In this document: one piece after another, positions 1 through 21,765 of the stretch
Numbering within the stretch: the first letter of the stretch is position 1
Layout of the letters: the number at the start of each line of letters is the position of its first letter
IMG/VR virus record: IMGVR_UViG_2690316064_000002
DNA from: a virus
Taxonomy: Duplodnaviria; Heunggongvirae; Uroviricota; Caudoviricetes
Reading direction: 5' to 3' (one strand)
DNA length: 21,765 nucleotides
The notes under the pieces: model-generated
Told to the model about the DNA's origin: nothing
Database searches by the model: none
Seen by the model: the letters and a program-made list of their open reading frames with translations, nothing else
Translations under genes and position numbers: made by a program

Positions 1-310
1 ACTGTACTGCGGCGCGCCAGCTGTTTAATGCGCGGATCCGGAGCATCGTATGAATCCGGCAGCGGAAGCCCTTCACCGTAAGCCATGGCATTGGACTGCC
101 CGGCCAGTACGATGACGTAGTACCACTCCGGCTCAGTTGCACCACTGACGACCACATCACCTTCTGCTGCAATCGCCTGCATCAGGGTATAAGGGGTTAT
201 GGCCACCGGACTACCAAACGGCTGCCAGCCCTCTTTCAGTTTATGTGTCAGCTTTTCCGCAAGGTCTGACGGCGACGCCGCCCTGACAACATCATAATGT
301 TTAATCGACA
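1..310 (-). CDS. NanS-p-like prophage sialate O-acetylesterase, N-terminal part only (gene runs off the left edge of the window)
   Basis: Minus-strand ATG at 310 preceded by GGGAGA; reading frame open to position 1. N-terminus MSIKHYDVVRAASPSDLAEKLTHKLKEGWQPFG... resembles the DUF1737 N-terminal domain of prophage NanS-p esterases, followed by a GQSNA esterase-type motif. Not in the ORF track because it has no stop in the window. Confidence 0.55.
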
Positions 311-397
311 TCGAATTTCTCCCGTGTACAGGAACAGAGTTAAAAAGCCGGAACCGGAATCAAATTACAGGATGGCCATCTGCCAGTGGCAGGTCAT

Positions 398-424
398 AAA
401 AAAAAGGCCGCGCCATGCGCAGCC
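398..424 (-). terminator. Predicted intrinsic terminator (8-bp GC-rich stem with one G-U, 3-nt loop, U8 tract on the minus strand)
   Basis: Plus-strand AAAAAAAA-GGCCGCGCC-ATG-CGCAGCC; on the minus strand the hairpin is followed by eight U. Lies between the AT-rich island and the nanS-p-like gene. Confidence 0.4.
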
Positions 425-854
425 AGAACTCACAAGGAAAATGATAGAAGGAAATAACATTAGTGATGTACGCATGGCGCCTCCCGCTAAGTTCTGCAAT
501 GATCAAACAGAACTCGCTACGTGCCCTTAAAACTCGATCATTTAGCCCCTCCAAGGAGGATTCACCATGCGGTTGATTTTTTAATAAACAGTAAACAAAA
601 AAGTCAAGGATTATTCATTCTGTTTTTTCATCATCGGCCACAGCAATACCACAATGCCGCAGACCAGAGCGCCATCAGTCAGTACCAACATTATCCTGCT
701 GGTGAAATCCATCATCACCATCACTAAAAGCAGGATCACAACAGCAAGCAGACACAGTTTATAAAACAATGTTCAGAAAACGCATTCAGCATGCCTAAGG
801 TTCTATTCCTACGAATAGCCAACTTGCAACTTAAAATATTATTTATGCAGCCAA

Positions 855-1571
855 TTAAATTCTGGTCCTTACAATATCAACCTGAAGATTCTTATCTTGT
901 GCTGATTGATAAATGACAAACCTTTTACTACCTGCATTGAAAGAAGTAGACAAAACCAGACAATTATCATAACGAGCAAGAACATAATACCAACCATCAT
1001 TATAATTAATCATTTCATATTCTTTCTTAAACTGTGGTTTGTAATATCCTGTCAGAAATGAAAAAAGCCAGAAATATGCCACAAAAGCAATCATCACAAT
1101 CTCAAAAAAATGTTTTTTTATAAATGGCTTATCATAGAAGCATGATACCGATAAAAATCGCCCATAAGATCTTATCGAAATTGTAACCGCCAGCGCAATC
1201 GCTGCTGACAGTAGCAAAAGAGGTACCTGAATCTTCTGTCTCAATATAGAAAACTCAATAATTGCCGGCACAAACAATAATTCCACAGCAAAATAAAGGC
1301 GAAATACATTTAGCTCTTGCATAGAATGTTTTCTTTTCACTGCGAAAAAGAATACAACACCAATACCCCAACCGATAAGAAATATAGCAATGACGATAAC
1401 TGCAAAAAATAAACTTCTGGCAACATCATCAACACCTGCACCTACAATCCACCATGGGAAGCCGTAGTAAAAAGAAGTACCCCATCCATAGAAATAAGCA
1501 CTCCCCCATCCAAGGCATCCCATGTAGGCAATAAAAAGTGAAGAACTCCTGAGCAGCGCACCATCCTTCAT
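855..1571 (-). CDS. Hypothetical polytopic inner-membrane protein (about 5 TM helices plus a roughly 55-aa C-terminal soluble domain); late-region cargo gene in an AT-rich island
   Basis: Track ORF 855..1613. I prefer the ATG at 1571 (MKDGALL..., preceded by GGGGTGG) because the predicted promoter -10 overlaps the ATG at 1613. Hydrophobic segments include LFIAYMGCLGWGSAYFYGWG, SLFFAVIVIAIFLIGWGIGVVFFFAV and FFEIVMIAFVAYFWLFSFLTGYY. No family recognised. Confidence 0.6.
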   Translation of the reverse strand: MKDGALLRSSSLFIAYMGCLGWGSAYFYGWGTSFYYGFPWWIVGAGVDDVARSLFFAVIVIAIFLIGWGIGVVFFFAVKRKHSMQELNVFRLYFAVELLFVPAIIEFSILRQKIQVPLLLLSAAIALAVTISIRSYGRFLSVSCFYDKPFIKKHFFEIVMIAFVAYFWLFSFLTGYYKPQFKKEYEMINYNDGWYYVLARYDNCLVLSTSFNAGSKRFVIYQSAQDKNLQVDIVRTRI

Positions 1572-1608
1572 AACCACCCCAATACAAGATGATAACATTG
1601 GCTTACAA

Positions 1609-1638
1609 CTCATAACAAAAGCAATTCAATGCCGTCAA
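1609..1638 (-). promoter_or_regulatory. Candidate sigma70 promoter for the membrane-protein cargo gene (-35 TTGACG, 18-bp spacer, extended -10 TGtTATGAG)
   Basis: Minus-strand reading: TTGACG (1638-1633), 18 nt, TG then TATGAG (1614-1609). The -10 overlaps the first in-frame ATG (1613), which argues for the downstream start at 1571. Confidence 0.3.
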
Positions 1639-1779
1639 GAGGTTACAGGCTAAAAAAACTCTATTACATTGCAGTCAGCATGTTTACTACACAAATACAA
1701 TTCAGAGCATAAAAACTACTCGGCGGCAGGTTATTGAGACTCATCAATGACATGTAAAAAACGCCCATTATTGATGTCA

Positions 1780-1850
1780 AGTTTCCCCAAAGTTATTCAA
1801 AAAGTCAATATTATGCCGTTAATATGTTGCCATCCGTGGCAATCATGGCG
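1780..1850 (-). promoter_or_regulatory. pR'-like late promoter / qut region immediately downstream of Q
   Basis: Minus-strand TTGACTTTTTGAATAACTTTGGGGAAACTTGAC closely resembles lambda pR' (TTGACTTATTGAATAAAATTGGGTAAATTTGAC); -35 TTGACT at 1808-1803. The -10 reads GAAACT rather than lambda TAAATT. Confidence 0.5.
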
Positions 1851-2474
1851 CTAACGTGTGATCGCATTCAAAATGTTGTCTGCGATTGACTCTTCCTTGT
1901 GGCATTGCACAACCAGAGCGTCATACAGCGGCTTAACAGTGCGTGACCAGGTGGGTTGGGTAAGGTTTGGGATTAGCATCGTCACAGCGCGATATGCGGC
2001 GCTTGCTGGCATTCTTGAATAACCGACGCCTTTACATCTTCCGCACTCTTTCTCAGCAACTATCCCCCACTGCTCTGTTTTGGCTATATCAACCGCACGG
2101 CCTGTACCGTGGCAATCTCTGCATCTTGCGCCCGGCGTAGCAGCACTACGGCAATAATCCGCATAAGCGAATGTTGCGAGCACTTGCAGTACCTTTGCCT
2201 TAGTATTTCCTTCGAGCTTTGCCACACCACGGTATTTCCCCGATACCTTGTGTGCAAATTGCATCAGATAGTTGATAGCCTTTTGTTTGTCGTTCTGGCT
2301 GAGTTCATGCTTACCGCAGAATGCAGCCATTCCGAATCCGGCTTGTGATTGCGCCATCCCCATAGCAGCCATCACATCAGTACCGGAAAGAGAGTCAGAA
2401 GCCGTAGCCCGTGGTGAGTCGCTCATCATCGGGCTTTTTGGCGAATGAAATTTAGCTACGCTTTCGAGTCTCAT
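1851..2474 (-). CDS. Q: Late-gene antiterminator Q (lambda Q type)
   Basis: 207-aa translation matches my recollection of lambda Q over its full length (MRLESVAKFHSPKSPMMSDSPRATASD...ADNILNAITR); sits directly upstream of the pR'-like sequence. Confidence 0.93.
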   Translation of the reverse strand: MRLESVAKFHSPKSPMMSDSPRATASDSLSGTDVMAAMGMAQSQAGFGMAAFCGKHELSQNDKQKAINYLMQFAHKVSGKYRGVAKLEGNTKAKVLQVLATFAYADYCRSAATPGARCRDCHGTGRAVDIAKTEQWGIVAEKECGRCKGVGYSRMPASAAYRAVTMLIPNLTQPTWSRTVKPLYDALVVQCHKEESIADNILNAITR

Positions 2475-2659
2475 CGTCTTCCCTTTTTGCCTGGCGTTAC
2501 CATCAGGACGCCGTTAACTATTACGTGACGCTCACCTTTGCTGTCTCGGTTGTACTTGAGCACTGTTCCTCTTGCGCAGGAAAGTATCCTTGCCACTTCG
2601 GTCTGATTACCTCGTGTCTGGATAAGAAGCTCTGGTATCGTTTGAATTGTGGCGTTCAT
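2471..2659 (-). CDS. ninH: NinH-like small DNA-binding protein
   Basis: 62 aa; IPELLIQTRGNQTEVARILSCARGTVLKY parallels lambda NinH (IPDMLVEAYGNQTEVARRLKCSRGTVRKY); stop overlaps the Q start. Confidence 0.75.
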   Translation of the reverse strand: MNATIQTIPELLIQTRGNQTEVARILSCARGTVLKYNRDSKGERHVIVNGVLMVTPGKKGRR

Positions 2660-3018
2660 ACGTTCTCCAGTTCGGTGATTTTTATTCCAAGCCGTCCGCC
2701 TGGTACTTTCACACCACGAATTACGCGAATGTCATCGAATTGCTCGTCGTCTTCCGCAAATCCGGCGTGGATAAGGGAGTCGAGTAAACCTTTCAGGATG
2801 TTATCGAGGTCGCGGCGGCGGGAGTCTGGAACGTCTGCTATGACTTTGATGCGGAGTCGTGATTTGGTGAAAATATCTAACTTGAGTTGGTGGATGATTT
2901 GCTGAACGTCTTTTCGGTATTTCTGGCCTTTATCGCTGATGTAGTATTGGCTTCCCCGTCTTCGCCAGTAGGTATTCACCGACGGCGGGTATGGAAGCAC
3001 AAACTGATATTCGTTCAT
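2656..3018 (-). CDS. rusA: RusA-family Holliday-junction resolvase
   Basis: 120 aa with RusA-like motifs (LPYPPSVNTYWRRRG..., DVPDSRRRDLDNILKGLLDSL...GGRLGIKITEL); overlapping stop/start with neighbours. Confidence 0.88.
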   Translation of the reverse strand: MNEYQFVLPYPPSVNTYWRRRGSQYYISDKGQKYRKDVQQIIHQLKLDIFTKSRLRIKVIADVPDSRRRDLDNILKGLLDSLIHAGFAEDDEQFDDIRVIRGVKVPGGRLGIKITELENV

Positions 3019-3305
3019 GACTTAATCTTCCCCTCCTTCAGCAGTATCGCCTGCGTCCTGATTACGCCTTCGAGGTGGTAAAGTCTGGCGTCTTTGTTGT
3101 CGAGATTATGGGTGCGTCTGTCGATTTCATCGTGACACGCGCTACAAGCCCATGCGCCGATCAGGTCTTCAGGCTTCATTCCAGTTCCGCAAATTCCAGC
3201 CATCCGGTAATGTGCCAGAACTGTAGTTTCAGGATTGCCATTGCATATGCCGTAAATACGAACCTGGCATTCTCTGCCGCGTGCTTCTTTGCGTAGGTTA
3301 GCCAT
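3015..3305 (-). CDS. ybcO: YbcO-like protein (DUF1364, putative nuclease)
   Basis: 96 aa; ARGRECQVRIYGICNGNPETTVLAHYR...CSACHDEIDRRTH resembles DLP12 YbcO; same gene order as DLP12 (ybcO-rusA). Confidence 0.7.
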   Translation of the reverse strand: MANLRKEARGRECQVRIYGICNGNPETTVLAHYRMAGICGTGMKPEDLIGAWACSACHDEIDRRTHNLDNKDARLYHLEGVIRTQAILLKEGKIKS

Positions 3306-4018
3306 TAAGCAGCCTCCCCTGTTACTTTCAGCATTCCGTTATCGAGCAGCTTTCTGGTCAGCCACTGTTGACCACGCCCGGTGATTTTTGTGGTGAACGA
3401 TATCTGTATTCCGTGATTTGTGTTGACCGCTGTTTCTTTCACTGTGAAATAGCCGCGCTCCATATATTCCTGCATTGGCACATTTCGCCGGGAACCTGAA
3501 GCAATAAGGATTTTGTGATCACGCATCCACGCAAACAGTTTGTTTGGACCAATACCAACAACCTTTGCATAGTTTCCAATCAAAATTCCGCTGGCCTCGC
3601 CAACGCGATCGGCAAACTCAACTTTAGGTGCGGCAATTGCGAGCTGGTTTTCTAGTTGCATTTTCTGCTCAGCAAGATCAGCAGCAAGGCGTAACGCTTC
3701 TGGTAGCGTTTTTGGGATATTAACCGCAGCTTCTTCAAGCTCTCGCCAACGGTCAACAAGACGAGCGGTGAATTCCGGCGACAACTGGGCAACGACAATA
3801 ATGCTGTCGCGCTTACCTTGTTCTCCTTCGAAGATGTAATAGCTTACCGGTCGGCCTGCGGTGGGCTTCTCCCCCATTGGGGGAAAAGCTATTACACCTC
3901 GTCCCGCCAGTCGTTCAATAGATTGTTTCACCTTGTCATGACGACTTCCCACCAACTCAGCGATTTCAATGCTGGTCATTTTGATGGCGTTGCTATTTAT
4001 CAGCTCATTCATTGTCAT
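3305..4018 (-). CDS. Rha-family phage regulatory protein with C-terminal antirepressor (KilAC/ANT-like) domain
   Basis: 237 aa; N-terminus MTSIEIAELVGSRHDKVKQSIERLAGRGVI is a typical Rha N-domain; the C-terminal half resembles antirepressor C-domains; SD GAGAGG upstream. Confidence 0.75.
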   Translation of the reverse strand: MTMNELINSNAIKMTSIEIAELVGSRHDKVKQSIERLAGRGVIAFPPMGEKPTAGRPVSYYIFEGEQGKRDSIIVVAQLSPEFTARLVDRWRELEEAAVNIPKTLPEALRLAADLAEQKMQLENQLAIAAPKVEFADRVGEASGILIGNYAKVVGIGPNKLFAWMRDHKILIASGSRRNVPMQEYMERGYFTVKETAVNTNHGIQISFTTKITGRGQQWLTRKLLDNGMLKVTGEAA

Positions 4019-4042
4019 GTCCTCTCATATTGAAAATTCAGC

Positions 4043-4073
4043 AATAAAAAACCCAGCCGAAGCTGGGTTTGTT
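4043..4073 (-). terminator. Intrinsic terminator (CCCAGC-CGAA-GCTGGG hairpin flanked by A/T runs; potentially bidirectional)
   Basis: Minus-strand hairpin followed by UUUUUUAUU; lies between the P63C-like gene and rha. Confidence 0.6.
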
Positions 4074-4135
4074 AAGTTGTCAATGGTCAGTAGTAATGCA
4101 GTGAAGGAGGTAAACTTACGCTGAAGGATTTGTAC

Positions 4136-4156
4136 AAAAAAACCACCTGAAGGTGG
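4136..4156 (-). terminator. Intrinsic terminator (CCACC-TGAA-GGTGG hairpin plus U7) 8 nt after the P63C-like gene stop
   Basis: Plus-strand AAAAAAA-CCACCTGAAGGTGG; on the minus strand the hairpin is followed by seven U. Confidence 0.6.
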
Positions 4157-4163
4157 GTTACTG

Positions 4164-5177
4164 TTACTTGTCTGAATCATCCAGTTCGTCTGTTTTCACA
4201 TCCTCAAACCTTGGATGCAGGCGATTCATTTTTGCAATAAAATCTGAATAGTCGTTAGATAGCTTCATAATCGTAACGGTTGATGACAGATGCTCTCTTA
4301 ATTTTTGATATCCAATATTTGGCGTCAGCCCCTGAAACAACTTTGTACCTTTTGAGGCCTTTACGTTCTGCTTTTTAAGCTCCTCAAGGATGTTTGGTGC
4401 CAATCTCTTGTAGACGATATCATTTGTCAAAACGCCAAAATACTGAGGCCGGAAGCGGGGATTTTCCGGCGGGTATTCTAAGCCCCTTAACCTGAAAAGC
4501 TCTTCATAATAATCAGCAGGAAATGTTGTAATATAAGGTTGAATTTCCTTTGCGACAAAGGCCTCGAGTATTTTGGCGAGCGCATCTTTTTCTCTATCTC
4601 GCTGGTACCCCGTCGCTTCATCAACAAGCGCTATTATTCCGACTTTAGCTAATGAGCGCACCAGAATTTCAGCTTTCTTGGCTGTCTCTAACTGGTTTGG
4701 CCTGGTGATAGCGCCTGCCTCTCTTGCCTTTAAATAAACATCGCAGACAAGAGGTATTATGGATGCGTCATAACCTTCCTGGACGGAGCCAGTAATCGTC
4801 TTGTATTTGACCTTATTGATCACATCCATAACATCTTGATTTATATATTTTTTAAGGTTTGCAGCATCCATAAAAGCGGGCATATTGATCACCCCCTCTT
4901 CTTGAGGTGCTCTACCCCCTCTTTGTGGTCGGCCAAATGCTTTAAAAACAGAAGCTTGTGATATGATACGCCGTCCATTTTCGAGAACCGCGACATCTAA
5001 TTCCGCATCACCGATCTTTAACTTTCCCTCATTCGCAGATACGGGCAATAAAGCTTTTTCTTTTTTTGCGGCAACAGCCTTTCTTGAGGATTCTTTTCTT
5101 TGCTCTGCTGTCATTTTTGCCGCGCGTGCCTTACCGCCTTTGGCCTTCCCACTAACATCATCATTTTTCATGAGCAT
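4164..5177 (-). CDS. P63C-domain-like phage protein (basic N-terminal region plus conserved C-terminal domain); start uncertain
   Basis: Track ORF 4164..5231 begins at a TTG; likely start is an internal ATG (MLMKNDDVSG..., 5177). C-terminal region TFPADYYEELFRLRGLEYPPENPRFRPQYFGVLTNDIVYKRL... matches my memory of the P63C domain (assignment from memory). Confidence 0.55.
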   Translation of the reverse strand: MLMKNDDVSGKAKGGKARAAKMTAEQRKESSRKAVAAKKEKALLPVSANEGKLKIGDAELDVAVLENGRRIISQASVFKAFGRPQRGGRAPQEEGVINMPAFMDAANLKKYINQDVMDVINKVKYKTITGSVQEGYDASIIPLVCDVYLKAREAGAITRPNQLETAKKAEILVRSLAKVGIIALVDEATGYQRDREKDALAKILEAFVAKEIQPYITTFPADYYEELFRLRGLEYPPENPRFRPQYFGVLTNDIVYKRLAPNILEELKKQNVKASKGTKLFQGLTPNIGYQKLREHLSSTVTIMKLSNDYSDFIAKMNRLHPRFEDVKTDELDDSDK

Positions 5178-5202
5178 ATCTCGTGTTGTGATTGATAAGT
5201 CA

Positions 5203-5249
5203 ATCATACACATGCACGTTGTAACGTGCAATATTTAAATATGCACGTA
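5203..5249 (-). promoter_or_regulatory. Candidate promoter (-35 TTGCAC, 17 bp, -10 TATGAT) overlapped by an operator-like array of three TGCACGT(T/A) half-sites
   Basis: 18-bp palindrome TGCACGTT-gt-AACGTGCA (5213-5230) plus a third copy TGCACGTA (5242-5249); minus-strand -35 at 5231-5226 and -10 at 5208-5203. Confidence 0.35.
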
Positions 5250-5394
5250 AATTGCGAATCAGATAATGAGGAGACTTTCTCCCCCTTGCACTGACATCAT
5301 GGTATTCTGCTCAAAACTAAATTTCTGGAGCGTTTCGTTGGAAGGTATTTGCAGTTTTCGCAGATTATGTCGGTGATGCTTCGTCGCTGTCGTC

Positions 5395-5805
5395 TCATTC
5401 GTACCTCCTGTCGGTAAATCTGACACCCTGACCAATAGCCCAGGCTGTTGTGTACTCGATCAGACTTGCCATACGCTTCACGCTCATCTGCGCGCTGCTT
5501 TCGCGAATGTTGACGTATTCGCCTTCAAGCCCGGGCAAAACATCAGCTTCCTGCTTTGTTGCCACTGCATGACCGCTAATCAACAAAACCTTCCATTGTT
5601 CTGGTTTTAACCACTTATCGCACCATTGAACCTGACGTGCGATATCCGCCAGCATCGCGTGAAATTTTGCGTTCTGGTCAAGGTTGCGCTTGTAGTCAGT
5701 AATGCGGATGGTGACTGGCTTGTCTTTATCGAGAGGAGTTGCGAGGATGGCGTTGATTGCGGCTTGCTGTTGTTGCTTAGTTCGGAGGAAGATTGTTTGC
5801 TTCAT
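5395..5805 (-). CDS. ninB: NinB-family protein (lambda Orf/NinB-like recombination mediator), divergent from lambda NinB
   Basis: 136 aa; shared pattern with lambda NinB (QQ.AI.A, KP, RNLDQN.K, RQV.W...WL..E.WK); strong SD GAAGGAG; start 2 nt after the upstream gene stop. Confidence 0.65.
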
Positions 5806-5807
5806 CG

Positions 5808-6140
5808 TTACTCCTTCACTTTGACTTCAGCGGCTATGATGGCTTTCATCACTGCAATTACCGTTTTGTCCTTCCCATCCTCATGCCCCATCGCATAAGC
5901 GCCTTCTTCGCCACCTTTCCAAAAGTTGTCATTCGATTCGGGCCAGTCGATATCCAGTTCAATAGCTGCTCGCGATGCCTGCCACGTTTGCCAGTGGCCT
6001 TGAACATCGTCCATCACGTATTGACCACCAATATTACCGCTGCCAATTTCATGGTGATTTTCAGGGTAACGGATAAGGTCTGAGGATTCGCCTCCACGTC
6101 GCAACCAACTTTCTTCAAACTGCTTTCTTGATTCGTCCAT
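5808..6140 (-). CDS. Hypothetical acidic, Trp-rich 110-aa protein
   Basis: Complete ORF with GAGGA upstream; stop (5808-5810) abuts the ninB-like start (TAAcgATG). No family recognised. Confidence 0.5.
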   Translation of the reverse strand: MDESRKQFEESWLRRGGESSDLIRYPENHHEIGSGNIGGQYVMDDVQGHWQTWQASRAAIELDIDWPESNDNFWKGGEEGAYAMGHEDGKDKTVIAVMKAIIAAEVKVKE

Positions 6141-6157
6141 CGATACTTATCCTCAGT

Positions 6158-6364
6158 TCAACTCACAAAACGCCACGCCATTTTTGCTACAGCGACAGGC
6201 GCAACACCGATAATCACCCACAGGAGAATGCTACCGAAAAGCACACCCACCAGGTCTTTACCTTCGCCTACCAACCGGACAAAACTTCCGACAACCGCAA
6301 TGAACGTCGACACCATCCACATAGCACCGAGAATCCTCAATGCAGAGAAAATTAACTCAGCCAC
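6158..6364 (-). CDS. Hypothetical small membrane protein (68 aa, two predicted TM helices), GTG start
   Basis: GTG start at 6364 preceded by GGGGGAGAG; hydrophobic segments WMVSTFIAVVGSFV and VGVLFGSILLWVIIGVAPVAV. Confidence 0.5.
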   Translation of the reverse strand: MAELIFSALRILGAMWMVSTFIAVVGSFVRLVGEGKDLVGVLFGSILLWVIIGVAPVAVAKMAWRFVS

Positions 6365-6380
6365 GATTTACTCTCCCCCA

Positions 6381-6411
6381 AATAAAAAGGCCTGCGATTA
6401 CCAGCAGGCCT
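6381..6411 (-). terminator. Intrinsic terminator downstream of ren (AGGCCTGC-loop-GCAGGCCT, then U-rich tract); tR2-like position
   Basis: 8-bp perfect stem with 8-nt loop; minus strand continues UUUUAUU; located 26 nt after the ren stop. Confidence 0.55.
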
Positions 6412-6436
6412 GTTATTAGCTCAGTGATGTAGATGG

Positions 6437-6727
6437 TCATCTTTTAACTCCATATACCGCCAATACCCGTTTCATCGCGGCACTCTGGCAACACTCCTTA
6501 AAAATCAGGTTCGTGCTCATCTTTCCTTCCCGTTCTTCCTTGGTAGCAAACCGGTAATACACCGTTCGCCAGACCTTACCTTCGATAACCAGAAGACCTG
6601 CCCGTGCCATTTTAGCCGCGGCCTGATTTATGCTGGTTACTGTTGCGCCTGTTAACGCGGCAACGTCCGGCGCACAGAAGCTATTATGCGTCCCCAGGTA
6701 ATGAATAATTGCCTCTTTGCCCGTCAT
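6437..6727 (-). CDS. ren: Ren (lambda-type, Rex-exclusion escape protein)
   Basis: 96 aa, MTGKEAIIHYLGTHNSFCAPDVAALTGATVTSINQAAAKMARAG...; matches lambda Ren as I recall it; stop overlaps P. Confidence 0.88.
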   Translation of the reverse strand: MTGKEAIIHYLGTHNSFCAPDVAALTGATVTSINQAAAKMARAGLLVIEGKVWRTVYYRFATKEEREGKMSTNLIFKECCQSAAMKRVLAVYGVKR

Positions 6728-7425
6728 ACACTTGCTCCTTTCAGTCCGAACTTAGCTTTAATTTCTGCGATCTTCGCCAGCGCCTGAACACGATTTAGAG
6801 GTCTGCCGCCCATGACAGGAAGTTGTTTTACTGGTTCAGGTATCGTCTCACCACGGTTAATTCGCGCTGTCATACAGGTCAGTTCATCGGCAGCCTTACG
6901 GCGTAATTCCGCATCAGTAAGCGCATTGGCCCGCATGTTCTGATACAGGTTGGTGACCAGCCAGTAGTGCGCGTTTGATTTCCACGGATAAGACTCCGCA
7001 TCCGGATACAGGCCACGCTTCCGGCAATACTCGTAAACCATATCAACCAGCTCGCTGACGTTTGGCAGTCCGGCGATAACGGATGCTTCTTCCCGGCACC
7101 ATGCAACAAACTGCCCGGGAGATGGCAGAAATGGTCGATTCTGCCGACGGGCTACGCGCATTCCTGCGTTAACCTGTTCCATTGTGGTGATCCCGTTTTC
7201 CCGGAAAGCCAGAACCCACTGGCGGCGGATTTCGTTCAGTTCGTTCTGGTCACGGTTAGCCAGGCTCGCCGGGAAAGTTGCCAGTAACTGGCTGAACACA
7301 CCGTTGATGATCTGCGCTACCTGCTGTACCTGCGGCTTTTCGTCGTACTGTTCCGGCATGTTGTTGGCGATCCGACGCATCTGCTCACGGTCAAAATTAA
7401 CCATCTGTGCGGCGATGTTTTTCAT
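6724..7425 (-). CDS. P: Replication protein P (DnaB helicase loader)
   Basis: 233 aa, same length and sequence character as lambda P; overlaps the O stop. Confidence 0.93.
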   Translation of the reverse strand: MKNIAAQMVNFDREQMRRIANNMPEQYDEKPQVQQVAQIINGVFSQLLATFPASLANRDQNELNEIRRQWVLAFRENGITTMEQVNAGMRVARRQNRPFLPSPGQFVAWCREEASVIAGLPNVSELVDMVYEYCRKRGLYPDAESYPWKSNAHYWLVTNLYQNMRANALTDAELRRKAADELTCMTARINRGETIPEPVKQLPVMGGRPLNRVQALAKIAEIKAKFGLKGASV

Positions 7426-8321
7426 AAATCCACCCCGTAAATCCAGTCAGTGTTTGTCAGGTCGAGTTTTGGTTTTCCAGCTGTCACGCCAGCCTGTTGC
7501 TTGTTACGGTTGATTTCGAGCTGGGTCCACTTGTCGCGGAGTTTGGCCGGACTTAGCACGTTACCGGACCAGAAGTTGTCCTGGCATGCCCAGCGGAACA
7601 GCACGCACATGTCGCGGTGGTTACGTCCGTCACGTTCACGCATCAGGCGGATATCGTTAGCCCACCCTGCAAAATTCGGTTTTCTGGCTGATGGTGCGAT
7701 GGTCTTCACCATGTCAAACATCCACTCTGCGGCGGTCAGGTCTTCTGCTGTTCCCCACTTGCTGCCGCTCTGAATTGCAGCATCCGGTTTAACCACAGAA
7801 AGATCGTTTTCTGGCTGGTCAGAGGATTCGCCAGAATTCTCGGACGAATAATCTTTTCTTTTTTCTTTTGTAATAGTGTCTTTTGTGTCCCCCTGTTTTG
7901 AGGGATAGCAATCCCCCAATTTGAGGGATGTTTTATCCCTCGTTTTAGGGGATTTTCCCTCGTTTTGAGGGATACACCATTCTGAGATGTTTTTATTTGG
8001 TCCAAACATGCCGCCTTGCTGCTTGATAATATTCATTCTGACGAGTTCTAACTTGGCTTCATTGCACCGTTTGACAGGTAACTTTGTAATCTCGCTAAGT
8101 TGAGAATCGGTGATTCTGTCCATTGGTTTATTCCACCCATAGGTTTTACGCAGAATGGCAAGCAGCACTTTAAACTGTCGCTTGGTCAGATCTGCGCCTG
8201 AATAAGCCTCAAGCAGCATATTTGATAGTCTGGCGTAACCATCATCGAGATCTGCCACATTACGCTCCTGTTTGGCAAAGTTACCTCTGCAGAAGTTGAG
8301 TATTTTGGCTGTATTTGTCAT
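7422..8321 (-). CDS. O: Replication initiator O
   Basis: 299 aa beginning MTNTAKILNFCRGNFAKQERNVADLDDGYARLSNMLLEAY..., matching lambda O; contains the ori iterons internally. Confidence 0.95.
   Translation of the reverse strand: MTNTAKILNFCRGNFAKQERNVADLDDGYARLSNMLLEAYSGADLTKRQFKVLLAILRKTYGWNKPMDRITDSQLSEITKLPVKRCNEAKLELVRMNIIKQQGGMFGPNKNISEWCIPQNEGKSPKTRDKTSLKLGDCYPSKQGDTKDTITKEKRKDYSSENSGESSDQPENDLSVVKPDAAIQSGSKWGTAEDLTAAEWMFDMVKTIAPSARKPNFAGWANDIRLMRERDGRNHRDMCVLFRWACQDNFWSGNVLSPAKLRDKWTQLEINRNKQQAGVTAGKPKLDLTNTDWIYGVDL
7845..7975. repeat. ori-lambda: four about 19-bp iterons (O-binding sites) plus adjacent AT-rich region, inside the O gene
   Basis: Tandem TCCCCCTGTTTTGAGGGATA / ATCCCCCAATTTGAGGGATG / TATCCCTCGTTTTAGGGGAT / TTCCCTCGTTTTGAGGGATA next to the A/T-rich stretch CTTTTCTTTTTTCTTTTGTAATAG. 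Confidence 0.88.
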
Positions 8322-8324
8322 AAT
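8296..8324 (+). promoter_or_regulatory. po-like promoter for oop RNA (-35 TTGAGT, 17 bp, -10 CATAAT)
   Basis: Hexamers at 8296-8301 and 8319-8324, positioned just upstream of the oop-like sequence. Confidence 0.45.
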
Positions 8325-8331
8325 GCCCCCT

Positions 8332-8407
8332 GTAGATTGATCCAGTAATTCCCTCAGAATTGCATATCAATTTGCTTAAAATCCTCGGTGGCGGCCGGGG
8401 ATTTTTT
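8332..8407 (+). ncRNA. oop: oop-like antisense RNA overlapping the 3' end of cII
   Basis: TGTAGATTGATCCAGTAATTCCCTCAG... resembles lambda oop (GUUGAUAGAUCCAGUAAUGACCUCAG...); ends in a CCUCGG/CCGGGG hairpin plus U6 (8383-8407); antisense to the cII stop at 8354. Confidence 0.55.
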
Positions 8408-8650
8408 CTTTGTGATTTCAGCAAGCGCATACTTAAAAGCCCTGCTAATCGGACTGATGTCTGATGCCATTCCGAAAGCACACAAGACCGAAGCAATAAA
8501 TCTCCAGTCCGTTCTGCTTATCTTCGATTCATGACAGCCAATCATCTTTGCCAGACCGCGCTGGGTAAGCGTTGATAGGTTGATGAGTAAATCTGTTTCT
8601 GCGCGATCAACGTCACGCTGTGATAGTTTGCTGTAACTTGTTCGTTCCAT
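8354..8650 (-). CDS. cII: CII-like transcriptional activator, divergent from lambda cII
   Basis: 98 aa; C-terminal pattern KKKSPAATEDFKQIDMQF parallels lambda cII (KKRPAATERSEQIQMEF) but the body differs; sits in the cII position between cro and O. Confidence 0.75.
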   Translation of the reverse strand: MERTSYSKLSQRDVDRAETDLLINLSTLTQRGLAKMIGCHESKISRTDWRFIASVLCAFGMASDISPISRAFKYALAEITKKKSPAATEDFKQIDMQF

Positions 8651-8661
8651 TTCTTAAGATT
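8628..8661 (+). promoter_or_regulatory. pRE-like CII-dependent promoter (TTGC-N6-TTGT repeat and AAGATT -10), directed toward cI across the cII start
   Basis: TTGCtgtaacTTGT...AAGATT has the same architecture as lambda pRE (TTGCgtttgtTTGC...AAGTAT) and spans the cII start codon. Confidence 0.4.
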
Positions 8662-8735
8662 TCCAATAGTGAATAGTTAGTTGAAAGGTATGCGTGGAAA
8701 CGCATATGGCCTTAGTTGGTCAGATATCTTGGGAC

Positions 8736-8750
8736 TCGCTTTGTCAGCGA
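8736..8750 (-). promoter_or_regulatory. nutR boxB hairpin, P22-type (GACAA pentaloop)
   Basis: Minus-strand UCGCUGACAAAGCGA between cro and cII; it is a near-copy of the nutL boxB at 11447-11461, and the GACAA-loop form is what I recall for P22 rather than lambda. Confidence 0.5.
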
Positions 8751-8788
8751 CGTAGGACGAATGTCCATTGTGAAAATAGCGGTGTTAC

Positions 8789-8998
<210 letters not shown>

Positions 8999-9015
8999 TT
9001 AGTACATGCAACCAT

Positions 9016-9083
9016 TATCACCGCTAGAGGTAAAATAGTCAACACGCACGGTGTTAGATATTTATCCCTTGCGGTGATAGATT
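9016..9083. promoter_or_regulatory. Right operator: oR1 (9016-9032), oR2 (9040-9056), oR3 (9062-9078) with divergent pR (-10 at 9014-9019, -35 at 9037-9042, minus strand) and pRM (-35 TAGATA, -10 TAGATT at 9077-9082, plus strand)
   Basis: oR2 and oR3 are identical to the lambda 17-mers as I recall them; oR1 differs at one base (see findings). cI starts at 9090 directly at the pRM start region (leaderless arrangement as in lambda). Confidence 0.9.
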
Positions 9084-9086
9084 TAA

Positions 9087-9803
<717 letters not shown>

Positions 9804-9880
9804 GGCCAGCAACGGATCACAACAAACACATGGGGCGGCGGATTAAGGGTGATGGAGAATCGAAATAAGTTGAGGTCAAC

Positions 9881-10036
9881 ATGAACACGTTCAGCATAAT
9901 CGCGATACCTTTTTTTGCCCTTTCAGTGGTTCTGTTGACTCTTGGCGCTACCAGGAAGAACCAAGCCAGCTTCATCGTTGGCGGCGTGTTTATGGCGTCA
10001 TGCGTGGTTAATGCCATTATCGGCATGTCTCTTTGA
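9881..10036 (+). CDS. Hypothetical small membrane peptide (51 aa, two hydrophobic segments); first gene of the rex-position cassette
   Basis: ATG at 9881 preceded by GAGG; MNTFSIIAIPFFALSVVLLTLGATRKNQASFIVGGVFMASCVVNAIIGMSL. Below the track length cut-off; it conflicts with the 69-aa minus-strand track ORF, which I consider spurious. Confidence 0.4.
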   Translation: MNTFSIIAIPFFALSVVLLTLGATRKNQASFIVGGVFMASCVVNAIIGMSL

Positions 10037-10228
10037 GCGCTATGAGATCAGGCATCCTCGTTACTTTGTCATGTGTGACAGCCTGGTATGCACTCTGCGA
10101 GCTTTGATGTGGTTTACCACTTTAATAGTCACCGTATCACTAAACTGATTAGCTTTACTCATACTCTTGTGGATTCGCTATTTCTGATGTCAATGCAAAA
10201 AAATACTAAGGAAACAAAAAGGATACTT

Positions 10229-10495
10229 ATGTCAGATAACACTATTAAAATCATACCTCAGCACATGACCGCCACATCAGTTCTTATTACGCCTGATCGT
10301 GCTGAAACAATCATTACTTTTTACCGCCATGAATTTGAGCATCACATGCAGTCTGATGAGCAAGGAAAGAATAGCTTCCAAGTAAAAGTTGAGTTGACCC
10401 CTAACATGTCAGTCTCAATGAGCCCGGATCAAGCTGTTGCATTAGTAAAATCATTACAGGTAGCTCTCAGGGATAATGGGCTATGGAAAGACTGA
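10229..10495 (+). CDS. Hypothetical 88-aa soluble protein (rex-position cassette); alternative upstream start at 10088
   Basis: ATG at 10229 with AAGGA 7 nt upstream; the track's longer 135-aa version (from 10088) lacks a recognisable SD. No family recognised. Confidence 0.5.
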   Translation: MSDNTIKIIPQHMTATSVLITPDRAETIITFYRHEFEHHMQSDEQGKNSFQVKVELTPNMSVSMSPDQAVALVKSLQVALRDNGLWKD

Positions 10496-11133
10496 AGCCA
10501 GTTTCTTCAGTTCAACCTACCTCAGGAATAACATCATCAGTTCTTCCAAGTATTATAGTTAGTGCAACCCTAGCAGCGACAACCGTTTCTCCTTATGGGG
10601 ATCCATCTCAGTACCAAAGTATTGGTATTGATGCTAAGGTATCAAATAGAGTTTCATACGCCATGGACGAAACGGGTTTGCGCCCAAGTAAGGAAGATGT
10701 AGCGATGAAGAGTGATACCCTGGAGGTAAGCGTGAGCGGAATGTCCAGAGAAGAACTTGACGCAAAGCTTTCACAAAACAAATCAGAGGTAGAGTCTATT
10801 GCTGCGGAAATGCGTCGCGAATCAGCTGACTTTAAAACCTATTATACTCAGCAATTTTCTTCTATTGAGAGAGGTATTGCTGAAATTAAAGGTGAAATCG
10901 GCGGTTTGAAAACGGGACTTACAACGACTCAGTGGGCGATGGCCGTTGGCTTGACTTTAGTTACTGTGATTCTGTCTGGCGTGATGTTAGCCTCAAGTTG
11001 GATTATCTCCGGCAATGACAAGTCACCATCAGTAACCAGCCCGGCTCCAATTATAATACAGGTACCGACACAGCAACCATTAACGAGCGCTCCAACTAAC
11101 CAATCGTCATCACAACAAGCTCCTAAGCAATAA
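10483..11133 (+). CDS. Hypothetical membrane-anchored protein: N-terminal soluble/coiled-coil region, one TM helix, C-terminal Pro/Ser/Thr/Gln-rich tail (rex-position cassette)
   Basis: Start overlaps the upstream stop (ATGGAAAGACTGA), indicating translational coupling. Helical heptad-like stretch SREELDAKLSQNKSEVESIAAEMRRESADFK; TM TTTQWAMAVGLTLVTVILSGVMLASSWIISG; tail SPAPIIIQVPTQQPLTSAPTNQSSSQQAPKQ. Confidence 0.6.
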   Translation: MERLKPVSSVQPTSGITSSVLPSIIVSATLAATTVSPYGDPSQYQSIGIDAKVSNRVSYAMDETGLRPSKEDVAMKSDTLEVSVSGMSREELDAKLSQNKSEVESIAAEMRRESADFKTYYTQQFSSIERGIAEIKGEIGGLKTGLTTTQWAMAVGLTLVTVILSGVMLASSWIISGNDKSPSVTSPAPIIIQVPTQQPLTSAPTNQSSSQQAPKQ

Positions 11134-11138
11134 ATAAA

Positions 11139-11165
11139 CCCGGCCACCGCGCCGGGTTTTCTTTG
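11139..11165 (+). terminator. Strong intrinsic terminator ending the cI-distal lysogenic operon (timm-like)
   Basis: CCCGGC-CACCGC-GCCGGG hairpin followed by TTTTCTTTG, 6 nt after the stop of the 216-aa gene and before oL3. Confidence 0.7.
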
Positions 11166-11316
11166 CCTCACGTTCGCCCCAAAACACATAACCAATTGTA
11201 TTTATTTGAAAATTAATAGATACAACTCACTAAACATCGCAATTCAGATCTCTCGATCACCTCCCAAGCCACACACCCCTGCAAAAAAATAAATCTATAT
11301 AAAAAACATACAGATA

Positions 11317-11378
11317 ACCATCTGCGGTGATAAATTATCTCTGGCGGTGTTGACATAAATACCACTGGCGGTGATACT
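11317..11378 (+). promoter_or_regulatory. Left operator/promoter: oL3 (11317-11333), oL2 (11336-11352), oL1 (11360-11376), pL -35 TTGACA (11350-11355) and -10 GATACT (11373-11378)
   Basis: TATCTCTGGCGGTGTTGACATAAATACCACTGGCGGTGATACT is the canonical lambda oL/pL sequence; similarity to lambda ends about 20 bp downstream of the -10. Confidence 0.92.
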
Positions 11379-11446
11379 AAACACATCAGCAGGACGCACT
11401 ACTCACCAGGGCGGTGAATATACAACGATTCGAATATGAATCTACG

Positions 11447-11461
11447 GCGCTGACAAAGCGC
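11447..11461 (+). promoter_or_regulatory. nutL boxB hairpin, P22-type (GCGCUGACAAAGCGC)
   Basis: Perfect 5-bp stem with GACAA loop in the pL leader; paired with a P22-like N protein downstream. Confidence 0.55.
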
Positions 11462-11626
11462 AATAACCAAAGTGAACTTTGGGGTGTGGTGAAGGGTTCA
11501 TGGACGGGAATATGTCGCACGTAAAGCGGCGAGGCCTGCGGGACTATTGCCGAATTGAAGTAGGCCGAAACAGGTCGAAATGGGTCTCCCACCTACCACA
11601 CCACCAAAGTTCATCAGGAGGTCTAT

Positions 11627-12010
11627 ATGACACGCAGAACTCAGTTCAAAGGCAATTCACGTTCTCGTCGTCGTGAGCGTTTAAAGGCAAAGGCATTAGC
11701 TAACGGCGTACTGGCCCGCGAAGAAGCAATAAGTTCAGAAGTATTACACCGCCCTACTCTAAGCAGAGCGCAGATTCAGGCTAAAGGTACTCACGAAACG
11801 CCTGAGCGCATAGAAGACGCTAAGCCAATTAAGTTCATTGCACAGGACGTGATCTGGCAACAGAAAGAATACAGACGCAATCTGGAGCGAGCGGCCATTG
11901 TGTACGCGAATGAGTTTGGACATAAGCAACCAGAAACTGGTGTATGTCTTCCAAACGTAGCCATTTACGCGGCAGGATACCGGAAATCAAAACAACTGAC
12001 AGCCAGGTAA
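11627..12010 (+). CDS. N: N-family transcription antiterminator, P22 gp24-like (not lambda N)
   Basis: 127 aa; arginine-rich motif near the N-terminus (NSRSRRRERLKAKALA) and C-terminal LPNVAIYAAGYRKSKQLTAR resembling the P22 gene 24 protein end; SD AGGAGG at 11615-11620. Confidence 0.8.
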   Translation: MTRRTQFKGNSRSRRRERLKAKALANGVLAREEAISSEVLHRPTLSRAQIQAKGTHETPERIEDAKPIKFIAQDVIWQQKEYRRNLERAAIVYANEFGHKQPETGVCLPNVAIYAAGYRKSKQLTAR

Positions 12011-12013
12011 GTG

Positions 12014-12238
12014 ATGAATCAGACATACATTCCATCATGCTTGAGAAATCTGCCAAAGCAGAAAGCAAAGCCCCGCAAGCAAGCCATAAAGGACGCTAAG
12101 GCAGAGGTTATTGATCAAGCAATACAATTGCTCAGGAAGGAGTTAAGAAGTGGCAAGCTCGAAGGAATGATGATGCCCTATCAGCGCGGATATCTATCGG
12201 CGATTAGTAAGTTGGAAGTATTGAAGAGTGAATTATGA
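12014..12238 (+). CDS. Hypothetical basic 74-aa protein immediately downstream of N
   Basis: ATG at 12014 (GTG at 12011) abutting the N stop, AGGT upstream; predicted helical; no family recognised. Occupies the interval where lambda, by my mapping, has roughly 0.4 kb more sequence. Confidence 0.4.
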   Translation: MNQTYIPSCLRNLPKQKAKPRKQAIKDAKAEVIDQAIQLLRKELRSGKLEGMMMPYQRGYLSAISKLEVLKSEL

Positions 12239-12300
12239 ACTATCTGGAATTTCCGGATGGTTCATTGTTTTGGCAGCAAACCACTTATTTGAGGTGAGAT

Positions 12301-12387
12301 ATGGAAGAAGAATTTGAAGAGTTCGAAGAGCATCCTCAGGATGTGATGGAACAATACCAGGACTATCCGTATGACTGCGACTATTGA
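12301..12387 (+). CDS. orf28-like small acidic ORF (MEEEFEEFEEHPQDVMEQYQDYPYDCDY)
   Basis: 28-aa ORF with GAGGTGAG SD; overlaps the ral start by 17 nt, as the lambda orf28/ral pair does in my recollection. Confidence 0.45.
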   Translation: MEEEFEEFEEHPQDVMEQYQDYPYDCDY

Positions 12388-12468
12388 TAAGAATCAATGG
12401 TGTGGGCAATACGAACGACGGCAATGATTGTCAGAGAACTTGGTAAACAGAACAACAAAGCTGCCTGA
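12371..12468 (+). pseudogene. ral: ral (restriction alleviation) remnant with an internal out-of-frame deletion of about 103 bp
   Basis: N-terminus MTATIDKNQWCGQ matches lambda Ral, then the frame changes and stops at 12425; the Ral C-terminus WAIRTTAMIVRELGKQNNKAA is present in another frame ending at 12468. Both parts join at a shared TGGGCAAT. Confidence 0.5.
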
Positions 12469-12604
12469 TAGTGGCCTTTATTTTTGGCATAAATAACAGA
12501 ATAAACACTGCACTGTGTATTCATTCCAACGAGTGAATACACGGAGCAATGTCGCTCGTAACTAAACAGGAGCCGACTTGTTCTGATTATTGGAAATCTT
12601 CTTT

Positions 12605-12630
12605 GCCCTCCAGTGTGAGGGCGATTTTTT
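12605..12630 (+). terminator. Intrinsic terminator (GCCCTC-CAGTGT-GAGGGC plus T6) upstream of ea10; tL-type
   Basis: 6-bp GC stem, 6-nt loop, followed by GATTTTTTAT. Confidence 0.6.
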
Positions 12631-12650
12631 ATCTATGAGGATATGAACAG

Positions 12651-13019
12651 ATGTCAAACATCAAAAAATACATCATTGATTACGACTGGAAAGCATCAAT
12701 AGAAATTGAAATCGACCATGACGTAATGACAGAGGAAAAACTTCACCAGATTAATAATTTCTGGTCAGACTCTGAATACCGACTCAATAAACACGGCTCT
12801 GTATTAAATGCTGTATTAATCATGCTGGCGCAATATGCTCTGCTTATAGCAATTTCGAAAGACTTAAATGCATATGGTGTTGTTTGTGAGTTCGACTGGG
12901 ATGATGGAAATGGTCAGGAAGGATGGCCTCCAATGGATGGTAGTGAAGGAATAAGAATTACCGATATCGATACATCAGGAATATTTGATTCAGATGATAT
13001 GACTATCAAGGCCGCCTGA
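12651..13019 (+). CDS. ea10: Ea10-like early protein (122 aa)
   Basis: Same length and position as lambda ea10 between ral and cIII; recognised by position and length, sequence recollection is weaker. Confidence 0.7.
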   Translation: MSNIKKYIIDYDWKASIEIEIDHDVMTEEKLHQINNFWSDSEYRLNKHGSVLNAVLIMLAQYALLIAISKDLNAYGVVCEFDWDDGNGQEGWPPMDGSEGIRITDIDTSGIFDSDDMTIKAA

Positions 13020-13091
13020 GTGCGGTTTTACCGCATACCAATAACGCTTCACTCGAGGCGTTTTTCGTTATGTATAAATAAGGAGCACACC

Positions 13092-13256
13092 ATGCAATAT
13101 GCCATTGCAGGGTGGCCTGTTGCTGGCTGCCCTTCCGAATCTTTACTTGAACGAATCACCCGTAAATTACGTGACGGATGGAAACGCCTTATCGACATAC
13201 TTAATCAGCCAGGAGTCCCAAAGAATGGATCAAACACTTATGGCTATCCAGACTAA
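13092..13256 (+). CDS. cIII: CIII (FtsH/HflB inhibitor)
   Basis: 54 aa [54 protein letters not shown] = lambda cIII; the track ORF begins earlier in the same frame. Confidence 0.9.
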   Translation: MQYAIAGWPVAGCPSESLLERITRKLRDGWKRLIDILNQPGVPKNGSNTYGYPD

Positions 13257-13368
13257 ATTCACTATCGCCACTTTTATTGGCGATGAAAAGATGTTTCGTG
13301 AAGCCGTCGACGCTTATAAAAAATGGATATTAATGCTGAAACTGAGATCAAGCAAAAGCATTCACTAA
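13225..13368 (+). CDS. kil: Kil (host-killing FtsZ inhibitor)
   Basis: 47 aa [47 protein letters not shown]; overlaps cIII by 32 nt and gam by 46 nt, as in lambda. Confidence 0.8.
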
Positions 13369-13739
13369 CCCCCTTTCCTGTTTTCCTAATCAGCCTGGCA
13401 TTTCGCGGGCGATATTTTCACAGCTATTTCAGGAGTTCAGCCATGAACGCTTATTACATTCAGGATCGTCTTGAGGCTCAGAGCTGGGCGCGTCACTACC
13501 AGCAGATCGCCCGTGAAGAGAAAGAGGCAGAACTGGCAGACGACATGGAAAAAGGCCTGCCCCAGCACCTGTTTGAATCGCTATGCATCGATCATTTGCA
13601 ACGCCACGGGGCCAGCAAAAAAGCCATTACCCGTGCGTTTGATGACGATGTTGGGTTTCAGGAGCGCATGGCAGAACACATCCGGTACATGGTTGAAACC
13701 ATTGCTCACCACCAGGTTGATATTGATTCAGAGGTATAA
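13323..13739 (+). CDS. gam: Gam (RecBCD inhibitor); internal start at 13443 (MNAYYIQ..., SD AGGAG) gives the 98-aa GamS form
   Basis: 138-aa translation matches lambda Gam; the strong internal SD supports the short form as the major product. Confidence 0.93.
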
Positions 13740-13744
13740 AACGG

Positions 13745-14530
13745 ATGAGTACAGCACTCGCAACGCTGGCAGGGAAGCTGGCTGAACGTGTCGGCATGGA
13801 TTCTGTCGACCCACAGGAACTGATCACCACTCTTCGCCAGACGGCATTTAAAGGTGATGCCAGCGATGCGCAGTTCATCGCATTGTTGATCGTCGCCAAC
13901 CAGTACGGCCTTAATCCGTGGACGAAAGAAATTTACGCCTTCCCTGATAAGCAGAACGGCATTGTTCCGGTGGTGGGCGTTGATGGCTGGTCCCGCATCA
14001 TCAATGAAAACCAGCAGTTTGATGGCATGGACTTTGAGCAGGACAATGAATCCTGTACATGCCGGATTTACCGCAAGGACCGCAATCATCCGATCTGCGT
14101 TACCGAGTGGATGGATGAATGCCGCCGCGAACCATTCAAAACCCGCGAAAGCAGAGAAATCACGGGGCCGTGGCAGTCGCATCCCAAACGGATGTTACGG
14201 CATAAAGCCATGATTCAGTGTGCCCGTCTCGCCTTCGGATTTGCTGGTATCTATGACAAGGATGAAGCCGAGCGCATTGTCGAAAATACCGCATACACTG
14301 CAGAACGTCAGCCGGAACGCGACATCACTCCGGTTAACGATGAAACCATGCAGGAGATTAACACTCTGCTGATTGCCCTGGATAAAACATGGGATGACGA
14401 CTTATTGCCGCTCTGTTCCCAGATATTTCGCCGCGACATTCGCGCATCGTCAGAACTGACACAGGCCGAAGCAGTGAAAGCTCTTGGATTCCTGAAACAG
14501 AAAGCCACTGAGCAGAAGGTGGCTGCATGA
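13745..14530 (+). CDS. bet: Bet (Red-beta single-strand annealing protein)
   Basis: 261 aa [59 protein letters not shown]... = lambda Beta. Confidence 0.95.
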
Positions 14531-15207
14531 CACCGGACATTATCCTGCAGCGTACCGGAATCGACGTGAGAGCTGTCGAACAGGGGGATGATGCGTGGCA
14601 CAAATTACGGCTCGGCGTCATCACCGCTTCAGAAGTTCACAATGTGATAGCAAAGCCCCGCTCAGGAAAGAAGTGGCCTGACATGAAAATGTCCTACTTC
14701 CACACCCTGCTGGCTGAGGTTTGCACCGGTGTGGCTCCGGAAGTTAATGCTAAGGCGCTGGCCTGGGGAAAACAGTACGAGAACGACGCCAGAGCCCTGT
14801 TTGAGTTCACTTCCGGCGTGAATGTTACTGAATCCCCGATCATCTATCGCGACGAAAGTATGCGCACCGCCTGCTCTCCCGATGGTTTATGCAGTGACGG
14901 CAACGGCCTTGAACTGAAATGCCCGTTTACCTCCCGGGATTTCATGAAATTCCGGCTCGGTGGTTTCGAGGCCATAAAGTCGGCTTACATGGCCCAGGTG
15001 CAGTACAGCATGTGGGTAACGCGAAAAGATGCCTGGTACTTTGCCAACTATGACCCACGAATGAAGCGTGAAGGCCTGCATTATGTCGTGGTTGAGCGGG
15101 ATGAAAATTACATGGCGAGTTTTGACGAGATGGTGCCGGAGTTCATCGAAAAAATGGACGAGGCACTGGCTGAAATTGGTTTTGCATTTGGGGAGCAATG
15201 GCGATGA
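14527..15207 (+). CDS. exo: Exo (lambda 5'-3' exonuclease, Red-alpha)
   Basis: 226 aa [65 protein letters not shown]... = lambda Exo; start overlaps the bet stop. Confidence 0.95.
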
Positions 15208-15386
15208 AGCATCCTCACGATAATATCCGGGTAGGCACGATCACTTTCGTCTACTCCGTTACAAAGCGAGGCTGGGTATTTCCCGGCCTTTCTGTTATCC
15301 GAAATCCCCTGAAAGCACAGCGGCTGGCTGAGGAGATAAATAATAAACGAGGGGCTGTATGCACAAAGCATCTCCTGTTGAGTTAA
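15204..15386 (+). CDS. orf60a-like small protein
   Basis: 60 aa [29 protein letters not shown]...; ATG overlaps the exo stop (ATGA). The track begins 2 codons earlier. Confidence 0.65.
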
Positions 15387-15550
15387 GAACGAGCATTGAG
15401 ATGGCACATAGCCTTGCTCAAATTGGAGTCAGGTTTGTGCCAATACCAGTAGAAACAGACGAAGAATTTCATACGTTAGCCACATCCCTTTCACAAAAGC
15501 TGGAAATGATGGTGGCGAAAGCAGAAGCAGATGAGAGAGACCAGGTATGA
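15359..15550 (+). CDS. orf63-like small protein
   Basis: 63-aa ORF in the conserved position after orf60a. Confidence 0.65.
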   Translation: MHKASPVELRTSIEMAHSLAQIGVRFVPIPVETDEEFHTLATSLSQKLEMMVAKAEADERDQV

Positions 15551-15630
15551 CAACCACGGAATGCATTTTTCTGGCAGCGGGCTTCATATTCTGTGTGCTT
15601 ATGCTTGCCGACATGGGACTTGTTCAATGA
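15547..15630 (+). CDS. Hypothetical 27-aa hydrophobic peptide (MTTTECIFLAAGFIFCVLMLADMGLVQ), translationally coupled on both sides
   Basis: ATG overlaps the orf63 stop (ATGA) and its stop overlaps the next ATG (ATGA); below the track length cut-off. Confidence 0.3.
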   Translation: MTTTECIFLAAGFIFCVLMLADMGLVQ

Positions 15631-15842
15631 CACCTCAGCAGGAAAACGCCCTTCGCAGCATTGCCCGTCAGGCTAATTCTGAAATCAAAAAAGCCAGACA
15701 GCAGTTTCCGGATAAAAACGTCGATGACATTTGCCGTAGCGTACTGAAGAAGCACCGCGAAACGGTAACGCTGATGGGATTCACACCGACTCATTTAAGC
15801 CTGGCAATCGGCATGTTAAACGGCGTCTTTAAGGAACGATGA
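15627..15842 (+). CDS. orf61-like small protein (71 aa)
   Basis: ATG at 15627 (MTPQQENALRSIARQANSEIKKARQQFPDKN...); the track ORF begins upstream in the same frame. Confidence 0.55.
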   Translation: MTPQQENALRSIARQANSEIKKARQQFPDKNVDDICRSVLKKHRETVTLMGFTPTHLSLAIGMLNGVFKER

Positions 15843-15940
15843 ACATGAAAAGCAAAATCATCAGGGAGCTACAGGCTCCTTTTTTATTATTCGCATTCAC
15901 CCTCAAGCGTATTAACCAACAATTCAGGGATTAATGGAAG

Positions 15941-16162
15941 ATGGCAGACATCATTGATTCAGCATCAGAAATTGAAGAATTACAGCGCAACACAGCAATA
16001 AAAATGCGCCGCCTGAACCACCAGGCTATATCTGCCACTCATTGTTGTGAGTGTGGCGATCCGATAGATGAACGAAGACGCCTGGTCGTTCAGGGTTGTC
16101 GGACTTGTGCAAGTTGCCAGGAGGATCTGGAGCTTATCAGTAAACAGAGAGGTTCGAAGTGA
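15941..16162 (+). CDS. TraR/DksA-family C4 zinc-finger protein (lambda orf73-like)
   Basis: 73 aa with CxxC-17aa-CxxC (CCECGDPIDERRRLVVQGCRTCASCQ). Confidence 0.8.
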   Translation: MADIIDSASEIEELQRNTAIKMRRLNHQAISATHCCECGDPIDERRRLVVQGCRTCASCQEDLELISKQRGSK

Positions 16163-16566
16163 GCGAAATTAACTCTCAGGCACTGCGTGAAGCGGCAGAG
16201 AAAGCCGGTGAAGATAAGTGGCAGGCTAAAAAAATAAATGGTGATTTTTTCGTTATTCGTCACGGTAGTTATACAAGACAGCATGGCTACACATCGTATC
16301 AACCCATTGCGGAGATTGATTGTAAGCCAGTCCGGGATTTTGTTGCCAAGGCTAATCCGGCTACCGTGCTGGAATTACTGGATGAACTGGAAGCAGCAAA
16401 AAAGCGCATTGCAGAACTGGAAGCGCGGGAAATACTGCTCCCGGAACGTAGCAGCATGCTTCATCGAACAGATTTTCACGATGATTACCAAACGGTAATG
16501 GCATACAAAGTTTCTGAAGTCATCGATGCAATCCGCGCTACTGGCATTCGCATCAAAGGAGAGTGA
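16159..16566 (+). CDS. Ea22-like protein (shorter variant), GTG start
   Basis: N-terminus MSEINSQALREAAE and C-terminus GIRIKGE as in lambda Ea22 by recollection; central coiled-coil segment ELLDELEAAKKRIAELEARE. Confidence 0.55.
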   Translation: MSEINSQALREAAEKAGEDKWQAKKINGDFFVIRHGSYTRQHGYTSYQPIAEIDCKPVRDFVAKANPATVLELLDELEAAKKRIAELEAREILLPERSSMLHRTDFHDDYQTVMAYKVSEVIDAIRATGIRIKGE

Positions 16567-16567
16567 G

Positions 16568-17323
16568 ATGATTCACTACCACGGTGGGCCTATTACTCCT
16601 GATACGTGCGCAATGAGAGCATGGAAAGGGCGACATGCGTTTATCAGTTTTGCGCATTCAGGCCAGATCAATCTCGCGGCTGAATACTGTCAGTCGTTCG
16701 CGCTGGACAACGGTGCATTCACCGCCTGGAAAGCAGCTGGCAAAAACAAAATCGACTGGAGCGATTACTACGAGTTTGTTGCTCGCTGGAAGAATCACCC
16801 AGGATTCGATTTTGCCATTATCCCGGATATTATTGATGGCGGAGAGGAGGAAAATGATGCGCTTCTGAATGAGTGGCCTCACGGAAAACTAGCTGGCGTT
16901 CCAGTGTGGCACATGAATGAAAGTGACGCGCGATTTATTCATTTGTGCAATGAGTTTCCGCGAGTGGCTATCGGTAGTTGTGGCGACTATGACGTAAAGC
17001 GCCCAACTCTTGCGGTAGCCAGAATGAAAGACCTGATTCGTCACATTGTTGATGGGCATGGTCAGCCGGTTACGAAACTACATGGATTGCGCATGTTAAA
17101 TCCGCTGATATTCACAAAATTACCCTTAGCCAGCGCAGATAGTACGAACGTCGCTCGAAACATCGGTATTGATAAAGCCTGGTCTGGGGCTTATGCACCT
17201 GCAAGTAAAGAGACACGCGCAGCATTAATGGTAGAACGGATTGAGGCACACAATAGCCCTGGTTCTCTTGCGTATTGTGAACAACGCGACCGCTTTGAAA
17301 TGCAATTGCAACTAGCAGTTTAA
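16568..17323 (+). CDS. Hypothetical 251-aa protein of the early-left accessory region
   Basis: ATG at 16568 with AAGGAG upstream (track starts earlier at 16526); MIHYHGGPITPDTCAMRAWKGRHAFISFAHSGQ...; no family recognised. Confidence 0.55.
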   Translation: MIHYHGGPITPDTCAMRAWKGRHAFISFAHSGQINLAAEYCQSFALDNGAFTAWKAAGKNKIDWSDYYEFVARWKNHPGFDFAIIPDIIDGGEEENDALLNEWPHGKLAGVPVWHMNESDARFIHLCNEFPRVAIGSCGDYDVKRPTLAVARMKDLIRHIVDGHGQPVTKLHGLRMLNPLIFTKLPLASADSTNVARNIGIDKAWSGAYAPASKETRAALMVERIEAHNSPGSLAYCEQRDRFEMQLQLAV

Positions 17324-17333
17324 GGACTAACAA

Positions 17334-18131
17334 ATGACCACTATTACCAAAGAACGTATTGAATTGTTCATTAAAAATCCGCTTGAAAACGGGCTTACTC
17401 GTGGCGAACAAATGGAACTGGCACGAATTGCACTGGCATCACTGGAACGCGAACTGATTCGCCACGAGCATGCCAAATGGTCTGACTCCACATTTGGCTG
17501 CGTTGGCCCCATTGGTCCACTGAAACACCTCTCAAAAGAGGCTCTGGAAGCCGCAGCCGAACCAGACGATCTCAGCTAGTGGGCTGATATGCATTTCCTG
17601 TTGTGGGATGCACAGCGCCGTGCTGGCATCAGCGATGCTGAAATTACCGCTGCTATGGAAGATAAATTGAAGATCAACATGGAGCGCCAGTGGCCTGAAC
17701 CAAAAGATGGTGAGCCTCGCTTGCACATTAAAGAACCCGGCAACTCTCCGGTAATTCCGGATGGTTTATCCACGGTATGCGCTGAGGCTTATCAGGTTGT
17801 AGGAGTTATGGCAGATGCGCTTGGTGTATTCGGTGATGCAGCAGTACAGAAAGTTCTGGATAACCTGTCACAGCAAAAACTTGTTCACAGAGATGTGCTG
17901 CCGTTCTCGCTTCCGGTGACTCCGGATGGTTGGATAAGCTGTAGTGAGCGAATGCCGAAAGAAACGGGTGACATTATTGTTGTTTCGGATGGCATTGTAA
18001 TGTCCGGGATTTCTTATTCTCGTCGTGACGGGTTCTATATAGCCGCATTGGAGTACGACGACGATGAGCCAATTGGCGGTGTAACCCACTGGATGCCTCT
18101 ACCAGAACCGCCTCGATTAAAGGAGCTATAA
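17334..18131 (+). pseudogene. DUF550/DUF551-like accessory gene interrupted by an in-frame amber codon (TAG at 17577-17579)
   Basis: Track ORFs 17334..17579 and 17589..18131 are in the same frame, separated only by TAG (...EPDDLS * WADMHFLLWDAQ...). The C-terminal WISCSERMPKE...GVTHWMPLPEPP looks like DUF551 (domain names from memory). Confidence 0.5.
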
Positions 18132-18245
18132 TAGTGAACTATTATATCTATTTGTATTAAAAGAGTTTTTATAAAATAAATCTCCCAAAGCATGTAAAAA
18201 CACTGTTAATCTTAACGTGTGTGAAACGTGAAGAGAGGTGTTGAA

Positions 18246-18527
18246 ATGAGCATTCATGATTTGTGTGAAGATCAAGAGCAATGGGCTATGCAGACCCTTA
18301 TGGGATCAGGAGTTCTTGCAAGGTGCAGAATCCATAACGATGTAATTTTAGACAGCGGAAATGATGCTTCTTCTGCTTATAAATTAGGAACTTACCTATA
18401 TCAAAAAGATAATAGCTGCAACTTATTCAATACTCTTACTGAAGCCCGCGACGCAATAAAGGATGCATATGAATCGTATTGTGGGATCGATGATTGCCCA
18501 CAATGCTCAAAATACATTGACGATTAA
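18246..18527 (+). CDS. ea8.5: Ea8.5-like protein (93 aa)
   Basis: MSIHDLCEDQEQWAMQTLMGSGVLARCRIHNDV... with GAGAGG 7 nt upstream of the ATG at 18246; the track begins 6 codons earlier at a GTG. Confidence 0.75.
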   Translation: MSIHDLCEDQEQWAMQTLMGSGVLARCRIHNDVILDSGNDASSAYKLGTYLYQKDNSCNLFNTLTEARDAIKDAYESYCGIDDCPQCSKYIDD

Positions 18528-18615
18528 TAATATGAACAAGTAACTATCCTCGCACTCGCGGGGATTTCTTTTATCTGAACTCGCTACGGCGAGTTTTGTT
18601 TTATGGCGATGATAA

Positions 18616-18783
18616 ATGCACTTCCGAGTTACAGGTGAATGGAATGGAGAACCATTCAACAGAGTTATCGAAGCCGAGAACATCAGCGACTGCTATGACC
18701 ACTGGATGCTGTGGGCGCAGATAGCACATGCAGACGTAACCAATATTCGAATTGAAGAACTGAAAGAACACCAAGCCGCCTGA
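18616..18783 (+). CDS. orf55-like small protein (MHFRVTGEWNGEPFNRVIEAENISDCYDHWMLWAQIAHADVTNIRIEELKEHQAA)
   Basis: 55-aa ORF below the track cut-off; ends in a hairpin/T-tract. Confidence 0.45.
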   Translation: MHFRVTGEWNGEPFNRVIEAENISDCYDHWMLWAQIAHADVTNIRIEELKEHQAA

Positions 18784-18797
18784 TGGCGGTTTTTTCT
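18775..18797 (+). terminator. Hairpin plus T6 after orf55 (CCGCC-TGAT-GGCGG-TTTTTTCTT)
   Basis: Stem-loop incorporates the orf55 stop codon and is followed by a T-run. Confidence 0.45.
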
Positions 18798-18822
18798 TGC
18801 GTGTAATTGCGGAGACTTTGCG

Positions 18823-19041
18823 ATGTACTTGACACTTCAGGAGTGGAACGCTCGCCAGCGACGCCCAAGAAGCCTTGAAACAGTTCGTCGATGGGTGCGC
18901 GAATGCAGGATATTCCCTCCTCCGGTTAAGGATGGAAGAGAATATCTGTTCCACGAATCAGCGGTAAAGGTTGACTTAAATCGACCAGTAACAGGTAGCC
19001 TTTTGAAGAGGATCAGAAATGGGAAGAAGGCGAAGTCATGA
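18823..19041 (+). CDS. xis: Excisionase Xis
   Basis: 72 aa MYLTLQEWNARQRRPRSLETVRRWVRECRIFPPPVKDGREYLFHESAVKV... = lambda Xis; overlaps the int start. Confidence 0.95.
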   Translation: MYLTLQEWNARQRRPRSLETVRRWVRECRIFPPPVKDGREYLFHESAVKVDLNRPVTGSLLKRIRNGKKAKS

Positions 19042-20089
19042 GCGCCGGGATTTACCCCCTAACCTTTATATAAGAAACAATGGATATTACTGCTACAGGG
19101 ACCCAAGGACGGGTAAAGAGTTTGGATTAGGCAGAGACAGGCGAATCGCAATCACTGAAGCTATACAGGCCAACATTGAGTTATTTTCAGGACACAAACA
19201 CAAGCCTCTGACAGCGAGAATCAACAGTGATAATTCCGTTACGTTACATTCATGGCTTGATCGCTACGAAAAAATCCTGGCCAGCAGAGGAATCAAGCAG
19301 AAGACACTCATAAATTACATGAGCAAAATTAAAGCAATAAGGAGGGGTCTGCCTGATGCTCCACTTGAAGACATCACCACAAAAGAAATTGCGGCAATGC
19401 TCAATGGATACATAGACGAGGGCAAGGCGGCGTCAGCCAAGTTAATCAGATCAACACTGAGCGATGCATTCCGAGAGGCAATAGCTGAAGGCCATATAAC
19501 AACAAACCCTGTCGCTGCCACTCGCGCAGCAAAATCAGAGGTAAGGAGATCAAGACTTACGGCTGACGAATACCTGAAAATTTATCAAGCAGCAGAATCA
19601 TCACCATGTTGGCTCAGACTTGCAATGGAACTGGCTGTTGTTACCGGGCAACGAGTTGGTGATTTATGCGAAATGAAGTGGTCTGATATCGTAGATGGAT
19701 ATCTTTATGTCGAGCAAAGCAAAACAGGCGTAAAAATTGCCATCCCAACAACATTGCATGTTGATGCTCTCGGGATATCAATGAAGGAAACACTTGATAA
19801 ATGCAAAGAGATTCTTGGCGGAGAAACCATAATTGCATCTACTCGTCGTGAACCGCTTTCATCCGGCACAGTATCAAGGTATTTTATGCGCGCACGAAAA
19901 GCATCAGGTCTTTCCTTCGAAGGGGATCCGCCTACCTTTCACGAGTTGCGCAGTTTGTCTGCAAGACTCTATGAGAAGCAGATAAGCGATAAGTTTGCTC
20001 AACATCTTCTCGGGCATAAGTCGGACACCATGGCATCACAGTATCGTGATGACAGAGGCAGGGAGTGGGACAAAATTGAAATCAAATAA
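19019..20089 (+). CDS. int: Integrase Int (tyrosine recombinase)
   Basis: 356 aa MGRRRSHERRDLPPNLYIRNNGYYCYRDPRTGKEFGLGRDRRIAITEAIQ... matches lambda Int along its length. Confidence 0.97.
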   Translation: MGRRRSHERRDLPPNLYIRNNGYYCYRDPRTGKEFGLGRDRRIAITEAIQANIELFSGHKHKPLTARINSDNSVTLHSWLDRYEKILASRGIKQKTLINYMSKIKAIRRGLPDAPLEDITTKEIAAMLNGYIDEGKAASAKLIRSTLSDAFREAIAEGHITTNPVAATRAAKSEVRRSRLTADEYLKIYQAAESSPCWLRLAMELAVVTGQRVGDLCEMKWSDIVDGYLYVEQSKTGVKIAIPTTLHVDALGISMKETLDKCKEILGGETIIASTRREPLSSGTVSRYFMRARKASGLSFEGDPPTFHELRSLSARLYEKQISDKFAQHLLGHKSDTMASQYRDDRGREWDKIEIK

Positions 20090-20177
20090 TGATTTTATTT
20101 TGACTGATAGTGACCTGTTCGTTGCAACAAATTGATAAGCAATGCTTTTTTATAATGCCAACTTAGTATAAAAAAGC
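20075..20177. other. attL: attL: lambda P' arm (Int arm-type and IHF sites) plus 15-bp core (TTAGTATAAAAAAGC = reverse complement of GCTTTTTTATACTAA, 20163-20177)
   Basis: The sequence from the int stop to the core is the reverse complement of the lambda attP P' arm as I recall it; beyond the core it switches to host attB flank (AGGCTTCAACGG...). Confidence 0.9.
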
Positions 20178-20223
20178 AGGCTTCAACGGATTCATTTTTC
20201 TATTTCATAGCCCGGAGCAACCT

Positions 20224-21507
20224 GTGAACACATTTTCAGTTTCCCGTCTGGCGCTGGCATTGGCTTTTGGCGTGACGCTGACCGCCTGTAGCTCAACACC
20301 ACCCGATCAACGTCCTTCTGATCAAACCGCGCCTGGTACCTCTTCTCGCCCGATTCTGTCGGCAAAAGAAGCGCAGAATTTCGATGCTCAACACTATTTT
20401 GCATCCCTGACACCAGGTGCTGCAGCGTGGAATCCTTCCCCGATTACCCTGCCTGCGCAACCTGACTTTGTTGTCGGCCCGGCGGGTACTCAAGGTGTAA
20501 CGCATACCACGATTCAGGCGGCGGTAGATGCGGCAATTATCAAGCGTACCAACAAGCGCCAGTATATTGCCGTGATGCCAGGTGAGTATCAGGGAACGGT
20601 ATATGTTCCTGCCGCTCCGGGTGGAATTACTCTGTACGGTACAGGTGAAAAACCGATTGATGTGAAGATTGGGCTTTCCCTTGATGGGGGCATGAGCCCT
20701 GCCGACTGGCGTCACGACGTCAACCCGCGCGGCAAATATATGCCAGGTAAACCAGCGTGGTATATGTACGATAGCTGCCAGAGCAAACGCAGCAACAGTA
20801 TCGGTGTTCTCTGTTCAGCGGTCTTCTGGTCACAAAACAATGGCCTGCAACTGCAAAACCTGACCATCGAAAACACGCTGGGCGATAGCGTAGATGCGGG
20901 TAACCATCCGGCGGTGGCACTGCGTACTGATGGTGACCAGGTACAGATTAACAACGTGAACATTCTCGGTCGTCAGAACACCTTCTTTGTCACCAACAGC
21001 GGTGTGCAGAACCGTCTGGAAACGAATCGTCAGCCGCGTACGCTGGTGACCAACAGCTACATTGAAGGGGATGTGGATATCGTTTCTGGTCGCGGCGCAG
21101 TGGTGTTCGATAACACCGAATTCCGCGTGGTGAACTCACGTACTCAGCAAGAAGCGTATGTGTTTGCACCGGCAACGCTGTCCAACATTTACTACGGTTT
21201 CCTCGCTGTAAACAGCCGTTTCAATGCTTCCGGTGATGGCGTGGCGCAACTGGGCCGCTCGCTGGATGTTGATGCCAATACCAACGGTCAGGTGGTGATC
21301 CGTGATAGCGCCATCAACGAAGGTTTTAACACGGCTAAACCGTGGGCCGATGCGGTGATCTCTAATCGTCCGTTTGCGGGTAATACCGGCAGCGTAGATG
21401 ATAACGACGAAATACAGCGCAATCTGAATGACACTAACTACAACCGCATGTGGGAATACAATAACCGCGGCGTGGGTAGTAAAGTGGTTGCAGAGGCGAA
21501 GAAGTAA
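20224..21507 (+). CDS. ybhC: Host YbhC (pectinesterase-family outer-membrane lipoprotein), GTG start
   Basis: 427 aa with lipoprotein signal (LALALAFGVTLTACSS); matches E. coli YbhC, the gene flanking attB-lambda on the gal side. Confidence 0.93.
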   Translation: MNTFSVSRLALALAFGVTLTACSSTPPDQRPSDQTAPGTSSRPILSAKEAQNFDAQHYFASLTPGAAAWNPSPITLPAQPDFVVGPAGTQGVTHTTIQAAVDAAIIKRTNKRQYIAVMPGEYQGTVYVPAAPGGITLYGTGEKPIDVKIGLSLDGGMSPADWRHDVNPRGKYMPGKPAWYMYDSCQSKRSNSIGVLCSAVFWSQNNGLQLQNLTIENTLGDSVDAGNHPAVALRTDGDQVQINNVNILGRQNTFFVTNSGVQNRLETNRQPRTLVTNSYIEGDVDIVSGRGAVVFDNTEFRVVNSRTQQEAYVFAPATLSNIYYGFLAVNSRFNASGDGVAQLGRSLDVDANTNGQVVIRDSAINEGFNTAKPWADAVISNRPFAGNTGSVDDNDEIQRNLNDTNYNRMWEYNNRGVGSKVVAEAKK

Positions 21508-21523
21508 GAGCAATTAACTATTT

Positions 21524-21765
<242 letters not shown>

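What the first reader, a model, noticed from the sequence alone, without database searches (positions are those of the whole stretch)
611..1850. AT-rich cargo island with its own promoter and a polytopic membrane protein in the Stx-phage toxin slot
Directly downstream of Q and the pR'-like sequence, where Stx phages carry stxAB ahead of nanS-p, this prophage has a visibly AT-rich block (long A/T runs; exact GC not computed). It encodes a 238-aa protein (855-1571, minus) with about five TM helices and a small C-terminal soluble domain. A plausible sigma70 promoter sits upstream (-35 TTGACG, extended -10 at 1609-1638) and a terminator follows at 398-424. I recognise no family. Position and composition indicate a horizontally acquired cargo gene; candidate functions are superinfection exclusion, abortive infection or surface modification.
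Basis: partly seen in the sequence, partly recalled or inferred. Interest (0 to 1): 0.7.

Follow-up and report, generated by a model that had tools for sequence, protein, structure and literature searches.

The report
Orphan membrane-protein cassette behind phage Q
This is a real, AT-rich cargo cassette sitting where Shiga-toxin phages carry their toxin genes; it encodes an inner-membrane protein of a catalogued but functionally unknown family (Pfam "TfpB", Salmonella STM1630) that also sits beside toxin and effector genes in ETEC, Shigella and Salmonella, so the sequence is not new but its function is an open, testable question.

Summary
The observation largely holds. Between lambda-type Q/pR' and nanS-p lies a ~1.4-kb block of 36-37% GC (flanks 50-56%). 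Stx1 phages carry stx1AB at the same position. The "own promoter" is plausible but not above chance.

The protein is identical to one in phage 434 and O157:H7 EDL933 and occurs at >=99% identity in 679 of 5,426 complete E. coli genomes. It belongs to Pfam PF27470 "TfpB" and PHROG 1521, and is 46% identical to Salmonella STM1630. Relatives lie next to eltAB on ETEC plasmids, on Shigella virulence plasmids, beside sseJ, and in Pasteurellaceae and Neisseriaceae chromosomes.

The predicted protein is N-in with five TM helices, a conserved aromatic periplasmic loop and a small periplasmic beta-domain. It has no relative by fold, sequence or defence-system profile.

Best reading: a lysogenic-conversion envelope protein expressed from pR' read-through, with the niche inferred from family distribution. 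Phage exclusion is the main rival. The sequence is already known and the function is not. Interest is moderate.

The parts
1851..2474 (-). Lambda-type late antiterminator Q (207 aa); left anchor of the slot
   Evidence: Pfam Antiterm 1.2e-57, phrog_127; RefSeq 'antitermination protein' in identical loci
1764..1808 (-). pR'/qut-like late promoter region: -35 TTGACT 1808-1803, 17-nt spacer, -10-like GAAACT 1785-1780, predicted start ~1773
   Evidence: 90.5% identity to lambda over window 1900-1764. Hexamers read by analogy with lambda pR' (established knowledge); activity not tested
1711..1733 (-). Decayed tR'-like hairpin at the left edge of the cassette (AACCTGCCGCCGAGTAGTTTTT)
   Evidence: In phage 434 the homologous AACCCGCTGCCGAGTGGGTTTTTTTT folds at -13.3 kcal/mol, z -3.85, and is annotated as a terminator. 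Here it folds at -5.1, z +0.74
1589..1638 (-).
   Evidence: not enriched over shuffles. The stretch is conserved with the gene where the upstream junction differs (L013, L012, 434). Function inferred only
855..1571 (-). 238-aa inner-membrane protein of the PF27470 'TfpB' / PHROG 1521 / STM1630 family; SD GGGGTGG at 1580-1574. Predicted N-in, 5 TM, periplasmic aromatic loop (res. 37-49) and periplasmic beta-domain (res. 187-232)
   Evidence: RefSeq calls a 247-aa version starting at 1598, but the conserved start is 1571
611..769 (-). 52-aa hydrophobic DUF3927 / TciB-like protein (TTG start)
   Evidence: Pfam PF13064 1.4e-14; phrog_1470 1.2e-17. Linked to the large gene only in the E. coli phage version
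398..424 (-). Intrinsic terminator closing the cassette (8-bp GC-rich stem 424-406 plus U8)
   Evidence: conserved in 434 and 2B8 with a stem-preserving difference
1..312 (-). 5' part of nanS-p (DUF1737/SASA esterase), right anchor of the slot; runs off the window
   Evidence: 98.7% identical to nanS-p of Stx1a phages from window 304 leftward; annotated as SASA esterase in 434, 2B8 and EDL933

Best explanation
Window ~313-1733 is a portable moron cassette in the cargo slot between the late-gene switch (Q, pR'/qut) and nanS-p/lysis genes of a lambda-like prophage. SHOWN: It carries a 238-aa gene of the PF27470 'TfpB'/STM1630 family, a 52-aa DUF3927 gene, and a strong terminator. The large gene is under strong purifying selection and is AT-rich in every host examined. 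The same family occurs on Shigella virulence plasmids, next to eltAB on ETEC plasmids, next to sseJ in Salmonella, and as a solitary gene in Pasteurellaceae and Neisseriaceae. INFERRED (expression): The cassette is the first unit of the late operon. In this prophage the tR'-like hairpin at its left edge has decayed. Transcripts from the pR'-like promoter therefore probably enter the cassette without Q and stop at the 424-406 terminator, giving low-level expression in the lysogen and high expression after induction. An internal sigma70-like promoter and H-NS silencing, as reported for STM1630, may add to this. INFERRED (mechanism): The protein inserts N-in with five TM helices. A conserved Tyr/Trp/Gly-rich loop and a small beta-barrel domain face the periplasm. 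No polar residue is invariant across the wider family and there is no fold relative. It is therefore more likely a binding or blocking protein acting on another envelope component than an enzyme or transporter. MOST LIKELY ROLE: a lysogenic-conversion envelope factor that benefits the lysogen in an animal host. The host-niche part is inferred from family distribution and STM1630 data. It is not a core phage function.
For: Cassette nature: identical block behind a Q82-type Q in phage 434 and behind lambda-type Q here and in 2B8/EDL933. Alleles follow a third Q type in Yersinia. stx1AB occupies the same slot in YYZ-2008. GC 0.36 against 0.47-0.56. Real gene: dN/dS 0.05-0.20. Family. Topology: mean K+R per loop is 2.1, 2.5 and 4.1 on one side against 0.1 and 0.7 on the other, over 28 sequences; model pLDDT 81. 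Not enzyme-like: only G175 is invariant, and A15, A25, Y26, G37 and Y195 nearly so; no fold or profile relatives. Read-through: hairpin decay and no other terminator between pR' and 424. Host-niche lean: 156 plasmids, of which 106 are Shigella pINV. Divergent neighbour of eltAB in all five ETEC loci examined. STM1630 is silenced by H-NS, induced in SPI-2 medium and in macrophages, co-regulated with virulence regulators, and its mutants are reported attenuated in calves and chicks (PMC6785131 supplement; PMC2639726). The close non-enteric members are all from animal-associated Pasteurellaceae and Neisseriaceae. Co-location with lpxR and pmrD cargo.
Against: There is no direct functional evidence for this allele. 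Promoter activity, read-through, topology and H-NS binding are all predictions. STM1630 phenotypes are weak or inconsistent: no growth defect, deletion increased intramacrophage replication in strain 4/74, no effect in D23580, and the motility phenotype of one screen was not among those confirmed later. Proximity to toxin and effector genes may only reflect co-accumulation of AT-rich horizontally acquired DNA; no statistics were done. The most distant subfamily occurs in Enterobacterales of wider ecology, such as Mangrovibacter and Klebsiella electrica. A periplasm-facing inner-membrane protein in a prophage fits superinfection exclusion equally well.
Confidence: 0.45

Rival explanations
1. 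Phage defence: the membrane protein, alone or with the DUF3927 protein, blocks DNA entry of superinfecting phages at the inner membrane or aborts infection, as P22 SieA, T4 Imm, HK97 gp15 or lambda RexB do.
For: Prophage moron with a terminator of its own. Inner-membrane protein with conserved periplasm-facing elements. Solitary, AT-rich and patchily distributed across unrelated chromosomal sites, plasmids and phages, as defence genes often are. Probably expressed in the lysogen.
Against: No PADLOC match. No sequence or fold similarity to any exclusion protein. Only 3 of 50,697 phage records carry it. Fixed, long-conserved positions on Shigella pINV, next to eltAB, and at the STM1630 site across S. 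enterica subspecies and C. rodentium. Virulence-regulon expression of STM1630.
Confidence: 0.25
2. Late lytic accessory: as the first gene of the late operon it serves the phage itself, for example by tuning holin/lysis timing or envelope disassembly, or by acting with NanS-p at release.
For: It is directly downstream of Q/pR' in three Q contexts and upstream of nanS-p and the holin. It would be strongly transcribed after Q antitermination.
Against: A strong terminator separates it from nanS-p and the lysis genes. Lambda and Stx phages lack it. Most family diversity lies outside phages, in plasmids and chromosomes without lysis genes. It matches no holin, antiholin or spanin family.
Confidence: 0.1
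3. Toxin- or effector-linked accessory: the protein assists or protects against a neighbouring secreted toxin, and the phage copy is a remnant of such a pairing.
For: Neighbour of eltAB in 5/5 ETEC loci examined, with STb nearby. STb in Klebsiella. sseJ in Salmonella. cdtABC-like genes in G. parasuis and RTX export genes in L016, assigned from N-terminal sequences only. Stx slot here.
Against: The neighbouring toxins are mechanistically unrelated. This window and most Pasteurellaceae/Neisseria loci have no toxin next to the gene. The orientation to eltAB is divergent rather than operonic.
Confidence: 0.08
4. Type IV pilus accessory factor, as the family name TfpB would suggest (from memory, tfpB is an ORF in the Moraxella pilin-inversion region).
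For: Pfam name 'TfpB'. One plasmid record annotates its copy 'TfpB protein'.
Against: No pilin, pilus-assembly or piv-like gene was seen next to any family member in about 30 loci. No Moraxella member was retrieved. The origin of the name could not be verified.
Confidence: 0.04

Closest known systems
Phage 434 late-region cassette (OL657226: CPT_434_68 'putative membrane protein' + CPT_434_69 'TciB'); also phage 2B8 gp58/gp59 and E. coli O157:H7 EDL933 WP_001302581.1 / DUF3927
   Same: Protein 100% (434, EDL933) or 97.9% (2B8) identical. Same gene order, same terminator, same nanS-p downstream.
   Different: 434 uses a Q82-type antiterminator and keeps an intact tR'-like terminator at the cassette's left edge, whereas here it is decayed. 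No function is assigned in any record.
Salmonella Typhimurium STM1630 (SL1344_1560)
   Same: Same family and length (238 aa), 46% identity, same architecture, AT-rich.
   Different: Chromosomal islet between steB and sseJ, not a prophage; own mapped promoter; no DUF3927 partner. It has some experimental data: H-NS bound, induced in macrophages, weak infection phenotypes. Its function is still unknown.
Pfam PF27470 'TfpB' / PHROG 1521
   Same: All homologues, including a 100%-identical protein, carry the precomputed PF27470 label. PHROG 1521 E 2e-154.
   Different: Both are families of unknown function. The model is absent from the local Pfam copy, so the match could not be recomputed here.
eltAB-adjacent ORF of ETEC Ent plasmids and the pINV ORF of Shigella
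   Same: 57-59% identical family members on virulence plasmids.
   Different: Plasmid-borne, flanked by IS elements, no Q/pR' context, no DUF3927 partner.
Classical lambdoid morons and conversion genes (stxAB, lambda bor/lom, HK97 gp15, PA-2 lc porin)
   Same: Works like them in layout: atypical composition, inserted between genes that are adjacent in relatives, own terminator, sits in the same Q-to-lysis cargo region as stx.
   Different: No sequence or fold relation to any of them. Independent promoter not demonstrated.
Inner-membrane superinfection-exclusion proteins (P22 SieA, T4 Imm, lambda RexB)
   Same: Small prophage-encoded polytopic inner-membrane protein, probably expressed in the lysogen.
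   Different: No homology detected. The comparison rests on general resemblance only.

Membership tests
Pfam PF27470 'TfpB' | Significant match to the family HMM over the full length | tested here: met
   Precomputed PF27470.1 label on P0001 (100% identical) and on nearly all homologues; name shown. The local Pfam copy lacks the model, so no score was recomputed.
PHROG 1521 (unknown function) | HMM match | tested here: met
   E 2.1e-154, residues 31-252 of the 252-aa ORF against profile positions 1-222 of 222.
STM1630 family | Full-length homology to S. Typhimurium STM1630 with the same architecture | tested here: met
   46% identity over 238/238 aa to P0074. P0074 was identified as STM1630 by gene length, the 425-bp distance to sseJ, and the deletion primer encoding NSSMLLAYLGGLGWG.
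Moron (independent cargo transcription unit in a phage genome) | Inserted between genes that are adjacent or differently filled in related phages | tested here: met
   Absent from lambda (homology ends at 1764). The slot holds stx1AB in YYZ-2008. The cassette sits behind a different Q type in 434.
Moron | Base composition unlike the surrounding phage genes | tested here: met
   GC 0.363 and GC3 0.305, against 0.506 and 0.486 in Q.
Moron | Own terminator | tested here: met
   424-406, dG -16.1 kcal/mol, z -2.7.
Moron | Own promoter active in the lysogen | tested here: inconclusive
   Two sigma70-like candidates at 1638-1589, conserved with the gene but not enriched over shuffles. Activity cannot be tested with these tools.
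DUF3927 / TciB-like (for ORF 611-769) | HMM match | tested here: met
   PF13064 1.4e-14 (54.2 bits against a cutoff of 25); phrog_1470 1.2e-17.
Known anti-phage defence or exclusion systems | Match to a defence-system protein profile | tested here: not met
   No PADLOC family at E<=1 for either protein. No PHROG with an exclusion annotation for the large ORF.
Known anti-phage defence or exclusion systems | Protection against phage infection | not testable with these tools
   Needs plating assays.
Type IV pilus accessory 'TfpB' (Moraxella pilin-inversion locus; recalled, not verified) | Linkage to pilin genes and a piv-type recombinase | tested here: not met
   None seen in about 30 loci. No Moraxella member retrieved.
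Membrane enzyme or transporter folds | Structural similarity to a solved fold, or invariant catalytic or ion-binding residues | tested here: not met

The most novel reading that the evidence does not exclude
TfpB/STM1630-family proteins are a single, horizontally mobile envelope module. Enteric and mucosal pathogens repeatedly acquire it alongside toxin and effector loci: the Stx slot, eltAB, sseJ, Shigella pINV, and lpxR/pmrD cargo. It acts through its periplasmic aromatic loop and beta-domain on a conserved inner-membrane or periplasmic machine, for example a secretion, uptake or lipid A remodelling component. This changes host interaction or toxin release. It would be a new, fold-level orphan class of conversion factor with a first assignable function.
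Probability: 0.2. Interest if true: 0.65.

Novelty: already known. Interest (0 to 1): 0.4.

Why it matters
The sequence is not new. It is in phage 434 and O157:H7 EDL933, in about one in eight complete E. coli genomes at >=99% identity, and in a curated Pfam family. What stands out is that a strongly conserved, fold-orphan inner-membrane protein occupies the Shiga-toxin slot of non-Stx lambdoid prophages. Its relatives sit beside LT toxin genes, on every Shigella species' virulence plasmid, and beside sseJ, yet no function has been assigned. A function, whether phage exclusion or host adaptation, would annotate thousands of pathogen genomes at once. It would also explain what lambdoid phages carry in this slot when they do not carry stx. 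Phage 434 and 2B8 are tractable systems for testing this.

Tried and rejected
- Remote homology of the 238-aa protein found nothing. I tried Pfam (local copy), NCBIfam, PADLOC and PDB sequence profiles for the whole protein and for the C-terminal domain alone. The first NCBIfam and Pfam calls failed on a wrong coordinate for nanS-p.
- The first structure prediction, from a shallow enteric-only alignment, gave pLDDT 59 and was discarded. The diverse alignment gave pLDDT 81.
- A third gene, a lipoprotein-like ORF (MRTSLMLFPSIIFLVSSGC..., about 475-365) with a strong SD, was rejected. It exists only through a 1-nt insertion in this window; in 434 and 2B8 the same ATG stops after 14 codons.
- DUF3927 as an obligate partner was rejected. 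It is absent beside the Yersinia, Salmonella, Klebsiella, ETEC and Shigella alleles.
- A native low-GC donor lineage was rejected. The gene is 6-15 GC points below its flanks even in Pasteurellaceae and Neisseria.
- The Moraxella pilin-locus lead is unverified. No Moraxella member, pilin gene or paper text was available.
- STM1630 hypermotility was reported in one screen but is not among the phenotypes confirmed by clean deletions, so I treat it as weak.
- Literature searches for TciA/TciB, PF27470, DUF3927 and locus tags gave nothing functional.
Full report
**What is in the sequence**

The left end of the window reads, on the minus strand, as follows:
- A lambda-type Q antiterminator lies at 1851-2474 (Pfam Antiterm 1.2e-57).
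- A stretch follows that is 90.5% identical to lambda through the end of Q and the pR'/qut region (window 1900-1764). It has -35 TTGACT at 1808-1803 and a -10-like GAAACT at 1785-1780 (read).
- Next comes an AT-rich block, then the start of nanS-p at 312.

The rest of the window is an ordinary lambda-like prophage: NinH, RusA, YbcO, a KilAC antirepressor, NinB, P, O, a cI-like repressor, N, Bet, Exo and Int. A pectinesterase-like host gene follows Int at the right end. That places the prophage at att-lambda; the identity of that host gene as ybhC is from memory.

**Checking the observation**

*Composition.* The ORF 855-1571 has GC 0.363 and GC3 0.305. Q has 0.506 and 0.486. The block 560-1715 is 0.367, the nanS-p fragment 0.561, and the rest of the window 0.472.

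*The ORF is a real gene.*
- All homologues begin at the Met at 1571, which is preceded by GGGGTGG. RefSeq's 247-aa call (start at 1598) is therefore probably nine codons too long.
- dN/dS against close and distant alleles is 0.05-0.20.
- Hydropathy and a confident AlphaFold2 model (pLDDT 81, pTM 0.73, from a diverse 28-sequence alignment) give five TM helices and a five-stranded C-terminal beta-domain (residues 187-232).

*Terminator and slot.* The terminator at 424-406 is strong (dG -16.1 kcal/mol, z -2.7). The slot claim is correct. In Stx1 phage YYZ-2008 the order is Q, stx1A, stx1B, a small ORF, nanS-p, holin. Its nanS-p is 98.7% identical to this window from position 304 leftward.

*Two corrections.*
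- The "own promoter" is not established. Promoter-like sites are no more frequent than in shuffles: 3 found against 5.1 +/- 2.2 expected.
- In the promoter's favour, the ~70 nt that hold both candidates travel with the gene where the upstream junction differs (L013, L012, 434).

**It is a catalogued cassette**

- The 1.34-kb block is 99-100% identical in phage 434, where it is annotated "putative membrane protein" and "TciB" and sits behind a Q82-type Q (homology begins at window ~1715).
- It is also in phage 2B8, EPEC E2348/69, O26/O103/O111-type STEC, and O157:H7 EDL933 as WP_001302581.1 "hypothetical protein".
- The ORF is present at >=99% identity in 679 of 5,426 complete E. coli genomes. 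Some family member is present in 1,197 of them.
- By contrast, only 3 of 50,697 phage records carry it: phage 434 once and phage 2B8 twice.
- The protein matches PHROG 1521 (unknown function, E 2e-154).
- Every homologue, including a 100%-identical one, carries the precomputed Pfam label PF27470, named "TfpB". That model is absent from the local Pfam copy.

**The wider family**

An exhaustive profile search of 1.84 billion representatives found only 72 clusters. They fall into four groups:
- Enterobacterales members, 45-100% identical.
- Pasteurellaceae and Neisseriaceae members, 20-35% identical. These are solitary genes in unrelated housekeeping contexts.
- A more distant Enterobacterales subfamily.
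- Many fragments.

All full-length members keep the same length and architecture.

Members sit in several notable contexts:
- **Salmonella.** P0074 (46% identity) is STM1630. This is confirmed by gene length, the 425-bp distance to sseJ, and the published deletion primer. C. rodentium has a copy at the same chromosomal site, next to lpxR.
- **Plasmids.** 156 plasmids carry a member. Of these, 106 are Shigella virulence plasmids; on pWR100 the gene lies between virA and spa40.
- **ETEC.** On Ent plasmids the gene is the divergent neighbour of eltAB in all five loci examined, with STb nearby.
- **Another E. coli allele (68% identity).** It lies in a Q-to-nanS-p slot together with lpxR and pmrD. 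Phage 434 has lpxR just upstream of Q.
- **Yersinia.** Alleles follow a third Q type.

The gene is 6-15 GC points below its flanks in every lineage, including Pasteurellaceae and Neisseria. No donor lineage is apparent.

**What is published**

For STM1630 (PMC6785131 supplement; PMC2639726; 10.1101/450098; PMC3632133):
- Its function is unknown.
- It is bound by H-NS, which explains its apparent "essentiality" in transposon screens.
- It is expressed in SPI-2-inducing medium and inside macrophages, and is co-regulated with virulence regulators.
- It is silenced by a -10 mutation in all ST313 strains tested.
- Deletion does not affect growth. It raised intramacrophage replication in strain 4/74.
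- Signature-tagged mutants were reported as attenuated in calves and chicks.
- One screen reported a hypermotile phenotype. It was not among those confirmed with clean deletions.

I found nothing on the phage allele, on DUF3927, or on the origin of the name TfpB. From memory, tfpB is an ORF in the Moraxella pilin-inversion region. I could not verify this, and no pilin or piv-like gene lies beside any family member examined (and the loci above).

**How it probably works**

*Shown:*
- The layout is cassette-like.
- The gene is under purifying selection.
- The family and its distribution are as described above.

*Inferred, topology.* Positive charges per loop, averaged over 28 sequences, are 2.1, 2.5 and 4.1 on one side and 0.1 and 0.7 on the other. 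This gives an N-in/C-out topology. The strongly conserved Tyr/Trp/Gly-rich loop (YGFPWW followed by DD) and the C-terminal beta-domain would both face the periplasm.

*Inferred, mode of action.*
- Across the wide family only G175 is invariant, and A15, A25, Y26, G37 and Y195 are nearly so.
- The C-terminal domain gives only weak SH3/Tudor-like hits.
- This argues against an enzyme or transporter. It favours a protein that binds or blocks another envelope component.

*Inferred, expression.*
- The cassette is the first unit after pR'.
- In 434 its left edge is a clean tR'-like terminator (dG -13.3, z -3.85). Here the homologous hairpin has decayed (dG -5.1, z +0.74).
- No other terminator precedes 424.
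- Transcripts from pR' would therefore run through both small genes without Q and stop at 424-406. That terminator would then act as the effective tR' of this prophage.
- The expected result is low-level expression in the lysogen and strong expression after induction. H-NS silencing is likely, by analogy with STM1630.

**Verdict on function**

I weight the readings as follows:
- **0.45:** a lysogenic-conversion envelope factor useful in the animal host. This rests on the family's fixed places on virulence plasmids and islets, the animal-associated taxa of the close members, the lpxR/pmrD company, and the STM1630 expression data.
- **0.25:** phage exclusion or abortive infection. The anatomy fits equally well, but there is no PADLOC or fold support.
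- **0.10:** a lytic or lysis accessory.
- **0.08:** a toxin-linked accessory.
- **0.04:** a pilus-linked role.

None of these has been tested experimentally for this allele.

**Novelty and interest**

The sequence, the cassette and the family are already in the databases, so the novelty class is "already known". Its belief that the protein has no family is wrong. Interest is moderate (0.4). An uncharacterised membrane moron behind Q is not surprising. However, this is a fold-orphan, strongly conserved protein shared by the Stx slot, the LT locus, Shigella pINV and the sseJ islet. It is a well-defined open question with tractable model phages (434, 2B8).

Noticed in passing
window 10088-10495 and 10483-11133 (+): Two overlapping ORFs (135 and 216 aa) lie directly after the cI-like repressor, where lambda carries rexAB. 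They have no Pfam match and nothing significant in PADLOC; PHROGs 26809 and 5820 are 'unknown function'. They are candidate immunity-region exclusion genes.
   Followed up: partly
window 4164-5231 (-): A 355-aa P63C-domain protein (Pfam 1e-23; phrog_2384, unknown function) lies in the nin region with locally lowered GC (~0.40-0.43). It is a second cargo-like gene in this prophage.
   Followed up: partly
window 1711-1733 (-): The tR'-like terminator that opens the cassette in phage 434 (dG -13.3, z -3.85) is decayed here and in 2B8 (dG -5.1, z +0.74). The terminator at 424-406 may therefore act as the effective tR' of this prophage.
   Followed up: partly
window 365-475 (-): An ORF with a strong SD and a lipoprotein-like signal (MRTSLMLFPSIIFLVSSGC...) overlaps the terminator. 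It exists only because of a 1-nt insertion relative to 434 and 2B8, where the same ATG stops after 14 codons, so it is probably not a gene.
   Followed up: yes
window 1571-1598 (-): The RefSeq model WP_001302581.1 starts at 1598 (247 aa). All homologues across genera start at the Met at 1571 (238 aa), which has a GGGGTGG Shine-Dalgarno. The database start is probably 9 codons too long.
   Followed up: yes
window 16526-17323 (+): A 265-aa ORF has no Pfam match. It matches only the first half (positions 7-267 of 509) of phrog_887, which is annotated 'queuine tRNA-ribosyltransferase'.
   Followed up: no
window 19019-21507 (+): A lambda-type integrase is followed by a pectinesterase-like host gene. 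This indicates that the prophage sits at the att-lambda site; the identity of the host gene as ybhC is from memory.
   Followed up: partly
L039/L040 4001-8717; L038 2863-4717; L001 810-3861: The family gene keeps company with lpxR (lipid A deacylase) in three different arrangements: convergent in an E. coli prophage slot that also holds pmrD, divergent in the C. rodentium chromosome, and across Q in phage 434.
   Followed up: partly
L031 3987-6714; L034-L037 1987-4714: On ETEC enterotoxin plasmids the 59%-identical allele is the divergent neighbour (866 bp) of eltAB in all five loci examined. An IS element and the STb gene lie downstream.
   Followed up: partly
L018 6955-9017; L016 6888-12656: In Glaesserella parasuis the homologue lies next to three genes that look like cdtCBA. 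In a Mesocricetibacter MAG it lies next to RTX-toxin export genes. Both assignments come from N-terminal sequences only and were not checked against profiles.
   Followed up: no

Follow-up and report, generated by a model that had tools for sequence, protein, structure and literature searches.

A candidate operator array accompanying a P63C-family gene on a mobile phage cassette

The P63C locus and its upstream region

The window (the whole stretch of DNA that was analyzed, 21,765 bp) carries a lambdoid early-right operon on its minus strand, and across this stretch it is 99.4% identical to the Stx2 phage 933W. The genes are arranged in the order NinB (5395-5805), a broken ninE, the gene of a P63C-family protein, two terminator-like hairpins, Roi, YbcO, RusA, NinH, and Q; Roi has the Pfam domains ANT and pRha. 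The P63C-family gene (4164..5171, minus strand) encodes 335 aa from the ATG at 5171. Pfam assigned residues 203 to 293 to the P63C domain (PF10546) with 84.3 bits against a cutoff of 26.1 (E = 9e-24), which confirms the P63C-like gene that a sequence-only reading of this DNA had placed at 4164-5177. The start assumed there, an in-frame ATG at 5177 (337 aa), is less likely than the one at 5171, and RefSeq starts the gene at the ATG at 5213 (349 aa), inside the palindrome described below. Because the N termini of the homologues (22 aligned) and a conserved GCTCATG context favor 5171, the true start is probably this ATG, and the RefSeq start is probably over-extended by 14 codons. As far as annotation is concerned, the RefSeq start codon lies inside the gene's own candidate operator and is probably wrong. 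Upstream of the ATG, a leader block on the minus strand (TCACAACACGAG, 5180-5191) is conserved in 9 of the 12 aligned loci, and the GAG within it is the probable Shine-Dalgarno sequence; in the aligned relatives, the leader block TTCACAACACGAG precedes the ATG.

Three copies of TGCACGT are found at 5213-5219 (plus strand), 5224-5230 (minus strand), and 5242-5248 (plus strand). An exact motif count over the whole window returned only these three, all of them inside 36 bp. The sequence-only reading had described this array and, within it, an 18-bp palindrome with perfect 8-bp arms at 5213-5230, and both are present: the palindrome (TGCACGTT-GT-AACGTGCA) is the candidate for the core operator, and the third copy would be an auxiliary half-site. 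A second pairing joins 5242-5248 with 5224-5230 in the dyad ACGTGCA-N11-TGCACGT. The number of copies as such is at chance level (3 seen versus 2.9 expected per window), and a palindrome with 8-bp arms alone is unremarkable because simulated windows contain a mean of 1.9 of them. The clustering, however, is beyond chance; none of 1,000 first-order Markov simulations placed three copies in 40 bp, for which ~4e-5 is expected analytically. The search for further half-sites that the earlier reading had suggested yielded none in the window beyond the three exact copies, and with up to one mismatch allowed, TGCACGT-like sites are not enriched in it (13 matches in all versus 19.6 expected). Another palindrome with 8-9-bp arms, TATAATAGTGAACTATTATA, lies far away at 18127-18146, at the end of a 180-aa ORF (17589-18131) and before the next ORF.

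The array overlaps a candidate sigma-70-like promoter of the minus strand, TTGCAC-17 bp-TATGAT. Its −35-like hexamer TTGCAC (5231->5226) lies inside an operator half-site and matches TTGACA at 3 of 6 positions, and the −10 hexamer TATGAT (5208->5203), 17 bp away, has 5 of 6 consensus matches. The sequence-only reading had called this a good promoter. The hexamers and the 17-bp spacer are indeed there, but "good" is an overstatement: with 8 of 12 consensus matches overall, the candidate falls under the threshold of a consensus scan, which omitted it because the −35 has only 3 of 6 matches. The 18-bp palindrome spans the −35 and most of the spacer. Transcription would start at ~5196, and with this start, the palindrome would lie at ~−17 to −34 and the third TGCACGT at ~−46 to −52. 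Directly 5′ of the −35 is an AT-rich spacer (5231-5241), read from the sequence as part of a 12-bp AT palindrome (5231-5242), which possibly functions like an UP element. A second perfect dyad, TGATTGA-TAAG-TCAATCA (5189-5206), likewise read from the sequence, overlaps the −10 and is centered on the predicted +1. It is peculiar to the E. coli cassette, and relatives have a degenerate fourth half-site, ATGCTCGT, at this place. The dyad folds as RNA only if transcription starts upstream of it. Hairpins in the 5′ leader, formed by this dyad or by the GCTCGTG...CACGAG of the relatives, were rejected as candidates because their 5′ arms coincide with or precede the predicted start and conservation is limited to the 3′ block.

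A mobile one-gene cassette and its array in relatives

BLAST comparisons delimit the surroundings of the gene sharply. Against VT2-Sakai, only 3298-4113 and 5321-5413 match and represent the phage backbone, and two unrelated E. coli prophages match 4134-5318 and 4117-5320 with 98.9% identity. From these breakpoints (4114-4134 and 5318-5320), the portable unit is a mobile one-gene cassette of ~1.2 kb on the minus strand (4114..5320), which consists of an upstream hairpin, the operator/promoter, the P63C gene, and a terminator; Roi is outside the unit. The cassette was found in three phage contexts, the nin region, a tail/baseplate region, and a P22-like immI region, and no gene besides that of the cassette is common to the three. 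In the P22-like prophage, it is located between the DNA-transfer genes and arc/mnt/ant, which is the position of sieA in P22. In VT2-Sakai, the same slot has an intact ninE, then a small ORF, and then ant. In the window, ninE is truncated (5321..5409, minus strand); 26 residues of NinE are retained, the frame departs from NinE where the cassette starts (~5320), and it then reads through cassette sequence to a stop. RefSeq lists the product as "NinE family protein, incomplete."

The cassette is closed by an intrinsic terminator on the minus strand, CCACCTTCAGGTGG followed by T7 (4136..4156, with the hairpin at 4143-4156), which is kept in all cassette copies, and homology stops just beyond it. 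At the upstream edge lies the hairpin GGGGAGA-AAG-TCTCCTC (5268..5284, minus strand), whose fold is no better than that of shuffles and which is a possible weak insulator. In four relatives, the equivalent of 5268-5284, directly upstream of the array, is occupied by a canonical terminator (GGTCGCAGAGATGCGGCC and then T6), and hence the unit appears to be insulated on both sides. The outermost 42 bp of the cassette (5279-5320) are shared at 93% with positions 3001-3042 of L005, a prophage that carries other cargo at the same spot, i.e., C-terminal fragments of a tail fiber and a Panacea-domain pair; this stretch may be a common joint or a recombination hot spot for cassette exchange. Natural variants of the palindrome exist as well. 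In two E. coli prophages, a TTATAA center makes the palindrome perfect. In E. coli UTAK-8 (NZ_CP168991.1, ~3100-3200 of our locus L002), a 30-bp tandem duplication, ATATTTAAATATTGCACGTTACAACGTGCA, results in two 18-bp palindromes 30 bp apart and, as far as the sequence tells, is a natural operator variant.

The sequence-only reading had treated the P63C-like gene and rha as one module and had considered the array a possible secondary switch for a Rha-type antirepressor. Neither view can be upheld. Two terminator-like hairpins stand between the P63C gene and roi/rha, namely, the cassette terminator and a strong, bidirectional hairpin just upstream of roi (AAACCCAGC-TTCG-GCTGGGTTT, 4049-4070); the cassette boundary at 4114-4117 is upstream of roi; and the same cassette with its array occurs without roi. 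The array therefore is not a Rha/Roi switch, and it is neither in one transcription unit with roi nor inherited together with it. The hairpin at 4049-4070 is a feature of the phage backbone outside the cassette; VT2-Sakai has it as well, and a P22-like prophage has a similar sequence after ant.

In IMG/VR, the pattern TGCACGT-N4-ACGTGCA was matched 103 times, and 27 of these matches are located just upstream of a P63C homologue, including 6 diverged ones (33-89% identity). For the regulatory alignment, 12 loci with protein identities from 33% (local) to 89% were used. Their TTGCACGT-N4-ACGTGCAT half-sites are invariant or ≥90% conserved, the 4-bp center is free, and the distance from the palindrome to the ATG is 61-64 nt in all loci but one (11/12). 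The AT-rich block is kept, a −10-like hexamer (TATAAT, TTTAAT, or ATTAAT) follows the array, and a weaker (A)CGTGCA- or CTTGCA-like site is present at the same distance as the third half-site. The spacers between TTGCAC and the best −10 are 18-19 bp long in the relatives, with the dyad within the spacer. An 84-nt noncoding stretch is 0.55-0.75 identical to the window, compared to 0.56-0.76 for the coding sequence and 0.42-0.54 for the DNA 100 nt farther upstream. As would be expected of an operator, we thus find a dyad with conserved half-sites and a free center that overlaps a core promoter. With its dyad symmetry, its overlap with the −35 and spacer, and half-sites that are invariant across the 12 homologous loci around a variable 4-bp center, the array behaves like an operator, and the operator-like reading put forward earlier is supported.

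Most other relatives have 3-5 copies of ATGCAAGCAT (complement, ATGCTTGCAT) within ~100 nt of the start, overlapping the −35 and +1; minor variants of the motif are TGCACGCA, TGCTAGCA, and TGCCAGCA. GCAAGCAT is present in 46/76 upstream regions versus 0/76 control regions, and TGCNNGCA occurs 6.65 times per kb upstream versus 0.36 times per kb elsewhere in the same loci. The sites are found in both orientations and with variable spacing, concentrate at −100 to 0 of the gene start, and form no second cluster elsewhere in the P63C loci. In 13 distant loci, the −35 (TTGCAx) is part of a site, a −10-like hexamer is found 16-18 bp from it, and the next site comes right after; shuffles gave 0. Several loci have an 18-bp palindrome composed of TGCAAGCAT and ATGCTTGCA, whose TGCA-N10-TGCA frame is also that of TGCACGTTG and TAACGTGCA in the window. 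The class A palindrome TGCAAGCATATGCTTGCA occurs four times in IMG/VR, and each time a tblastn match to a P63C homologue starts ≤160 nt away. Fewer than two copies of any counted variant were seen in ~20 of 84 loci. The motif-bearing loci belong to Proteobacteria, Actinobacteria, Chloroflexi, Acidobacteria, Planctomycetes, and Chlamydiae, and the site co-occurs with the gene whatever the genomic context or host, as is expected for autoregulation. Given this family-wide motif upstream of P63C homologues, the array of the window can be regarded as the form taken here by a cis element that accompanies the P63C gene across phyla.

Some further observations concern the motif itself. The class A pattern R-site-N23-F-site was discarded as a search pattern; its matches in IMG/VR are mostly intragenic chance matches, and 6-7 of 19 adjoin P63C. 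In two IMG/VR loci (L198 and L200, at ~2000-2200 and ~3100-3300), several copies of ATGCTTGCA/GCAAGCAT lie upstream of a gene that by eye resembles a small terminase subunit, with no P63C nearby, and in L194 and L210, an inverted motif pair precedes a gene judged by eye to be of the XRE-type HTH. Proteins besides P63C may also make use of the motif.

The P63C protein and the proposed control of its gene

The P63C family is large, with >6,700 homologues scored and 41-70% identity across phyla, and the Pfam P63C match was present in 53/53 aligned homologues. The cassette protein belongs to PHROG 2384 (function unknown) and has a weak PHROG match to "anti-repressor Ant." Its AlphaFold model, of moderate quality (pLDDT 72.5), has two basic N-terminal helices (GGKARAAKMTAEQRKESSRKAVAAKKEKA), a confident alpha/beta domain (~46-137), and a helical C-terminal part that includes the P63C domain. 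Among the Foldseek matches, Bro, Bro-N, KilA, and antirepressor proteins are overrepresented, and there is a weak resemblance also to winged-helix-like folds. None of the 53 members has a Bro-N, KilA-N, Rha, HTH, or other DNA-binding Pfam domain at an E of ≤1, and hence the Bro-like idea is drawn only from weak structure matches. A recognizable effector-binding domain was not found in the protein either. Searches of PDB sequences with the single protein and with a profile gave no homologue and no solved structure, PADLOC gave only sub-threshold matches (PDC-M46A, E = 0.014), NCBIfam gave nothing meaningful, and functional work on the P63C family was not found in the literature searched. Six alignment columns separate TGCACGT-type from TGCAAGCA-type loci, and four of them (M22, K38, K39, and A42) are in the N-terminal helices. 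This correlation, which ignores phylogeny and has exceptions in several class A and B loci without the ARW signature, is suggestive at most. Taken with the modeled structure, the P63C protein could perhaps bind DNA.

In about a quarter of the distant loci (~18/77), P63C is divergently paired with an IS1-family-like transposase of ~290-310 aa that has an N-terminal HTH (MNKLxxxxRAQIL...), and the motif array is in the shared intergenic region; the transposase gene is upstream and on the opposite strand in L029, L035, L036, L043, L046, L051, L058, L062, L063, L066, L073, L077, L078, L080, L082, L084, and L085. Loci lacking the IS1-like transposase have the motif to the same extent. IS1-like elements may carry P63C as a passenger or be regulated by it. 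That the motif represents the ends of such elements was rejected because its sites form a single cluster, at −100 to 0.

From the comparative data, we infer with somewhat better than even confidence that the P63C protein binds the array and represses its own promoter, where binding, promoter activity, and the sign of the regulation are all deduced from sequence. The sequence-only reading had proposed a repressor-controlled, possibly autoregulated promoter, and autoregulation appears to be the best-fitting option, given that just one gene moves together with the array. Since the P63C gene alone is common to all loci, its product is the most economical binder, and a shared host factor or phage repressor is implausible for loci that run from E. 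coli to Actinobacteria and Chloroflexi, in at least six phyla. In our model, a sigma-70 RNA polymerase would use TTGCAC-17-TATGAT and start near 5196. A P63C dimer or higher oligomer would occupy the 18-bp palindrome at −17 to −34, with the basic N-terminal helices and the weakly Bro-N/KilA-like alpha/beta domain contacting the DNA and the upstream half-site at ~−49 assisting binding. Bound P63C would exclude the polymerase and thereby keep the gene at a very low level in any phage or regulatory state, and the terminators on both sides would keep the cassette autonomous from host-phage transcription. The only expression data found, RNA-seq of lysogens, have zero reads for the P63C gene. A promoter that is dead or silenced by H-NS would explain this silence just as well, and under pure negative autoregulation, a little transcript would still be expected. 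A counterpoint to P63C as the binder is the HTH of the IS1-like transposase, which could bind the motif in those ~18/77 loci. The poor −35 and the ~20/84 loci with fewer than two copies of the motif also speak against the model. It is imaginable, although we hold this with less than even confidence, that P63C is a pan-bacterial family of sequence-specific DNA-binding proteins on phages and IS1-like elements, with a motif core TGCA-N10-TGCA (ATGCAAGCAT, ATGCACGCAT, and TGCACGT variants) that co-travels with it at phylum-level distance.

An alternative that we consider unlikely but by no means negligible is that P63C binds the sites without being a simple repressor. It might activate from a dyad near −40, throw a MerR-like switch at an over-long spacer, or use the sites as its working target (a nucleation site or the control of a neighboring transposase), with autoregulation as a by-product. 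Consistent with such a role, the ACGTGCA-N11-TGCACGT dyad is centered at ~−40, the 18-19-bp spacers of the relatives enclose the dyad, the total silence in lysogens fits a trigger-dependent unit, the C-terminal two-thirds of P63C are conserved far beyond what a plain repressor needs (41-70% identity across phyla), and in about a quarter of the loci, the array lies between P63C and the divergent IS1-like transposase. However, sites over the −35 and spacer, and over +1 in class A loci, are in classic repressor positions, the window's own spacer has an ordinary length of 17 bp, and this logic finds neither a recognizable effector-binding domain in the protein nor a second site cluster elsewhere in the loci. 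That another protein, be it a phage repressor or Cro, a Roi/Rha-type protein, or a host transcription factor, binds the array is less probable still. The array does lie in the early-right operon near roi, HK022 Roi was reportedly described as a DNA-binding protein by Clerget and Boccard in 1996, and P63C is without a recognized DNA-binding Pfam domain. On the other hand, cassette and array are found in places that lack roi and in phages whose immunity is of another type, the motif stays with the gene over at least six phyla that have no host factor or phage repressor in common, the window has no TGCACGT-like enrichment beyond the three copies (13 versus 19.6 expected), and two terminators separate the P63C gene from roi.

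We give little credence to a nucleic acid structure that acts without a dedicated protein, whether as a hairpin or attenuator in an RNA leader, as a cruciform, or as a site at which the cassette recombines or moves, even though the perfect 8-bp arms are capable of forming a hairpin and the cassette is mobile. Being upstream of the −10, the palindrome would not be transcribed from the candidate promoter. What is conserved in its arms is the sequence itself, and compensatory changes are absent, which argues for recognition by a protein rather than for pairing. Furthermore, orientations and spacings of the sites are mixed in the relatives, Rfam gave no match for 3900-5500 at an E of ≤1, and the array lies 70-100 bp inside the cassette, with no matching cluster at the other end. 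Finally, a chance palindrome without function is hardly credible. The TGCACGT count equals expectation, and ~2 palindromes with 8-bp arms are expected per window, but chance did not place three copies in 40 bp in any of the 1,000 simulations; it is contradicted by the comparative data, with half-sites that are invariant over 12 diverged loci, and by the class A palindromes in IMG/VR, 4/4 of which adjoin a P63C gene.

Relation to known systems and implications

Repression of the P63C gene by its own product would be of a known kind, and the locus shares features with several described systems. Morons are genes with their own promoter and terminator inserted in a phage genome; the concept of such autonomous cassettes in lambdoid phages goes back to Hendrix and colleagues. 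Like a moron, the cassette has a single gene with a promoter-like element and its own intrinsic terminator, sits among nin genes and in unrelated phage contexts, and is present or absent between otherwise collinear phages. In contrast to morons, which are expressed in the lysogen, it is apparently silent there, RNA-seq having revealed no expression of its gene from the repressed prophage; it has its own conserved operator array; and gene family and cis element reach far past enterobacterial phages, sometimes together with an IS1-like transposase. In the immI region of P22, the operators of Arc and Mnt, small ribbon-helix-helix repressors encoded by separate genes, lie on Pant and Pmnt. The cassette resembles this arrangement in having a short palindromic operator candidate that covers the core promoter of a gene from the realm of antirepressors and in being self-contained and apart from the main immunity region, and in one prophage, it even lies beside arc/mnt/ant. 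Here, however, the only candidate regulator is the 335-aa P63C protein, which has no ribbon-helix-helix or helix-turn-helix signature.

With the Bro-N, KilA-N, ANT (KilAC), and Rha regulators, the P63C protein shares an N-terminal, putatively DNA-binding alpha/beta domain followed by a helical C-terminal domain, and Bro, KilA, and antirepressor proteins are numerous among the structure matches, along with the weak PHROG match to Ant. Unlike in these regulators, no such Pfam match is found in the 53 members, and the C-terminal domain is P63C and not ANT. LexA, TetR-type regulators, and antitoxin-operator systems exert negative autoregulation from an operator over their own promoter. Similar to these, the P63C gene has a dyad over the −35 and spacer with flanking sites that are kept while the surrounding DNA drifts, but its presumed regulator is a large, very conserved protein and not a dedicated small DNA-binding protein. 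A motif core (TGCA-N10-TGCA, ATGCNNGCAT) that is kept across phyla is also unusual for operators of mobile genes. In sum, the candidate belongs to a known kind, the operator-controlled promoter of a mobile phage gene; what is unusual is the cross-phylum motif and the large, highly conserved, uncharacterized protein that goes with it.

For phages of the 933W type, our data mean that the nin region holds an insulated, apparently silent cassette, whereas Sakai-type phages have an antirepressor in the same slot, and the slot is thus one difference among Stx2 phage lineages. For P63C, a large, strongly conserved, and uncharacterized family, the conserved cis element linked to the gene would define a DNA target. 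If P63C proteins indeed form a pan-bacterial family of sequence-specific DNA-binding proteins, gene and array would make up a minimal self-silencing module of the selfish or defense type that inserts in phage hot spots, and the conserved C-terminal domain would have an activity that is released by a trigger.

Follow-up and report, generated by a model that had tools for sequence, protein, structure and literature searches.

The immunity region described here raises two questions: what has taken the place of rexA-rexB between cI and the leftward operators, and whether the genes found there might exclude other phages from the lysogen. The region lies in a caudoviral sequence of 21,765 nucleotides, the whole of which was analysed and is referred to below as the window, and belongs to a prophage that is a lambda-like mosaic at the lambda attachment site beside ybhC, not HK97 itself. 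Homology to lambda, as detected by blastn, covers window positions 8930-9799 at 98.2%, breaks off 4 nt short of the cI stop codon and returns beyond the position of rexB, at 11137-11417 (89.7%; lambda 35826-35550). These boundaries (9799 and 11137) therefore delimit the replaced stretch as exactly rexA-rexB. The approximately 1.3 kb in that position carry three ORFs, all co-directional with cI, and neither blastp nor phmmer detects any similarity of these ORFs to RexA or RexB (best match to lambda RexA, E = 0.39). A first-pass annotation of the same DNA had placed unrelated genes in the rexA-rexB position, co-directional with cI, closed by a terminator at the far end and without resemblance to RexA or RexB; all of this is borne out, as are its coordinates for cI and for the 51-aa, 88-aa and 216-aa ORFs. 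The features of the region are as follows.

9090-9803, + strand: cI repressor gene (HTH_3 and Peptidase_S24 domains), first gene of the immunity operon
9804-9854, + strand: 51-nt linker 3' of the cI stop codon, with 100% identity to mEp234, HK106 and mEp506
9881-10036, + strand: orf51, encoding a 51-aa small membrane protein with two transmembrane (TM) segments; conserved family, Shine-Dalgarno sequence
10037-10228, + strand: spacer of 192 nt, 92% identical to the Citrobacter copy, with a 10-bp indel between the two
10229-10495, + strand: homologue of HK97 gp49, 88 aa, acidic and soluble (phrog_26809), the cognate small partner of gp48
10483-11133, + strand: homologue of HK97 gp48, 216 aa (phrog_5820), its start overlapping the gp49 stop by 13 nt
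10738-10890, + strand: conserved helix of gp48 (residues 86-136; R.EL.A.L..NKAEV...A..MR..MA..R), predicted cytoplasmic
10933-11010, + strand: predicted single TM helix of gp48 (residues 151-176)
11011-11130, + strand: Pro/Ser/Thr/Gln-rich tail of gp48 (residues 177-216), predicted periplasmic, with a PIIIQVP motif
11136-11164, + strand: intrinsic terminator, homologue of lambda Timm, with a 9-bp GC-rich stem followed by UUUUCUUU
11317-11378, + strand: operators oL3-oL1 and pL, the latter directed toward N and away from the replaced stretch

Identity and origin of the replaced stretch

From its sequence, the stretch can be identified as genes 49 and 48 of phage HK97 with, ahead of them, a captured gene of host type for a 51-aa small membrane protein. 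It agrees to 99.6% with the gp49/gp48 region of HK97, and identity over 1.36 kb ranges from 99.6 to 99.9% when HK225 and Lambdavirus PDP110P1 are included; the counterparts are gene 49 (NP_037734) and gene 48 (NP_037733) in HK97, and gp43 and gp42 in HK225. The repressor had been called essentially wild-type lambda, and it is indeed only two residues (T3A and K71N) away from lambda cI, but it is identical to the cI of HK97. Downstream, pL (TTGACA-17-GATACT, 11350-11378) faces an N gene (11627-12010) of the HK97/933W type, not of the lambda type.

The cassette is thus not the new find that it was first taken for, since the sequence of HK97 gp49/gp48 has been public with the HK97 genome for a long time (Juhala et al. 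2000). At 99% identity or more it occurs in 52 of 5,426 complete E. coli genomes, and in all carriers it is annotated as "hypothetical"; the literature covered by our search contained neither a functional study of HK97 gp48 or gp49 nor a phenotype for genes 48 and 49. What is new here is the membership of these proteins in wider families, their synteny with prophage repressors, the reality of the 51-aa gene and the identity of the terminator as Timm. Copies of the cassette sit behind differing repressors, and a Citrobacter copy with 97% protein identity shares sequence with the window from approximately position 9851 onwards.

Nor is the cassette a single unit, as had been supposed: the 51-aa gene is an optional add-on of separate origin. 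Two hydrophobic segments (residues 1-23 and 28-51) make up almost all of its product, and a GAGG Shine-Dalgarno sequence lies 5 nt upstream of its ATG. Its family comprises 36 clusters, almost all of exactly 51 aa, with relatives on the chromosome of other Enterobacteriaceae (Atlantibacter, Lelliottia and Klebsiella michiganensis); a Klebsiella copy is linked to dinI. HK97 and most RefSeq E. coli genomes leave orf51 unannotated, and HK225 carries annotated antisense ORFs in its place, among them a 69-aa ORF at 9817-10026. This antisense ORF was discarded in favour of the + strand gene because of the 36 clusters of nearly fixed length, the Shine-Dalgarno sequence and the more conservative pattern of substitutions. 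Hence, orf51 is a real gene and an optional addition to the gene 49-48 pair, and it exemplifies the conserved small membrane proteins that remain unannotated in most genomes.

Architecture and synteny of the gene 49-48 pair

The match of gp48 to phrog_5820 (E = 9.6e-69, residues 20-210) is shared by all 86 of its 86 aligned relatives. In this family of some 200 clusters at 50% identity, the N-terminus varies, the amphipathic helix that comes next is conserved, and a variable stretch of coiled coil then leads to a single C-terminal TM helix, beyond which lies a short tail rich in Pro and Gln. The contrast between the variable and conserved parts is apparent in the mean top-residue frequency of gp48, which is 0.13 over residues 1-85 and 0.55 over residues 86-136. 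The description of gp48 in the first-pass annotation, with one TM segment (at about residues 151-176) and a P/S/T/Q tail, is confirmed: a single TM-like segment, always C-terminal, is present in 86 of 86 aligned relatives, and P, S, T and Q account for 62.5% of residues 177-216. The family has a median of 31 residues C-terminal to the TM segment, and two prolines of the tail, P189 (97%) and P195 (83%), are conserved among relatives.

The partner protein gp49 matches phrog_26809 significantly and over its full length (E = 2.7e-62), has no predicted signal peptide or TM segment, gave no DNA-binding domain match in domain searches and found nothing in the PDB. A longer, in-frame version of 135 aa (10088-10495) was rejected because the 10-bp indel of the Citrobacter copy breaks that frame. 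Partner proteins as a group show a weak but colinear relationship (hhalign probability 63%, E = 7e-5).

Profile and structure searches had been proposed as a check on these proteins. The former returned no characterised homologue above threshold, and the AlphaFold2 models of gp48 (11-sequence alignment, pLDDT 46.5) and gp49 (3-sequence alignment, pLDDT 46.9) are too poor for fold comparison and provide no fold evidence. Pfam, NCBIfam and PADLOC yielded nothing above threshold for the three ORFs and nine partner or neighbour ORFs, and specifically no match of the three ORFs to SieA, SieB, Imm, gp15, Cor or a PADLOC system. Searches with the gp48-family profile against PDB sequences (best E = 0.005) and of the 86 relatives with PADLOC produced coiled-coil noise alone, and where relatives match Pfam, the families concerned are generic coiled-coil ones (Baculo_PEP_C, CCDC90-like, NPV_P10 and DUF1664). 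A profile search of contigs with the 11-sequence gp48 alignment gave three loci.

The two reading frames overlap by 13 nt (ATGGAAAGACTGA). A pair in Klebsiella retains this overlap, although its proteins are only 66% (gp49, P0015) and 34% (gp48) identical to those of the window, and a small ORF lies upstream of gp48 in every copy examined, usually overlapping its start. Genes 49 and 48 behave as a unit, the overlap being kept down to 34% gp48 identity. The same conservation bears on the possibility that these are real ORFs without a selected function in the lysogen, mere evolutionary baggage. The lack of any known domain and the invariable "hypothetical" annotation would fit that explanation, but it is highly improbable in the face of retention of the pair and its overlap at such divergence, of one architecture across some 200 clusters, and of purifying selection relative to the Citrobacter copy. 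In that comparison the differing codons are 15 synonymous and 6 non-synonymous in gp48, 6 and 4 in gp49, and 9 and 4 in orf51 (those 4 all conservative), and substitutions are concentrated at codon position 3.

The position of the pair is equally recurrent. Of 15 independent contexts, 12 have a small partner ORF and a gp48 homologue directly 3' of a prophage repressor gene, reproducing the order of the window (cI, orf51, gp49, gp48) minus orf51. The hosts are E. coli, Citrobacter, Klebsiella, Yersinia (two species), Kosakonia, Sodalis and Buttiauxella, together with three metagenome contigs, and the repressors are unrelated, some being S24 repressors, of lambda type or other, and some RacR-like HTH repressors, besides that of HK225.

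Probable transcription from the repressor operon

The strong terminator postulated at the end of the cassette exists, since the hairpin at 11136-11159 with its U-tract folds at -15.4 kcal/mol (z = -3.2), but it is not specific to the cassette, being the homologue of lambda Timm. A terminator of this type is retained at the module's right-hand end in HK225, Citrobacter, Klebsiella and HK244, and the HK244 record labels the homologous element Timm. The sequence at 11136-11164 is terminator-like on both strands. Between cI and the cassette, our scan detected no T-tract terminator; the sole + strand call there (10011-10026) has a weak 5-bp stem and z = -0.77. A simple sigma-70-like consensus scan found no promoter above threshold in 9804-10228, including the 192-nt spacer, and an Rfam search of 9700-11700 returned no match. 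A moron, in the sense that Juhala et al. reportedly gave the term in 2000, is an insertion equipped with a promoter and a terminator of its own. In the present case there is a terminator, but one common to the lambda layout, and the simple consensus scan detects no sigma-70-like promoter. It is more likely that the gene 49-48 pair is carried on the cI transcript than that it has a promoter of its own. We infer transcription together with cI from pRM and pRE, and the products would therefore be made in the lysogen, and not from pL. The repressor-adjacent place of gp48-family genes in 12 of 15 contexts lends strong indirect support to expression in the lysogen.

The spacer also contains the TGTCA-N4-TGACA inverted repeat to which attention had been drawn. 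The repeat is present at 10067-10080, but it has no significance, because its fold z-score is +0.47, the window holds no second exact copy and one arm is altered to TGCCA in the Citrobacter copy. It is most likely due to chance, and an operator in the spacer was rejected, the repeat being neither conserved nor significant.

These observations weigh on a further reading of the overlapping genes, in which gp49 would be a labile antitoxin and gp48 a membrane toxin, the pair stabilising the prophage by addiction with any defence effect being secondary. A small acidic gene that overlaps a larger downstream gene by 13 nt, here and in Klebsiella, is a typical type II layout, and small membrane-active toxins are common. 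Nevertheless, such a toxin-antitoxin pair seems quite unlikely: the scan found no promoter or operator of its own and the inverted repeat is not conserved, gp49 matches no DNA-binding domain, Pfam, NCBIfam and PADLOC contain no matching toxin-antitoxin family, and placement in a repressor operon is atypical for these modules.

Proposed function and comparison with known systems

Our favoured but tentative reading is that genes 49 and 48 might form a lysogen-expressed, Rex-like exclusion module of two components, one a partner protein in the cytoplasm and the other a tail-anchored effector in the membrane. In the topology that we infer, gp48 would span the inner membrane, most of the protein being cytoplasmic and the tail periplasmic, and gp49 would be the cytoplasmic partner binding the variable N-terminal region of gp48. 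The fast-evolving partner and N-terminus could then sense a superinfecting phage, whereupon the conserved, membrane-anchored part of gp48 would perturb the inner membrane or block a membrane-linked step, so that infection would be aborted or excluded and the lysogen population protected. The evidence for this reading is one of position and architecture: a conserved core set against a variable end, mobility behind different repressors, and the precedent of RexAB and BstA in the same slot. On the other hand, we found no experimental or homology link between the three ORFs and any defence protein, and further points against exclusion are the 3 of 15 contexts in which the gp48 homologue does not directly follow a repressor gene and the fact that HK97 has a known exclusion protein, gp15.

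Exclusion might also operate at the cell envelope. In the manner of HK97 gp15, P22 SieA, Ltp and Sie2009, the conserved, predicted periplasmic PIIIQVP tail of gp48 could block DNA entry by hindering the injection conduit or the tape-measure protein of the incoming phage. The Xenorhabdus homologue of gp48 adjoins arc/ant in an immI-like setting, a neighbourhood that corresponds roughly to the sieA position in P22. Known injection blockers are small, prophage-made inner-membrane proteins (PMC10461980), and gp48 has the build of an inner-membrane protein, with a conserved motif in the part predicted to face the periplasm (P189, 97%). Yet we regard an entry block as unlikely, because the prediction places about 150 of the 216 residues in the cytoplasm, the most conserved helix among them, and the obligate partner has neither signal peptide nor TM segment. 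A passive block in the periplasm would not require so much machinery; moreover, Pfam, PHROGs and PADLOC reveal no similarity to Sie families.

A role outside defence, in lysogenic conversion or phage regulation, strikes us as comparably improbable. The pair could act on host envelope or stress physiology, on the lysis-lysogeny switch or on induction, one similarly doubtful route being a membrane-tethered factor that affects FtsH or the stability of CII-class proteins. Genes of the immunity operon need not be defensive, as 434 Hex illustrates (PMC3564112), and RexA and RexB act in the switch (bioRxiv 10.1101/2021.04.19.439022); likewise, the relatives of orf51 are ordinary chromosomal genes, and tail-anchored coiled-coil proteins (CCDC90-like/DUF1640) have non-defence roles. 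The patchy distribution, the frequent exchange of one unrelated repressor background for another and the hypervariability of both partner and N-terminus are, however, more typical of conflict systems, and there is no positive evidence for a specific host target.

The gene 49-48 pair is a good candidate phage-exclusion system, because the family lies almost always directly after a prophage repressor gene. A broader and more speculative proposal is that phrog_5820 and its variable small partners may constitute an unrecognised exclusion or abortive-infection family, widespread among the prophages of Enterobacterales; it is with similar reserve that we suggest a system wired into repressor operons, in which a conserved, tail-anchored coiled-coil effector in the membrane would be combined with rapidly swapped cytoplasmic sensors (the gp49 type, a 144-aa type and a zinc-ribbon type). 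The two-gene set recurs behind unrelated repressors in at least nine genera and has no similarity to catalogued defence proteins, and HK97, a model phage with routine deletion and plating, offers a ready genetic model for it. Should exclusion be confirmed, the prophage defence repertoire would gain a new type of membrane effector with swappable sensors; should it prove false, the strict coupling to repressors would indicate another role in lysogeny itself.

Among known proteins, those of the CCDC90-like family (PF07798, formerly DUF1640) resemble gp48 in that a coiled coil precedes a C-terminal TM helix. Against PF07798 the window protein reaches 12.6 bits (E = 0.12), below the gathering threshold of 33.5 bits, but 28 of the 86 relatives have matches with E < 0.01 (2e-8 at best), so that a distant relationship is conceivable. 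These matches are low-information coiled-coil segments, and function is not transferable from them. In lambdoid prophages, few places are expressed as strongly in the lysogen as the repressor-N interval, which has already been the source of RexAB, BstA and Stk. Stk of 933W, in the account of Friedman et al. from 2011, is said to be a lysogen-expressed defence gene directly after the repressor gene. BstA of the Salmonella prophage BTP1 is another such gene, directly after the prophage repressor gene (PMC8585504). Both are single large cytoplasmic proteins of unrelated folds, with no membrane component and no sequence similarity to the cassette. The idea that the cI-to-N interval is a known slot for such functions is well founded, for the interval has been described in print as a mosaic hotspot in which accessory and defence genes occur (Degnan et al. 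2007, cited in PMC7067206 and PMC8585504), with RexAB and BstA as precedents.

The closest relatives by position lie in other lambdoid phages. HK97, HK225 and PDP110P1 carry near-identical DNA in the same place, between the repressor gene and the terminator and pL. HK244 and HK542, which have lambda immunity, carry a two-gene set (HK24405-HK24404) between cI and Timm, as in the window, without the 51-aa gene. HK24404 (206 aa) is a gp48-family member of about 28% identity (pairwise E = 6e-12) in which helix, TM segment and tail are arranged alike, whereas HK24405 (144 aa) has no detectable similarity to gp49. Lambda RexA-RexB occupies the same slot, from the cI 3' end to Timm, in the same orientation, and likewise combines a soluble and an inner-membrane protein, with production expected in the lysogen. 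The lambda proteins differ in having no sequence similarity to those of the window, RexA being a 279-aa DNA-binding protein and RexB a 144-aa multi-pass protein, and our promoter scan found no internal pLit-like promoter in the cassette. As opposed to RexB, gp48 has only one TM helix, near its C-terminus, and an extended helical region on the cytoplasmic side, and orf51 has two TM segments in 51 aa; the soluble partner is here of 88 aa, and the gene order is different, with the small soluble gene first and the frames overlapping. If the exclusion reading is correct, the gene 49-48 pair would provide a second, simpler system through which to approach the Rex mechanism.

A cassette in the rex slot and its borders

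Between cI and oL/pL, in the slot where lambda carries rexA-rexB, the window holds a cassette of three open reading frames (ORFs), whose positions, like that of cI, agree with the first-pass annotation:

9090-9803, cI
9881-10036, plus strand, orf51 (51 aa)
10229-10495, gp49 ORF (88 aa)
10483-11133, gp48 ORF (216 aa)
11136-11164, Timm-type terminator (CCCGGCC...GCCGGG), terminator-scoring on both strands
11350-11378, pL (TTGACA-17-GATACT), directed towards N and away from the cassette

Homology to lambda (blastn) covers positions 8930-9799 (98.2%) and resumes at 11137-11417 (lambda 35826-35550, 89.7%). No lambda match lies between 9799 and 11137, and the replaced stretch is therefore exactly rexA-rexB. 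As had been claimed, none of the three products is similar to RexA or RexB. The description of the surrounding immunity region as canonical lambda holds from cro/oR to oL/pL; since homology stops at 11417 and N is of the HK97/933W type, the region is lambda-like only over that interval. The N gene itself (127 aa) occupies 11627-12010. GC content is unremarkable for an immunity region. Between 9804 and 10228, no promoter exceeded the scanning threshold and no Rfam family was matched. The TGTCA-N4-TGACA repeat reported earlier is present but not significant, and one of its arms is mutated in the Citrobacter copy.

At the right edge, the hairpin at 11136-11159 and its U-tract (-15.4 kcal/mol, z = -3.2 on folding) are homologous to the immunity-operon terminator of lambda (Timm) and kept in HK225, Citrobacter, Klebsiella and HK244; the hairpin is the common right-hand joint of this slot. 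It is also retained across very different prophage backgrounds, including Rac-like ones with a convergent DUF2767 gene after it, and may represent a shared recombination joint.

The cassette (1,362 bases) is 99.6% identical to HK97, whose Gp49 and Gp48 correspond to the two larger ORFs, 99.7% to Lambdavirus PDP110P1 and 99.9% to HK225, where it follows a different repressor. Among 5,426 complete E. coli genomes, 52 carry it; identity is never below 99%, and every copy is labelled hypothetical. Given the HK97 match and these bacterial and phage copies, its sequence is therefore not new. The window cI is identical to that of HK97 and departs from lambda cI by T3A and K71N, and the window as a whole is a mosaic lambda-like prophage, not HK97, adjoining ybhC at the lambda attachment site. 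Two genes of its nin region (3305-5231, minus strand) are missing from lambda: an antirepressor-like gene with a KilAC domain (3305-4018) and one with a P63C domain (4164-5231). Both are named as in the closest genome's RefSeq annotation. In the closest complete genome, E. coli Z1323HEC0108, N of the same prophage is truncated by IS1203 (IS3 family; 11942-13423 of the locus), an insertion not found in the window. Some genomes keep the cassette within a heavily decayed remnant at the argW/intS site: E. coli N2409 (7521-18887 of the locus) has partial int, portal and cII, a frameshifted ral, and intact cI, gp49 and gp48, which fits selection for immunity-operon genes.

The gp48 family and its repressor-linked partners

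A word-indexed search for gp48 relatives returned 11 clusters only; an exhaustive profile search returned 199 representatives with E ≤ 1e-3, of which 104 reach E ≤ 1e-10, and almost all of the 150 matches listed measure 91-279 aa. The 86 relatives that were aligned all match phrog_5820, a function-unassigned family, and share a uniform architecture: an almost unconserved N-terminal region of ~40-130 residues (mean top-residue frequency 0.13), a well-conserved helix (R.EL.A.L..NKAEV...A..MR..MA..R, 0.55), Gly-containing coiled-coil repeats (KIDGK.D.VDG...) that vary in number, a single transmembrane (TM) helix in every member with a near-invariant Gln at its start, and a Pro/Gln-rich tail of ~31 residues, in which 97% of members share one proline and a P-I-I-I-Q-V-P motif is frequent. 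In the window protein, hydropathy predicts a single TM segment near residues 151-176, and Pro, Ser, Thr and Gln make up 62.5% of the final 40 residues; a poor AlphaFold2 model (pLDDT 46.5) resolves only a helix at 89-136 and the TM helix at 146-176. The topology would be N-in, C-out, and a block of injection through the predicted periplasmic tail is a rather unlikely role.

Named members from Serratia, Leclercia and Yersinia are without exception "hypothetical protein". Pfam matches among the relatives are to generic coiled coils (Baculo_PEP_C in 32/86, CCDC90-like in 28/86, then NPV_P10 and DUF1664), and window gp48 falls under every Pfam threshold. With PADLOC, the window proteins had no match and the relatives yielded nothing beyond scattered coiled-coil noise, and a profile search of PDB sequences with the gp48 family yielded nothing usable.

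The gp49 and gp48 ORFs overlap by 13 nt (ATGGAAAGACTGA). The same 13-nt overlap is found in Klebsiella, where the pair has 66% (gp49) and 34% (gp48) identity to the window; the pair is therefore the conserved unit. More generally, a repressor gene, a small ORF and a gp48 homologue recur in this order, often with overlapping frames, in Yersinia intermedia, Y. aleksiciae (where an N-like gene follows), Kosakonia, Klebsiella Rac-like prophages, Citrobacter, Sodalis, Buttiauxella and three metagenome contigs, one with a remote member (E about 2e-10). The repressors involved are unrelated in type (S24-type cI, RacR-like HTH, the HK225 repressor), and three exceptions depart from the repressor-adjacent position: Xenorhabdus, beside arc/ant, and two metagenome contigs with the pair elsewhere in an early region. 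In Xenorhabdus sp. KK7.4 (4652-5755 of the locus), the homologue has a Cys-rich 111-aa ORF upstream and adjoins arc and a KilA-N/P22_AR_C antirepressor gene, an immI-like setting, not one after a cI-type repressor. Divergence among the small partners is high. A weak colinear relationship (hhalign probability 63%, E = 7e-5) links those of gp49 type with those of Yersinia, Kosakonia and Buttiauxella, and the 144-aa HK24405 and zinc-ribbon-like ORFs are among the partners that look different. An addiction pair of the toxin-antitoxin type seems improbable.

The orf51 reading frame

The orf51 product has two hydrophobic segments by hydropathy. The frame is missing from the Klebsiella, Yersinia, Kosakonia and HK244 versions of the cassette and present in Citrobacter copies, 13 nt past a RacR-like repressor gene. 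It differs from Citrobacter by 16 substitutions, 11 at codon position 3, the differing codons comprising nine synonymous and four conservative changes. Identity to the Citrobacter copy is 89.7% for orf51, 92.1% for the spacer, 96.3% for gp49 and 96.6% for gp48, and the greater divergence of the left part suggests separate histories.

Its family comprises 36 clusters (67-98% identity), nearly all exactly 51 aa. Relatives in Atlantibacter, Lelliottia and Klebsiella michiganensis are chromosomal and outside prophages, with homology to the window limited to the ORF; in E. coli, orf51 is found only with the cassette. The K. michiganensis relative begins 3 nt past a dinI-like gene, a neighbour that hints at SOS control there. 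HK97 and most of the RefSeq E. coli genomes containing the frame carry no annotation for it. In HK225 (3014-3359 of the locus), two minus-strand ORFs, gp45 and gp44, are annotated opposite the conserved plus-strand protein and are probably mis-calls.

Possible roles and relation to known systems

The identity, position, architecture and gene pair of the cassette are established and it is under purifying selection; a cassette without function is very hard to credit. We tentatively prefer to read it as a Rex-like two-component exclusion module, on account of its hotspot position, its pairing of a hypervariable partner with a conserved membrane part, and its horizontal mobility. Such a module would be transcribed with cI from pRM and pRE as far as Timm, and the small partner may bind the variable N-terminus of gp48. 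A part in lysogeny or host physiology, and not in defence, is rather unlikely. As a system, the cassette is uncharacterised and, judged by sequence, unrelated to catalogued defence families; no functional study of HK97 gp48/gp49 was found in the literature searched, whose coverage did not extend to the HK97 genome paper. The link of the whole gp48 family to repressor genes, with HK97 as a model, opens the way to a concrete test at low cost.

That the cI-to-N interval is a mosaic hotspot has been published (Degnan et al. 2007, cited through PMC7067206 and PMC8585504). Both the cassette sequence and the replacement of rexAB in a lambda-immunity phage were already known, and the replacement by itself will not surprise specialists. 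The cassette is to be counted among the repressor operon's accessory modules. In HK244 and HK542, two other phages with lambda immunity, a distant version (HK24405 plus HK24404) lies between cI and an annotated Timm. This paralogous set (HK542 1920-2971, HK244 1472-2523) consists of a 144-aa partner and a 206-aa gp48-family protein in the rex slot, and there are therefore at least three fillings of that slot (rexAB, 49-48 and HK24405-04) behind essentially the same cI.

Follow-up and report, generated by a model that had tools for sequence, protein, structure and literature searches.

We are highly confident that the window, the whole 21,765-nucleotide stretch of viral DNA analysed here, carries a dead lambda-type ral gene from which 103 bp were lost between two imperfect octamers, that the prophage inherited the gene in this state, and that the deletion most likely arose at least twice. 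In an alignment of positions 12290-12660 of the window with lambda (NC_001416, of which 33000-36000 was fetched), the stretch 12371-12468 differs from lambda ral (34087-34287, complement) by one 103-bp gap and no other indel, and the orf28-ral-spacer-ea10 module is collinear with lambda, with flanks of the gap 96-99% identical. The alignment thus gave a frameshifted 98-bp remnant and not an intact ral frame, and it bears out the initial annotation, which had placed a ral gene with a 103-bp deletion at 12371-12468 from the letters of the sequence.

The early left region and the deletion in ral

The window belongs to a lambdoid prophage, of which it takes in the left arm and the early region; its last genes are xis, int and the host gene ybhC, which adjoins the lambda attachment site. 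In the host DNA at the ybhC end there is a match to naRNA4 (RF02564; 21576-21646, - strand) at 60.7 bits, against a gathering threshold of 59.5 bits. The features around ral are listed below with the evidence for each.

11350-11378, + strand: pL-like promoter (promoter/terminator scan)
11627-12010, + strand: antiterminator N, a non-lambda allele (Pfam N_peptide match)
12011-12238, + strand: 75-codon ORF, unrelated to sieB, at the place of lambda sieB (ORF list)
12301-12387, + strand: orf28, intact (17-nt overlap with the start of ral, also present in lambda)
12371-12468, + strand: ral pseudogene, 98 bp left of 201 (lambda alignment, tblastn, PGAP call on an identical stretch)
12371-12427, + strand: 18-codon ORF from the authentic ral start (the first 13 residues alone are Ral sequence)
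12397-12468, + strand: 23-codon ORF MVWAIRTTAMIVRELGKQNNKAA, stop at 12466-12468 (translation)
12403-12410, + strand: deletion junction octamer TGGGCAAT (lambda alignment and intact alleles)
12469-12632, + strand: non-coding spacer with sRNA LPR1/PreS and terminator tL2a (alignment, terminator scan, RNA fold)
12651-13019, + strand: ea10 (DUF2528), intact (Pfam; distance to the ral stop as in lambda)
13079-13137: cIII RNA thermometer (Rfam RF01804)

The overlap with orf28 is unchanged and the spacing to ea10 is 182 nt as in lambda, which agrees with the initial annotation on both points, and after ea10 the pL operon continues with cIII, kil, gam, bet and exo, all present, where the same annotation had listed gam, kil and cIII as kept. 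It had also reported sieB as missing, and a tblastn search over the window with lambda SieB indeed gave no match at E<0.1. The 75-codon ORF at that place has no Pfam or NCBIfam match and is followed by a terminator-like hairpin (12235-12265, + strand). Among the family collections, Pfam was the informative one, and an NCBIfam scan matched none of the five sequences tried (the remnant, lambda Ral, the 75-aa ORF, orf28 and ea10). We also noticed a ~30-nt sequence, GCAGCAAACCACTTATTTGAGGTGAGATATG, directly before orf28 (12273-12303, + strand). With 1-2 changes it is found again right after a divergent class of ral whose C-terminus ends in AMIERELEKLKAA (loci L154, L164, L175, L202, L209 and L211), and beyond its copies downstream of these divergent alleles lie different small ORFs. 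The sequence resembles a linker, equipped with a ribosome-binding site, that is reused at the boundaries of mosaic modules.

Lambda Ral is a protein of 66 aa, MTTTIDKNQWCGQFKRCNGCKLQSECMVKPEEMFPVMEDGKYVDKWAIRTTAMIARELGKQNNKAA. The first 35 nt and the last 63 nt of the remnant are collinear with lambda ral, with three nucleotide differences from it (two within the first 35 nt and one, A55V, within the last 63 nt), and the place of the gene in the pL operon is the same, with the orf28 overlap upstream and the PreS/tL2a spacer and ea10 downstream. What sets the remnant apart from lambda ral is the missing 103 bp (codons 12/13 to 46; residues 14-45) and the frame shift at the junction. Since 103 is not a multiple of 3, the ral ATG yields an 18-residue peptide and then a stop: the frame from ATG 12371 reads MTATIDKNQWCGQYERRQ, 18 codons, and stops at 12425-12427. 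The conserved C-terminus (WAIRTTAMIVRELGKQNNKAA) is kept solely in another frame, within the 23-codon ORF, whose ATG at 12397 is out of the ral frame, inside codons Q9-W10, and which runs into the conserved Ral C-terminus. Consistent with the translations, tblastn with lambda Ral matched residues 1-16 and 46-66 in different frames of the window and residues 17-45 nowhere in it, so the earlier reading of the two Ral ends as lying in different frames was correct; the search returned these two remnant pieces only, and no second ral copy in the window.

The endpoints of the deletion fall in a short direct repeat. In lambda, the left copy is TGGACAAT and the right copy is TGGGCAAT, 103 bp apart and matching at seven of eight positions. 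This corrects the initial annotation, which had given TGGGCAAT at both positions of lambda as a perfect 8-bp repeat, and it supports the proposal made there of a microhomology-mediated deletion, though with a repeat that is imperfect. The same left and right octamers were found in 120 of 121 intact alleles drawn from IMG/VR and reference records, the sole exception being the divergent allele L164 with TGGGCAAT at both positions. The remnant keeps one octamer, without inserted or filler nucleotides at the junction, and deleted alleles are all exactly 98 bp long. If the parent was lambda-like, the breakpoint would lie within TGG, at 12403-12405. An intact 201-bp ral lost one octamer copy together with the DNA between TGGACAAT and TGGGCAAT, probably by slipped-strand mispairing or another microhomology-mediated event, and this left the C-terminal segment out of frame and only the 18-residue peptide behind the ral ATG. 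The deletion resembles the classical short-repeat spontaneous deletions of E. coli lacI, reportedly described by Albertini and colleagues in 1982, in that one repeat and the intervening DNA are lost without filler and the endpoints lie in an octamer repeat. It differs from them in the imperfect repeat (7/8), in the presence of both possible junction bases in nature, and in that other equally good repeat pairs of ral have not been seen deleted.

By our own calculation, the chance of a match of at least 7/8 at two given positions is ~4e-4. However, lambda ral contains 18 octamer pairs with at most one mismatch (shuffled mean 10, sd 4.4), so the TGGACAAT/TGGGCAAT pair is not unique within the gene, and some of its near-repeats are better than the octamer pair, for example the exact 7-mer AAGCTGC, which occurs twice, 130 bp apart. 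Microhomology by itself does not explain why this deletion alone is seen. No hairpin uniting the repeats was apparent in single-stranded folds of the deleted interval, which on both strands behaved like shuffled sequences (z = +0.4 to +0.8). An in-frame deletion of 108 bp between the neighbouring near-repeat ATCAATGG / ATAAATGG was not found in IMG/VR, where the two matches for such an allele proved to be unrelated sequences.

Lost residues and the fate of the remnant

In an alignment of 28 Ral homologues (Escherichia, Salmonella, Citrobacter, Kluyvera, Cronobacter, Providencia, Proteus, Pantoea and Erwinia), little or no variation is seen at C11, C17, C20 and C26, in the ECMVKPEEM core, at G40 and D44, and across the block W46-L58, and within the C-terminal block W46, R49, T50, T51, M53, I54, R56 and L58 are invariant. 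C17, C20, C26 and the ECMVKPEEM core were lost with the deletion, and C11, the sole conserved cysteine left, stands in the 18-codon frame. The W46-L58 block (WAIRTTAMIAREL) is kept as WAIRTTAMIVREL, in a frame other than that of the ral start codon. The Pfam Ral model PF11058 matches the remnant at model positions 46-66 only (38 bits) and lambda Ral at positions 1-66 (162.5 bits). Of the features that mark the family, the remnant has the place in the early-left operon, with N/orf28 before it and ea10 after it; it has neither a single ORF of ~59-67 aa that matches PF11058 end to end nor the four conserved cysteines with the ECMVKPEEM core. No relative of the family was found by sequence in the PDB, and an AlphaFold2 model of lambda Ral built with the 28 homologues is of low confidence (pLDDT 62), giving a hint that residues 45-65 may form one helix. 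In 16 of the 121 otherwise full-length ral alleles, we observed a different lesion, a nonsense change at K60 (AAA to TAA) that takes away the last 7 residues and leaves a 59-aa form, as in IMG/VR loci with the C-terminus ARELG-stop-QNNKAA; it occurs also together with the 103-bp deletion (the type of phage ECP1, our locus L008).

Ral enhances modification by Type IA enzymes and is non-essential (PMC12707154). Because C17, C20 and C26 are lost, the C-terminus is split from the start codon and the PF11058 match is partial, it is natural to infer that restriction alleviation has been lost in this prophage, as the initial annotation had concluded. The prophage would then no longer stimulate de novo methylation by Type IA enzymes of the EcoKI/EcoBI class, and its unmodified progeny would be restricted more severely on hosts of the EcoKI/EcoBI type. 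Ral has a functional analogue in Lar/RalR, by which the Rac prophage alleviates Type I restriction (PMC4041452); in both cases the activity is encoded by a prophage.

The piece that is left could be imagined to work on its own. The 23-residue ORF (MVW followed by AIRTTAMIVRELGKQNNKAA) retains the best-conserved block of Ral, and this explains why the remnant is still recognised by Pfam and PGAP; the deletion brought an existing ATG in frame with this block, the low-confidence model makes residues 45-65 one helix, RefSeq sometimes annotates the ORF as a protein, and no secondary indels were seen in ~35 deleted alleles. If ribosomes that finish orf28, whose stop lies 10 nt upstream, re-initiated on this ORF, or if it were translated in another way, it might act as a functional mini-Ral or as a modulator of HsdM, and this would account for the recurrence of so precise an out-of-frame deletion. 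We regard this as very unlikely. On reading the sequence, a convincing Shine-Dalgarno motif is absent before ATG 12397, three of the four conserved cysteines are gone, and the A-type junction described below itself turns the nearly invariant A47 into T. In the C-terminal 63 nt of the remnant, 8 sites vary among the 33 deleted alleles alone, compared with 4 that vary only among 109 intact alleles, and changes at family-invariant residues are commoner in deleted than in intact alleles (7 of 35 versus 9 of 121; Fisher p = 0.05 in a small sample), those in deleted alleles being T50A+T51A, L58P, L58F and extra stops (ELG followed by two stops). On this evidence, decay seems likelier than function.

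Distribution and origins of the deleted allele

The junction was searched with a 60-nt probe across it, at an E-value limit that excludes half-matches. Of 5,426 complete E. coli genomes, 51 have it, at 55 sites that all lie on chromosomes and match the probe at 93-100% identity over the 60 nt, and 786 have intact ral, counted as a match covering at least 80% of the 201 bp; ~6% of ral-bearing complete E. coli genomes have the deletion. In IMG/VR the junction occurs in 27 contigs, of which 14 have G and 13 have A at the variable position, and a sample of IMG/VR anchored on the downstream non-coding element contains intact and deleted ral at 35:5. Among the phages of the collection searched, only Escherichia phage ECP1 has the junction, a free, plaque-forming phage whose recorded host is MG1655. 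The initial annotation had asked whether other prophages carry the same allele, and these genomes, contigs and phage answer that they do. The exact 23-aa remnant of the window is recorded from 307 contigs, and two variants of it are recorded from 273 and 178. A single junction match came from a scan of GTDB species representatives, in a MAG labelled Segatella copri; its contig is 3.5 kb long, and we suspect it to be a mis-binned phage contig that is uninformative on taxonomic spread.

A 2-kb stretch of the window, deletion included, is 100% identical in nine complete genomes, so the prophage inherited the deletion and did not acquire it itself; no intact counterpart of its lineage was found among the 2-kb matches in complete genomes. 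The closest complete genome to the prophage is that of E. coli Z1323HEC0108, with 99.5% identity over 88% of the window, and it differs by an IS1203 between N and ral (12710-13923 of its locus, L226), which the window does not have. ECP1 (KY979108 / NC_049926) and RefSeq E. coli chromosomes such as CP017631 and CP148374 carry the identical 103-bp deletion with the G-type junction. In ECP1 and strain S51, however, the flanking modules differ from those of the window and an 82-codon ORF takes the place of ea10, and other deleted loci have other genes upstream or downstream than the window has. The 82-codon ORF of ECP1, ECP1_057 (868-1116 of L008; also at 870-1118 of L006), is named 'antirestriction protein ral'. 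It has no Pfam Ral match, and the name appears to be an error.

Annotation of the deleted allele itself is inconsistent in RefSeq/PGAP, where some records give a 23-aa 'antirestriction Ral family protein', others a 98-bp 'frameshifted' Ral pseudogene and still others an incomplete pseudogene. The 'frameshifted' call was made on a 98-bp stretch identical to that of the window in strain Z1323HEC0108 (L226, 14184-14281), and a pseudogene is likewise annotated at 595-692 of L003. The 23-aa protein is annotated instead at 3021-3092 of L002 (WP_106410686.1), 621-692 of L004 and 620-691 of L005; WP_106410686.1 stands on the 23-codon ORF in strain SLK172. We found no paper that describes this deletion allele. 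It is an ordinary, presumed loss-of-function allele, already annotated in RefSeq, and nothing new in kind.

The same exact 103 bp are missing from every deleted allele examined (~35), and the length classes are 201 and 98 bp only. Two junction forms exist, TGGGCAAT (G) and TGGACAAT (A), and the deleted alleles lie on 22 distinct haplotypes. The junction base should be set by the side of the mismatch on which the strands switch, or by which strand slips. Given two junction forms on many haplotypes, the deletion likely had at least two origins. It is somewhat unlikely, in our judgement, that there was instead one ancient deletion, spread by homologous recombination or gene conversion, with the A junction made by a later G-to-A mutation, an account that competes only with the 'at least two origins' part of our explanation. 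On a neighbour-joining tree, the deleted alleles cluster above chance, as a single event would have it (11 Fitch steps; random mean 18, minimum 13), their private substitutions and their distance of 1-2% from the nearest intact allele suggest old lineages, and one deletion type only is seen despite the 18 candidate repeat pairs. The intact alleles alone have 36 incompatible site pairs and a Hudson-Kaplan minimum (Rm) of 4 within ~195 nt, implying that fine-scale exchange or recurrent mutation is common here. Yet the G and A junctions are about equally common in IMG/VR (14 vs 13) and are exactly the two products due from a 7/8 repeat, and each of the three variants of codon 7 (AAA, AAG and ACA), a codon 13-17 nt away from the junction, occurs with either junction base, which makes six combinations. 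The nucleotide diversity of the flanks is the same in deleted (0.045) and intact (0.046) alleles, and the deleted allele L007 of strain Z1323CEC0013 equals intact lambda in every column of the flank alignment (~195 nt) while it differs from the allele of the window on both sides of the junction. Because the intact alleles alone already violate the four-gamete test, the tree, parsimony and four-gamete results fit both recurrent deletion and fine-scale recombination, which they cannot separate. An intact sister near-identical over +/-1 kb was found for none of the deleted alleles among the compared loci, the best intact/deleted pair having 2 mismatches in 931 nt and 4 in 222 nt.

Recurrence at a hot spot is possible. 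A bolder proposal, that the 103-bp deletion is a recurrent hot spot possibly favoured by selection, or else that the 23-residue peptide keeps an activity, seems to us improbable. Were the hot spot real, slippage on either strand would have produced the G and A junctions and many independent lambdoid lineages would have been struck; the loss of Ral could then benefit lysogens or phages, for example where Ral would otherwise lower the Type IA barrier of the host itself or be sensed by a defence system. We give next to no credence to the opposite polarity, in which the short form came first and lambda later gained the 103 bp as an insertion with an 8-bp target-site duplication. Direct repeats around a segment do also mark transposition, but in the 201-bp form a single coherent ORF reads through the segment, over which its conserved cysteines and core extend; this form is 65-80% identical across nine Enterobacterales genera, and the Pfam model covers all 66 positions. 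The short form, by contrast, is frameshifted and confined to E. coli-type alleles that are 93-100% identical, and the GTDB scan added to these the contig labelled Segatella copri alone; the Ral family alignment effectively refutes this polarity. It is just as hard to credit an assembly or sequencing artefact, or a mutation private to this genome, for which we found no point in favour: the same junction in the 51 complete genomes, the 27 IMG/VR contigs and the independently sequenced phage, together with the 307 contigs that have the remnant, refutes it. We therefore retain a deletion in an intact lambda-type ral, with a likely plural origin, as the best explanation.

The intact neighbourhood and the meaning of the loss

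The spacer after ral (12469-12632, + strand, ~165 nt) is untouched by the deletion and nearly invariant in the allele alignment. Its RNA fold has a z of -5.3 and includes a perfect 14-bp hairpin, and by the terminator scan it ends in an intrinsic terminator, a hairpin at 12603-12624 with a T run. It has no Rfam family match, LPR1/PreS not yet being in Rfam 15. The spacer corresponds to the Hfq-dependent sRNA LPR1/PreS that ends at terminator tL2a and is reported to raise host dnaN translation during lytic growth (bioRxiv 10.1101/2024.10.31.621285). A 43-nt core of the spacer follows many unrelated genes in IMG/VR, and ral is absent in 73 of the 113 contigs whose flanking sequence is sufficient to judge.

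The rest of the early-left operon, N, orf28, PreS with tL2a, ea10, cIII, kil, gam, bet and exo, is intact in this prophage. The deleted allele circulates widely among lambdoid phages and prophages of E. coli, with the G and A forms as the probable two products of the 7/8 repeat, and it makes a modest natural example of a repeat-mediated deletion that leaves both junction bases in the population; as a marker of the direction of slippage it would be usable only if recurrence were demonstrated. The 23-aa RefSeq entries such as WP_106410686.1 are pseudogene fragments. They would inflate counts of anti-restriction genes, and surveys of prophage counter-defence should leave them out of the tally of anti-defence genes.

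What the first reader, a model, noticed from the sequence alone, without database searches (positions are those of the whole stretch)
17334..18131. In-frame amber codon splits a DUF550/DUF551-like accessory gene
Track ORFs 17334..17579 and 17589..18131 share a frame and are separated by one TAG (17577-17579: ...EPDDLS * WADMHFLLWDAQRR...). This is either a recent nonsense pseudogene, or a gene whose full-length product (about 265 aa) is made only with amber suppression or readthrough. An ATG 4 codons after the stop could allow reinitiation of the C-terminal DUF551-like part.
Basis: seen in the sequence. Interest (0 to 1): 0.45.

Follow-up and report, generated by a model that had tools for sequence, protein, structure and literature searches.

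The report
Nonsense mutation in prophage accessory gene
A single G-to-T change has put a stop codon in place of a catalytic glutamate in a dispensable nucleotide-hydrolase gene of a lambda-like E. coli prophage: an ordinary knocked-out accessory gene, notable only because the broken copy has spread to several hosts and phage backbones.

Summary
ORFs 17334..17579 and 17589..18131 share a frame and are separated by one TAG (17577-17579). The repaired 265-aa product is a DUF550 (PF04447, MazG-like dATP/dGTP pyrophosphohydrolase) plus DUF551 protein.

The stop is a nonsense mutation, not a programmed feature.
- All 127 related loci examined carry GAG (Glu) at this codon.
- 31 complete E. coli genomes differ from the window over the 798 bp by one base. 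In the two I read, it is G at 17577.
- None of 431 complete genomes holding this 71-mer has the T.
- 105 of 106 complete viral orthologues are one continuous ORF through the domain.

The stop lies inside DUF550, not between the two domains. It replaces Glu82 of the ExxE...ExxD metal-binding motif, which 138 of 140 family representatives keep and which aligns with Mn-binding Glu50 of cyanophage S-2L MazZ.

It is not a sequencing error or a private mutation. The exact 81-aa product occurs on 78 contigs, against at least 1000 for the intact protein. These share one haplotype but sit in at least four host ybhC haplotypes and three phage backbones.

The window has no tRNA, and the ATG at 17589 has no dedicated ribosome-binding site. 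Low interest.

The parts
17334..18131 (+). Disrupted eaA-like accessory gene. It has 265 sense positions, and the repaired product is an N-terminal leader, a DUF550 (PF04447) domain, a linker and a DUF551 (PF04448) domain.
17577..17579 (+). Amber codon TAG, created by a G->T change at 17577 (GAG Glu82 -> TAG).
   Evidence: this is the only difference over 798 bp from L005 and L006; 127 of 127 related loci have GAG; 0 of 431 complete genomes have the T.
17334..17579 (+). N-terminal ORF of 81 aa. It holds the leader, helices 1-3 of the bundle and the E69xxE72 half of the metal site.
   Evidence: The exact product is on 78 public contigs.
17589..18131 (+). C-terminal ORF of 180 aa starting at conserved Met86. 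It holds the second half of DUF550, without the ExxE and ExxD acidic ligands (Asp85 lies between the stop and this ATG), followed by a linker and DUF551. It could be translated only by termination-reinitiation.
   Evidence: Anti-SD duplex energy is -3.3 kcal/mol, against a mean of -2.9 for all ATGs in the window. Met86 is kept in 130 of 140 family representatives.
17457..17744 (+). DUF550 / dATP-dGTP pyrophosphohydrolase domain (aa 42-137), interrupted by the stop.
   Evidence: 138.1 bits against a cut-off of 23 for the repaired protein. The AlphaFold model has pLDDT of about 90 over aa 21-120. The top PDB fold match is 7ody_B, S-2L MazZ.
17538..17588 (+). Metal-binding motif E69-x-x-E72 ... 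E82-x-x-D85. The amber codon occupies the E82 position.
   Evidence: E69 139/140, E72 139/140, E82 138/140, D85 139/140. E82 and D85 align with chain residues E56 and D59 of 7ody, which are E50 and D53 in the paper's numbering. E50 binds Mn ions B and C, and D53 binds ion B.
17928..18113 (+). DUF551 domain (aa 199-260), a small beta-rich portable domain.
   Evidence: PF04448, 52.8-53.7 bits against a cut-off of 22. The model shows strands at aa 214-255. PMC10834534 calls it a portable domain.
16390..18112 (+). Mosaic module shared by all carriers of the amber allele. It comprises the upstream 251-aa gene (16568-17323) and the disrupted gene.
   Evidence: L136 shares window 16390-18803 and L138 shares 16198-18112, both with the window's haplotype SNPs.

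Best explanation
This is a loss-of-function nonsense polymorphism in a dispensable accessory gene. The gene lies in the exo-xis region of a lambda-like prophage integrated next to ybhC. One ancestral G->T transversion changed codon 82 from GAG (Glu) to TAG in an eaA-like gene for a MazG-like dATP/dGTP pyrophosphohydrolase (DUF550) fused to a DUF551 domain.

Shown: translation of the normal product stops after 81 residues, in the middle of the helical bundle, at the Glu that in the solved homologue bridges two of the three catalytic metal ions.

Inferred: no active hydrolase can be made. The 81-aa fragment lacks half the fold. Any 180-aa product reinitiated at Met86 lacks all four acidic ligands. 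A rare readthrough product would carry Gln, Tyr, Trp or similar in place of the Glu.

The gene is non-essential and sits in the N-antiterminated pL operon. The next in-frame ATG is 10 nt downstream and int has its own expression route, so I expect the mutation to have little effect on phage growth, lysogeny or excision. The allele has therefore persisted as a neutral or nearly neutral minority variant. It has been carried into different E. coli hosts by lysogeny and into other phage backbones by homologous recombination of the mosaic module.
For: Sequence: the TAG is in frame.

Single-base origin: L005 and L006 differ from the window over 798 bp only at 17577, G instead of T. 31 complete genomes are 797/798 identical. 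None has the exact 71-mer around the stop, so in all 31 the single mismatch lies inside 17542-17612.

Sense codon in relatives: GAG in 127 of 127 loci. 105 of 106 complete IMG/VR orthologues are continuous ORFs through the domain. Annotated phage orthologues are single CDSs.

Domain split: PF04447 is cut at profile position about 38-45 of 97.

Catalytic residue: E82 is kept in 138 of 140 50%-identity representatives. It aligns with MazZ E50, which coordinates Mn B and C (10.1101/2021.04.30.442174).

Real allele in a minority: the 81-aa product is on 78 contigs from NCBI, ENA and Logan, against at least 1000 (capped) for the identical intact protein.

Single origin followed by spread: carriers are identical to the window across about 15483-20297, with at most one private difference each. 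They differ in exo/bet and in host ybhC. L136 and L138 carry the same haplotype SNPs in P22-like and Uetakevirus-like backbones.

Dispensable region: the gene order is cI, N, kil, gam, bet, exo, ea22-like, this gene, ea8.5-like, xis, int. [quoted passage not shown]

One carrier (L132) has an extra W120L change at a nearly invariant residue downstream of the stop. This fits relaxed constraint but is a single case.
Against: The allele has travelled through at least three backbones and several hosts without further obvious decay: 0-1 extra substitutions in 10 carriers. This is also what a selected allele would look like, although the whole block shows too little divergence to discriminate. No expression data exist, so production of the 180-aa fragment, and any function it may have, cannot be excluded. 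The host suppressor status of the carrier strains was not examined.
Confidence: 0.86

Rival explanations
1. Selected gene fission or inactivation. On this view the amber allele is kept because losing the hydrolase activity, or producing the two fragments, benefits the phage or lysogen. The 81-aa N-fragment together with a 180-aa fragment carrying DUF551, made by termination-reinitiation at ATG 17589, might relieve toxicity, evade a host sensor, or poison the oligomeric DUF550 enzymes of competing phages.
For: The allele is found in at least four ybhC host haplotypes and three phage backbones, with the C-terminal ORF intact in all 10 carriers read. The ATG lies 10 nt after the stop. DUF551 is a portable domain found with many partners. 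The solved homologue MazZ is a tetramer whose active sites form at chain interfaces.
Against: The allele is a minority one: 78 contigs against at least 1000, and 0 of 431 complete genomes. ATG 17589 has no dedicated Shine-Dalgarno sequence (-3.3 kcal/mol, 38th percentile of all ATGs). Met86 is an ordinary conserved domain residue. The lack of decay is uninformative because the whole 4.8-kb block is nearly identical among carriers. One carrier already has W120L at a nearly invariant residue.
Confidence: 0.08
2. Conditional or programmed full-length expression. On this view the 265-aa protein is made by amber suppression in hosts that carry a suppressor tRNA, or by natural UAG readthrough, so that the stop acts as a regulatory device.
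For: The downstream frame is open and intact for 183 codons. From my own knowledge, not checked here, amber suppressors do occur in natural coliforms (Marshall and Levy 1980).
Against: The stop is not conserved: orthologues have GAG in 127 of 127 loci and are single ORFs. The window has no tRNA gene. The codon replaced is a near-invariant metal-binding Glu. To my knowledge, the usual suppressors and near-cognate readthrough insert Gln, Tyr, Ser, Leu, Lys or Trp, so a readthrough product would probably be catalytically impaired. The base after the stop is U (UAG-U), which to my knowledge is an efficient termination context in E. coli.
Confidence: 0.03
3. Sequencing or assembly error in the window's source. 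On this view the true sequence is GAG.
For: A single-base difference from dozens of otherwise identical genomes.
Against: The same TAG is present in independent assemblies from NCBI, ENA metagenomes and Logan runs. These comprise 78 contigs in 162 index blocks, with different flanking sequence.
Confidence: 0.01

Closest known systems
Intact E. coli prophage DUF550-DUF551 protein (the 'Eaa/EaA' protein of lambdoid and P22-like phages; for example the 265-aa proteins P0001/P0151, or the orthologous ORF in E. coli RM14721, locus L005)
   Same: Identical at every one of the other 264 residues. In the lambda-like prophages at ybhC (L005, L006) it occupies the same position between the 251-aa gene and the ea8.5-like gene, upstream of xis-int.
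   Different: The window has TAG where these have GAG (Glu82), so it encodes an 81-aa product and possibly a 180-aa product instead of 265 aa.
MazZ / DUF550 (d)GTP-dATP pyrophosphohydrolases of Z-genome phages (S-2L MazZ, PDB 7ODY; the DUF550 enzymes of phiVC8 and Acinetobacter phage SH-Ab 15497)
   Same: The same MazG-HisE-like helical fold: top PDB fold match with TM 0.71 on the target and 28% identity, and the only profile hit in the PDB. The same ExxE...ExxD acidic ligands. The Pfam family name derives from that activity.
   Different: The match is remote (E about 0.1). The window's prophage shows no purZ/datZ context and carries an extra N-terminal leader and a DUF551 tail. In this window the third acidic ligand is a stop codon. 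Activity on dATP/dGTP has not been shown for the E. coli prophage protein.
Genes of the lambda exo-xis region (ea22, ea8.5, orf60a-63)
   Same: The same genomic neighbourhood and transcription unit (pL, N-antiterminated), mosaic and dispensable for growth. An Ea22 variant also carries DUF551.
   Different: Lambda itself has no DUF550-DUF551 gene here. The roles reported for exo-xis genes in the lysis-lysogeny decision have not been tested for this gene.

Membership tests
PF04447 (DUF550, dATP/dGTP pyrophosphohydrolase; MazG-like all-alpha NTP pyrophosphatase) | Match to the family HMM above the gathering score | tested here: met
   Repaired protein: 138.1 bits against a cut-off of 23. N-fragment 48.7 bits and C-fragment 69.4 bits, each covering only about half of the profile.
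PF04447 (DUF550, dATP/dGTP pyrophosphohydrolase; MazG-like all-alpha NTP pyrophosphatase) | Complete set of acidic metal ligands ExxE...ExxD on one polypeptide | tested here: not met
   E69, E72 and D85 are encoded, but E82 is TAG, and the chain breaks between the two half-motifs. Relatives keep all four ligands in 138-139 of 140 sequences.
PF04447 (DUF550, dATP/dGTP pyrophosphohydrolase; MazG-like all-alpha NTP pyrophosphatase) | MazG-HisE-like helical fold | tested here: met
The AlphaFold2 model has pLDDT of about 90 over aa 21-120. The best PDB match is 7ody_B, S-2L MazZ: prob 1.00, TMt 0.71, rmsd 3.1 A, though the Foldseek E-value is 0.12. 2gta, B. subtilis YpjD, is also listed.
PF04447 (DUF550, dATP/dGTP pyrophosphohydrolase; MazG-like all-alpha NTP pyrophosphatase) | Hydrolysis of dATP/dGTP to dNMP and PPi | not testable with these tools
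   The activity is reported for DUF550 proteins of Z-genome phages, not for this prophage protein.
PF04448 (DUF551) | Match to the family HMM above the gathering score | tested here: met
   53.7 bits against a cut-off of 22, at aa 114-175 of the 180-aa ORF.
Programmed stop-codon readthrough or suppressor-dependent gene | The stop codon is conserved at this position in orthologues | tested here: not met
   GAG in 127 of 127 related loci. 0 of 431 complete E. coli genomes have the T.
Programmed stop-codon readthrough or suppressor-dependent gene | A suppressor tRNA supplied by the element | tested here: not met
   ARAGORN finds no tRNA in the 21.8-kb window. The host chromosome was not available.
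Programmed stop-codon readthrough or suppressor-dependent gene | Leaky termination context or a stimulatory structure | not tested
   Only the sequence UAG-U was noted.
Nonsense pseudogene (loss-of-function allele) | Differs from intact, otherwise identical orthologues by a point mutation that creates a stop inside a conserved domain | tested here: met
Two adjacent genes with independent translation starts | The second ORF has its own ribosome-binding site, and orthologues are split in the same way | tested here: not met
   Anti-SD duplex of -3.3 kcal/mol at ATG 17589, against -5.8 at the true start 17334 and a window-wide ATG mean of -2.9. Orthologues are single ORFs.

The most novel reading that the evidence does not exclude
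The amber allele is maintained by selection rather than drift. The reason could be that the split products have a function of their own: an 81-aa half-domain plus a 180-aa DUF551-bearing fragment made by termination-reinitiation might, for example, poison the oligomeric DUF550 enzymes of rival phages. Alternatively, full-length synthesis could be restricted to hosts that carry a suppressor. Its presence in three phage backbones and several host lineages would then reflect positive spread.
Probability: 0.05. Interest if true: 0.5.

Novelty: already known. Interest (0 to 1): 0.1.

Why it matters
It matters little. The finding is a textbook nonsense polymorphism in a non-essential prophage gene, and both fragments are already deposited as separate 'DUF550 domain-containing proteins'.

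Two points have modest value. First, the same broken allele can be followed by its linked SNPs through a lambda-like, a P22-like and a Uetakevirus-like backbone, which makes it a convenient natural marker of module exchange among E. coli temperate phages. Second, it shows that the DUF550 hydrolase activity is dispensable for persistence of these prophages in natural E. coli populations.

For annotation, the two ORFs should be merged and flagged as one pseudogene rather than two genes.

Tried and rejected
- An exact-pattern scan of genome contigs for the TAG allele found nothing. This is uninformative, because that collection holds one genome per species.
- A single-sequence search of the PDB gave only a spurious GST hit. 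The profile search and the fold search were needed to reach MazZ.
- NCBIfam has no model for either this protein or the upstream one.
- Sequencing error was rejected because of independent assemblies.
- Recurrent mutation was rejected because L136 and L138 share the window's haplotype-specific SNPs around the stop: 18184 and 18568-18709 in L136, and 16387 in L138.
- The idea that the allele is private to one strain looked right after (0 of 431 complete genomes) but was overturned by the exact-protein look-up.
- Independent-gene status for ORF 17589..18131 was rejected on the strength of the SD test and on orthologue structure.
- The best whole-window match among complete genomes (H71, 88% coverage) has a different mosaic at this position, so it gave no orthologue.
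- A literature search for DpdA-like genes in E. coli prophages returned nothing directly relevant.

Full report
OBSERVATION. On the + strand, 17334-18131 translates as MTTITK...EPDDLS*WADMHFLL...RLKEL*. There is one internal stop, TAG at 17577-17579, between an 81-aa ORF (17334..17579) and a 180-aa ORF (17589..18131) in the same frame.

WHAT THE GENE IS. With the stop replaced, the 265-aa product matches two Pfam families. PF04447 (dATP/dGTP pyrophosphohydrolase, formerly DUF550) matches at aa 42-137 with 138 bits. PF04448 (DUF551) matches at aa 199-260. The stop does not fall between the two domains. It cuts PF04447 itself: the N-fragment covers profile positions 1-38 and the C-fragment covers positions 45-96 of 97.

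An AlphaFold2 model built on 100 family representatives is confident over the helical domain (pLDDT about 90 for aa 21-120). It shows a disordered linker followed by a small beta-rich DUF551 domain. Its best match among solved structures is 7ody_B, the MazG-like pyrophosphohydrolase MazZ of cyanophage S-2L (prob 1.00, TM 0.71 on the target, 28% identity). A profile of the family finds the same entry as its only PDB hit. Both matches are remote (E about 0.1), but they agree with each other and with the Pfam assignment.

In that alignment the family's '..DL-s-E-W-A-D..' segment pairs with MazZ chain residues E56 and D59. These are E50 and D53 in the numbering of the structure paper, which reports that E50 coordinates Mn ions B and C and that D53 coordinates ion B (10.1101/2021.04.30.442174). 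Among 140 representatives of 50%-identity clusters that cover this segment, E69, E72, E82 and D85 are kept in 139, 139, 138 and 139 sequences. The amber codon therefore replaces a near-invariant catalytic ligand of the ExxE...ExxD motif.

GENOMIC CONTEXT. The window is the early region of a lambda-like prophage integrated next to ybhC. On the + strand the genes run in this order:
- a cI-like repressor
- N
- a DUF2528 protein
- kil, gam, bet and exo
- DUF1317 and DUF1382 proteins
- a TraR/DksA zinc-finger protein
- an Ea22-like protein
- a 251-aa protein
- the gene in question
- an ea8.5-like protein
- xis and int

The gene therefore lies in the exo-xis accessory region of the N-antiterminated pL operon. 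The literature describes this region as mosaic and dispensable for replication (PMC10834534).

IS THE STOP ANCESTRAL OR DERIVED? It is derived.
- Four phage orthologues (phiv142-3, ev017, Stx1a_EH2115, VSe13) have GAG at this codon and are annotated as single CDSs where annotation exists.
- Among 5,426 complete E. coli genomes, 57 carry a near-full-length copy and 31 of these are 797/798 identical.
- In the two of those I read (L005, L006), the one difference is G at 17577.
- None of the 431 genomes that hold the 71-mer around the stop matches it exactly (best 70/71). So in all 31 genomes the single mismatch lies within that 71-mer.
- A degenerate pattern scan of IMG/VR, together with the loci already fetched, gave GAG at this codon in 127 of 127 cases.
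- In 105 of 106 viral loci where the ORF is complete, it runs uninterrupted through the domain. At least 63 codons lie upstream of the codon and at least 58 downstream.

IS IT AN ERROR OR A PRIVATE MUTATION? It is neither. An exact look-up of the 81-aa product found it in 162 index blocks. The ten places returned include NCBI isolate assemblies, ENA gut metagenome scaffolds and Logan assemblies, all with TAG followed by the 180-aa (or 179-aa) ORF. The cluster table counts 78 contigs for the 81-aa product and 37 for the 180-aa product. The otherwise identical intact 265-aa protein is on at least 1000 contigs, which is the counting cap. The amber allele is thus real but in the minority.

ONE ORIGIN, THEN SPREAD.
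- Two carriers are 100% identical to the window over about 6 kb.
- Five others are identical from about 15483 to 20297, with at most one private difference each. They differ by about 30 SNPs in bet/exo and by 2-4 SNPs in the host gene ybhC, which gives at least four ybhC haplotypes.
- L136 shares only window 16390-18803. It sits in a P22-like backbone with SSB, Abc2-type anti-RecBCD and a different integrase.
- L138 shares only 16198-18112 and sits next to a small terminase subunit, as in the Uetakevirus phiv142-3.

Both L136 and L138 carry the window's haplotype-specific SNPs relative to the intact allele of L005. For L136 these are 18184 and eleven positions between 18568 and 18709. For L138 it is 16387. 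Shared descent plus recombination is therefore far more parsimonious than recurrent mutation. It follows that phages carrying the amber allele remained transmissible.

CAN A FUNCTIONAL PRODUCT STILL BE MADE? The window has no tRNA gene. The host's suppressor status could not be examined. From my own knowledge, not tested here, the base after the stop is U, an efficient termination context in E. coli. Also from my own knowledge, natural amber suppressors and near-cognate readthrough insert Gln, Tyr, Ser, Leu, Lys or Trp rather than Glu. A rare readthrough product would then lack the ligand that bridges two metals.

The in-frame ATG at 17589 lies 10 nt after the stop, so termination-reinitiation is mechanistically plausible. 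However, this ATG is just the conserved Met86 of the domain (130 of 140). Its anti-Shine-Dalgarno duplex energy is -3.3 kcal/mol. That compares with -5.8 for the true start at 17334 and a mean of -2.9 (sd 2.6) for all 435 ATGs in the window. No dedicated start has evolved there. A reinitiated 180-aa product would have none of the four acidic ligands and only the last two helices of the bundle, but it would have an intact DUF551 domain. Because DUF551 occurs with many different partners, residual DUF551 function cannot be excluded.

One carrier (L132) has an additional W120L change at a nearly invariant residue downstream of the stop. This fits relaxed constraint but is a single case.

MECHANISM AND CONSEQUENCES (inferred). 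The mutation causes loss of the pyrophosphohydrolase activity. I expect little polarity on ea8.5, xis and int, for three reasons drawn from established lambda biology rather than tested here. pL transcription is N-antiterminated, and an N gene is present. Ribosomes can resume 10 nt downstream of the stop. And int has its own promoter in lambda. The spread of the allele through hosts and backbones agrees with this neutrality.

COMPARISON WITH KNOWN THINGS. The gene is a member of PF04447/PF04448 by sequence and, once repaired, by fold. The window's allele fails the 'complete metal site on one chain' criterion. It works like a knocked-out MazG-like enzyme gene, not like a programmed readthrough gene. 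The features that define readthrough genes, a conserved stop and a supplied suppressor, were tested and not met.

NOVELTY AND SCORE. This is an ordinary nonsense polymorphism and already known in kind. Both fragments are already deposited as separate 'DUF550 domain-containing protein' entries. The only mildly interesting aspect is that the dead allele serves as a traceable marker of module exchange among three types of temperate phage. Interest is 0.1. The most novel reading not excluded is that the split allele is under selection, through functional fragments or suppressor-dependent expression. I put its probability at about 0.05.

Noticed in passing
window 16526/16568-17323 (+): The gene immediately upstream is annotated 'hypothetical protein' in RefSeq (251 aa). 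It has no Pfam or NCBIfam hit but matches phrog_887 'queuine tRNA-ribosyltransferase' at E = 5.8e-102. That makes it a candidate DpdA/Tgt-like DNA-guanine transglycosylase. It moves together with the DUF550-DUF551 gene as one module of about 1.7 kb into three phage backbones. A guanine-transglycosylase-like gene paired with a (d)GTP/dATP pyrophosphohydrolase-like gene may be a functional unit.
   Followed up: partly
L005, L006 and L007, positions 3001-3798 (orthologues of window 17334-18131 in RefSeq complete genomes): RefSeq/PGAP splits the intact, continuous 265-codon ORF in two. It annotates a 120-bp 'pseudo, missing C-terminus' fragment plus a CDS that starts in frame at codon 32 (ATT, read from the window sequence) or at codon 60. 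This looks like an annotation artefact of the mosaic N-terminal leader. It means truncated 224-234-aa versions of the protein are widespread in the databases.
   Followed up: partly
window about 14374-15482 compared with L130-L134: Carriers of the amber allele are almost identical to the window from about 15483 to 20297 (at most one private difference each). They differ by about 30 clustered SNPs in the bet/exo segment, which marks a sharp mosaic recombination boundary near 15482.
   Followed up: partly
window 20298-20550 (ybhC, host flank): There are at least four different ybhC haplotypes next to essentially the same prophage left arm. This suggests repeated lysogenisation of different E. 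coli lineages at the site next to ybhC, or recombination in the host flank.
   Followed up: no
window 18546-18596 and 18773-18792 (+): Three strong terminator-like hairpins with T-runs lie between the ea8.5-like gene and xis. In total 9 terminator-like sites were found in 16000-19100, against 2.8 expected from shuffles.
   Followed up: no
L135 (CP169410.1) positions 197-876: The exo (YqaJ) gene is split into 129-aa and 115-aa pieces, and there are 7 gap openings relative to the window. This is probably a long-read assembly with indel errors, so its extra SNP at window position 17672 should not be over-interpreted.
   Followed up: no
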